This document shows positions 1 through 32,943 of a stretch of 32,943 nt of DNA, one piece after another. The DNA is taken from IMG/VR virus record IMGVR_UViG_3300002220_000147, one strand, 5' to 3'. Every line of letters starts with the position of its first letter. Position 1 is the first letter of the stretch. Origin of the DNA: an uncultured virus (IMG/VR IMGVR_UViG_3300002220_000147) (taxonomy: Duplodnaviria > Heunggongvirae > Uroviricota > Caudoviricetes > Crassvirales). Below the pieces are notes generated by a model. That model was not told where the DNA came from, did not search any database, and worked only from the letters and a program-made list of their open reading frames with translations. The translations under genes were made by a program, and so were the position numbers.

Positions 1-32
1 TTAATAAATTAATTGAAATAATAGAAACCCCT

Positions 33-293
33 ATGAAAGCCTCTGTAACCACAATAGCAGGCTTGATAACAGGATATGTTCCAACTACTGTAAATAATAT
101 GTCTAATATAACAAACAACAGCATAGATACAATTTTTCAACATACTGTGTGGACATTGACAATATTAGTCGCTATTACAGCGTTAATTACATGGACACAA
201 AAACAGATATTTTTTTATAGGAAAAAACATCCTTCTAAAAAGGTTGAAAATAAAAGCATATATGATATGCCAGAAGAAGAAGATAATGATTAA
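33..293 (+). CDS. small membrane protein, possible holin/antiholin
   Basis: One hydrophobic segment (VWTLTILVAITALITW) followed by a basic stretch and an acidic tail; lies upstream of the amidase. Function inferred from context only. Confidence 0.55.
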   Translation: MKASVTTIAGLITGYVPTTVNNMSNITNNSIDTIFQHTVWTLTILVAITALITWTQKQIFFYRKKHPSKKVENKSIYDMPEEEDND

Positions 294-313
294 TAACTAA
301 AAAGAAGAAGACC

Positions 314-595
314 ATGAAAAATCAAGTTGCAATGTACATTTACAATAATGCTCAACCATTAAAATCACTGGGAGGATTTGATTTGGCTAAAGCTATTGTG
401 CTTAATCTTAAAAAAATTGAGACTGAGCTAATTGAAGTAATAAAGGAAATGGTAAAGGATAAAGAAAACCCTGAAGAAATCTTAACAGAAGTTTTTAGTA
501 AGGATTGTGACATTAAATTTTTACCCGTAACTGAAGAAATGTTACCTAAAGATATTACTGTAGAGCAGTATAATCTTTTAATTAATTGGATGTAA
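314..595 (+). CDS. hypothetical phage protein
   Basis: 93-aa ORF tightly packed in the operon with an A-rich leader; no recognised motif. Confidence 0.65.
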   Translation: MKNQVAMYIYNNAQPLKSLGGFDLAKAIVLNLKKIETELIEVIKEMVKDKENPEEILTEVFSKDCDIKFLPVTEEMLPKDITVEQYNLLINWM

Positions 596-598
596 AAA

Positions 599-931
599 AT
601 GTGGATACCAGATATAATAAGAAATAGAGAACAATTTCAAAGAGATATTATAAAAAGTGGTTCGGGAATATCCTCAAAATCATATGTAATGGTAGAGGGT
701 ATGAAGATATCTAAACTTATTATATACTGGTATCTTATAGTTTTAACCATAGAAATGTTTACTGACTATGTATTAAGAAGTAGTTGGTTAGATTTTGTTG
801 CAGTAATAGGAGCTTTGAGTGCATTGATTCTTGCGGCTGCATGGGGTAAAACTAAGAGTGAGCAGGCTTATTATAGAAGATATAATTATGATTCGGATTC
901 TCAAGAATCTGGAGAGCCTGAAGATAAATAA
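599..931 (+). CDS. putative holin (two predicted TM helices)
   Basis: Two hydrophobic segments (LIIYWYLIVLTIEMF; FVAVIGALSALILAAAWG) and a charged C-terminus; immediately upstream of the endolysin. Confidence 0.6.
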   Translation: MWIPDIIRNREQFQRDIIKSGSGISSKSYVMVEGMKISKLIIYWYLIVLTIEMFTDYVLRSSWLDFVAVIGALSALILAAAWGKTKSEQAYYRRYNYDSDSQESGEPEDK

Positions 932-947
932 AATTTAAATTAAAGAC

Positions 948-1430
948 ATGAAGAAGAAAATTAAGTTTTTAGTAATACATTGTACTGCTACTCCTGAGGG
1001 TAGAGAAGTTACAATACAAGATATTAAAAAGTGGCATCTATCTCCACCACCTGTTGGAAGAGGGTGGAAGCAGGTTGGTTATACAGATTTATTTCATTTA
1101 GATGGAAGTATTACAAGACTTGCTAAAAATAATGAAGATGCTTATGTGGATTCTTGGGAAATTACAAATGGAGTAGCTGGTATAAATTCAGTCAGCAGAC
1201 ATATTGTATATGCAGGAGGATTAGATAAAAAAACTAAAAAACCTAAAGATACAAGAACTGATGAACAAATGGAGTCTTTAGCTCAATATATTATATATTT
1301 TATACAAGATAATCCTGATGTATTAATCGCAGGACATTACCATTTTGCAAATAAAGCCTGCCCTTGTTTTGATGTTCCTGAATGGTTAGAATCAATTGGT
1401 GTTCCAAATCGTAATATTCTAAAGAAATGA
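948..1430 (+). CDS. N-acetylmuramoyl-L-alanine amidase (Amidase_2 / T7 lysozyme-like endolysin)
   Basis: Motifs VIHCTAT, GW..VGY, GH and KACPCF match the Zn-amidase ligand pattern (H, Y, H, C). Confidence 0.92.
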   Translation: MKKKIKFLVIHCTATPEGREVTIQDIKKWHLSPPPVGRGWKQVGYTDLFHLDGSITRLAKNNEDAYVDSWEITNGVAGINSVSRHIVYAGGLDKKTKKPKDTRTDEQMESLAQYIIYFIQDNPDVLIAGHYHFANKACPCFDVPEWLESIGVPNRNILKK

Positions 1431-1951
1431 AAAAAATAATTATATTTATAGGTTTATTGACTATGTTATCTTCTTGTGTAACACAAAAAGCCTGTAATAA
1501 AAAGTACCCACCTGAAGTAATAACAGAAATAGCTGAAAAGATTATTATCAGAGATTCAATAGTAGAAAAAATAATAAATGTTCCTGTATATATAAAGGGA
1601 GATACTATTAATAATTATGATACTGTTGTATTAAACAAATATACTGGATTAATTAATTCTAAACCTGTATACGCAGAAACTGAGTTTTCTAAAGCTGAAG
1701 CACAGGTTATTAATAGTAGACTTAGTTTAGAACTTATCCAAAAGGATACATTGTTTTCAGTACAGGCAATAGCGAAAGAAGCTTATTATTGGAGAGAAAA
1801 ATATAGAGAAGAACTAACTAAAACAGTTAAAGAGGTAAGATATATACCTAATTTTTATCATGTAATGGGGATAATAGGAGTTATCAGTTCTGTTTTATTC
1901 TTGGTATGGCTCATATTTAAACTATTTAAGAAACCAAAATTATTCTTATGA
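1427..1951 (+). CDS. lipoprotein with C-terminal TM helix, putative unimolecular spanin
   Basis: Signal peptide with lipobox LSS-C17; C-terminal hydrophobic helix (VMGIIGVISSVLFLVWLIF) and Lys-rich tail; ATGA overlap with the amidase gene. Confidence 0.65.
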   Translation: MKKIIIFIGLLTMLSSCVTQKACNKKYPPEVITEIAEKIIIRDSIVEKIINVPVYIKGDTINNYDTVVLNKYTGLINSKPVYAETEFSKAEAQVINSRLSLELIQKDTLFSVQAIAKEAYYWREKYREELTKTVKEVRYIPNFYHVMGIIGVISSVLFLVWLIFKLFKKPKLFL

Positions 1952-2679
1952 CACTATCTGAACTATACAATGAATTGTGGTTAGATGTAAACTCATCTCA
2001 ATCAGATGATTCAGTTCTTGATGAAAGGCTCTTAAAACATTTTATACATAAAGTACGTGCAGTATTTGTAAGAAATGAATTAAATAAATCTCATAGGACA
2101 GTTGATGCTTCATTAATACAAGATTTAGGTCTTGTAGAATTGGAAGCTGTAAGTGATTTTACCCCTTCTGATATAACTAATATTGAGCATAAGATATTAA
2201 GGACTGTACAAGACATTCCTAAACCACTTGAACTACATACTAAACAAGCGTTCACTTATATAGGCTCATTAAGTCAAACCAGCAAAGGGTTTAAAATAGT
2301 GGATATTGCTAATATGCCTTATGTAGGAAATGGTAAATTCAATAAGAACTTTATGTATGCTTTTATAATGAACAATAAAATTCATATAATAGGTAACTGC
2401 AACAATACTGCATTTAAAGGACTTAAGTATATTAATATAAAAGGAGTGTTTGAAAATCCTGAAGATGCTTCAAAATTTAATAAGCCTGATGGAACTCCTT
2501 GTTATTCAGATAATGAAGAATACCCACTTCCTTTGTATATGTGGAATTATATTAAAAATGAAATTATTAAGTCTGATCTTAGACAATTTTACGTACCAAT
2601 TGAAGATGTACTGAATAATGCTAATAATGATATAAATAGAATGAACATACCTGTTTCTAATGAAAAAGATAAAGACTGA
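1948..2679 (+). CDS. crAss-like structural protein, probable tail ring/adaptor protein
   Basis: Ends with a 'GVFENPE...C....EYPLP' pattern that I recognise from Crassvirales ring proteins; positioned before the IHF-like, tail-tube and muzzle genes. Confidence 0.65.
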   Translation: MTLSELYNELWLDVNSSQSDDSVLDERLLKHFIHKVRAVFVRNELNKSHRTVDASLIQDLGLVELEAVSDFTPSDITNIEHKILRTVQDIPKPLELHTKQAFTYIGSLSQTSKGFKIVDIANMPYVGNGKFNKNFMYAFIMNNKIHIIGNCNNTAFKGLKYINIKGVFENPEDASKFNKPDGTPCYSDNEEYPLPLYMWNYIKNEIIKSDLRQFYVPIEDVLNNANNDINRMNIPVSNEKDKD

Positions 2680-3184
2680 TTATAATTCTTATACTATATA
2701 TAAAAAGTATTGTGAGGATACAGGAAATCCTAGAAAGTTATCAAAGAAACAGTATTCAGGAATTCTTAAAGAGTTTTTTAAAAAGATTATAGATTCTATG
2801 ATAATGCAAGCTGTAGAATTTACTTTTCCTCATAGACTTGGTAATTTAAGAATTAAAAAAACTAAGATTAAAATAAAACTTGATAATAAAGGAAATCTTG
2901 ATAAATCAAGGCTTGCTCCTGATTGGGGAGCTTGTAGAAAATTATGGGCTAAAGAATATCCTGGAAAAAGCCTTAAGGAAATTAAAGAAATTAAAGACAA
3001 GCCAATGATATATCATACTAACAGGCATACTGATGGATATAGGCATAAATGGCATTGGGATAAAACTACATGTCTTGTAAAAAACAACTCAGCGTATAGT
3101 CTTGAAATGTGCAGAGCTGTTGATAGAAAATTAGCCAAGGCTTTAAAAGACGAAAATTTATCTCTTGATTATTCACTATTTTAA
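2660..3184 (+). CDS. IHF/HU-like DNA-binding protein (crAss-like)
   Basis: Very basic; a helix followed by FTFPHRLGNLRIKK resembles the HU/IHF beta-arm entry; an IHF-like gene at this position is typical of crAss-like tail modules. Confidence 0.7.
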   Translation: MKKIKTDYNSYTIYKKYCEDTGNPRKLSKKQYSGILKEFFKKIIDSMIMQAVEFTFPHRLGNLRIKKTKIKIKLDNKGNLDKSRLAPDWGACRKLWAKEYPGKSLKEIKEIKDKPMIYHTNRHTDGYRHKWHWDKTTCLVKNNSAYSLEMCRAVDRKLAKALKDENLSLDYSLF

Positions 3185-3194
3185 AATAAAAAAT

Positions 3195-3494
3195 ATGAGT
3201 TACTTAGAAAAAAGCTCTGATAATCCATCTAAAAAAAGATACAAAAGATGGTCTAAAGAATTAAGTGCTAATGGAATAACTGAAAGAGTTGAGGTTGAAG
3301 AAGTATCCAACGGATTTATTATTTCTATAGTCAAGTATGGTAAGGAAGAAAATTCTGAAAAATATATTGATATATGTACAAAAAAGATAAGTACAACTAA
3401 CCCATTTGAAAATAAGCCTAAAGAAGATTCAGATAATGAATCATTTGATGGTTTAATGAAAAGTGCTATTAATAGTATGGATAATTATTTATAA
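3195..3494 (+). CDS. hypothetical protein
   Basis: ATG at 3195 after A-rich AAATAAAAAAT is preferred over the ORF-track start at 3165, which overlaps the upstream gene. Confidence 0.65.
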   Translation: MSYLEKSSDNPSKKRYKRWSKELSANGITERVEVEEVSNGFIISIVKYGKEENSEKYIDICTKKISTTNPFENKPKEDSDNESFDGLMKSAINSMDNYL

Positions 3495-3530
3495 TAATTC
3501 TATAGAGTAATAATTAAAATAATAATAAAA

Positions 3531-4289
3531 ATGTTAAACCCAGGATACACTAGTATAGAAAGAGTAGTTGAAAATGTTATTAGAGATACAGGTTTCACTG
3601 ATGAGATTAGTTGGCCTGATATTGTTGAATGGGTATTTATTGCTCAAGAATTAATTAATGTTCCAAATGCCTATGTTAAAAAAGTAACAGATGGTAATGA
3701 AGATTACGGGCACTACTCCCCTATAGAAATAATAAACTATAGGGGGGAACTACCGTGTGATTTTCATAAACTTGTTGATATAAGAGAACATTGTAGTAAA
3801 ATGCAGGTTAATCATAATACAGATACATTTGCTATTAGTAATAATAATCCATCATTTTCTTTAAATACAAGCATAACTTATACAATTAACAACAATTATA
3901 TATTTACCAATATAGAATCTGGATTTTTAGAAATAGTTTATTGGGCATTTCCAACTGATGATAATGGGCTTCCAATGATTCCTGATGATGTATATTATAT
4001 TAGAGCAATAGAAACTTATCTTACAGAAAGAATAGGTAGAAAATTATGGATACAGGGAAAATTAGCAAGAGATGTATATCAACTATTTGAACAGGATTGG
4101 TTATGGTACGCAGGTAAAGTAAGAGCTAAAGAAGCTATGCCTTCTCTTGCTCAACTTGAAAGTTTAAAGAATCAAATATTAAGACTTAACCAATCAACGA
4201 TACAGCGTAAAGCTAACTATACAGCTCTTGGAAATCCTGAAGAAATGTATGTACAAGGCAGAAGAAGAATAAACAGACCGTTAATTTAA
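3531..4289 (+). CDS. tail tubular / ring protein (P22 gp4-like, crAss Ttub/R1)
   Basis: Motifs GELPCDF and Y.AFPTDDNGLPMIPD; immediately upstream of the muzzle gene, as in Crassvirales. Confidence 0.75.
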   Translation: MLNPGYTSIERVVENVIRDTGFTDEISWPDIVEWVFIAQELINVPNAYVKKVTDGNEDYGHYSPIEIINYRGELPCDFHKLVDIREHCSKMQVNHNTDTFAISNNNPSFSLNTSITYTINNNYIFTNIESGFLEIVYWAFPTDDNGLPMIPDDVYYIRAIETYLTERIGRKLWIQGKLARDVYQLFEQDWLWYAGKVRAKEAMPSLAQLESLKNQILRLNQSTIQRKANYTALGNPEEMYVQGRRRINRPLI

Positions 4290-4299
4290 TATAAAAATA

Positions 4300-7200
4300 A
4301 TGCAGAAAAAGTTTGGATTTAGTAAGGGTATGCGCCAGAGTATTAGTCCTAATAAAGCTAATCCTGATAGTTATTATGAAGCTCTTAATAAAAGAGTTAT
4401 AGTAGATAATAAATCAGGTTCAATAGCACTTACCGATGAACCTGGGACTAAATTACTATTAACTATACCTGAAACCAGACCTGTATATACTGTAGAACTT
4501 GATTTAGAAGAATCTTCAATAGATGCTACTTTATCTTTTTATACAGATTCAGGAAGTATATCTGTTTATTTCAATAATTCTTCTGATATAAATACAGTAT
4601 ATTCTAAATTATTAGAAGATGTTTCTCTACAATTATTGATTAATTCTAATAAATTATATTACGGACTTAGGGGTAACAAGATTATATTTGTATATCTAAA
4701 TGATACTTCCGGAGGACTTACTTTAGCAGGTGACGGATTAATAATTACAACAGTAGTTCCAACCCAAACAGAAATGTCCATTATAGCAACAGCCAGTTTG
4801 AGAGATTGGCTGATATTGTTTACTCGTAGTGGTATATATGGACAAATATGGAAATGTAATTATTCAATTGACGGAACAATCTCTATAAATTCTGCAGATA
4901 ATCTTGTCTATAATAATGTAATGTATCCTGATTTATCTGCAAATTATGAAATATATGATGTAGTAGGTAGATATGATAATGACAATCTAGGCAAAATATA
5001 TTGGTCTAACTCTATAGACAATATTAACCATCTTAATATTCTCGATAAAAACAGTTTAGTTTTACCTATAGAATTGTTAAGTATTACTCCTGATTGTAGT
5101 TTAAATCAACCAAAAATAGTTGATGTAACTTCAGGCGGATTATATTATGCCGGAATGGTACAATATGGTTATCAACTATATAATCTTAATGGAGCTGAAA
5201 CTGTTATATCTCCATTAAGTGGGTTAGTACATCTTACAGAATCCAATTCTAACCTTACCTATACTCTTGATTATAAGGGTACTGAGAATGGTGAACAGGC
5301 AGGTAAAGCTGTATCAATCAAAGTAGAAAATATTGATAAAAAGTTTGAGTTTATCAAAATAATTGCAGTATTTTATACTTCTGAAGAAGGAGAACCTGAA
5401 GTTAATGTCGTGTATGAAGGGAATATTCCACATTCAGGTACTCTTAATGTCGTGGATGCAGGAGATACAGTGTTGTCTGTATATACTCCTGCACAATTAA
5501 ACAGTATAGGAACTAAAATATTTTCTCCTAAATTACTAACAACTAAAGATAATTTCTTAATTGCAGGAAATATAACAGATAAATATTTTGATGTTGATGA
5601 AGAATTAGGGTATTATTGGGATGCAAGGACTTATAGATTTGGGCCCAATTCAGGTGGACTTGGAAGTACAGCCAAAATAAAATATGTAGGGGGATCTGAT
5701 GAATTTGTTAATAATGAATTTACATTACCTTTTTCAGTTCCTGTACCTGAAACTCATGATTGTTATTTAAGTAAAGAAGATCAAGATATATTTAAATATA
5801 AGGTTGGTGGTACAGTTCTTGGAGGCAGCGGCCCCAAGATATCTTATGGTTTTAGATTACAACCAATTCAAATTGATGTAACTACTAATACGGGTAAGTA
5901 TATTATTACTGATAAAGTAAGCAGTAATAGACAAAAATGGGGAACTCCCGGTACTCCTGATTTTATAGAAAGTGGATATTCAGATAATAATAGTTTTAGT
6001 AATTACGCCTCTCCCATAAATCAAGCAGAAATAGTCGGCTATCAAAGAAATGAGATTTATAGGGTTGGTATAGTATTTTTTGATGATAAGGGCAGACAAT
6101 CCTTTGTTAAGTGGGTTGGAGATATTAAAATGCCAGTTGTAAATGATACTGAAACATCTATAACCCACTATCAAAACCAAGTAGCTGGAACATCTCCTGC
6201 TTACACATACGATATTTATTTTAGATGTCAGGGAGATGGTTCTACTTATGCAAATGTATTAGGATTAGATTTTAAATTTAATTTTACTGATATTCCTTCT
6301 ACTTGGAAAGCAGCTATTGTTAGAGCAAGGCGTGAAGATATAGATAAAACTATTGTTTCACAAGGAACTATAACTCCTGGATTGTGGAATTCTTACAAAG
6401 AGGCTGTACAAAATATTCCTGATTACCTTATGTACACCATGGAAGCTTATGATAATTTAGCTTCAATACATAAAAGTGCAAGAGGAATTTTATTTTATTA
6501 TTCTCCGGAACATAAATTTAATAAAACTATTAACAAAACATCTACTGATATTATAAAGGTAGTTTCTTCAGTTGAATCTAACAGGCTGCAAAATGATTAT
6601 CCAGACGCTCCAGGTAATTATTGGAGAAGTTATAAATTTCCTTCTGCAGATTATGGAAGTACAGGAATTTCAAAGGGAGTTACAGATATAGTTCAGGCTG
6701 GAATAGGGGCAGATTCTGTTTATACTTTAGATGTGGGTAGTACAACTACACGAGTAACTAACTTTGTCTGGTATGATGCCGCAGGCAACGATGTAAATGA
6801 TTGGAGTGATCCATTTGTATATTCAGGCAGTTGTGTTATATTAGGATTGGAAGATAATGATTATTTATCATTGGGTGATAATGTTATTGTAAATTACGAA
6901 AGAACTTTATTATCTCAATATGGAGGATTTAATTACATTAGTAAGCAAAATACTTCATATATACTAGCAGGAAAACTAAGAAACTGTGCTGTTGATAGAG
7001 GAAGTGTTGTATTCGGAGGAGATACTTTTATAGAATTATTTGATTTTCTCCATACTATGCATACACAAGGAAATAAGTATGTTAGCAGTGATTGGTACAA
7101 CTTCAGACATAAAAGCTCAGTGTATGTTCCTGTAGAAACTACTATTAATTTGGCATTAAGACATGATACTTGTACAAGTAAAGATGTGTTTGCTTCAGAT

Positions 7201-8415
7201 AATCCTAAATTAAATGAAACTATTCAACAAGGATTTATAGAATGGCCTAAGGGTAATCCTGATGGAGCATATCCTTCTAACTTAACAGATTTATATTTAT
7301 ACAACAGAGTGTATTCAAAACAACCTACAGGTAAAATATATGTAGGAAAACCTTTTAATTTTAGATTAGTAGAATATAAAGATTGCGAAGTTGTCTCAAG
7401 TGAAAGATTCATACAAGGAGAATTAATAGACAGCTGGACTAGATTTTTATTTAATAATAAACTTACAGTAAATAGTAATAACGGAGCATTATCTAAACTT
7501 CATGTATTTAGAAATCAGGTAATGTTTTGGCAAGATAAGGCATTTGGATTATTTAGTTTTAACGATAGAAAACTTATAACAGATCCCAATGGTACTCAAT
7601 TAATATTAGGTGTAGGTTCAGTCCTTGAATATTTTCAGTATATATCTGAAATGTCTGGCACTAAATTTACAAGATCAGTAGTAGATTCTGGTGCAGCCTT
7701 ATACTACTATGATGATACTAATCATAAGTTAATGATGACTCAGGGGGGTGCAGAAGAATCTATATCTGATATAGCAGATTGTTCACCACTATTTAAGAGA
7801 AGTGAGTTTGATAATCCTATTGATGTAATTGGAGTATTTGATAAGACTACAAGAAGGGTATTGATAGTTGCTAAGGAAAGCGCAACTCCTACAGGTATTA
7901 CAATAGGCTTTAATGAAAGATTACAAGCCTTTGAAAGTACTTATAGTTTTGTACCTAATATTATCACCTCACACGATGGTAGATTAATAGCTGTTAGTTA
8001 TACTGAACCTAATAAAGTATATGAGCATAATGATGAATCAATCCCTAATAGATTTTATGGTAGTGCTCCTGCTGAGGGATATATTTCAATAGTTGCGGGA
8101 GATGATGAAGATAAATTATTTACTAATGTTGAGTTTAATAGTGTAAGTAAAAATGCTACTACTGAGTATCCGTTAGTTACAGTTAATAACATGCAACTTG
8201 AAAATTCATATACAGCCTCTTCTAAACTACCTTTAATTCAAAATTCTAATCTAAGAAGAAGATTCAGATCCTGGAGAATACAATTACCAAGAGATAATGA
8301 AGGTGTAAGATACTTAGATAGTTATCTAAAACTTACATTATTTAATACACCTACTAATAATTCTAATTTAAGATTAGAAGATATAATTATTTATTATTTA
8401 ATTCCTATCTTGTAA
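4300..8415 (+). CDS. tail stabilisation / muzzle protein (P22 gp10-like, crAss Tstab)
   Basis: 1371 aa, beta-rich; motifs GYQRNEIYRVGIVFFDDKGRQSFVKWVGDIKMP, FGGDTFI, DSWTRF and RRRFRSWRIQLPR; follows the tail tube gene. Confidence 0.82.
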   Translation: MQKKFGFSKGMRQSISPNKANPDSYYEALNKRVIVDNKSGSIALTDEPGTKLLLTIPETRPVYTVELDLEESSIDATLSFYTDSGSISVYFNNSSDINTVYSKLLEDVSLQLLINSNKLYYGLRGNKIIFVYLNDTSGGLTLAGDGLIITTVVPTQTEMSIIATASLRDWLILFTRSGIYGQIWKCNYSIDGTISINSADNLVYNNVMYPDLSANYEIYDVVGRYDNDNLGKIYWSNSIDNINHLNILDKNSLVLPIELLSITPDCSLNQPKIVDVTSGGLYYAGMVQYGYQLYNLNGAETVISPLSGLVHLTESNSNLTYTLDYKGTENGEQAGKAVSIKVENIDKKFEFIKIIAVFYTSEEGEPEVNVVYEGNIPHSGTLNVVDAGDTVLSVYTPAQLNSIGTKIFSPKLLTTKDNFLIAGNITDKYFDVDEELGYYWDARTYRFGPNSGGLGSTAKIKYVGGSDEFVNNEFTLPFSVPVPETHDCYLSKEDQDIFKYKVGGTVLGGSGPKISYGFRLQPIQIDVTTNTGKYIITDKVSSNRQKWGTPGTPDFIESGYSDNNSFSNYASPINQAEIVGYQRNEIYRVGIVFFDDKGRQSFVKWVGDIKMPVVNDTETSITHYQNQVAGTSPAYTYDIYFRCQGDGSTYANVLGLDFKFNFTDIPSTWKAAIVRARREDIDKTIVSQGTITPGLWNSYKEAVQNIPDYLMYTMEAYDNLASIHKSARGILFYYSPEHKFNKTINKTSTDIIKVVSSVESNRLQNDYPDAPGNYWRSYKFPSADYGSTGISKGVTDIVQAGIGADSVYTLDVGSTTTRVTNFVWYDAAGNDVNDWSDPFVYSGSCVILGLEDNDYLSLGDNVIVNYERTLLSQYGGFNYISKQNTSYILAGKLRNCAVDRGSVVFGGDTFIELFDFLHTMHTQGNKYVSSDWYNFRHKSSVYVPVETTINLALRHDTCTSKDVFASDNPKLNETIQQGFIEWPKGNPDGAYPSNLTDLYLYNRVYSKQPTGKIYVGKPFNFRLVEYKDCEVVSSERFIQGELIDSWTRFLFNNKLTVNSNNGALSKLHVFRNQVMFWQDKAFGLFSFNDRKLITDPNGTQLILGVGSVLEYFQYISEMSGTKFTRSVVDSGAALYYYDDTNHKLMMTQGGAEESISDIADCSPLFKRSEFDNPIDVIGVFDKTTRRVLIVAKESATPTGITIGFNERLQAFESTYSFVPNIITSHDGRLIAVSYTEPNKVYEHNDESIPNRFYGSAPAEGYISIVAGDDEDKLFTNVEFNSVSKNATTEYPLVTVNNMQLENSYTASSKLPLIQNSNLRRRFRSWRIQLPRDNEGVRYLDSYLKLTLFNTPTNNSNLRLEDIIIYYLIPIL

Positions 8416-8439
8416 TGATAGAAAATAACACCTTAAATA

Positions 8440-8471
8440 TTTGCATTTCAAATTAAAATTTATTACTTTTG
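8440..8471 (+). promoter_or_regulatory. Bacteroidota primary-sigma promoter (-33/-7)
   Basis: TTTG at 8440-8443, a 20-nt spacer, then TACTTTTG at 8464-8471. This fits the consensus TTTG-N19-21-TAnnTTTG and lies in the only sizeable intergenic gap of the + strand block. Confidence 0.8.
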
Positions 8472-8477
8472 TACACT

Positions 8478-8505
8478 GAGCTTAGAATTTCAACAATCTA
8501 AGCTC
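8478..8505 (+). other. hairpin in the 5' leader of the cargo/RNAP gene block
   Basis: Perfect 9-bp inverted repeat GAGCTTAGA (8478-8486) / TCTAAGCTC (8497-8505) with a 10-nt loop, followed by TTTAA. Confidence 0.65.
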
Positions 8506-8521
8506 TTTAACTTATAAAATT

Positions 8522-10927
8522 ATGGCTTCAAGAGAACTTATATCATCCGTATCTAAACCCAAAAAGAAATACACCTTTGGGCAAAAAGTAGGTGATGCCT
8601 GGTTAGCATCAGTAGATACAATGCTTTCACCTATACCGGGATTAAATCAAATAATTCAAGACGATATGTACGCCAATGAAAAAATGGCTGACTTTCAAAA
8701 TAAAGTATCAAACATATACTCACCAATTGCAGGAGCAGCATTAGGAGTTGCAACAGGAGGGACTTCTTCTATGTTAGGTGTAGGACAAGGTACTCCATTA
8801 GCTAATCAACAAGTAGGCCCACCTGAGTTTGATTACAATCAATTAGCTTATGGTGGTAGACGTATGAAAGCTAATGGTGGAATGCTTACCAAGTTTGAAG
8901 GCCCAGCACATGAGCAAGGTGGTATACAACTTGGTCAGGATGAAGTAGAAGGCTCTGAAACAATGTTTGCAATGGGTGGAGAGAATAACTCAGACTTTAT
9001 ATTCTCAGATAGAATATTTGTACATAAACCTAATAAGAAAGGTGAATTGAAACCCACTAAACAAACTTTTGCTGACAGGTCTAAAAGAATATCAGCTAAA
9101 TATAAACTAAGACCTAATGATCCTTATGGTAAGAAGTCAGAAGAATTAGAGCTTAATAAATTAGCTTCTAAACAAGAGGCTTTGAAAGAGATTATGAATC
9201 CTCAGCCACAAGGTAATATGATGGCTATGGGAGGTAAGAAGTATTATGGTGGTGGAATATATAAAGATACTGACAGTCCTGTATTTGACCAAAATCAAAT
9301 ACTACTTAATGATTCAAGCAATTTCTTAATGGGAAATATTCCTTCTGCAAATAGGGAGAAATTATCTACATCTATGTTTGAACCTGCTGTTGAAAGTGAA
9401 TCCTATGTAGATGATATTCCATTTAATACTGGGGATGTTGTAACAGGACTTAATAAAGATAATTCATATCAATCGAACTTTGGAATACCTGCATTAGGAT
9501 ATGCTGCACAAGCATTAACTAATATACCTGCAATGTTTATGAAACCTGAAACTAAGAATTTTAGTAGAGTTAAGTTTGATGATATTAGTTTAGCAGAGCA
9601 ACGTAATGCAGCTAGACGTGCTAGAAACTTAGGATTAGCTAGTGCAAGAGGTATTGCTGCGCAGAGTAGTGATATGGGTCAGGCAATGAATTACTTATCA
9701 GGAACTACTGCTGGGTTAAATAGTGCTTATGGCAACCAATTCAATGAATCATTGATGCAAGAAAAGCAGATGAATCTTCAATCTAATATGAAAGAACAAC
9801 TTGCTAATAGTGAAATTGAGATGTATGAAGAAGATATTAATACTAAGGAAACTGATGCTATTAGAAACCTTAAAATGCAAGCCTTATCCAATATAGGAAC
9901 TTCTGCTGCAATGGCCGGTAAGAGTTATATGGATATGGAAATTGAGAATAATAAGTTAGGGGTATTGGCTAAAACAAATCCTTATTATACTATAGATGCT
10001 AATGGAAATGTAATACCTAAAAAAGCATTTGGTGGAGTTAGGAACAAATATGCTACTGGTGGGCCTAAAAGAAGGTATCCTCAGAATAATGCAGAAGCTG
10101 CTGCTTTATTAGCCCCCAATCCTGAACCTGGATTTTCAATGATGGAAAGACCCAATCCTGAATTAGGTATGTTAGTTGACCCAACTAAACATCCATTATA
10201 CCCTAATTATCCTGATAGAACATATAGTGGAGGTACACTACCCCTAACAACCATAGTAGCTGGAAATACTCCTACATATAGAGGAGATGATGAAAGTCGT
10301 AGAGTTGACGCTAGAACTTTACCGGGATATGGTAAACTTAATGATAGAGGGGTATTATCATCGACTCCCCAAAACTGGGGAGTATATCCTGAAAGGGTTA
10401 GAGCAAGTATGATGGGAGCATCAGTACAAGACAGAGCAGATTATCTTGGAATTCAAGATTTTATGACGGCAGCAGCAGCACCTGCAGGAGCTGTTAAATT
10501 AGGACTTGCTGCGAGAACAGCTATAGGATTAGGGATGTTTGGAGCAGGAACTGCTGCTCAATATTCAGATGATGAGTCTCTGAGAGAAGTTGGACAGTAT
10601 GGACAAATATTTGGAGCAGCTGAAGCTCTTCCTGGAATTGGAAAAGGAGCATCTGTTTTAGCAGGTAAAATAAAACCTAGTGTTCCTATAATTAAAGAGT
10701 TCCTTAAAAAAACACCTTATTGGGCTAAAAAGGCATCTACTGCAACAGGTAATTTCATTAAGACCAATCCAAGACTTGTAGGATATCCTACTATAGTAGG
10801 AGGAAAATATGGATATAATAAAGTGTCTTCTAATAAAAAAGAAACTGCTACTCGTAAGAAAGCTCTATTAGATGATACTAAAGCAATGGAAGAAGAAATA
10901 CTTAAACAATTAAACGGAGGAAAATAA
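8522..10927 (+). CDS. putative internal virion cargo protein (crAss cargo protein 1-like)
   Basis: GPAHEQGG...EVEG.E motif, repeated AxGG motifs, Ala/Gln-rich helical middle and Gly/Ala-rich hydrophobic stretches; directly follows the muzzle gene. Confidence 0.7.
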   Translation: MASRELISSVSKPKKKYTFGQKVGDAWLASVDTMLSPIPGLNQIIQDDMYANEKMADFQNKVSNIYSPIAGAALGVATGGTSSMLGVGQGTPLANQQVGPPEFDYNQLAYGGRRMKANGGMLTKFEGPAHEQGGIQLGQDEVEGSETMFAMGGENNSDFIFSDRIFVHKPNKKGELKPTKQTFADRSKRISAKYKLRPNDPYGKKSEELELNKLASKQEALKEIMNPQPQGNMMAMGGKKYYGGGIYKDTDSPVFDQNQILLNDSSNFLMGNIPSANREKLSTSMFEPAVESESYVDDIPFNTGDVVTGLNKDNSYQSNFGIPALGYAAQALTNIPAMFMKPETKNFSRVKFDDISLAEQRNAARRARNLGLASARGIAAQSSDMGQAMNYLSGTTAGLNSAYGNQFNESLMQEKQMNLQSNMKEQLANSEIEMYEEDINTKETDAIRNLKMQALSNIGTSAAMAGKSYMDMEIENNKLGVLAKTNPYYTIDANGNVIPKKAFGGVRNKYATGGPKRRYPQNNAEAAALLAPNPEPGFSMMERPNPELGMLVDPTKHPLYPNYPDRTYSGGTLPLTTIVAGNTPTYRGDDESRRVDARTLPGYGKLNDRGVLSSTPQNWGVYPERVRASMMGASVQDRADYLGIQDFMTAAAAPAGAVKLGLAARTAIGLGMFGAGTAAQYSDDESLREVGQYGQIFGAAEALPGIGKGASVLAGKIKPSVPIIKEFLKKTPYWAKKASTATGNFIKTNPRLVGYPTIVGGKYGYNKVSSNKKETATRKKALLDDTKAMEEEILKQLNGGK

Positions 10928-10928
10928 T

Positions 10929-12629
10929 ATGGCAAGATTTTTACAACCTCCTACTCAGAAATTAGTGGATATGACTCCAGCATCTCAAGCAGATTTTTAT
11001 GAGAAGGTATTAGCTAGTGCACAAAATAACTTAGAAAGAAGTGTAGCTGCAAGACAAGAAGCAGTACAATACTATAATTCTTTACCTTTTCATACAAAAG
11101 AAGATTATGATGCTGTAATAGGTGAAGCTCAGAAAGGATTATCCGAAGTTGTTGATGGAGATTTTCCAGCACCTGCAAGAATTGCCAATAAAGTTATGGA
11201 ACTTAATCAAAAATTACAGCCGGGAATAAATGCATTAAAGCGTAAAGATGAGCAGGTTAAGATAGAACAACAGGGAAGATTAAAATTAGGAATAAACTAT
11301 TTAGGAAATGATGTATCTAATATGCCTATAAAAAGTATTGATGGTAATTTTGTTGATCCAAATACTTTAACCTCTAAATACTATGATGCTGACCAGATAA
11401 GAAAAGGATTTATGGAATCTGAAGGAGCTAATTTAAGTGCGGTAAGAGAGTTGGGATTACAAAGAGGTGAGTATGGATACTTAAAAAGTGTTACTAGCAC
11501 AGGATTAGATACTCCTGAAAAGGTAAGAAAATATGGTATAGATAGCCCCAATGCTCAGTTGTTAGCCGAGAAAAAATTGGCAGAAATGCCAGAAGATTTT
11601 GTACAGATTATGGGAGGTAGAGATAAAGCACTTGCTACTATAAAACAATTACACTGGGAAGCAGCTAACAATCCTGATTTTGCTTATAAATTACAACAAC
11701 AGTATTTACAACCTATAAAAACTGATGAACCTAGAACAGTAACTAAAACAGGTACTAAAACTACTAGTCTTTTTGATGGGTTTATTTCAAGAGATTATGT
11801 TGCAGAACCTAATGAAGATATTCTGATAGAAGATTATAACAAAAGAAAAGATGAAGCTAAATTGTCTATAAGAGGTGAGAAAGGGTCTACTACTGGTCTT
11901 AAGGATTATACGGATTTAAGGAAGAAATATCCATCTATATTAGATAAAGTCATCAGACAAGTAGCTGAAACAACTAAAGGTAAGAATTTATCTTCTCAGC
12001 AAACAAGTTCTATGATAGCCGGTATATTTTATGATATGGTTGCAAATAAAGAAATAAATGAATCTAAAGTTATACAAACCGCGGCAGAAGCATCTCCAAC
12101 ACAAAGTGGCAGTTTCTATTCTTTCTTAAATAATGTTCCAGATAATTATAAGTTCACAGATAGTGAGGAAAAATCTTATACTAAAAGTGAATTATCCAAT
12201 GAAAAAACCCTATTATCAGATAATATAAGTGGTAGTCCTGTAAAAATGCCTTTAGTAGAAGATTATGTAGAGGTGTATCATAAAAAACTAGGTAAAAATT
12301 TAAAAGTTCCTATTGACGCTCTTGATATTAGTGTTAAAAATGCAAACACATTTATTAAAACTGCTTACAATGTTTTCAATAGTAATAAATCTAGTGGAGA
12401 ACCTATTCCTTATCCTATTCCCCAGGCGTGGGAAGAATTTGATGATGGTAGTAGAATTCCCGCATATTTTGCAGTCTATAGAGAAAATGATAAATCATAC
12501 CTTGCAATGGGAAAATATGTAAATAATAAGTTTGAGATTGATCCTTCTACTTCTCAACCACTTGAAAATAGTTGGGGAACTCTTTCAGCCTTAAAAGTAC
12601 AGGCGTTTACTAATGCATACTCAAAATAA
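10929..12629 (+). CDS. putative internal virion cargo/ejection protein
   Basis: 566 aa with a helical N-terminal region; lies between cargo 1 and the RNAP polyprotein. Call is positional. Confidence 0.55.
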   Translation: MARFLQPPTQKLVDMTPASQADFYEKVLASAQNNLERSVAARQEAVQYYNSLPFHTKEDYDAVIGEAQKGLSEVVDGDFPAPARIANKVMELNQKLQPGINALKRKDEQVKIEQQGRLKLGINYLGNDVSNMPIKSIDGNFVDPNTLTSKYYDADQIRKGFMESEGANLSAVRELGLQRGEYGYLKSVTSTGLDTPEKVRKYGIDSPNAQLLAEKKLAEMPEDFVQIMGGRDKALATIKQLHWEAANNPDFAYKLQQQYLQPIKTDEPRTVTKTGTKTTSLFDGFISRDYVAEPNEDILIEDYNKRKDEAKLSIRGEKGSTTGLKDYTDLRKKYPSILDKVIRQVAETTKGKNLSSQQTSSMIAGIFYDMVANKEINESKVIQTAAEASPTQSGSFYSFLNNVPDNYKFTDSEEKSYTKSELSNEKTLLSDNISGSPVKMPLVEDYVEVYHKKLGKNLKVPIDALDISVKNANTFIKTAYNVFNSNKSSGEPIPYPIPQAWEEFDDGSRIPAYFAVYRENDKSYLAMGKYVNNKFEIDPSTSQPLENSWGTLSALKVQAFTNAYSK

Positions 12630-12635
12630 TAAGAT

Positions 12636-15600
12636 ATGAGCAATATTGATTTATCACAAATAATTCAAAATAGTACAAATGAACTTGATCCTGTTACACA
12701 ACAACCCACTAAAGGTAAATCAAGGTATGTACCATTAAATATTAATGCAAGAGATTATGAGTTTAATAAATTTCCAACAGAAAATGTAGGAAATTATACT
12801 CAAGGAGAAAGAAGTTCATATGATGAGAATCTTACTCCAACTCAGTTAAGAGGTTTGGTAAATGCTCCTGAAAATTCTGAAGCATTTTTAGAAGATTTTA
12901 GAAGTCAGGAACAAGCCTCCCTACCTGCATTTGGTAATGCTTCAGCTAAGTTATTGGCTAAAACTGGTATAAATGTACTTGGTGGATTAGCTGGAACTGT
13001 ATATGGTGTGGGGAGTGCCATAGCTGAAGGAAATATTACCAAACTATATGATAATGCTATAATTAATGAATTAGATGGGTGGTCTAAGAATTTAGACAAG
13101 GCTATGCCTGTTTATAAATCATCTAACTATGAATCTGATAATCTATTAGAGAATATAGTTAAGAATCCAATTATGTTCGCTGATGTTGCTTCAGATGCTA
13201 TTAGTTTTACTGCAGGAATTATGTTAACTGCTTATGCTGCTGGAGCTATAGCTGCTCCTTTTAAAGTAGCTAATGCTGTTAATAAAGTTAGTAAATTTAA
13301 TAAGGGAGCTAGATTTTTAGAAGAGGGAGTTGCTGGAGTTGAAAGTATAGATAAAGCTTCTAAAACTTTATTAGGTGCTAATAAAATAGATGATGTCTTA
13401 GGTAATGTAAGAAGGATTATAACGGGTTCTGCTTATGAAGCTTCTGTTGGGGCTAACAATACGGCTCAGAATATGAGAGCTAAAGCTATTCCTATCTTAG
13501 ATAAAGAGCTAAGTGATAAATATAACTTACTTGCTCAGGAAGCTATAGCAAGGCATCCTAATGCAGCAGAAAATCCTGCTATACAATCAATGATTGATGC
13601 TGAGTTAAAGTATATTAAATCAGCTTATGATTCCGAGAGAAGTAAACGTCTATTAGAGTTAGAATATAATGTTCAAAGAGCAGGTATGGGTGATTATGTT
13701 ACTAACCTTGCTATCTTAGGAACTTCCAATGCATTCCAATTTAGTTCAACATTTGGTATGAGATGGAGTGGTGCAAGAAAAACTTTATCCTCAGGTGCTG
13801 CTAAATTTAGTAAAGAAGTTGCTGAAGAAACAGGTGAAAAGTTATTAAAGGCTACTGCTACTAATGTGCCAACAACCAAAGTTGGTAAGATATTAAGTAC
13901 TGCTAAGACAATAGTAGAGAAACCTTTTGTTGAAGGTATATATGAGGAGGGATTACAGGGAGCTTCTTCTACAGCAATGTCAGATTACTATCTTAGAAAA
14001 TATGACTCTAAGAATTTTGGTGAAGCTAGAACTTATTTAGAGAGTGCCTATAGAGCATTAATGCAAACTTACGACCCATCTAATACACAATCTTGGAAAG
14101 AGATTGGTATGGGTATGATTATAGGGGGATTAGGTGCTCCTGGTAAAGGACTTATGCCTGGACATTTAGGAATTAATTCTGATACTCAAAAGAGAGAACC
14201 TTTATGGACTGGTGGTATAAAGGGTAGTTTTGATGAAAGAAAGAGTAGGAGAGATAATGTTGGCAGAATACTATCTAAATATAAGGATATAGGTGAGAAT
14301 ACTACTATCGGTATGAAAGCAGGTTATAACAATGTAGTTGCTGATATGGAGGCTGTTCGTAATCAGGAGGAAAGTATTAAGAATAATGATAAGAAAGCAT
14401 TCTTAGATAATCAGGATGATAGGTTCTTTGGTTTTGTTAAAGCTAGGGAATCTGCAGGTGTGGGTAGTACTATTGATGATGAGATTGATTCTATGAAAGA
14501 AATGACTCCCAAAGGGTTTATAGAAACTTATTCAGGAGACCAATCTGATTTATTATCAATGACTGCTAAACAGCAAGAGGAGTATAAGAATAGTACTATT
14601 GAGGCATTGGAGAAAAGACTATCTGCAATTAGAGAGTCTATGAGCTTGGTTAATAGCATTGAACCATCTGACCCTATTAATAACTATATCCCTGAAATAG
14701 AGGATATTAAGGAACAATTTGCATACCTACATAGTAAGGGTGCTTTTATTGATTTAAGACAAGACCAACTAAAGAATCTACTTGATACAATGACTACAGG
14801 AGTTATTGATGGTAGAACTGCTTTACAACTTGAAAAAGACATGGCTCTTCTTGGTGTTGATAGGAATGTTGTTGAAAATCTTGTATCTAAGAGAGATAAA
14901 ATCTCTAAGTTAGAGGAATCTTTAGCTGTTAAAGAAGATGAATTATCATCTATAAGAAATACTACTAATGATAGATTAAAAGTTCAGAAGCAGCAGAAGG
15001 ATAAACTTGATGATGAGCTAACAAGTTTAAGAAATGAGTTACAGCAAGAAAAAACTAAACTAACCAAGTTTATTAGTAAGAAGGGTAGAAGTAATCGTGA
15101 AGCTGTTGGTGGATTAACTACCCCTCAAGCAAGAGCTGAAGTTAAGGCTGCTGAGAAGTTAGACCATGATGTTGTTGTTGAGTATGGTAAAAAAATAGAG
15201 AAATTAGAAAAGGATATTGCTAATAGAGAGAAAGCTGCAAGTACTTTTAATAAATCTATAACTAAGATTCAGAAGAAGTTAGACGAATTAGATATAGAGG
15301 GTAAGACAACTATTGAGAAAATAAAAAGTGAGTTAGACTCTTATAAAAAATCATATAGAGAAGAGCTTGATAAAAGGCACACTATATCCAAAGAAGCAGC
15401 TAATAGAAGGAATGTAGACTTTACATTTGACAACTATAATGCTTATGCAACTGAAATTATTAAGGTTATGGAAGCTGATGAGGTATTTCAAAAGAACGCT
15501 CAGAAGTATTATTCGACTAATCCCTTAGAGCAAGATAAAATAAAAGAAGCTTTAATTGATATGGGAAGGCTTGAGAACTCCCGTCAAGAAGCTATTGAAT

Positions 15601-18600
15601 TACTTAACTTTCTCAAAACTAAGAGTGGTAGAGATATTGCTGTAACTAAGTTAAAAAGGGCAATGTATAAAAATTATGAGAAAGATTTTGCTATAAATGA
15701 AGAGGTTAAAGAAGAAATTACTGAACTATTAAAAGACCCAAGATACCTAACTACAGGAATTCCTTATAGTTATTTATTAAATGGTAAAGAAGTTATTGGT
15801 AAAATTATAAACCACATAGAAAGTGGTACTCCCCTATTTGTTCCAAATGATAAAAAGGATACTGTATATGAGGATAAAGATAAGGATGGAAAAGTCATTG
15901 AGTCTTATACACTAATATCATTACAACAGATTTTAACTTTAGCTAAAGCTACGAATCCAGAAATAACAGAAAATAAAGTACTTGATGATGCTATATTTGC
16001 TACTAAACAAGAAGATGCTAAACTAAAGAAAGTTGGTAGTATTAATACAGATAGTGGTACTTTCACACTCCCTGGTGATGTTATGGAAGATAGTGAAGGT
16101 AATGAATACTTTGTAGTTACTAAATACACCAAAGAAGGTGCACCTTATTTTGTATATTATGATATTAATGAAAATGGTTCTATAGGCCCAAGGACAATTC
16201 CTGAGCAAGATCAGCCAGACTATAAAACACTTAAATTAGTATCTAGTGAGGATAAGGTATTTGATGGAGATTTAGTTGATTATGAAGATTCTAAAGGTAA
16301 CAAAGAAATAGGTATATTAGCCTATGAATCTCCATTCTTATTTGAAGGTGAGGCTAACGACCAATCTACATATCCAAAGAAACTTACTTTTAAACCTGTT
16401 GCAGGAACTACTTCAATAGTTATTGAAGATAGGGATACTATTAAAACACTTGTTGACCAAGCAATAGAAGCTAAATCTTCTAAAGAAACTGTAGTAGATT
16501 CTAAGACTAAGAACCCTATTATTAATTATAAGGGACAGGATGGTAGCATAGAATATAGAATCAAACAGGCTAAGAAAATATCCAAGTGGAGAAAGAGTAA
16601 GACGGGTAAGAGATATAATAAACCTTATACCTTATACTTCCTACCGGGGGAAAATAAATTTACTACTATAGAACTTAGTCCTGTAGCAGGTAAAACTTTA
16701 GCTGAGGTAGAAGAACTAGCTAGAAATGGTAACCTTACATCAGAAGACCTTACAGGATTAACTGGTAGTAGAGAAAAGGTATCTAACTATGACATTACAG
16801 ATATTGAAGTATTACAGGATGATTTTGTAAGTAAAAGCGGAGAAAGATATGTAATCTTTAAAAAAGGTGATGCTATATTTGCAGCTAAAAAAATCGCTAA
16901 GTTTTATAAGATATTTACTGAAAGTAATCAAGTTAGTAATTATGGGAGAAACGGTGAAGTTAACTTTGCTAAAATTACCTATTATGTAGATAATAGTTCT
17001 GAAAAAGAATTGGGTGAAACCTATGATGATACTATTAAGTTATCAGCGCAGAATCCTCACCTTATGTTTGTAGCAGGTAGGGAAGTTGAATTTACTGAAG
17101 TTAAATTACCTTCAGGTAATATCTTTTACGAAAATAAGAGAAATCCTGATGGAAGTTTGGTAGTTCACGCTAATAAATCACAACAGAATTGGTATAACTT
17201 TTTAAAGACTAAGTTTGAAGGTGACCCTGAGAAACTTAAAGAGTTCATGGATAATCATGTGCTCAAGGTTGTTGTGAATAATAGTGAAGCAACTGCTAAG
17301 TATTTTGAAGAAGACGATGCTCCTAAGACAGGTATAAATTCTGATGGTACTATTTCTTTACCTATGAGTAAAGAGGTTTATCTTAAGGTAGTTATTGTAG
17401 ATAAGAATACTTTAGAACCTATTACTGATGAAAATGGTAATGAATTATTTAATTCAATCCACTCACCTAATTTTACTAACTTTGACTCTACAAGCCCAGA
17501 AGCTAAGGCTTTCTATATTGAAGAACTTAATAAACTTCGGGCATTAATTATAGCCAAGATTAATGAGAATGCAGAACATTCTCCTACATTGTTATTACCT
17601 ATTGTTGATGTAACTACAGGTAGAGCTGTATATGAAGAATCAGTAGTTACTGAACGTGGTAAAGAGAGGACAAGATTTAATGTTAAGGGTAGACTAGTCT
17701 CTGAAAATGCCGATAGTGTATCTATCCCTTGGGATGTTATTACTTCTCAAAAAGATGCTACTGATGAGGCTATTGGGGCAACCGTTATAATTAATGGTAA
17801 GGAGTATAGATTCAGTAAAAAGAGTAGAAGTGTTGGTCAAATAATTTCTGCAATAGTTGGTGCTAATGGTAAAGCTATTCCAGTAACTTTACTTACAAGA
17901 AATGTTAATAGTGAAGAAGCTACTACTATAGCGGCATTGTTAAAAATGGTAGCCAATGGAACTAATGAGTTTGATGGTATTCCTATTATTCCTGAAAGCA
18001 GTCAAAGTGTTAAAGATGCTCAATTCTACCTTAAAAAGTTTGTTAAATACGGTAAGAATTCAGGTAAAAATGTTGATACCCAATTATATTGGGATGCTAA
18101 AACTAAGTCTATTGTTATAGGTAAGGATAGTATTTCTTTAGAGGAAGTTAATTCTGAAGAGGGATTTAATAAATTAGTTAGTAAGTTAAAGGAACGTAAA
18201 ATACTCCATGTATCTAAATCTTTTAAAGGTAAACCCTTTAACGTATCTTATACAGACAAAGATGGTAAGGTAGTTAAGTCCTTATCTTTTGGACATTACA
18301 ACAATTACTTGTTTGGTGATAAAGATAGTAAAGGCAATTCCACATTAAGACCAGTACTCCAAACTGACTTGGCCAAACAAGTTGATGGAGTTAATCCTGT
18401 TGTACAGGTAGGTATGGAGTATGGGGATTTGCATACATCTATTACTGATGCTCCTATATTTACTAAGAAAACTTATGCAGGTGCTGAGACTAAAAGAACT
18501 CCTAGTAAAAAAGTTGATAATACAAAAGATGGAGTGGCTGGACTTGATGCTGGAGCTCCTGCAGATTTAGCAGCTAAGTTTCTAGAAATTCAAGATGAAT

Positions 18601-21600
18601 TAGAAAGATTTATTGAAGGTACTCATACTGGAACACCAGTTGGAACGCTTTCAGATGTGTTAAAAGATACTACTGAAGCATTAGCTCCTACTAAAACTGA
18701 ATCTGTAGATACAACAATGCCAGCATCAGGAAATCTAAGTGATTTTCTTGGTACTAAGGATGAAGTAGTTACAGGTAATGAGGTAAGTGATGAAGAAGCT
18801 ACTAGATTAGTTGCTTTATCTAATACTACTGATATACAGTTTGAAAATATACCGCAAGTAAGGGAATGGTTTAGGAAAAACCTGCCTAATATTCCTTTGG
18901 AAGTAGTGGACAAGATAATTGCTACTGCTAAAGGGGGTGCATGGGGTACATTTACAGGCAAAGCTGTTAGGTTATACAATCTTGCTGAAATAGGTACAGC
19001 ATTCCATGAAGCATTTCATGCAGTCTATAGAATAGGACTTACTAGATCTCAACAAAGAATGCTTATCAATACCATAAGAAAAGAAAAAGGTAAGGATATT
19101 TCTATTAGTGATATAGAAGAACTTCTTGCTGAAGACTTCAGAAATTGGATGTTAACAGGTAAATCTGAGTATTCAACTCCATCACCTGTTAAAAGAACTA
19201 TATTCCAAGCTATTCAAGATTTTATTGATAGTATTATAGATTTGTTTACAGGAGTCAAAGGATTTAGAAATACTATAGAACTATATCAAAATATAAATAG
19301 TGGTGCATATTCTCATATCAGAGCTAAAACTGAGGAACTATCTAAAGATAATTGGAAATTGAGACAAATTACAGGCTTAGATGTTACTGAAACTGAAGAC
19401 CTTATTACAGGACTTAGTGTAAGGGTAATGAGTAATCTATATTCAAAGTATAATTCTGATTTTACAGAATTTTTAAAGAATATAGGTGGATTGATAGTGC
19501 AGGAATTACAAGACTATAAAAATAGTGAATGGATACCTGAGGGTAAGAAGAAAAGAATTGAAGGTGTCCTTACCAACAATCTAGCTGAAGTTATAACTAG
19601 TATTAAAGACCATTTTAATTACATAGGTTTATCCATTGATATGGAATTAGGGGATGATGCTAATTCTCTTATAGAATCCGTAAATGATGGGGAGGCTATA
19701 GCTAATAGGGGACAGGAATACAACGATAGTATCGAAGTGTCTAATATAAGAAATATGGCTAATGAGATTAAACTTCTTATTCATACCTTATATGAAAGAG
19801 TTCCTGTTAGAGAAGGAGTATCAGCAGAAAAACTTAATAGCGTAGGACTTCCTACAATTGTTAATTTTGCCAGTACATATAATACATTACTTGAAACTTT
19901 AAATGGCACTACTAATTGGGATGGTGCTAACGGTATAATGACTAAACTTAAAAAGTTAGCTACAGAAAAACCTGAAATTACCCTTCTTATTAATAGATTA
20001 AATAAACTTACTGGCGATAGGGGTGTTGTAGTTAAAAATAAATTTAGGCAAGCCTTTTCCATCAATAGATATGGATATAAAACCTATGTTATTGGAGAAG
20101 AAGGTGGGAAGTTTATTAATTCAAGTACTTCAAGGAATATTGACAGGTTGCGTGAGCAGTTAGATAGTGAGTATAAAAACTCAAGTCTCTATAAAGAAGC
20201 TCTGCATGAAGACGCTGCTAAAGTTAATAGGAAGATACTCTCTGAAATTACTGAGTTGAAAAAGATGGATAAAAACAGTCCTGCCTTTAAAACAAGGTTT
20301 AGTAATCTTATGAGGGGACTTGGGTTTGATAATATATTAGACCTTAATTCATTAATTAATAATCCTATATTATCAGACGAAGTACTTATAACTTTATCTG
20401 AAGAAAATACCTTTGCATCTACTAATTTAGTTTCAGATTTAACAGTTCTGAAATCAGGTAGATTTAAGAAAGTACTTATGAACGAAGCTCTTAATAGAAA
20501 GAACTATTTTGAGCCTCAACACGCTAATCCTAAGAATAAGATTGTACATGAATATTCTCTTAATAATTACTATTCTTCAATAGTAAATGTATTGAATAAT
20601 GCTATGAATCTACCTACAGCAGAAGATAGGATTGCTGATGTATATAATAGGTTACCTCAGATGAGAAATCTTGAGGGTAAATCTATATGGTGGACTACTG
20701 TATTGAATGGATTAACGGATGGTAGCTTAGACCTTAGTATTACATTTCTTGAAGGTATGCGTGAGAATATTAGTGGTGCTGAAGGTAAAGTTACTTATGA
20801 CTTATCTCAGACAGACCTTGCTAAAATGCATATTGAAGGTATGTTAATTGCTGGATTACACACATTCCGTAGACCTTCAGATAAATCTCTTGAACCTGCT
20901 ATCGAAGGATTTGGGTTAGAGATTAAACCTGATAATACCAGACTTAAGCAGATACTCATTGGTTATATAAAGCATGACCTTAAAACAACTAATAATAAAG
21001 GTCTGCAAATGCTTGAATCAATATTTTCACCTCAACTTGTTGCAGATATTATAGCAAACCAAGGTAAACTTGAACTTATTAGTGATAAAATTTTAACAGA
21101 ATTTAAGAAATATTTAAGTGATGAGGCTACAAGTATAGAAAAATTACTTACTGAATTAAAACTTATTCATTCTAAAGGTAATCTCTTTTCTGAAGAACTT
21201 ACTAAGGTATATAAAAATACTTCTGATATTATAGATGCATTCGTATTAAACTACTTTATTAGTAGGATTGAGCAACATATGATGTTTCTTGGGGATTTTA
21301 CTCAGTTTACACAGCTATTTAAGAGGACTTCAGGGCCAACAGGTACAGGTAAAACCTTTAGCCAAGATGCTCATACAGTTGAAATGATTCAAAAGGGGTA
21401 TATTGCTCAACTTAGTAAGATGCCGTTAGAAAGCAGATATAATAGACTAGACCTTATACTCCAGCTTACAGTACCGCAAAGAGAGGCTTTGGGAATTACC
21501 GATGAGATGGTTCTTAATCTTCCTGTAACTATAAACTCTACTAATATTAGTATTCTTAAAGAAAGAACTGAGAAGATTACTGAACGTCAGAGAGAATGGT

Positions 21601-24600
21601 ATGAGAAACTTATCAGAGAAGATGCTGCTAATTCAGGATTATCTGAAGGACAGATAAGTATTCTTGTAGACCAGTATATGCAACCATACTATAATATGGA
21701 TATTGCAGACGGTTTAGGTATGATGTCATTTGATAGATACAGGCATTTCCTTATGGCTACAGGTGATTGGAATATGGATACTCAAGAGCCTGTATATCAG
21801 AAGATTATTAATGGTGAGCCATTAACAATTAAAGATGTTGCTGTATTTCCACCAATTAAACCACAGGGATTTGGCCCTAAAGCCTTTAAAATTCTGTTTG
21901 GTGAAAATGGCCCTGTAGAACAGGATATGTCAGATGAAAACTTTAAGTTAGCGTTTGAGAAATTATCTATTATACCACTAATCCCTACTACAACTCAAGG
22001 AAAACAGATAGGTGTACTAAGTGAATCAATGCAAATGTCAGGTGTTGATATAGCAATATATCAAACAGGCTTAAAAGACAATACTTCTAATGAAGAAGAC
22101 ATTGTTGATTTTAAAGGAGAGCCTATGTATATGAACAGTTTCAATCAGAATCTTAAATACTGGAAGATTCAATTGGATATTCATCCTGAGATTGAAGAGT
22201 CTGATACGGATGGTACTCAACAAAGAGTTGGTATATTTACTGACTTGTTTAGTGGTGGACAACCTGTTGATTTTGAAGGTGAGGAGAATTGGAATGAATT
22301 ATCTTTATCTGAAAAGGAAGAGTCCTCCCCATTATATAAACTTTATAATGAGTATTCAAATATCTATGAGGGCATTATAACTGATTCCAAAGAGAAGTTT
22401 CTAAAGGAGTCGGGAATAGTTTTATCTGAAGATGGTGAGTATATTATAAAAGACTATGAGAAATTCTCTAAAGTAATCAGGAAAGAGATTAGTAGTAGGA
22501 GATTACCTTCCAATATACTTAAAGCAGTTGTTGTTGATAAAGAAACAGGTAAGCTTAAATTTCCTATTGATGCACTACCTATAGCAGATAAGATTGAGAA
22601 TATGTTATTTGCTAAGGCAATGAACAATACTGTCAGAATTAAAAGAGCGGGTGCTTCTTATATCCAAACTTCTAATGCTTTATGGACAGATGCTAATACT
22701 GCAGAAGCTACTAAATTTGCCAAAAAACTTAACTTTATAAGGGAAGAGAATGGTAAGATTGTAGGGGCAGAAGTATATCTACCTAATTATATGAGAGATA
22801 TAATAGGTGATATTAATGATGCAGACTTAGATAAATTAATGAAAGAAAAGCCTGAATTATTCAGGTTAATGGGTTATAGGATTCCTACTCAGGGGCAGAA
22901 CTCTATGCTACCTTTGGTAGTTAAGGGCTTCTTACCTGCTGAAATGGGGGATACTGTAATTGTACCTTATGAGATTGTTGCTCAGTCAGGTGCTGACTTT
23001 GACATTGATAAATTACATATATTCAGACCTAACTTTATAAATCTTGATGGTAAGGTTACTTATGTAAATGATAGTATTACTGAAGATGATATTAAGAAGG
23101 ATATAGAGGTAATTAATAAACTTCTACCTACTTTGACAGCTATGCCGGGAGAGAAAATTTCTTCTGTAATAGAAGCTAATGCTGTATTGTCAATGATGGG
23201 TATTACTACTGAAGAGTTAATTAATGAGAAGGAAGAAATTGGTAGCCTTCTTAGGGGTAGATTATCCTTGATGAAGAAACAAAACAGACTTCTTGAAATT
23301 CAATTAGAACTTCTGTCACATCCTGCTGCTACAAGGAACTTGATTGTACCTAACGGTGCTGAATTTCTTAAAGAAGAAGCTGCATTTACTGAGTATCTTA
23401 AGGAATTAGGGAGAGCTGGTGCTATAGTTGATATTAGTAAAGTAACCAAAGAATCCTCTGACTTTAAGAATTGGTTACCTGTTTATACTAAGGAACAAAA
23501 TACTACTAAGCAGAGGAATCTTCTTAGTTACAGATTTGAACTTGAGACTGGTATGGCTTTTAAAGGAGGTAAAAAAGGGGTAGCAATTGCAGCCACTTAT
23601 GCTAAATTCCATAATCTTAGCCAGCAATCAGGGTTAACTCTGTCAGGAGTAATCAAGACCAAGACAACTCATATTGATGGTAAGAATGGCCCCGCAACAG
23701 CATATTCTGATAAGGGTACTCCCGTAGTACTTAAGTTTGAACATAACACTGTAGATAAGGAAGGTATTACTTTAGTTGCTCTTGGTAAGAAATTTGCCAA
23801 AGGTGGTAGACTTATATCTGAGCAATTTAATGAGCATTTAACTGCTAATGTGGATATTGCTAAAGACCCCTTTATCTTTAAACTCAACACCAATGGTATT
23901 ACTTCAAATGTAAAATACTTTATGATAGCAGTTGGAGCTAATCCTGAATTTGCTAATAGATTCTTAACTCAACCTATTATAGAGGAGTATATTGAAGAAA
24001 GGTTAAAGAATGAGTCAGTATCAGTAAATGCTACAAGAACTAATAAGGAGGAATCAGTATATGAGGGAGAGGATGCTATTCTAGAGAAATTGTACAGAAA
24101 GTATGGTGGTAAATCTTCTGATAATGTAGGTAAGGTGCTTGAGGATATTCATGGAAGGTCTGAAGGTAACATTACTATTCAGCAACTTAATGAAGGTATT
24201 CTTAAAGGTGCTTCAACTACCCAAGAAGACTCAGATAAAACATTTCAACTCAAAGTACTTGCTGACTTTAAAGCCTATTTAGAGTATGGTAAAGCATTCT
24301 CTGATGGGGTACAATCAGTTAAATCTGATACCAAGAGGCTCAAGAACCATTCTGAAACTGTTACATTATTAGATAACATTGAAGAGGTAGAAAAGGTTGG
24401 GTTATTCTCCGATATAAAAAAGGCTCTTAGTAGGGGCATCTTAAAAGGATTTACTAATGCTCACGCATCTTTTGTAAAGAACCTTTACAAACAGGTATTT
24501 TTAACTCAATCGAATGGTATTCAGGAGAAGATTTATAAAGCAATCAAAACTGATATTTCTATTGGTAGAGCCCAACTATCTGAGAAAGAGGTAGATAAGA

Positions 24601-25664
24601 TTAGACAATCTATTATGACCTACTTATTACAGGTAGCCGTTAGTAAAGCATTATATGGCACAAAAGGAGTTCCATTTACTTATGATATAGTAAAAGAGAA
24701 TCTTGTAGGTGAACAGAGTGTTCCTAGAATTACTCATAATTTCTCTAAAAGAAAGAATACTATTATAACTATATTTAGAGATTTCTTATATACAAGAGCT
24801 GGGGATACTGCTGAAAATGTAGATACTATTAAAGTGAATGGTAAGAAATTAGACCCTTCTACTGCTGACTTAATTGCTGACCAATTCTCTCAGGTTAATG
24901 AGGGGGATAGTGCAGTGTTTAATCAGTTATTGACTGTAACTGCAATGCAGACTGGTACAATGTATTCTCCAATCAACTTCCTGAAACATATGGATTCAGA
25001 AGCTGTTGGTAAAATACTTGCCCCAATCATTAAACAAGCATTAGAAAATCCTGTAGTGAATACATTTAATCTAAGTTCAGATACTTATGAAAACTTCTTA
25101 GATAATTTCTATAGAGCTAATCGTAAGAATACTAATCTTGTGCCTAGATTAAGAGGTATGAGACACGCTAAACTTAGTAGTGATGGTAATGTCCTCACCA
25201 TAGGTAAAGATAGTATGTATTATGGTAGAAGAATGCTTAGAAGAGTTGAAAAGTCTAAGGATAGTAAGGGTAATGTTAAATTTATTGATATACTTTACAA
25301 GTATGAGGGGTTTGCTGGAGAAGAGGCTATTTATGTTAAGACTAATGTAAAGAGTACATTCTTCCTTCAGGAATATCATAACGGTAGTCAATCAGTGGAT
25401 ATAACCAACATAGATAAGGCTAACTTCATATCAGATACTGATAGAAAGAATTTAGTAGATGCTTTTGTAAAGAAGGGGATGTCAGTTCCTGTATATGATG
25501 AAATTGTTCAACTAAAAGAAGCTGCTGCTGAACCTATAGCTGAGGAAACTTCATCTTATTATGGTAGAACAGAATCAGGCATTTCCGTAGAAAGTTTAAT
25601 ATCTGAAAAGGAATGGAAATCAATGAGTGAAGATGAGCAGAATAATTTTATCAAATGTAACTAA
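12636..25664 (+). CDS. giant virion polyprotein: membrane-active N-terminus, coiled coil, zincin protease domain, virion DNA-dependent RNA polymerase (phi14:2 gp66-like)
   Basis: GYRIPTQG...GADFDIDKL catalytic motif (DFDID at 22995-23009), upstream ADG and PIKP motifs; HEAFH (19005-19019) with downstream EELLAE; N-terminal hydrophobic helices and an EGIYEEGLQ motif. Confidence 0.9.
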   Translation: MSNIDLSQIIQNSTNELDPVTQQPTKGKSRYVPLNINARDYEFNKFPTENVGNYTQGERSSYDENLTPTQLRGLVNAPENSEAFLEDFRSQEQASLPAFGNASAKLLAKTGINVLGGLAGTVYGVGSAIAEGNITKLYDNAIINELDGWSKNLDKAMPVYKSSNYESDNLLENIVKNPIMFADVASDAISFTAGIMLTAYAAGAIAAPFKVANAVNKVSKFNKGARFLEEGVAGVESIDKASKTLLGANKIDDVLGNVRRIITGSAYEASVGANNTAQNMRAKAIPILDKELSDKYNLLAQEAIARHPNAAENPAIQSMIDAELKYIKSAYDSERSKRLLELEYNVQRAGMGDYVTNLAILGTSNAFQFSSTFGMRWSGARKTLSSGAAKFSKEVAEETGEKLLKATATNVPTTKVGKILSTAKTIVEKPFVEGIYEEGLQGASSTAMSDYYLRKYDSKNFGEARTYLESAYRALMQTYDPSNTQSWKEIGMGMIIGGLGAPGKGLMPGHLGINSDTQKREPLWTGGIKGSFDERKSRRDNVGRILSKYKDIGENTTIGMKAGYNNVVADMEAVRNQEESIKNNDKKAFLDNQDDRFFGFVKARESAGVGSTIDDEIDSMKEMTPKGFIETYSGDQSDLLSMTAKQQEEYKNSTIEALEKRLSAIRESMSLVNSIEPSDPINNYIPEIEDIKEQFAYLHSKGAFIDLRQDQLKNLLDTMTTGVIDGRTALQLEKDMALLGVDRNVVENLVSKRDKISKLEESLAVKEDELSSIRNTTNDRLKVQKQQKDKLDDELTSLRNELQQEKTKLTKFISKKGRSNREAVGGLTTPQARAEVKAAEKLDHDVVVEYGKKIEKLEKDIANREKAASTFNKSITKIQKKLDELDIEGKTTIEKIKSELDSYKKSYREELDKRHTISKEAANRRNVDFTFDNYNAYATEIIKVMEADEVFQKNAQKYYSTNPLEQDKIKEALIDMGRLENSRQEAIELLNFLKTKSGRDIAVTKLKRAMYKNYEKDFAINEEVKEEITELLKDPRYLTTGIPYSYLLNGKEVIGKIINHIESGTPLFVPNDKKDTVYEDKDKDGKVIESYTLISLQQILTLAKATNPEITENKVLDDAIFATKQEDAKLKKVGSINTDSGTFTLPGDVMEDSEGNEYFVVTKYTKEGAPYFVYYDINENGSIGPRTIPEQDQPDYKTLKLVSSEDKVFDGDLVDYEDSKGNKEIGILAYESPFLFEGEANDQSTYPKKLTFKPVAGTTSIVIEDRDTIKTLVDQAIEAKSSKETVVDSKTKNPIINYKGQDGSIEYRIKQAKKISKWRKSKTGKRYNKPYTLYFLPGENKFTTIELSPVAGKTLAEVEELARNGNLTSEDLTGLTGSREKVSNYDITDIEVLQDDFVSKSGERYVIFKKGDAIFAAKKIAKFYKIFTESNQVSNYGRNGEVNFAKITYYVDNSSEKELGETYDDTIKLSAQNPHLMFVAGREVEFTEVKLPSGNIFYENKRNPDGSLVVHANKSQQNWYNFLKTKFEGDPEKLKEFMDNHVLKVVVNNSEATAKYFEEDDAPKTGINSDGTISLPMSKEVYLKVVIVDKNTLEPITDENGNELFNSIHSPNFTNFDSTSPEAKAFYIEELNKLRALIIAKINENAEHSPTLLLPIVDVTTGRAVYEESVVTERGKERTRFNVKGRLVSENADSVSIPWDVITSQKDATDEAIGATVIINGKEYRFSKKSRSVGQIISAIVGANGKAIPVTLLTRNVNSEEATTIAALLKMVANGTNEFDGIPIIPESSQSVKDAQFYLKKFVKYGKNSGKNVDTQLYWDAKTKSIVIGKDSISLEEVNSEEGFNKLVSKLKERKILHVSKSFKGKPFNVSYTDKDGKVVKSLSFGHYNNYLFGDKDSKGNSTLRPVLQTDLAKQVDGVNPVVQVGMEYGDLHTSITDAPIFTKKTYAGAETKRTPSKKVDNTKDGVAGLDAGAPADLAAKFLEIQDELERFIEGTHTGTPVGTLSDVLKDTTEALAPTKTESVDTTMPASGNLSDFLGTKDEVVTGNEVSDEEATRLVALSNTTDIQFENIPQVREWFRKNLPNIPLEVVDKIIATAKGGAWGTFTGKAVRLYNLAEIGTAFHEAFHAVYRIGLTRSQQRMLINTIRKEKGKDISISDIEELLAEDFRNWMLTGKSEYSTPSPVKRTIFQAIQDFIDSIIDLFTGVKGFRNTIELYQNINSGAYSHIRAKTEELSKDNWKLRQITGLDVTETEDLITGLSVRVMSNLYSKYNSDFTEFLKNIGGLIVQELQDYKNSEWIPEGKKKRIEGVLTNNLAEVITSIKDHFNYIGLSIDMELGDDANSLIESVNDGEAIANRGQEYNDSIEVSNIRNMANEIKLLIHTLYERVPVREGVSAEKLNSVGLPTIVNFASTYNTLLETLNGTTNWDGANGIMTKLKKLATEKPEITLLINRLNKLTGDRGVVVKNKFRQAFSINRYGYKTYVIGEEGGKFINSSTSRNIDRLREQLDSEYKNSSLYKEALHEDAAKVNRKILSEITELKKMDKNSPAFKTRFSNLMRGLGFDNILDLNSLINNPILSDEVLITLSEENTFASTNLVSDLTVLKSGRFKKVLMNEALNRKNYFEPQHANPKNKIVHEYSLNNYYSSIVNVLNNAMNLPTAEDRIADVYNRLPQMRNLEGKSIWWTTVLNGLTDGSLDLSITFLEGMRENISGAEGKVTYDLSQTDLAKMHIEGMLIAGLHTFRRPSDKSLEPAIEGFGLEIKPDNTRLKQILIGYIKHDLKTTNNKGLQMLESIFSPQLVADIIANQGKLELISDKILTEFKKYLSDEATSIEKLLTELKLIHSKGNLFSEELTKVYKNTSDIIDAFVLNYFISRIEQHMMFLGDFTQFTQLFKRTSGPTGTGKTFSQDAHTVEMIQKGYIAQLSKMPLESRYNRLDLILQLTVPQREALGITDEMVLNLPVTINSTNISILKERTEKITERQREWYEKLIREDAANSGLSEGQISILVDQYMQPYYNMDIADGLGMMSFDRYRHFLMATGDWNMDTQEPVYQKIINGEPLTIKDVAVFPPIKPQGFGPKAFKILFGENGPVEQDMSDENFKLAFEKLSIIPLIPTTTQGKQIGVLSESMQMSGVDIAIYQTGLKDNTSNEEDIVDFKGEPMYMNSFNQNLKYWKIQLDIHPEIEESDTDGTQQRVGIFTDLFSGGQPVDFEGEENWNELSLSEKEESSPLYKLYNEYSNIYEGIITDSKEKFLKESGIVLSEDGEYIIKDYEKFSKVIRKEISSRRLPSNILKAVVVDKETGKLKFPIDALPIADKIENMLFAKAMNNTVRIKRAGASYIQTSNALWTDANTAEATKFAKKLNFIREENGKIVGAEVYLPNYMRDIIGDINDADLDKLMKEKPELFRLMGYRIPTQGQNSMLPLVVKGFLPAEMGDTVIVPYEIVAQSGADFDIDKLHIFRPNFINLDGKVTYVNDSITEDDIKKDIEVINKLLPTLTAMPGEKISSVIEANAVLSMMGITTEELINEKEEIGSLLRGRLSLMKKQNRLLEIQLELLSHPAATRNLIVPNGAEFLKEEAAFTEYLKELGRAGAIVDISKVTKESSDFKNWLPVYTKEQNTTKQRNLLSYRFELETGMAFKGGKKGVAIAATYAKFHNLSQQSGLTLSGVIKTKTTHIDGKNGPATAYSDKGTPVVLKFEHNTVDKEGITLVALGKKFAKGGRLISEQFNEHLTANVDIAKDPFIFKLNTNGITSNVKYFMIAVGANPEFANRFLTQPIIEEYIEERLKNESVSVNATRTNKEESVYEGEDAILEKLYRKYGGKSSDNVGKVLEDIHGRSEGNITIQQLNEGILKGASTTQEDSDKTFQLKVLADFKAYLEYGKAFSDGVQSVKSDTKRLKNHSETVTLLDNIEEVEKVGLFSDIKKALSRGILKGFTNAHASFVKNLYKQVFLTQSNGIQEKIYKAIKTDISIGRAQLSEKEVDKIRQSIMTYLLQVAVSKALYGTKGVPFTYDIVKENLVGEQSVPRITHNFSKRKNTIITIFRDFLYTRAGDTAENVDTIKVNGKKLDPSTADLIADQFSQVNEGDSAVFNQLLTVTAMQTGTMYSPINFLKHMDSEAVGKILAPIIKQALENPVVNTFNLSSDTYENFLDNFYRANRKNTNLVPRLRGMRHAKLSSDGNVLTIGKDSMYYGRRMLRRVEKSKDSKGNVKFIDILYKYEGFAGEEAIYVKTNVKSTFFLQEYHNGSQSVDITNIDKANFISDTDRKNLVDAFVKKGMSVPVYDEIVQLKEAAAEPIAEETSSYYGRTESGISVESLISEKEWKSMSEDEQNNFIKCN

Positions 25665-25669
25665 GTATT

Positions 25670-28600
25670 ATGGCAAATTGTGTAAATAAATCATTACCGG
25701 AATTTAAAAATTTAGCTGCTGAATCTGGTATTAATCCTTTAGTATTAGCAGTTAAAATAGGAGTATGGCAAGAAAGTAATGGGCTAGATAACTGGCCCAC
25801 TCTTGCTGATTTAGGTGTTGGTAATAAAGAAGAAATAACTCAAGACTCTAATAGTTTTTATAGAGGACAAATAGAACAACCTACTATAGATAAAAATGGT
25901 AACCTTATCTTACATGGTAAAAAAGATTCTTTATATACTAAAGCAGGATTAAAAGATACTGGTGTATCAATGACAGATGATTTACAATCCGCTATAGAGT
26001 ACGGTAATGGGCAATTAGAAGTAACTAAAAATTTAGCATCTGAAACTTATGATGCAGAGCAAGAATTAGAAACTCTTAGTCAAAATGGGTATTGGTTAAT
26101 TCAAATACCTAAGAACATTTCTAATGAAGTAGTTAAAGAGGCTGGAGAAGTTAAAGTTATAGGTGATAAAATTATAGTACCTAAAGGTAAATACAAAGTA
26201 GAACAAGTATCTGATTTTTTACAAAAGGGTAATTCTACAACAGAAGCACCAATTAAAGAATTAGAATCTAAACTAATGTCTTTTCTTAATAAGATTGGTG
26301 TTAAAGTAGAAACTTTAGGAGAAGGTGATTTTGTTGCTAAGGCTAAGTTACTTGAGAAGATAATTCAAGTGGTACAAGGTAAGGCTGATATTACCACCTT
26401 ACCTGAAGAGGCTAGTCACATTTTTGTAGCAATTCTTAAGGCTAATGGTGTAGTATATCAGAAACTTGTTGCTGATATTGAATCTAACCCAATCTATAAT
26501 GATGTATTTGAAGAGTATAAGAATATTTATGTACTACCTAATGGTAATCCTGATATAGATAGAATTAAAGAAGAAGCTGTGGGTAAACTTATAGCCAAAA
26601 ATATCGTGTCCTTATACAAATCAGGATTGGTAGCCAATGAAGGTAAACCTAAATCTTGGTTAGAGAAAGGCTGGGATATGATTAAAGCTGTAATTAAAAG
26701 GGGACTTAACTCTATTGGTATAACTAATTTTTCTCCTATGATAGCTTCTGTTGAAGGTAAAACTGTTGATATTTATCAGCAGACAGCTTCACGTATTCTT
26801 AAGGGAGATTTAAAGGGGTTGAACTTATCTTTACCTTTGGATAACTATGAGATGTTACAGAAAACTAACGCTAGTCAATCTGATGTAGTTAATTCAATTA
26901 GAGCAATTCAAAATAGGATTGAAGTTGGTTCTGAAAAATTAGATAGTGGAGAAAATAGACACTTCTATTTTATTGATAAGGCTACTGATAGGGAGCGTAA
27001 AGTTTATGGAACTCCTTCAATGATAGCTAGTCAAGATAGTAGGAAAAGAAGTAAATATTCTCGTAAGTTTATCTCCCAAGATACTCTTACTGCGTGGGAT
27101 AAAGCTGCTAAGAGAGGTACTACTGTTCATGGGTGGGTGCAGGATATTGTTGAAAACTATGTTAGTTCTAATAAGGTTATATCTACAGCTACTTATAAGA
27201 AATTATCCCCAAAAGAAAGAGTGCTTTATGATGGAGTAAGGGCTAAAGTAGAAGCTCTTATTGATTCCATTAAAAGAGAAGACCCTACTGCTATATTTAT
27301 GCCAGAGATGGCTATCTATGACCCAACATACAAATGGACAGATGATTATGGCAAGTCTCAAACAGGTATTGCCGGGTCTATAGACCTGCTTGTTGTTCAC
27401 GGTGATGGTACTGTAAGTATTTATGACTGGAAAACTACTTCTAAGGGTAAAGGATTGGATGCTATAAGTATATGGAAAGCCTTTGAATATAATACTCAGG
27501 TATCTCTGTATAAGAGAATGCTTATGGATGGTAATTCTTATATGGGTGTTCCTAAAGTAAAGGGTATTAGAAAAAGTAGACTAGTACAAATTAGTACAGA
27601 ATCTGATGCTGAGGGTAAACTTAGTAAAGTAGAACTTATAGGTGAAATTCCTGTTGCAGGTGAATCTACTGGTAATACTAAACTTGATTCTAAATTAGAG
27701 GGTTTATATAATAAGTTTTATAAATTACTTAAAGCAAAACCACCTAAAGATGCTGCTGAAAGGAAGGCTTATTATGCTAGGATAGATTCAATAAAAGATA
27801 CTATTATAAACCTACACCTTAGAAAGGGGTACGCCACTATCATTGATAATGCCACTATTGACCTTGAGTATGTAAATAAAATTCTTAACAAAGAGGATGT
27901 TTCCATAGAAGACTTAACTACCGCTAAAGAAGTAACTAATTTGTATGGAGATATTATGGAATTTATAGATGACTCTGGGCTTACTAAGGAGAATGAGGCT
28001 GCATTAGCTTTTATTCAAAGAAAATCTATTAAAGCAGCCAAAACCATTAATGAAAAGATAATGCTTATACAGCAGGCTGAAGCAAGTAACTATGGAATAT
28101 CTGTTCCATTAGATGCTATAAGCAGGCAAGTAGGATTTTTAGAAAAGAATTTTAGGTCTATTAGTACTGTTAATCACCCAATGATTGCTTATCTATATGA
28201 AAAAGTTAAAAGGGCTTTATATGTATCTGAACAAGAGAATAATACTTTACGTGCAGAAATTATACAGCAACGTGAGGAGGTAAAAAAATGGGCAAGCTCT
28301 CATGGATTATCTTTGCAGGAAGCTATTGATAAAATCATTAATAAAAAGACAGGTAATTTAATTGGAGTAGTTAAGGCTGATTATTTTACTAAACAAAGAG
28401 AGGCTAGAGCAGCTAAGAATTTGGCTTGGTTTAAAGAGAATGTTACCTTAGATGTAGATTTATATAATAAAGAATTAAAAGCCTTTGCTGATGGATTAAA
28501 TTCAGGTAAACCTCTTAGTAGAAATCCTGCTAAGAATAAAGAAATGCAGGAACAACTAGTTGCTGAATTTAAAGCTCTTGAAAGTAACCTTATGGAGTCC

Positions 28601-30646
28601 CATTACACCAAGATTCGTACAGATAAGGAGAGTGAATGGTTCTCAGATGAGTGGAAAGAATTAAATAAGTCTGATAATAAAGCACTTAAAGATTTTTATG
28701 ATTTCTTTATTAAGACTACTAGCCGAATGGCTAAGACTCTTCCACATTTTAATCACAAATATACCTTCATTCCTTCTGTTAGGAAAACTTTGATGGAGCA
28801 ATTAGGTAATGTAGCTGATGGTAAGGGGTTGTTTGAAAATGTAAGGTCTAGAATGTCAGTGAATGAATTAAATGCTAATTCAGGTGCAGTCAATGAAATG
28901 ACTGGTGAAACAGGTGGAGAAGTTCCTTTATACTTTGTAGAAGGGATTAAACCAGAGGATAAGTCTTACGATTTATTTAGAGTGCTACAAATATTTGGAG
29001 AAATGGCAAATAATTATAAGAATATGTCGGAGATAGAAAATTCTACTCTTGCAGCATTTGAAATTCTTAAAGGACAAGAAGCCTATTCATCATCAGCATT
29101 TAATCCTCTTGGAATTAAGATAAGTCCTATGACTCAAAATCCACAGAAAAGTACTCAGGCTAATGAGGGTTGGGTGGAAATGTATGAAGACTTTATGAAT
29201 TATTTTGTATACGGAGTTAGTACTAAAAATCCTTCCAAAATAACTGAAATGTTGGATTCTTTGAATAAGTTTACATCATTTAACTTATTAGGGCTAGCCC
29301 CATTTCCAGCTATGGCAGCATTAGTTGCTAATGCAAGTAATACTCAAATTCAGATAGCAAGAAATATCTATTTTAATGAGAGACAGTTTGCTAAGTCTTT
29401 ATGGATGTTAACTGGTGGTAAAGCTATTGGTGGTAATGAGAAGGAAATAGCTTTTGGATTACTACAATTATTAACACCTACTATTGACATTAGAGCTGAA
29501 GCTAAGAATAGAAAACTATCTACTAAGATACAAGTTAGAAAGGTAACAGTAGACCATTTTTATTTTATGCTTAGGGAAACTGACCAATTTAATCAAAGTG
29601 CTGTAGCATTATCAATGTTGCAAAACGCTACTGTTACTAAAGATGGTAGAATTAGGTTACTATCTGACTATGCTAAGGATTTAAGACCTCCACATTATTA
29701 TGATAAAGATACTAATAGGAAGAAGATTGATGAGGAAATTGCAGAAAAGATGAAATCAGTTAAGTCTATAATGGATTTAACTTCTGTAGATGATAAAGGC
29801 ACACTTAGGATTGAGGGTATTCCTGAGTTGAGTATGGAAACTATTATGGAATTTAGACAAATGATAAGACAAGTTAATAAAAATATTATTGGTAATATGG
29901 ATGCTAATGATATATTTACTGCTAAAGTAAATGCTTGGGTTAGACCTCTCCTATTGTTTAGAAACTGGATGCCTAGAATGATTGAGGAAAGGTTTGGAGA
30001 ACTCAGATATAACAGAGAGTTGCAAAGAGCTGAGTTTGGTAGGTACAAAACTTTCTTTAAACACCTTACTACAGTAGCTAAGGATGAAAACAATAGACTT
30101 AAGTGGAGTATGGCTATTGGAATAGTTGAAGCAGCTAAAATAGAATATCTTAAACAAGTTGCATTAAACCCTAATATAGTAAATGATATTTCAGAAATGG
30201 AGTTTATTGATCTGTATAAAGAAAATATGAGAGCTTCTTATGTTGGACTTGCAATTACAGCGGCAGTACTTATGTTTATATTTGCTTCTATAAGAGCATT
30301 TGATGATGATGACGATGAGAATTTAACTTCATCACAAAAACTTCAACTTAAGCTTTTAAGAAGAGCTTATTCTGAAATGTCAATGTTTGCTAATCCTGTA
30401 GAAGCTATCAATATTCTTAAATCTCCTACAGCATCTCTAGCACCACTAGTTACACTAGGTAGGGCACTTAATCATTCGGCTAAACAGTTTACAGGTTGGG
30501 TATTAAATGATGAAGAAATGCAGTTTAAAGCAAGACCTGTTAAGTTTTGGATGAATTTTAGTCCATTAGCGGGCCCTGAAAAATTCTACAGGTTATTAGA
30601 TGACCAGTGGAAAGAGAGAATTGAAGATAATAAGAAAAGTGAGTAG
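25670..30646 (+). CDS. large virion polyvalent protein: ART-like, degenerate zincin-like and PD-(D/E)XK nuclease domains, helical C-terminal region with hydrophobic segments
   Basis: FYRG / GVSMT / EAGEV; LPEEASH...EEAVG; RGTTVH...GSIDLL...IYDWKT...QVSLY; C-terminal hydrophobic helix YVGLAITAAVLMFIFASI. Confidence 0.75.
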   Translation: MANCVNKSLPEFKNLAAESGINPLVLAVKIGVWQESNGLDNWPTLADLGVGNKEEITQDSNSFYRGQIEQPTIDKNGNLILHGKKDSLYTKAGLKDTGVSMTDDLQSAIEYGNGQLEVTKNLASETYDAEQELETLSQNGYWLIQIPKNISNEVVKEAGEVKVIGDKIIVPKGKYKVEQVSDFLQKGNSTTEAPIKELESKLMSFLNKIGVKVETLGEGDFVAKAKLLEKIIQVVQGKADITTLPEEASHIFVAILKANGVVYQKLVADIESNPIYNDVFEEYKNIYVLPNGNPDIDRIKEEAVGKLIAKNIVSLYKSGLVANEGKPKSWLEKGWDMIKAVIKRGLNSIGITNFSPMIASVEGKTVDIYQQTASRILKGDLKGLNLSLPLDNYEMLQKTNASQSDVVNSIRAIQNRIEVGSEKLDSGENRHFYFIDKATDRERKVYGTPSMIASQDSRKRSKYSRKFISQDTLTAWDKAAKRGTTVHGWVQDIVENYVSSNKVISTATYKKLSPKERVLYDGVRAKVEALIDSIKREDPTAIFMPEMAIYDPTYKWTDDYGKSQTGIAGSIDLLVVHGDGTVSIYDWKTTSKGKGLDAISIWKAFEYNTQVSLYKRMLMDGNSYMGVPKVKGIRKSRLVQISTESDAEGKLSKVELIGEIPVAGESTGNTKLDSKLEGLYNKFYKLLKAKPPKDAAERKAYYARIDSIKDTIINLHLRKGYATIIDNATIDLEYVNKILNKEDVSIEDLTTAKEVTNLYGDIMEFIDDSGLTKENEAALAFIQRKSIKAAKTINEKIMLIQQAEASNYGISVPLDAISRQVGFLEKNFRSISTVNHPMIAYLYEKVKRALYVSEQENNTLRAEIIQQREEVKKWASSHGLSLQEAIDKIINKKTGNLIGVVKADYFTKQREARAAKNLAWFKENVTLDVDLYNKELKAFADGLNSGKPLSRNPAKNKEMQEQLVAEFKALESNLMESHYTKIRTDKESEWFSDEWKELNKSDNKALKDFYDFFIKTTSRMAKTLPHFNHKYTFIPSVRKTLMEQLGNVADGKGLFENVRSRMSVNELNANSGAVNEMTGETGGEVPLYFVEGIKPEDKSYDLFRVLQIFGEMANNYKNMSEIENSTLAAFEILKGQEAYSSSAFNPLGIKISPMTQNPQKSTQANEGWVEMYEDFMNYFVYGVSTKNPSKITEMLDSLNKFTSFNLLGLAPFPAMAALVANASNTQIQIARNIYFNERQFAKSLWMLTGGKAIGGNEKEIAFGLLQLLTPTIDIRAEAKNRKLSTKIQVRKVTVDHFYFMLRETDQFNQSAVALSMLQNATVTKDGRIRLLSDYAKDLRPPHYYDKDTNRKKIDEEIAEKMKSVKSIMDLTSVDDKGTLRIEGIPELSMETIMEFRQMIRQVNKNIIGNMDANDIFTAKVNAWVRPLLLFRNWMPRMIEERFGELRYNRELQRAEFGRYKTFFKHLTTVAKDENNRLKWSMAIGIVEAAKIEYLKQVALNPNIVNDISEMEFIDLYKENMRASYVGLAITAAVLMFIFASIRAFDDDDDENLTSSQKLQLKLLRRAYSEMSMFANPVEAINILKSPTASLAPLVTLGRALNHSAKQFTGWVLNDEEMQFKARPVKFWMNFSPLAGPEKFYRLLDDQWKERIEDNKKSE

Positions 30647-30655
30647 GTAAAATTA

Positions 30656-30689
30656 AAACCCCCTGAAATTAATCAGGGGGTTTATTTTT
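30656..30689. terminator. bidirectional intrinsic terminator
   Basis: Stem AAACCCCCTGA (30656-30666) / TCAGGGGGTTT (30673-30683) with loop AATTAA; T-rich on the right and A-rich on the left; between convergent gene blocks. Confidence 0.9.
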
Positions 30690-30873
30690 ACTTACTGTCT
30701 CTAGGAAACATTAGTTTTTCAACAATATTATCCTGTATACCTTCCAACCATTTAATAGATTGTTTATTCTGATAAGACATTACTAATGCCCATATTGCTA
30801 CACCAAGAGTAATAATTCTTAGTAGCATTTTTAAGGTACTATAATGTTCACTTTTAACTTTAGATTGTTTCAT
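30688..30873 (-). CDS. small single-TM membrane protein
   Basis: 61 aa with hydrophobic LLRIITLGVAIWALVMSY; last gene of the minus-strand block. Confidence 0.65.
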   Translation of the reverse strand: MKQSKVKSEHYSTLKMLLRIITLGVAIWALVMSYQNKQSIKWLEGIQDNIVEKLMFPRDSK

Positions 30874-30938
30874 ATTATTTAGTTAATTCTAAATCCTCTT
30901 GTAATCTAATAAGAAAGTTATCTTCTCCATCATCTCAC

Positions 30939-31214
30939 TCATTCTTCACTCCTTTCTACATAAGGGGAAGTATCTAAATAAATAAAAGCCCATTCTCTTT
31001 CAATTAATTTCTTATTAAGCTTAGTTACCTTATGAATGTAATCTTTAGCCCAAGCAACCCACTCATCATTTTGAGCTTGAGTTACAGGGAATAGTCTGTA
31101 CCAATTTGGTGATTTAATTTCTTCAGGGTATTTTTCTGCAACTTCTTTACAATTAGTATTATGGTATTTTGATAACCACCAATCCATTAAGTCTGTTCTA
31201 CTAACCTGTTTCAT
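30939..31214 (-). CDS. hypothetical phage protein (Trp-rich)
   Basis: 91 aa; ATGA overlap with the upstream gene. Confidence 0.7.
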   Translation of the reverse strand: MKQVSRTDLMDWWLSKYHNTNCKEVAEKYPEEIKSPNWYRLFPVTQAQNDEWVAWAKDYIHKVTKLNKKLIEREWAFIYLDTSPYVERSEE

Positions 31215-31612
31215 TTTAAAATATCCTCCTTAGTATATAAACAAGGTCTAAGAACCGCCAAGTGGTCTTTTATTCCTGCTTTATCCATTAAATAACTAAA
31301 TGTATGATTTATAATTAGTTTACCATCAACAATATTAAATCCGTAGATAAATCCTAACTTATCGTAGTCTGGCATTTTTATATACATTCCTGTATTAAAA
31401 AATACTCCGTCTACTATTCTGGTTACTGCTGTCACTACATCTCCTTTATAATGAGGAATATATGGAGTAACTTCTATAATCTCTTCCCAATCGTAAGATT
31501 TCTCTACAAAAAGAGATGGTATAGAATGGTATTCATTTGTATAAAATTTACAACCTAAGTCGTGCCTCTCTTGTACAATGTCTCCTGTAATCCTATGTTT
31601 ATATTTTTTCAT
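31211..31612 (-). CDS. hypothetical phage protein
   Basis: The MKKYKH start at 31612 is preferred over 31645 because it gives only a short overlap with the upstream 56-aa ORF. Confidence 0.65.
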   Translation of the reverse strand: MKKYKHRITGDIVQERHDLGCKFYTNEYHSIPSLFVEKSYDWEEIIEVTPYIPHYKGDVVTAVTRIVDGVFFNTGMYIKMPDYDKLGFIYGFNIVDGKLIINHTFSYLMDKAGIKDHLAVLRPCLYTKEDILK

Positions 31613-31769
31613 AGTTTTTAATTTTTTCGTTAAATTGCTTCTCATTCAAATGAGTTGTGTATGGGAATTCTTCTCCGGCTAAATTTTTAATTCTTAAATA
31701 AGTTATAGCAAAATAATAAGGAGATTCTTTACACTTCTCAATCTCGTTAAGTATATCCTTTTCTTCCAT
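31599..31769 (-). CDS. 56-aa protein (absent from ORF track) resembling the N-terminal helix motif of T4-type large terminases
   Basis: Manual translation MEEKDILNEIEKCKESPYYFAITYLRIKNLAGEEFPYTTHLNEKQFNEKIKNYEKI*; fills the gap between its neighbours, starting 2 nt after the upstream stop. Confidence 0.65.
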   Translation of the reverse strand: MEEKDILNEIEKCKESPYYFAITYLRIKNLAGEEFPYTTHLNEKQFNEKIKNYEKI

Positions 31770-31771
31770 AA

Positions 31772-31996
31772 TTAATCAGGTTTATAAGGTGTTGGTAATT
31801 TCATATACGCTACAATGTTACCTTCAACATTAGCATAATCATCTGATTTATCGTAAAGACATAGTTTTACAGTATCATCATTAAGTGTGACTAACCATAA
31901 TCCACTTTCAATAGGTTTACCTACTCTCCAACATAAAGCCCTCTCCCCATTATCATGTTGAGGAGAGAACTTAGTACTAAATGATATATTATTCAT
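31772..31996 (-). CDS. DUF551-like small phage protein
   Basis: Pattern W....P...G.WLVT...IVAYMKLPTPY resembles DUF551. Confidence 0.6.
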   Translation of the reverse strand: MNNISFSTKFSPQHDNGERALCWRVGKPIESGLWLVTLNDDTVKLCLYDKSDDYANVEGNIVAYMKLPTPYKPD

Positions 31997-32591
31997 TTTA
32001 TTAAATTTTTAATAACCATTACTTTTAATTGCTGATAAGATACAGGTGTGTAATTCCAAGCATCCACGCCTATATCATATCTCATAAAATGATATGGAGC
32101 TATTTCACTGGCTGTATAGTTTGGGCCACTATGAATATGTCCATGTAAATGAATATATCCCCTTCTCCAATATAAAAATGGATAATGGGTTATAATAAAA
32201 TTCATATGCTTACTCTCCAATTCATCATCAATAATTGTGAATTGATACATATCAGAAGTTTGATGAAACATATCTTTGATTATCTGTCTATCAAGTCTAT
32301 TCCGGTAATCATGATTTCCAAGAATTAAATATATTTTACCATTTAACCTTTCAACTAATTCTCTAATATAGTCTATCCTTGCAGTCATAACAAAGTCTCC
32401 AGCATGGAATACAATTCCATCCTTAGGAACTACACTGTTCCAGTTGTCAATCAAAGCCTCATTCATATGAAACTCATCTTGGAAAGGTCTGTTACAAAAC
32501 TCTATAATATTTTTATGGTAAAAATGAGTCAAGTATCCGAGGTAAAGAATATCTTCTCTGCCTCGGACATATTAAAATTAGGTATTTTCAT
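31993..32591 (-). CDS. calcineurin-like metallophosphoesterase interrupted by a 5-nt gap (candidate programmed bypass, otherwise pseudogene)
   Basis: The first frame (ATG 32591) encodes MKIPNFNMSEAEKIFFTSDT then TGA. The second frame resumes at HFYHKNII and contains HAGDF, LGNHD, THYP and HGHIH. Skipping 5 nt restores TSDTHF and gives 197 aa. Confidence 0.85.
32534..32569 (-). other. mRNA stem-loop directly 5' of the interruption
   Basis: UGUCCGAGGCAGAGAA-GAUA-UUCUUUACCUCGGAUA: 15 of 16 positions pair (two G-U, one C-A mismatch). Confidence 0.75.
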
Positions 32592-32643
32592 TTGTGTTAT
32601 TTTTTAAGTATTATGAATGCTGGTTCGTTATGGTTAGCCACGA

Positions 32644-32839
32644 GTTAGGCACAATAAAACTATCGTGCTTTCCAAAGGTCTTCCATTACATCAGAACCTT
32701 TATCACCGTAATCGCTTCTCCAAGTTATTAATGCTAATAAAAAGTAAAGCACTCCTATTATCATTGCTATTGGTGTGCATAAACACTTGATTAAAGTTGT
32801 CATTAATGGTATCATAATTTAAAATTTACTGTGCCTAAC
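32644..32839. repeat. 15-bp inverted repeat pair bounding the 51-aa ORF
   Basis: GTTAGGCACAATAAA (32644-32658) versus TTTACTGTGCCTAAC (32825-32839): 14 of 15 complementary; the ends fit GTTRRRY and RYYYAAC. Confidence 0.8.
32660..32815 (-). CDS. 51-aa membrane peptide carried in a cassette-like unit (absent from ORF track)
   Basis: Manual translation MIPLMTTLIKCLCTPIAMIIGVLYFLLALITWRSDYGDKGSDVMEDLWKAR*; fills the space between the flanking inverted repeats. Confidence 0.65.
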   Translation of the reverse strand: MIPLMTTLIKCLCTPIAMIIGVLYFLLALITWRSDYGDKGSDVMEDLWKAR

Positions 32840-32925
32840 AAGCAATATAAAACAGTTGCCGTCAAGCTATTACTAAATTTGAAACGTCTTACAAGGCAAC
32901 CGTTTCATATTGCCGACCGTTACCA
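32833..32925 (+). mobile_element. attC-like integron cassette recombination site
   Basis: Starts GCCTAAC and ends GTTACCA, 93 bp; internal arms GCAATATAAAACAGTTGCC (32842-32860) / GGCAACCGTTTCATATTGC (32895-32913) match at 17 of 19. No integrase in the window. Confidence 0.65.
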
Positions 32926-32943
32926 ACCATTTAAGGAAGGTAA

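Follow-up and report, generated by a model that had tools for sequence, protein, structure and literature searches.

A probable five-nucleotide translational coding gap in a phage metallophosphoesterase gene, with an adjoining hairpin and a link to homing endonucleases

INTRODUCTION

Natural programmed bypassing is established or proposed, as far as the available text of the reports goes, in few systems: T4 gene 60 and its homologues, the terminase of phage phiHau3 and the byps of yeast mitochondria (10.1101/2022.08.31.505936; PMC10732093). The gap in T4 gene 60 is described as protecting against MobA, and it is bypassed by means of a stop codon, matched codons and a 5′ stem-loop (10.1101/2022.08.31.505936; 10.1101/2024.12.09.627546). 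For the large terminase of phiHau3, a Streptomyces phage, a candidate bypass of 10-nt inserts triggered by UUA has been put forward (Antonov et al. 2023, PMC10732093).

Here we describe a much shorter interruption, found in a stretch of 32 943 nt from an uncultured virus (hereafter the window, meaning the whole stretch analysed). The reading that fits it best is a small-scale counterpart of the T4 gene 60/MobA bypass cassette, assisted by a hairpin. A literature search (translational bypass in metallophosphoesterase genes; coding gaps with LAGLIDADG endonucleases) found no published description. As in T4 gene 60 and its myovirus topoisomerase homologues (Manning and Atkins, 10.1101/2022.08.31.505936), the coding gap lies in a conserved metal-binding region. 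Within what that source covers, the resemblance extends to matched take-off and landing codons with a stop directly after take-off and a stem-loop 5′ of the gap, to a free-standing homing endonuclease gene directly upstream, to cassettes that sometimes outlast the endonuclease or carry one of another type in its place, and to a patchy distribution with multiple origins. The two systems also differ: the T4 gap is 50 nt long whereas those described here are 5–14 nt, its target is a topoisomerase rather than a metallophosphoesterase, its endonuclease is of the HNH rather than the LAGLIDADG type and its take-off codon specifies Gly rather than Thr. In T4, the endonuclease gene divides the gene to which gene 60 belongs into two ORFs; the gene described here is undivided. 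The T4 take-off stem-loop holds the take-off codon in its 5′ side; such a stem-loop is absent here, and the conserved hairpin instead sits 5′, with its 3′ arm ending at the take-off codon. T4 also has an internal Shine-Dalgarno sequence 6 nt before the landing site, whereas the gaps here are too short for one at −6. Finally, the T4 bypass is proven by experiment, whereas the present one is predicted from sequence.

The phiHau3 terminase, as far as its description goes, shares with our family a short gap in a phage enzyme gene, a slow A-site codon and a proposed 5′ stem-loop stimulator. However, its trigger is a rare sense codon (UUA) tied to host physiology, whereas here it is a stop codon, in all three forms, and here there is an association with endonucleases and a much larger comparative set. 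Hops of similar length were reportedly seen by Weiss et al. in 1987 in E. coli reporter constructs, as low-level stop-hopping (+5 and +6 hops, about 1% efficient). In those hops, as in our proposal, the peptidyl-tRNA is said to detach before a stop and to re-pair with a matching codon 5–6 nt on; they were reportedly unprogrammed, whereas the site described here occurs in nature, is conserved and has its own hairpin beside it.

RESULTS

The interrupted gene

An initial annotation of the window had pointed to the arrangement ACT TGA CT CAT, with matched ACT codons 5 nt apart, and this is found exactly on the minus strand (Table 1). From an ATG at 32591–32589, the upstream frame runs for 20 codons (MKIPNFNMSEAEKIFFTSDT*), the last two being GAT (32537–32535) and ACT, and ends at the TGA; the second ACT has its A in common with this stop and is followed by CAT (32526–32524). 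Five extra bases, stop codon first, therefore break a metal-binding motif of a phage enzyme gene: the Asp of the motif I D-x-H is on the upstream segment and the His is on the downstream one, and one polypeptide can have the motif only if the 5 nt are skipped. Removing them gives FFTSD-T-HFYH, the hop product that the annotation had predicted, and sequence of this type is found uninterrupted in all six GenBank phage relatives. One uninterrupted relative (P0004; MSEAEKIFFTSDTHF) shares 75% identity.

Table 1. Features of the interrupted metallophosphoesterase gene and its proposed coding gap (window positions)
Feature	Position	Strand	Remark
5′ coding segment of the metallophosphoesterase, Met1–Thr20, with the Asp of D-x-H	32532..32591	-	matches the N-terminus of uninterrupted P0004
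Proposed take-off codon ACT (Thr20)	32532..32534	-	ACN here in 32/32 interrupted loci (required by the search patterns)
In-frame TGA stop right behind the take-off codon; presumed slow-to-decode A-site codon	32529..32531	-	
5-nt putative coding gap TGACT (equivalently ACTTG)	32527..32531	-	not in uninterrupted relatives; present in two X1 strains
Proposed landing codon ACT, identical to the take-off codon; overlaps the last base of the stop	32527..32529	-	ACN in 25/32 loci
Resumed coding segment, His21 (CAT) to stop, 177 residues, with GD, GNHD and HGH motifs	31993..32526	-	
Predicted 5′ stem-loop; Thr-Ser-Asp codons form the 3′ arm, whose last base is the A of the take-off codon	32534..32569	-	folding

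The downstream ORF (31993..32532; TTG-THFYHKNII..., 179 aa) matches the Pfam family Metallophos (PF00149) with 28.1 bits (cut-off 21.5) and the phosphoesterase profile phrog_547 with an E-value of 3.6e-40. This +2 frame encodes an intact metallophosphoesterase body, in which all the downstream motifs are present, as the annotation had claimed, and G45-D46, G72-N73-H74 and G131-H132 are invariant among 60 relatives. The nearest solved relative is 1xm7. Nowhere is the DNA of the gene more conserved than where the gap falls (FFTSDTHF), and the peptide FFTSDT is common to interrupted and uninterrupted genes. The product on record for the window is a 157-aa fragment (P0001). The phage itself is distantly crAss-like, and no tRNA genes were found in the window.

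The 5 nt are also present in Logan contigs of run X1, which come from an independent assembler but not from independent reads (X1 is possibly the source sample). One contig (1910 nt, depth 30) spans 31900–32565 with no differences and no gaps. Another (362 nt) spans 32310–32565 with 46 substitutions and no gaps; it belongs to a strain about 18% different, whose listed differences mostly lie 3 nt apart. Since both the independent assembly and the diverged strain keep the 5 nt, the insert is neither an assembly error nor a lone pseudogene. Coverage in the RNA run X20 was limited to 32810–32943, outside the gene, and in the small-share runs X2 and X3 it also lay outside the junction.

Recurrence of the break across phages

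The annotation would have taken an insert unique to this genome for a simple duplication or a pseudogene. We found 33 further phage and metagenome loci, in diverged lineages, broken at the same Thr|His junction of SD-T-H (34 with the window). The gap is 5 nt long in 19 of them, 6 nt in four, 8 nt in nine, 12 nt in one and 14 nt in one. A stop codon directly follows the Thr codon in all 32 tabulated loci (TAG in 18, TAA in 11 and TGA in three); the search patterns also allowed TGG at this position, which is common among chance matches and is found in none of the 32. An ACG take-off codon is paired with an ACG landing codon in two loci (L129 and L156), a co-variation of the two codons. Seven of the 32 loci have a landing codon for another amino acid: GCT or GCG in four, ATT in two (L149 and L154) and ATA in one (L173). 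The four GCN landings all belong to 5-nt gaps with a TAG stop, and they permit a G.U pair at the first position. ATT and ATA mismatch at the second position, which means that re-pairing cannot be a strict need, or else that these copies are in decay.

Chance does not account for the arrangement. Real interrupted genes account for 12 out of 13 and 26 out of 26 pattern matches in two scans of viral contigs, and for one out of 49 (48 being chance) in 596 Gb of prokaryote genomes, a scan used solely as a negative control. A scan with GATAC gave 16 chance matches out of 21, including a nine-locus family with a normal gene (MNRYISDLHFGH), and was dropped. At the DNA level, the 1-kb region had no match among GenBank phages; a single-protein scan of viral contigs found nothing, but an alignment-based scan succeeded. 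Most relatives are uninterrupted (at least 117 exact-context matches in IMG/VR), and whole deep clades are interrupted in a FastTree tree whose deep support is weak.

The gap lengths bear on the reading that ribosomes shift by −1 (equivalently +2) at ACT-TGA and do not hop, which would give FFTSDT-L-THFYH, with extra residues in the motif. With gaps of 5, 8 and 14 nt, the downstream frame is indeed −1 to the upstream one, and an A-site stop and nearby RNA structure, both known stimulators of frameshifting, are present. However, the 6- and 12-nt gaps are in frame, so no single frameshift value fits all loci, whereas a hop would give D-T-H every time. Also, no slippery heptamer (X XXY YYZ) is found at ACT TGA or ahead of it, tRNA(Thr) is unable to re-pair at −1, the product would have D-T-L-T-H or D-T-L-x-T-H in place of a near-invariant D-x-H, and the conserved Thr landing codon and the ACG/ACG pairs would be left unexplained. 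We consider a −1 shift very unlikely.

It is highly improbable, too, that the enzyme is made truncated or in two pieces, with translation stopping at TGA and restarting at the overlapping TTG, and the Asp either missing or supplied by a free 20-residue peptide. In the window this TTG is two codons ahead of the His, gene callers have predicted products of 157–180 aa (P0001, P0022), and split enzymes adjoining homing endonucleases are known, according to the part of the literature covered here (10.1101/2022.08.31.505936). But the His frame is devoid of ATG, GTG and TTG in 22 of the 32 interrupted loci, and such a codon is found at the junction in only four; the window has its TTG as a side effect of the stop being TGA, no Shine-Dalgarno requirement is conserved, and the duplicated Thr codon is unexplained. 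The initial annotation had argued against both a −1 shift and the TTG start, and the in-frame gaps and these 22 loci bear it out.

A hairpin 5′ of the take-off codon

The window is predicted to form a hairpin with an outer 9-bp stem (UGUCCGAGG/CCUCGGAUA) and an inner 6-bp stem (MFE −20.1 kcal/mol, z −4.21; none of 200 shuffles was as stable). An equivalent strong hairpin was found in all 31 distinct interrupted loci that were folded (window included), with its 3′ arm abutting the take-off codon; in three loci that at first seemed exceptions, the stem is the same and the loop is about 44 nt long. The mean MFE of the 48 nt ending at the take-off codon is −19.3 kcal/mol in interrupted genes (n = 30) and −4.9 kcal/mol in uninterrupted ones (n = 75; Mann-Whitney p 1e-14), and in this comparison the uninterrupted relatives lack the hairpin. 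The stem co-varies: there are 13 different 3′-arm 8-mers, each with a matching 5′ arm, and among 10 pairs in an RNAalifold consensus of 15 loci five have compensatory changes and none is broken.

A search of IMG/VR for gap-less copies of this hairpin gave none, with a pattern that itself fits nine of the 32 interrupted loci; P0004, seen at the protein level, has the hairpin-type peptide and no gap. No conserved structure emerged when the sequence surrounding the take-off codon, or 3′ of it, was folded, and no Rfam family was found in 31900–32943 at E ≤ 1. The 5′ arm of some hairpins contains a Shine-Dalgarno-like GGAGG (often GGAGGUG), but several hairpins lack the motif (e.g. those of L156, L149 and L173), and a Shine-Dalgarno-based mechanism was rejected as a general one.

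Selection on the interrupted genes

Intact ORFs of 166–203 aa are kept across interrupted lineages with saturated synonymous divergence and low dN. Where dS is computable, dN/dS among interrupted genes is 0.05–0.25; elsewhere dS is saturated. For example, differences between two of the loci (L128 and L132) are 0.09/0.04/0.45 at the three codon positions. These values indicate that the downstream ORFs are under strong purifying selection, and the comparison of homologues that the initial annotation had proposed gives a stop/Thr-codon gap that recurs at D-x-H together with such selection.

It is hard to believe, then, that the gene is dead in these phages, the gap being an endonuclease-immunity scar or a random indel in a non-functional phosphoesterase. 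The predominance of uninterrupted relatives agrees with this idea, and sporadic damage is seen: a 2-nt frameshift in L115, D>Y in L106, a truncation in L093 and a missing 3′ part of the gene in L161. Against it stand the intact ORFs, the co-varying hairpin and the conserved stop and landing codons.

Just as hard to believe is that the gap is not bypassed but removed, either from the RNA (by cleavage and re-ligation, or by editing, beside the hairpin) or from part of the DNA. The conserved hairpin beside the gap could be a recognition element for a nuclease or ligase, a polynucleotide kinase-phosphatase gene lies upstream in one locus (L121), and the short direct repeats (ACT..ACT) could mediate rare deletion. 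However, we know of no precedent for mRNA introns of 5–14 nt in bacteria or phages, the X1 contigs of two strains are both gapped with no gap-less contig (contigs drop rare variants), and an A-site stop with a matching landing codon is a feature of decoding, not of splicing. An alternative genetic code with TGA read as Trp was rejected, as the upstream frame hits TAG after nine more codons.

Association with homing endonucleases

Of 29 interrupted loci, 10 have a gene for a LAGLIDADG homing endonuclease directly upstream; of 96 uninterrupted ones, none does (Fisher p 1e-7, for counts that are not phylogenetically independent). The protein has about 295 aa, with a Zn ribbon, LAGLIDADG domains and an HTH; in one locus (L130) a GIY-YIG endonuclease takes its place. 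Homology between loci changes at the edge of the cassette. L124 and the uninterrupted L001 are 89% identical immediately after the gap and unrelated before it, with homology beginning exactly there; in another example, the window and L007 are about 91% identical in the cassette and 64–69% downstream. An insert in a conserved target and a shift of homology at the cassette edge (L124/L001, window/L007) are the pattern of flanking co-conversion. In tblastn against GenBank phages the endonuclease gave only matches with 36–37% coverage and 31–35% identity, and no cultured phage with the cassette was found.

The window looks like a cassette that lacks its endonuclease, because no endonuclease HMM match was found in its whole 32.9 kb; 352 nt are available upstream of the gene. 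For the same reason, a role in immunity is extrapolated to the window from its relatives. The association points to an immunity insert of a selfish element that would be tolerated through ribosomal bypass, instead of to the recoding switch controlling the enzyme that the initial annotation had inferred.

DISCUSSION

We consider it quite probable that the five bases are a programmed translational coding gap, crossed in a hairpin-assisted hop, and that the gap belongs to a mobile endonuclease cassette to which it gives self-immunity. Ribosomes most likely hop, since dozens of diverged phages share the break, a co-evolving hairpin and often an adjoining nuclease gene. They would translate Met1–Thr20, pause while ACU holds the peptidyl-tRNA(Thr) and UGA occupies the A site, hop from the take-off ACT to the landing ACT, and restart decoding at CAU, which would yield ...FFTSD-T-HFYH... 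with an intact D-x-H metal site and the predicted junction peptide IFFTSDTHFYHK. The hairpin, with the Thr-Ser-Asp codons as its 3′ arm, would most likely form again behind the ribosome and so drive it forward, the role that has been suggested for the T4 gene 60 5′ stem-loop; this is a conjecture, because the 3′ arm is still inside the ribosome at take-off. The efficiency of the hop could be very low.

The mobile cassette would comprise a free-standing LAGLIDADG endonuclease gene and a replaced 5′ gene end with the hairpin and gap, of which the window appears to keep the hairpin and gap without the endonuclease gene. The gap probably disrupts the target of the endonuclease in the conserved DNA encoding D-x-H, and bypassing would retain the enzyme. 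This would be a second link between bypassing and homing-endonuclease self-immunity, now with a LAGLIDADG enzyme, and it suggests a general evolutionary route in which a selfish insert is rendered harmless by recoding.

A broader proposal, to which we give somewhat less than an even chance, is that phages hold a large undescribed class of portable micro-bypass cassettes (an endonuclease and a rewritten 5′ gene end), in which a hairpin, a stop and a duplicated codon suffice for efficient hops of 5–14 nt in very different hosts. The selfish element could in this way destroy its own target site within a catalytic motif that is essential, and the protein would pay nothing for it. Hairpin-driven stop-hopping would then be a general, transplantable decoding device and not peculiar to T4, and the annotation of many ‘frameshifted’ phage genes in databases would be wrong. 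In any case, the family adds over 30 diverged natural variants, among which gap length, stop codon, landing codon and hairpin all vary; they amount to a prepared set of mutants for finding the minimal signals for a hop. Gene callers truncate the interrupted genes, so that the Asp of the active site escapes annotation pipelines, which would take the enzyme to be broken. Four genes that we left out of all counts may be further cases of interruption: P0022, which starts LTHFHH, and P0027, P0039 and P0054, which all begin with an internal Met.

The interrupted phosphoesterase gene

Comparative data strongly support a putative hairpin-assisted ribosome bypass over the five extra nucleotides, beginning with TGA, that separate the Thr and His codons of the phosphoesterase SD-T-H motif in the window. 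On re-reading the window sequence, the coordinates of the initial annotation for both ACT codons, the TGA and the CAT proved exact. Below, the Thr codon 5' of the gap is called the take-off codon, the codon just before His the landing codon, and related loci (L numbers) are interrupted or uninterrupted depending on whether they carry such a gap. The downstream ORF scores 28.1 bits against Pfam Metallophos (PF00149; cut-off 21.5) and also matches phrog_547 'phosphoesterase' (E 3.6e-40).

Features of the window
Feature	Position	Strand	Description
Junction sequence	from ATG 32591	minus	... TTC TTT ACC TCG GAT ACT TGA CT CAT TTT TAC CAT
Upstream frame	from 32591	minus	translates to MKIPNFNMSEAEKIFFTSDT, then stop
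Downstream frame (+2)	32532 to 31993	minus	open, THFYHKNIIEF...
Hairpin	32569-32534	minus	MFE -20.1 kcal/mol, z -4.21, 0/200 shuffles equally stable
Take-off ACT	32534-32532	minus	
TGA stop	32531-32529	minus	
Second ACT (landing)	32529-32527	minus	
CAT (His)	32526-32524	minus	
56-aa and 144-aa ORFs	31211-31769	minus	47-nt overlap, different frames
4342-aa ORF	12636-25664	plus	

Upstream of the gene is a 51-aa membrane-type ORF, with the window edge beyond it; the two overlapping ORFs downstream have no family match. The phage is distantly crAss-like; its 1371-aa structural protein matched 84 records (all <60% identity), which include uncultured crAss-like phages, Bacteroides phages and Cellulophaga phages, with 27-29% identity for the 12 matches listed. 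ORFs of 1371, 801, 566 and 1658 aa (the last with an exonuclease-like stretch, phrog_298) flank the 4342-aa ORF, for which there is no PHROG match at E<=1e-5.

Persistence of the insert was checked in sequencing run X1, which has 95% of the sampled window words and is possibly the source sample, using its Logan contigs, which come from another assembler. One contig (1910 nt, depth 30) spans 31900-32565 with no differences and no gaps relative to the window; another (362 nt, depth 6) has 46 differing positions yet no gaps across 32310-32565, so a strain diverged by ∼18% retains the 5 nt. Among the differences listed for this strain, most are spaced three bases apart, as a translated frame predicts. 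The insert is present in both the window-like and the diverged strain and is not an artefact, though rare gap-less variants could still escape contigs.

Occurrence of the gap among relatives

Nearly all relatives have the uninterrupted form: FFTSDTHF is in one frame in all six GenBank phage relatives, and most proteins among the 120 matches listed have 190-200 aa. The closest relative among the matches listed, protein record P0004 (75% identity), contains MSEAEKIFFTSDTHFFHK, the predicted product of a 5-nt skip in the window, in agreement with the hop product initially claimed. The N-terminal peptide of P0004 (MSEAEKIFFTSDTHF) is of the same hairpin type as in the window, yet gap-less; known here as a protein sequence, it possibly represents a precise loss of the gap.

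The gap was found once among 33 viral-contig relatives (L007, 59% identity; GAC ACT TAA CT CAT, the place and length of the window gap with TAA as the stop instead) and once among 80 metagenome relatives (L109, 38% identity; GAC ACC TAG GT ACT CAT, an 8-nt gap). Gene calls of four protein records (P0022, P0027, P0039 and P0054; 156-180 aa) begin at LTHFHH or an internal Met, which suggests, at the level of protein records, more interrupted alleles in the subfamily of the window. Three human gut loci are damaged otherwise: L115 (1201 region) has a 2-nt AT repeat expansion with a frameshift after THFY, L106 an Asp-to-Tyr change within the motif, and L093 is truncated with unrelated upstream sequence. 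This damage is a baseline for random breakage, unlike the Thr/His gaps.

A degenerate pattern (FFTSD-Thr-T[AG][AG], fixed spacer, His) retrieved six stretches with a 5-nt spacer (five real) and seven with an 8-nt spacer (all real). With variable spacers (0-14 nt), GAC gave 26 stretches, all real, and GAT 21, of which five are real and 16 chance matches (nine of the 16 from one normal gene family). As a negative control, the GAC pattern was applied to prokaryote genomes totalling 596 Gb: one of 49 stretches is real (L222, on a 6.8-kb contig), and the 48 chance matches have random spacers, often TGG for the stop, and neither a downstream ORF nor a hairpin. With duplicates removed, the interrupted loci number 34, the window among them, with gaps of 5 nt (19 loci), 6 nt (four), 8 nt (nine), 12 nt (one) and 14 nt (one). 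The break described in the initial annotation thus recurs, at the same junction, in 33 other loci; since the same context is found uninterrupted at least 117 times in IMG/VR, the interrupted form is a minority.

Anatomy of the gap

In the 32 interrupted loci tabulated, the codon after the take-off Thr is TAG (18), TAA (11) or TGA (three), and never TGG, though the search patterns admitted it. The landing codon is ACN in 25 loci; ACG is paired with ACG in L129 and L156. Four loci have GCT or GCG, these being the four 5-nt gaps with TAG, where the landing codon begins with the G of the stop, which could pair as G.U with U36 of tRNA(Thr). ATT (L149, L154) and ATA (L173) have a second-position mismatch with tRNA(Thr), with hairpins and downstream ORFs intact, which leaves two readings, a tolerant re-pairing step or inefficient hopping in these copies.

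A skip between the take-off and landing codons yields D-T-H in every tabulated case. Gaps of 6 and 12 nt preserve the reading frame and those of 5, 8 and 14 nt do not, so no single frameshift accounts for the set, which bears out the earlier objection to frameshifting. The objection to a TTG start also holds: the TTG of the window is a by-product of its TGA, and 22 of the 32 loci lack any ATG, GTG or TTG in the stretch of the His frame that follows the preceding stop.

The most frequent form of the 8-nt gap (L109, L128, L130) has a palindrome, ACCTAGGT, made up of the take-off codon and the first five gap bases. TAGGT-like units recur within the gaps of 12 and 14 nt (L141, L161), which look as though they had grown via local duplication.

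A hairpin upstream of the gap and the proposed mechanism

Fold energies of the 48-nt stretch that ends at the take-off codon average -19.3 kcal/mol across 30 distinct interrupted sequences, versus -4.9 for 75 distinct uninterrupted ones (Mann-Whitney p 1e-14). The three weak folders (L136, L143, L148) have the same stem, GTCCGAGG...CCTCGGAC, with a ∼44-nt structured loop. The 3' arm always consists of the codons preceding the take-off codon (Thr-Ser-Asp or equivalents), terminating on or beside the latter, and has 13 different 8-mers; 24 of 31 interrupted loci, versus two of 76 uninterrupted ones, contain a fully pairing (Watson-Crick or G.U) partner upstream of it (chance ∼0.6% per locus). 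RNAalifold (15 loci) predicted 10 pairs, five with compensatory double changes and none broken. No hairpin joined to an uninterrupted GAY-ACN-CAY was found in an IMG/VR pattern scan (as a yardstick, the corresponding pattern fits nine of 32 interrupted loci), and no Rfam family matches the region. The hairpin is specific to gap-bearing alleles.

From this anatomy and evolutionary behaviour we infer the steps of pause, pull and hop. The ribosome would pause with peptidyl-tRNA(Thr) on ACU and the stop codon in the A site, the hairpin 5' arm being already outside; nucleating pairing with the 3' arm would pull the mRNA in the translocation direction, and the tRNA would release and re-pair 5 nt downstream, decoding restarting at CAU. 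Passages of two reports propose the same role for the gene 60 5' stem-loop (10.1101/2022.08.31.505936; 10.1101/2024.12.09.627546).

The T4 gene 60/MobA cassette is the closest known system, followed by the phiHau3 terminase, with a UUA-triggered 10-nt bypass proposed in a section of PMC10732093. What sets the phosphoesterase case apart is the length of the gap, the gene it lies in, the family of the endonuclease and where the RNA structure sits. Our literature search found no paper joining bypassing with metallophosphoesterase or LAGLIDADG, and a passage of Manning and Atkins 2022 (10.1101/2022.08.31.505936) describes similar bypassing as unreported in other phages. The comparisons strongly support a putative bypass of known kind that differs from the gene 60 type.

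Homing endonucleases and a candidate mobile unit

In L124, L125, L126, L127, L132, L141, L143 and L156, the interrupted gene is immediately preceded by an ORF of ∼295 aa whose product begins with a zinc ribbon, continues with LAGLIDADG domains (PF00961, PF14528) and ends in a helix-turn-helix; this endonuclease ORF is fragmented into four in L120 and truncated at the contig edge in L007. The endonuclease HMM matches 10 of the 29 interrupted loci with enough flank versus none of 96 uninterrupted loci (Fisher p 1e-7, the loci not being independent), and has no match in the window. Upstream of the 8-nt-gap allele of L130, a GIY-YIG endonuclease gene (1170-1964, minus; PF01541, E 4e-8) occupies the place of the LAGLIDADG gene of its relatives, a replacement that resembles those reported for the endonucleases of MobA elements.

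Starting at the His codon, L124 shares 89% identity with its uninterrupted near-relative L001, and upstream the two are unrelated; the window and L007 are ∼91% identical across hairpin and gap versus 64-69% downstream. Three parts therefore seem to move as one unit, namely the gap, the 5' gene end in its rewritten form and the gene for the endonuclease; the window holds only the first two. By analogy, the gap probably protects the cassette against its own endonuclease; such protection was shown experimentally for the MobA/gene 60 insert, according to a passage of Manning and Atkins (10.1101/2022.08.31.505936). The regulatory role proposed in the initial annotation is possible.

In L132 (83-1018), the endonuclease ORF continues in frame through the phosphoesterase N-terminal peptide to the TAG of the gap, so this stop also serves the endonuclease. 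In L161 (14-nt gap; region 1020-2039), the phosphoesterase ORF ends 77 codons past His, just beyond the GNH motif, and a LAGLIDADG-like ORF comes next (1287-2039; E 5e-8 to the endonuclease HMM); the arrangement resembles a further endonuclease insertion, this time at a different catalytic motif. A polynucleotide kinase-phosphatase gene (L121, 1073-1999, minus) or a dNMP kinase gene (L128, L129, L131, L134, L161) lies upstream of the phosphoesterase gene, and such commonly found nucleotide-metabolism neighbors suggest a role in nucleic-acid or nucleotide processing.

Selection and phylogeny

Interrupted genes have low dN and mostly saturated dS (dN/dS 0.05-0.25 where computable); differences between L128 and L132 by codon position are 0.09/0.04/0.45, with two other pairs similar. 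On a FastTree phylogeny of 177 downstream segments (32 interrupted, 139 uninterrupted, six unknown), the gap trait takes at least 10 changes, counting gain and loss alike, with weak deep support. Two deep clades are wholly interrupted (L157/L163/L175/L139/L133/L156 and L136/L143/L148), and a third, with the 8-, 12- and 14-nt gaps and L134, has 11 of its 12 rows interrupted, L113 being the exception.

Follow-up and report, generated by a model that had tools for sequence, protein, structure and literature searches.

Utilized bypassing is to our knowledge confined to very few systems, namely gene 60 of phage T4 with its homologues and the byps of yeast mitochondria. The byps are 27–55 nt long, GC-rich, mitochondrial and numerous per genome. 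In Magnusiomyces mitochondria these "byp" elements are short blocks inserted in coding sequence that the ribosomes skip (PMC5009743). In T4 gene 60 a stop codon comes immediately after the take-off codon, the landing codon is read by the same peptidyl-tRNA, and a stem-loop 5' to this take-off codon is regarded as an "initiating driver" (bioRxiv 10.1101/2024.12.09.627546). According to another preprint, the HNH endonuclease MobA and the 50-nt bypass of T4 form one mobile cassette, in which the insert protects against self-nicking and of which some genomes have kept the bypass after loss of the endonuclease (bioRxiv 10.1101/2022.08.31.505936). Hops have also been obtained with synthetic constructs in which matched codons flank a stop codon, e.g., the +5 and +6 stop-hops in E. 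coli, where the tRNA re-pairs at the downstream copy of the codon (Weiss et al., 1987, via PMC5009743); a review of 2016 gives natural in-frame stop-hopping as not known (PMC5009743). In prfB (RF2) a shift codon in the P site and an A-site stop codon are combined with an upstream duplex at or into the E site, which favors forward movement. With a 70S system, +1 shifting at CUU-UGA is promoted by an upstream hairpin that refolds alongside the E site, and a hairpin in cis can replace the SD:anti-SD duplex (PMC6321510).

The locus described here lies in a window, i.e., the whole stretch of viral DNA analyzed, of 32,943 nucleotides. Its hairpin is sited among small minus-strand genes at the end of a phage structural region with 30–33% GC (Table 1). 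Judging from the sequence, we consider it probable that this hairpin acts from the 5' side as the stimulator of a short programmed bypass ("stop-hop") in the mRNA of a phage metallophosphoesterase.

Table 1. Coordinates of the split metallophosphoesterase gene and of its hairpin in the window
Feature	Position	Strand	Sequence or basis
ORF1	32529..32591	minus	AUG 32591–32589 to UGA 32531–32529; MKIPNFNMSEAEKIFFTSDT*
Hairpin	32569..32534	minus (mRNA sense of the gene)	UGUCCGAGGCAGAGAAGAUAUUCUUUACCUCGGAUA
5' arm	32554..32569	minus	UGUCCGAGGCAGAGAA; codes for non-conserved residues (M)SEAEK
GAUA tetraloop	32550..32553	minus	from fold
3' arm	32534..32549	minus	UUCUUUACCUCGGAUA; codons F F T S D and first base of take-off codon
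Take-off codon ACU (Thr)	32532..32534	minus	x of motif I D-x-H
5-nt coding gap UGACU	32527..32531	minus	from homologue comparison
ORF2	31993..32526	minus	from resume codon CAU 32526–32524; HFYHKNIIEF..., 177 codons + stop

The likeness to T4 gene 60 is in the order of the elements: a take-off codon and then at once a stop codon, a candidate landing codon for the same peptidyl-tRNA, a 5' stem-loop upstream of the take-off codon, which the window also has, and, at some of the related loci, a free-standing homing endonuclease gene directly upstream, with persistence of the cassette where the endonuclease is lacking, as reported for MobA in the preprint cited above. The gap is 5–9 nt long here vs. 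50 nt (20 nt in one clade) in the descriptions of gene 60, and there is no room for an A-site/take-off stem-loop, an SD-like GAG or a 3' barrier. In the same descriptions the gene 60 stem ends 9 nt 5' to the take-off codon, whereas here it reaches the first base of that codon. ORF1, with about 20 codons, is too short for a nascent-peptide signal of the gene 60 type; the tRNA is that for Thr (Ser in the relative L106) rather than Gly, the endonuclease is of the LAGLIDADG rather than the HNH type, and the host gene is a metallophosphoesterase rather than a topoisomerase, with no evident sequence homology. By its defining elements the cassette stands outside the gene 60 family, and yet it would work like gene 60.

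The synthetic stop-hops have the same matched codons around the stop, and relatives with a 6-nt gap (see below) correspond exactly to the "9 nt specifying one amino acid" by which these constructs are described (PMC5009743). The constructs were engineered, whereas the arrangement here is natural, conserved and equipped with a dedicated 5' hairpin. Their efficiency is reportedly low, and they are said to have had no dedicated stimulator. With prfB the locus shares the P-site codon, the A-site stop and the upstream duplex, but the predicted movement is +5, +6, or +9 and not +1, the tRNA pairing again at a codon that does not overlap the first, and the duplex is intramolecular and natural. We know of no autoregulatory logic for the cassette. 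From the byps it differs in that the gaps are 5–9 nt long and the structure lies 5' of the gap and not within it. The cassette can be likened to a natural stop-hop of the synthetic type combined with an upstream duplex of the RF2 type. A literature search that covered sources other than subscription journals found no description of it.

The interrupted gene and its hairpin

ORF2 contains the body of a metallophosphoesterase and is in the −1 frame relative to ORF1, in which it reads (L)THFYHKNIIEFCNRPF... The Pfam model PF00149 matches ORF2 with E 3.4e-6 and 28.1 bits (cut-off 21.5), the match beginning only at profile position 30; the phosphoesterase family phrog_547 matches with E 3.6e-40, and 1761 homologues of ORF2 were found at E ≤ 1e-10. 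On these matches the split gene is assigned to the calcineurin-like metallophosphoesterases. The residues of the catalytic motif I (FFTSD-T-HF), with its metal-binding D-x-H, are distributed over both reading frames, with the Asp in ORF1 and the His in ORF2, and the motif is complete only after a hop. In three uninterrupted homologues the corresponding codons are TTY TTY ACN TCN GAY ACN CAY, coding for FFTSDTHF(G/Y)H with no extra bases, and the consensus of 59 relatives is KLFFTSDTHFxHKNIIEFCNRPF. The window has exactly 5 additional bases between the Thr and the His codon (ACU-UGACU-CAU), in which the stop codon UGA (32531–32529) overlaps the landing codon ACU (32529–32527). There are no tRNA genes in the window, a blastn search of the window end against phage records gave no match, and a single-protein locus search in viral contigs found nothing.

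The original prediction described a stem of 16 positions, 15 of them paired, with a GAUA loop inside coding sequence, and this is what the fold gives: UGUCCGAGGCAGAGAAGAUAUUCUUUACCUCGGAUA folds as (((((((((.((((((....)))))).))))))))) with 15 pairs, one C·A mismatch, a G·U at pair 2 and an energy of −19.5 kcal/mol. The 3' arm ends, as had been claimed, on the A of the first ACT: its last base, 32534, is the A of ACU 32534–32532, after which comes UGA 32531–32529 (CUUGACUCAUUUUU directly after the stem). A second in-frame AUG of ORF1 (32571–32569) lies partly within the stem. In a 141-nt context fold the hairpin is still the dominant element. Dinucleotide shuffles of the hairpin have a mean energy of −5.56 kcal/mol (sd 2.35; z −5.93), and 0/200 are as stable. 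Recoded sequences for the same peptide, with synonymous codons drawn at the frequencies found in the window, average −5.96 kcal/mol (sd 3.42; z −4.04), and 0/5000 of them are as stable; with uniform codon choice 7/5000 were. The GC-rich codons that the arms use in an AT-rich genome, also noted in the original prediction, are rare in the window's five long ORFs, where TCG makes up 7/648 and TCC 38/648 of the Ser codons and ACC 48/559 of the Thr codons. The covariance models of Rfam 15 searched against positions 32300–32800 gave 0 matches at E ≤ 1, and 0 intrinsic terminators (a GC-rich stem with a U-run within 0–2 nt) were found in 31900–32943.

Occurrence of gap and hairpin among relatives

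Protein-guided retrieval yielded two interrupted relatives, L004 (59% identical; one of 80 viral loci) and L106 (36% identical; one of 80 metagenome loci). A pattern for the gap in which the wobble bases of the Thr and Ser codons and everything upstream were left free matched 7 loci, 5 of them family members, and all 5 have ACC UCG and an upstream complement. With only the 3' arm and the stop fixed, 22 loci were found, of which 19 are family members, all with a 5' arm; with both arms and the stop fixed there were 41 loci with 24 family members. An earlier pattern for the 3' arm only had given 5 chance matches besides the already known L004. In genome_contigs the pattern of hairpin plus stop matched at least 120 loci, with 0 family members among the matches listed. 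Close metagenome relatives number at least 6, and the 6 among the matches listed are gap-free or incomplete. After removal of duplicates there are 25 distinct gap genes, the window included.

The gap is 5 nt long in 18 genes, 6 nt and in-frame in 5 (e.g., ACU UGA ACU CAU), and 9 nt, in-frame and with two stops in 2 (e.g., ACG UAG UAA ACA CAU); its forms are TRACN, stop+ACN or stop+stop+ACN. A stop codon comes directly after the take-off codon in 25/25 genes, the first stop being TAA in 14, TGA in 6, and TAG in 5. Directly ahead of the resume codon stands a triplet that is identical to the take-off codon in 10 genes (the window with ACU/ACU among them), a synonymous ACN in 13, and near-cognate (GCU, AUU) in 2. 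L106 uses Ser instead (UCC UAA UCC CAU). The most upstream in-frame ATG is found 18–32, mostly 19–24, codons before the take-off codon in the 25 genes.

The gap does not reflect random decay, in agreement with the original prediction. Removal of the gap restores D-T/S-H in every gap gene, and ORF2 is complete in 25/25, with 173–220 codons. Between gap-bearing pairs, window/L004 among them, ORF2 is under purifying selection, with dN/dS of 0.12–0.32 or, where synonymous change was saturated (dS, pS), pN of 0.12–0.36.

The association of the hairpin with the gap was quantified as the duplex energy of the 11-nt 3' arm with the upstream 70 nt. Rows in which the match starts inside the protein (L061, L063, L064, L073, L147, L155), rows cut by contig ends (L089, L094) and exact duplicates were left out. 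The energy is between −15.0 and −21.3 kcal/mol, and hence below −12, in 25/25 gap genes, a figure that is partly a matter of ascertainment because most of the gap genes were retrieved by patterns containing one or both arms, protein homology alone having given only L004 and L106, and the pattern not fixing the arms 5 more. In the gap-free genes −12 kcal/mol is reached in 0/134, the most negative value being −10.1. That the hairpin should be absent from uninterrupted homologues, which the original prediction made one of its tests, is what this comparison shows. Among the gap-free genes, 9 with the same ACC UCG GAY codons reach only −2.5 to −9.4 kcal/mol, and ACC-UCG occurs in 2/126 distinct gap-free loci. 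In 18/18 loci with a 5-nt gap the lower stem closes at the first base of the take-off codon or one base before, and anchored pairing tables and duplex energies give the same closure at the take-off codon in all 25. The reverse search, in which CAY had to come right after the two arms without an intervening gap, gave 3 matches in IMG/VR and 0 family members. It should be noted that P0005, an uninterrupted homologue that is 75% identical and shares the peptide MSEAEKIFFTSDT, may carry the hairpin without the gap.

On a FastTree phylogeny of 159 rows the gap state changes at least 11 times, and gap genes are found beside gap-free sisters (L175/L001, L004/L005, L174/L074, L194/L222, L106/L016). 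Where branches are supported, 7/7 phylogenetically independent pairs of a gap and a gap-free gene have the hairpin on the side of the gap (sign test, p 0.016). Structure downstream of the take-off codon shows no such excess: in the 60 nt after it the median is −6.2 kcal/mol for gap genes vs. −8.55 kcal/mol for gap-free genes.

The arms show signs of selection acting on the RNA. In 24 relatives the 5' arm has kept its core, UCCGRGG, and this core is read in all three frames (frames 0, 1, and 2 in 4, 5, and 16 genes), encoding SEx, FRG/VRG, SPG/SPR, or SGV. The loop between the arms varies from 7 to 42 nt and the end of the 3' arm is fixed in 25/25. In the alignment, in which five short-loop rows were misaligned and counted as gaps, 94% of the cells are paired, vs. 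21–48% when the partners are slid by 1–3 columns. The covariation score was reached by 0/500 shuffles, and double changes were seen at three pairs (4 cells). The arms are highly conserved as sequence, and true covariation is sparse. The partner of GAU is UAUCC in L174 and L198, that of GAC in other genes is xGUCC, and the window has a G·U; L106 has GUCCGCAGU/ACUGCGGAC instead of GUCCGAGGU/ACCUCGGAC, which amounts to two double compensations. In a clade of jumbo phages (L170, L172, L189) the whole 60-nt interval forms an extended hairpin of 20 pairs with 2 compensatory pairs. The GAGG of the 5' arm might have served as an SD-like element, but this was rejected as the property that is conserved, since GAGG is not at a constant distance from the take-off codon and is replaced by CGCAG in L106.

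The candidate stop-hop

With the hairpin as stimulatory element, the hop could proceed as follows. Ribosomes would start at AUG 32591, melt the hairpin while reading codons 8–19, and pause once the P site contains ACU 32534–32532 with its peptidyl-tRNA-Thr and the A site contains UGA. Behind the ribosome the emerged 5' arm and loop would then re-pair with the 3' arm, which at this point would extend from the exit channel over the codon GAU in the E site to the first base in the P site. As its GC-rich lower part (CCGAGG/CCUCGG) zips up, the stem would pull the mRNA 5'-wards, displace the E-site tRNA and break the codon-anticodon pairing; the mRNA would slide by 5 nt, the tRNA re-pair with ACU 32529–32527, and CAU be decoded, resulting in ...IFFTSDT-HFYHKNII... 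with D-x-H restored and the predicted junction peptide ...IFFTSDTHFYHK...

If ACU is placed in the P site, the 3' arm spans positions −15 to +1, and the stem includes the E-site codon GAU and the first base of the P-site codon; its outermost pair is U-A in 14/25 gap genes. Hopping itself, its efficiency and refolding as the driving force are what we infer. With the usual dimensions of the ribosome, a slide of 5 nt can bring no more than roughly half of the lower stem out of the ribosome, and the energetic argument is a qualitative one. At take-off the nascent chain has only about 20 residues, and short peptidyl-tRNAs may tend to drop off. Apart from the enzyme's own (W/F)FTSDT, ORF1 showed no conserved peptide.

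More generally, it is quite possible, if somewhat less likely than not, that the cassette is a self-sufficient portable module, composed of a GC-rich hairpin with a 3' arm that extends through the E-site codon to the first base of the P-site codon, a stop and a cognate landing codon, which would allow efficient hops of 5–9 nt with neither a nascent-peptide signal nor structure in the gap; that endonucleases, here LAGLIDADG, generally use such micro-gaps to immunize the DNA of conserved catalytic motifs against cleavage by themselves; and that the cassette recurs in many phage gene families. With one 5' hairpin conserved throughout, the 25 or more naturally occurring forms of this candidate short hop constitute a natural mutagenesis series: the gap has three different lengths, each of the three stop codons is represented, the landing codons are cognate or near-cognate, and the loop measures 7–42 nt. 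The series makes it testable, in a minimal context, whether the pairing of exiting mRNA drives forward movement of the ribosome.

Endonuclease linkage and other readings

In 7 gap loci the ORF directly upstream, on the same strand, has a LAGLIDADG match in Pfam. With a profile made from these ORFs, a LAGLIDADG ORF that ends 44–73 nt before the take-off codon was found in 8/25 gap loci, vs. one directly upstream in 1/126 gap-free loci (L034). The LAGLIDADG-bearing loci include L004, the nearest gap-bearing relative of the window. The other 17/25 gap loci have unrelated upstream genes (methylase, PNKP, RNA ligase, dNMP kinase, SmpB), and in the window there is no LAGLIDADG sequence in the approximately 350 nt upstream of the gene, which is all that the window covers; its endonuclease may have been lost. 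Between the window and L004 the nucleotide identity is 92.5% (49/53) in the cassette, 66.5% (346/520) in ORF2, and 45% in the upstream DNA. Hairpin and gap probably move together as an endonuclease-borne cassette, and the co-occurrence of the two is therefore partly a matter of linkage and does not represent 25 independent inventions. The gap itself probably originated as an insertion that makes the motif-I DNA immune to the neighboring LAGLIDADG endonuclease. The cassette bears on how homing endonucleases colonize essential motifs without introns or inteins.

This linkage, which the original prediction does not mention, also provides an argument for a different role of the hairpin. The gap would be hopped over, but the hairpin would serve the endonuclease cassette in another way, e.g., as a 3' stabilizer or processing site of the endonuclease mRNA or as a translational throttle on the phosphoesterase ORF, and would merely hitch-hike with the gap. 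The skewed distribution of the LAGLIDADG ORF and the position of the hairpin just 3' of it would fit, as would the near-invariance of the arms, which is expected of a recently spread cassette, and the inclusion of the U and G of the second AUG in the window's stem. Nevertheless we regard a hitch-hiking hairpin as unlikely. All 17 loci without an adjoining endonuclease have a stem in the energy range given above; L170 and L189, which lack the endonuclease and are separated by a dS of 0.57, have nevertheless kept the arms, with compensatory changes in the upper stem; the distance of the 5' arm varies over 7–42 nt, whereas the stem has its 3' end at the take-off codon in each of the 25 genes; and no terminator-like site was found.

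It is also conceivable, but very improbable, that the inverted repeat acts in the DNA rather than in the mRNA, as a cruciform, a recombination site or a means of endonuclease self-protection. Indeed, the 3' arm coincides with the conserved motif-I DNA, which is the expected target of a homing endonuclease, and the arms are conserved as sequence. However, G·U pairs, for which DNA has no equivalent, are tolerated at pair 7 in 7/25 genes and at pair 2 in the window, the loops, which reach 42 nt, have folds of their own in which the sense strand shows compensatory changes, and for T4 the preprint ascribes the protection to the bypass insert rather than to an inverted repeat (bioRxiv 10.1101/2022.08.31.505936).

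Restoration of the frame by −1/+2 frameshifting or by stop readthrough, with the hairpin as a frameshift modulator, would do without a hop, and it has in its favor that a 5-nt gap is equivalent to a −1 change of frame and that in the −1 frame the ORF downstream is open from UUG 32532 on. We hold it to be highly improbable. A −1 shift would give SDT-L-T-HF, in which the D-x-H spacing is broken, and UAC offers the tRNA-Thr no re-pairing; readthrough would likewise break the spacing. In the relatives the −1-frame codon at the gap is mostly UUA, which is neither a start nor a shifty codon. Seven relatives, two of them with double stops, have in-frame gaps of 6 or 9 nt and need no change of frame, so that frameshifting cannot explain them, whereas the proposed hop of the peptidyl-tRNA fits all three gap lengths (5, 6, and 9 nt). 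Termination and reinitiation at UUG 32532 was also considered and rejected: most relatives have UUA there, and the product would be without the motif-I Asp. A reassignment of TGA was rejected because the zero frame meets a UAG eight codons later.

The gap is also present in independent assemblies. Logan contigs of the likely source run contain an exact copy of the window, and a second contig of that run as well as contigs from two other studies (groundwater, wastewater) are about 83–85% identical to the window; these relatives, from three runs in three studies, span the gap with no indel there. Among the public runs listed for the stretch there was no RNA run. That the gene is a pseudogene or the gap an assembly error, with a hairpin formed by chance, can practically be dismissed even though the window is metagenomic and gene callers shorten the gene, as these contigs retain the gap, 25 distinct gap genes have an intact ORF2 under purifying selection, the window's other ORFs, of up to 4342 codons, are unbroken, and the z-scores of the hairpin are −5.9 and −4.0. 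The shortening by gene callers is of consequence for annotation, in which genes with such a gap are currently called as truncated ORFs. P0002, for example, begins at an internal Met. P0023, which starts with LTHFHH, is probably gap-bearing.

Putative landing codons, a partial hairpin-like pairing and further gap candidates

Two gap genes carry a triplet other than a threonine codon directly before the resume codon, i.e., the first codon after the gap: in L183/L196 it is GCU, which follows ACG UAG, and in L194 it is AUU, which follows ACC UAA. Full cognate pairing may be unnecessary for landing. The sister of L194, L222 (IMGVR_UViG_3300009179_000175), is itself gap-free and shows an incomplete pairing of CGAGG with CCUCG (−9.4 kcal/mol); the CGAGG lies where L222 has its own Shine-Dalgarno sequence. 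This partial pairing may be either an early form of the hairpin at the take-off codon or what is left of it.

The protein calls of four close homologues (P0023, P0028, P0040, and P0055) begin at LTHFHH or at an internal Met, and their start coincides with the position of the window's own truncated call. These four proteins probably mark additional gap-bearing genes.

In the window, a −35-like TTGACT arises through the gap itself, and TATTAT lies 17 nt downstream of it, the pair having 10/12 matches. It is probably a chance product of AT-rich DNA because most relatives carry TAACT rather than TTGACT at the corresponding place.

Neighbors of the phosphoesterase genes

In L180, a 321-kb viral contig, a gene for SmpB (PF01668, E 3.7e-43) is located directly upstream of the gap-bearing phosphoesterase gene, and a ribosome-rescue factor (SmpB, the partner of tmRNA) here adjoins a putative programmed stall site. 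L034 (IMGVR_UViG_3300036764_000647) is a gap-free family member with the motif D-W-H, in which a LAGLIDADG-like ORF (E 5.8e-48 with the endonuclease profile) stops 26 nt upstream of the motif. This is an endonuclease without a micro-gap, and its site may therefore be protected by other means.

Other open reading frames and feature coordinates

The 1658-codon ORF of the window contains an exonuclease-like stretch (phrog_298, E 3.2e-11), and the 56-codon ORF weakly resembles a terminase large-subunit PHROG (E 2.3e-4).

Coordinates of the neighboring genes, ORFs and promoter-like elements
Feature	Location	Strand	Remark
ORF, 4342 codons	window 12636-25664	+	unbroken; adjoins virion structural proteins
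ORF, 1658 codons	window 25670-30646	+	unbroken; adjoins virion structural proteins
Two ORFs, 56 + 144 codons	window 31211-31769	minus	different frames, 47-nt overlap
TATTAT	window 32504-32509	minus	
TTGACT	window 32527-32532	minus	
SmpB gene	L180 1312-1740	minus	
Gap-free family member	L034 347-971

Follow-up and report, generated by a model that had tools for sequence, protein, structure and literature searches.

A hairpin in a crAss-like phage sequence as the probable recombination site of a phage-borne, integron-like gene cassette

The attC sites at which integrons recombine their gene cassettes carry spaced single extrahelical bases, and modules flanked by Xer sites occur on plasmids. In T4-type phages the shuffling of genes around PeSL motifs has reportedly been ascribed to recombination between the repeated motifs themselves; and the attP of the CTX phage is folded single-stranded DNA that is used in an Xer-dependent manner. 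On Xer-dependent elements, Huber & Waldor 2002 and Das 2013 are cited in PMC8138268. Single-strand recombination by the integron integrase IntI is reported to have arisen with an inserted I2 helix (PMC7790495). Among phages, canonical attC clusters (CALINs) together with three integrons are described for 21 of 10,705 GenBank phages by Qi et al. 2023 (PMC9892861); these were found with IntegronFinder and HattCI, number two to four in each case, are canonical and are recombined by bacterial IntI1, and the abstract and section 3.4 describe no phage-specific recombinase family and make no mention of crAss, Bacteroid or jumbo. The PeSL of T4-type phages (PMC2839356, PMC4122927) are reported to be conserved intergenic promoter/stem-loop motifs associated with small accessory genes and hyperplastic regions. 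More generally, the gain of accessory genes by phages is now mostly ascribed to illegitimate or homology-driven mosaicism.

We describe here a hairpin at the end of a 32,943-nt stretch of DNA from an uncultured virus (IMG/VR record IMGVR_UViG_3300002220_000147; the whole stretch is called the window), a stretch of crAss-like phage DNA which encodes ring proteins 1 and 2, the muzzle protein, a cargo protein and a 4342-aa ORF. We propose, with a probability of roughly 0.78, that this hairpin would be the place at which a mobile gene cassette recombines, within an integron-like system borne by phages; and a gene-swapping system of this kind, with its own recombinase, appears to be common to many uncultured environmental phages. 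In a literature search outside which lay subscription journals and very recent work, neither the hairpin family nor a phage recombinase linked with its arrays was found described.

The hairpin had been picked out, from the letters of the window only, as an attC-like site, and the anatomy given in that initial annotation held up. On the plus strand two 19-nt arms enclose a 34-nt loop, with GCCTAAC at 32833-32839 and GTTACCA at 32919-32925, and the two mismatches between the arms are A-C oppositions on the plus strand and G-T pairs on the minus strand. The bottom strand had been expected to fold better and it does so: folded as single-stranded DNA, with 200 shuffles as control, the minus strand reaches -15.5 kcal/mol (z -4.34) against -11.3 (z -2.71) for the plus strand, and 0 of 200 shuffles matched the folding energy of either. 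The strand assignment was likewise borne out, the top strand being the window's plus strand, the crossover side that of GTTACCA and the bottom strand the better-folding one; the genes neighbouring the hairpin all lie on the minus strand, which is the gene-sense strand. The longest exact seed between the arms is 7 nt, which is why a seed-based repeat search missed the repeat. GCCTAAC fits the attC consensus RYYYAAC, and GTTACCA does not fit GTTRRRY. The bases distal to GTTA had been taken for the start of a different cassette, and rightly so: the sequence after GTTA is that of the next cassette, and the complement of the neighbours of GCCTAAC lies elsewhere, at 32644-32656. Clear extrahelical bases had been judged absent; a conserved bulge of 3 nt, however, separates the long stem from the core pairing of 5 bp, so that unpaired bases do exist. 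The coordinates of all these parts are collected in Table 1.

Table 1. Parts of the cassette array at the end of the window, with positions on the window
Feature	Position	Strand	Evidence or remark
Hairpin element	32827..32923	-	Covariance model match, 110.8 bits, E 5e-26
5' core TAAC (+ GTTA)	32919..32922	-	Proposed crossover and next-cassette junction; likeness between contigs stops exactly there
3-nt bulge, gene strand GTC	32915..32917	-	Position conserved across the family
Stem 5' arm	32895..32914	-	Includes 19-nt repeat arm 32895-32913
Loop, 34 nt, motif ACGTTTCAAATTT	32861..32894	-	Motif variants common to mid-sized family members
Stem 3' arm	32841..32860	-	Includes 19-nt repeat arm 32842-32860
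3' core GTTA (+ TAAC within GCCTAAC)	32836..32839	-	Sequence, structure
Tail GGCACAGTA	32827..32835	-	Cassette-specific partner of foot 32648-32656, 9/9 pair
Cassette ORF, 51 aa	32660..32815	-	Hydrophobic N-terminal half, no family match, start 11 nt past tail
Foot TATTGTGCC + core TAAC	32644..32656	-	Downstream cassette end; match to contig of run X3 ends exactly at 32644
One whole cassette, core to core: hairpin, tail, ORF, foot	32644..32922	-	
Array boundary, last TAAC to next gene	32592..32643	-	Without attI-like TAnnATATAT motif
Next cassette's foot + last codons	32923..32943	-	Cut by window end; X3 and X4 match to 32935, then differ

The site had also been described as the only one visible and the window as free of an integrase. 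A covariance model run with filters off found no second copy in the window (next best match 15 bits, E 0.12), and there is no integrase among the scanned ORFs of at least 175 aa; tblastn with the recombinase described below gave a best E of 0.68. No Rfam family matched anywhere in the window, where only chance-level microRNA/snoRNA matches (E 0.5-7) appeared, and neither 32000-32943 nor 24000-32600 is matched in the nearest record (G001). The possibility that the hairpin acts only as a terminator, which the initial annotation had raised against itself, was also followed up: the stem is followed by TTGTTAGG, with no T run, the hairpin is absent from the three terminator-like sites found in 30500-32943, and, without the pattern of a G+C-rich stem plus T run, it does not look like an intrinsic terminator.

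Related sites, on which the proposal had been made to depend, proved to be abundant and arrayed. The exact 19-nt arm occurs in 32 IMG/VR viral contigs, within an element of ~97 nt which is about 90% conserved and has flanks that are unrelated between contigs; and a covariance model, built from 29 copies and searched against the window and 32 loci, gave 103 matches in these 33 sources. Within 5 kb an array may have as many as 8 copies, always on the gene strand and between small genes. Judged by sequence comparison, then, the hairpin is a member of a large family which we found only in viral contigs; GenBank phages gave no DNA match to it in near or distant search mode. The weaker family matches keep only their ends (5' [ACG]TAACG and 3' TTGTTA on the gene strand), and their stem sequences differ yet stay complementary, with core lengths of 48-127 nt. 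In an alignment of 45 matches, fitted to a covariance model which itself favours the structure, paired cells amount to 96.2%, against 71.7% in shuffles and 34-51% with slid partners; both-side (compensatory) changes occur in 20 of the 25 pairs, and the first four core-helix pairs are kept in 42-45 of the 45 sequences. Structure is conserved, as at attC, and sequence and length vary. Across the family the only fixed core is [TC]AAC and GTT[AG], unlike the RYYYAAC/GTTRRRY of attC, and the flanking 5 nt vary by cassette.

The strand bias of the window's hairpin is general, since among 79 distinct elements 75 fold more stably as the gene-sense strand, with G-T pairs at 257/2351 on the sense strand against 46/1961 on the antisense strand; the 29 near-identical copies are not independent, and the divergent elements show the same bias. 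The better-folding strand carries the 3-nt bulge and the conserved G-T positions, which might mark the recombined strand and which in number and place are unlike the single extrahelical bases of attC. In a transcript the same pairs would be G-U wobbles, at conserved positions, on the transcribed strand; together with the fixed distance to the start codon (see below) they fit just as well a role in RNA, in which the hairpin and the foot-tail stem around each gene would be signals for processing, stability, termination or translation of the polycistronic transcript, and the genes would be shuffled only by homologous recombination between conserved intergenic repeats. Of the alternatives to the cassette reading this is the least improbable.

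Each cassette carries a signature of its own beside the cores. We call tail the 9 nt that follow the GTTA of an element, and foot the 9 nt that precede the TAAC of the next one. A tail and the foot that comes after it, on the far side of one gene, are reverse complements, and an element's tail and its own foot are not. The five core-nearest bases of foot and tail vary by cassette and the other four keep to a common sequence (tail CAGT[AT], foot [TA]ATTG), with one T-G wobble on the sense strand among them. Pairing of foot and tail at 5/5 positions was found in 20 of the 22 neighbour pairs that lie under 700 nt from each other, the 22 being not all independent since several loci have the commonest pair TAGCC/GGCTA (there are ~19 different pentamers); it was found in 1 of 63 cases within one element's own foot and tail and in 5.0% of pairs across loci, and 0 of 10000 permutations reached 20 pairings. 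At locus L006 the fourth core base covaries as well, GTTG going with CAAC.

A cassette finder that is blind to the hairpin, and looks only for the complements GTT[AG]+9 ... 9+[TC]AAC, gave 18 cases against 1.6 in shuffles at L042, 11 against 2.8 at L041 and 12 against 2.65 at L043; shuffles were used as the control because the pattern is its own reverse complement, which makes a strand control uninformative. In the window this finder has one true case, in which tail and foot pair at all nine positions, and the window therefore holds one complete cassette, to which is added the beginning of a second. Neither this cassette nor its 51-aa protein has a copy among 208 loci (1.92 Mb). When sites are rebuilt with the cassette's own foot, as they would stand in a circularised cassette, 158 of 163 gain in stability, the mean going from -16.3 to -23.9 kcal/mol and the window's site from -15.9 to -27.0.

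The start codon of a cassette lies 10-40 nt past the tail and the upstream stop lies within the foot, 7-9 nt before TAAC, an arrangement that would also suit an RNA-level element. ORF-less cassettes, and one 'empty' cassette of 21 nt, occur too. That the tail might be a Bacteroidota -7-like box (TAnnTTT) is speculation; and the idea of a crAss early promoter for the element finds no support in the phi14:2 preprint, according to which no upstream motif is common to early transcripts.

What moves can be seen from like cassettes in different contigs, which gave 14 pair rows; 6 of these were set aside as syntenic on both sides or as relistings with an alternative start, leaving 8 distinct pairs with unrelated far flanks. 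In 8 of these 8 non-syntenic pairs likeness is higher over the 90 nt upstream, where the preceding hairpin lies (0.46-0.97), than over the 90 nt downstream (0.35-0.62, close to background). Likeness begins exactly at the upstream TAAC in three of four aligned pairs (L002/L072, L002/L069 and L050/L063), the upstream hairpins of the fourth (L113/L116) being alike merely in patches, and it ends exactly after the downstream TAAC in two of two (L012/L042, 98.1% over 267 nt, and L013/L019, 95.5%). A contig from another study matches the window at 32644-32935, with 9 differences, and diverges exactly before 32644; behind 32922 three runs give three different continuations, with loose contig ends in runs X2, X3 and X4. 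Cassette-level variation, a further point on which the initial annotation had staked its proposal, is present in the sharp core ends of the 8 non-syntenic pairs and of the other study's contig.

A gene is accompanied by the hairpin upstream of it, in 8 of 8 pairs and in the alignments, and not by one which follows it as at attC. The mobile unit, as these alignments delimit it, is on the gene strand TAAC, bulge and long imperfect hairpin, GTTA, tail, short leader, small gene with its stop, foot, TAAC, with the genes antisense to the site's top strand. Its ends are sharp at TAAC even between hairpins unrelated in sequence, which is not what homology exchange of the PeSL kind would give. A crossover in the hairpin loop was considered and rejected, since likeness runs to the upstream TAAC; patches within near-identical hairpins are still unexplained by this. 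The two best pairs are 95-98% alike except in the bulge and the 5' portion of the loop, and in L002/L020 it is the upstream neighbour that the bulge variant follows. Exchange or conversion inside hairpins therefore also occurs, and these polymorphisms within near-identical hairpins suggest homologous exchange of the kind that the RNA-level reading supposes. Similar hairpin bodies at different loci form 351 pairs, of which 36 have only the tail in common, 12 only the foot, 2 both and 301 neither, so that the linkage of hairpin and tail is, from body counts alone, only a 3:1 tendency.

A search for a tyrosine recombinase, which had been proposed as a check, found an Xer/IntI-like enzyme beside related arrays and not in the window. 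This recombinase (267-279 aa, PF00589 + PF13495) is encoded in 4 of the 33 element-bearing records and in 0 of the 7 that are at least 90% complete, and the element carriers that have it are pieces of far larger phages. There are five gene copies, four of them full and one an N-terminal fragment; in each, the recombinase ATG follows the last foot-TAAC on the same strand at a distance of 36-52 nt, and the last foot is followed by a shared attI-like motif, TAAC-[TA]AnnATATAT. An independent sample, gathered by recombinase protein alone, drew 96 relatives from viral contigs; 80 were retained, many of them from contigs 100-460 kb long. The non-duplicate loci that reach 48% identity and have 120 nt or more upstream number 62, and in 55 of these the strict motif pattern matched, the seven misses being four near variants and three truncated matches. 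At the recombinase loci, cassette pairs number 310 in 270.8 kb upstream (1.14/kb) against 39 in 325.8 kb downstream (0.12/kb), and closed TAAC...GTTA hairpins 78 downstream against 217 upstream, where 192 fold better as the sense strand. An integrase beside the insertion site is thus a feature of the relatives and not of the window. As to the earlier suggestion of a host recombinase, the fitting enzyme is phage-encoded, on other, mostly very large viral contigs, and nothing points to a host enzyme.

The best NCBIfam match of the recombinase is the XerA / 'integron integrase' model, at 184 bits for a cut-off of 220, and it stays below the cut-offs of every NCBIfam model (TIGR02249, 151 bits against 265). 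Its best solved relatives are XerA (4a8e, 1.4e-37), IntI4 (2a3v, 7.7e-26, in two stretches) and XerD. Against IntI4 (2a3v) its residues 181-209 face chain residues 182-258; it has 29 residues, with ~48 missing, where IntI4 has 77, and therefore lacks the inserted domain (I2 helix) of IntI. The closest relatives among 185,579 species genomes do not exceed 48% identity, the top ones being mostly Bacteroidota MAGs, and the motif with cassettes was seen in only 1 of 14 inspected species-genome loci, on a 49-kb contig binned as Bacillota. Relatives with 31-40% identity occur in cultured Polaribacter and Cellulophaga phages, where they are annotated as integrases; the cultured Polaribacter phages Freya have an integrase-adjacent variable region, in which no typical hairpin cassettes were seen.

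Weighing these results together, we regard the RNA-level element as unlikely to be the whole explanation. To the points already conceded to it may be added that complete phages have the element without a recombinase, and that PeSL cassettes of T4-type phages are on record (PMC2839356, PMC4122927). Yet cassettes end exactly at TAAC beside hairpins unrelated in sequence, so that there is no homology to recombine on; the recombinase genes abut the array end at the 55 of 62 independent loci just mentioned; no T run follows the hairpin; and there are cassettes which lack an ORF or are 'empty'. An RNA role may coexist with the DNA role. A single-strand transposon of the REP/RAYT or IS200/IS605 kind, whose HUH transposase would spread a lone hairpin into intergenic TAAC, is highly improbable in spite of the strand-biased hairpin with a conserved tetranucleotide at its foot and of near-identical multiple copies in unrelated phages: of 5 array-bearing records only one has a Y1 transposase gene (PF01797), which is not near an array, the mobile unit comprises gene, foot and tail and not a lone hairpin, and foot-tail complementarity across genes is unexpected of a lone hairpin repeat. 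We give as little credence to the recombinase being an ordinary lysogeny integrase, with its attachment site upstream by chance and the arrays an unrelated hypervariable region next to it, for although a temperate lifestyle is read from the annotated integrases of the Polaribacter and Cellulophaga phages and one element-bearing record counts as a provirus, a foot and TAAC, as between cassettes, always stand ahead of the site at the integrase gene, cassette density is ~10-fold higher upstream than downstream, and no integrated copies were seen among the inspected relatives in the species genomes.

The integron-like shuffling put forward in the initial annotation is thus supported by comparative evidence, from the arrays, the foot-tail rule and the sharp cassette ends to the adjacent recombinase, and we propose that the cassette system would work as follows. 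Cassettes lie head to tail, joined at the TAAC core; on excision and circularisation a cassette's own foot would come to stand beside its own hairpin and pair with the tail, giving a stem ~14 bp longer. The Xer/IntI-like recombinase would most likely bind the folded gene-sense strand and swap strands at TAAC, and a cassette would be inserted at TAAC-TAnnATATAT, just upstream of the recombinase's own start codon. The window has cassettes and no recombinase and therefore resembles an integrase-less attC cluster (CALIN); its array could be filled or reshuffled in trans, for example during co-infection. Among the observations that run counter to the cassette reading are that the recombinase is without the IntI insertion, that it is missing from the window and from the 7 element-bearing records at least 90% complete, and that the boundary of the window's array is without the attI-like motif.

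The likeness to integrons extends to several levels. The sites are imperfect hairpins of variable length, with conserved AAC/GTT cores and a structure more conserved than the sequence, and one strand folds better; each cassette has one small, mostly uncharacterised gene, in head-to-tail arrays; the distal part of the core is the neighbour cassette's and matches the cassette's own other end; and a tyrosine recombinase of the Xer/IntI group adjoins the insertion end of the array, its gene on the same side and strand as intI relative to the top strand of the site. Unlike IntI, the recombinase, which is of a different subfamily, has 268 aa and no inserted domain. Unlike those of integrons, the phage cassette genes are antisense to the top strand of the site, the hairpin precedes the gene and is in the mRNA as the better-folding strand, and recombinase and cassettes are co-directional; a 3-nt bulge takes the place of the spaced single extrahelical bases of attC, and the system is borne by phages and not by bacterial chromosomes or plasmids. 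On these differences of domain content and gene orientation the phage system is not a canonical attC/IntI integron.

If the recombinase acts as we suppose, a simple Xer-type enzyme without the IntI helix would be working on a duplex-mimicking hairpin, as is reportedly the case at the CTX attP. The CTX and Xer elements use host XerC/D and a dif-like 28-bp site and move as whole elements, unlike the phage system with its arrays of single-gene cassettes and cassette-specific core flanks. In comparison with PeSL, the phage cassettes differ in being core-precise between unrelated hairpins, in their foot-tail complements and in the dedicated recombinase at the array end; they are alike in that conserved intergenic stem-loops flank small accessory genes and, in the case of PeSL, reportedly drive modular shuffling. 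With the phages of PMC9892861 they share attC-type sites, small arrays, some in virulent marine Bacteroidota phages (Polaribacter phage P12002L), and DNA methyltransferases among the cassette contents.

The element occurs in several distinct groups, namely crAss-like phages, complete phages of 35-48 kb (G012, G014, G021, G030) and the fragments of much larger phages. The crAss muzzle family was found in 5 of the 21 records tested (G001, G009, G006, G027 and, weakly, G003), and in two complete crAss-like genomes the arrays (four cassettes at L025, one at L031) end in a motif resembling the attI-like one, with no recombinase. Most cassette proteins (55 of 64) have no Pfam match at E 0.001; the others include an N6/N4 and a C5 DNA methyltransferase, a GNAT acetyltransferase, an AstE/AspA-like protein, DUF7768/DUF4406 and an ExoX-like C-terminal motif, and ART-PolyVal, HypA and DUF6814 appear below threshold.

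Opinion among us is evenly balanced on a broader proposal, by which this would be a phage integron in its own right: an independently evolved, minimal Xer-like platform that handles folded single-strand hairpins without the IntI helix, is carried on very large phages, and has as its cassettes a common accessory/counter-defence pool (methyltransferases, an ADP-ribosyltransferase-like protein, many small unknowns) among unrelated phages which meet in probably Bacteroidota hosts, array-only crAss-like phages included. If the cassette reading is true, phages would have in it a dedicated mechanism for gene swapping, with precise and predictable junctions; a catalogue of mobile phage genes, likely enriched in counter-defence, could be mined from TAAC to TAAC; and hairpin capture of the integron type would take place without the special domain of IntI, which bears on the origins of integrons.

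The hairpin repeats also give a practical reason why assemblies of such phages, that of the window included, break where they do. In the run which holds 97% of the window's words, the summed contig depth is 24-31 in most flanking bins against 114-143 over the hairpin, and the contigs break inside it; the repeat therefore broke the assembly at the window's end.

The hairpins of the cassette family hold G-U (G-T) pairs at four fixed positions of alignment A4 (columns 6/162, 14/158, 22/149 and 27/144). These occur in 26-35 of the 45 sequences while adjacent pairs vary freely, and on the alignment they are conserved, not tolerated, wobbles.

At the array ends, two odd cassettes adjoin a recombinase gene in locus L038, and in L040 an ORF with 54% identity to recombinase residues 7-76 follows the array (see table). 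The likeness of that ORF is limited to the N-terminal domain of the recombinase, and the same viral record also carries a full-length recombinase copy, 38 kb away.

Features of the array ends and of the minus-strand small-gene region
Feature	Position	Size	Setting
ORF-less cassette	L038 (record G007), within ~640-1330	~90 nt	
'Empty' cassette	L038 (record G007), within ~640-1330	21 nt	between two neighbouring hairpins
Recombinase-like ORF	L040 (record G008), ~1500-1713	83 aa	after array end
Perfect hairpin, G+C-rich, T runs on both strands	window 30656-30683	11 bp	between plus-strand structural block (end 30646) and minus-strand small genes, converging
Gap in a contig of the probable source run	window 31612-31771	158 bases	amid minus-strand small genes
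Apparently split metallophosphoesterase gene	window 32470-32595 (minus)		adjoining array

The attI-like motif (TAAC-TATTATATAT...) also closes the arrays at two loci, L045 (~2405) and L047 (~3382), with no recombinase gene after it; in L045 the ORF that follows the motif is of 436 aa. Among the 14 genome-collection loci inspected, the motif was found only in L132, a contig of a MAG labelled Bacillota, where it and three cassettes lie upstream of a recombinase of 46% identity. This contig (49 kb, G+C 42%) is possibly a phage contig that was binned with a bacterium.

Two isolates of a single cultured species, Polaribacter phages Freya_10 (L209, MT732472.1 1-4200) and Freya_1 (MT732463.1), show a difference of ~4.1 kb immediately upstream of an integrase of 37.5% identity, the whole of Freya_10 1-4097 being absent from Freya_1. 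In each of the two, ACCCC... comes directly after a foot-like ATTGTTGC-TAAC or TTGTTTA-CAAC, 46 nt ahead of where the integrase gene starts. The sequence ATTGTTGC-TAAC-ACCC is also present in Cellulophaga phage Ingeline. No typical hairpin cassettes were seen in the region upstream of the integrase in the Freya phages.

Within the window, the metallophosphoesterase gene beside the array is apparently split close to its start: one frame ends ...KIFFTSDT and a stop, and the main ORF restarts in another frame as THFYHKNII.... The expected D-x-H metal-binding motif is thereby interrupted by a short insertion at about 32527-32533 (plus-strand numbering). A contig from the probable source run has the same sequence at the frame break.

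The 11-bp hairpin is probably a bidirectional terminator. For the 158 bases that a single contig from the probable source run lacks, a population variant of the phage is one possible cause and an artefact of assembly another.
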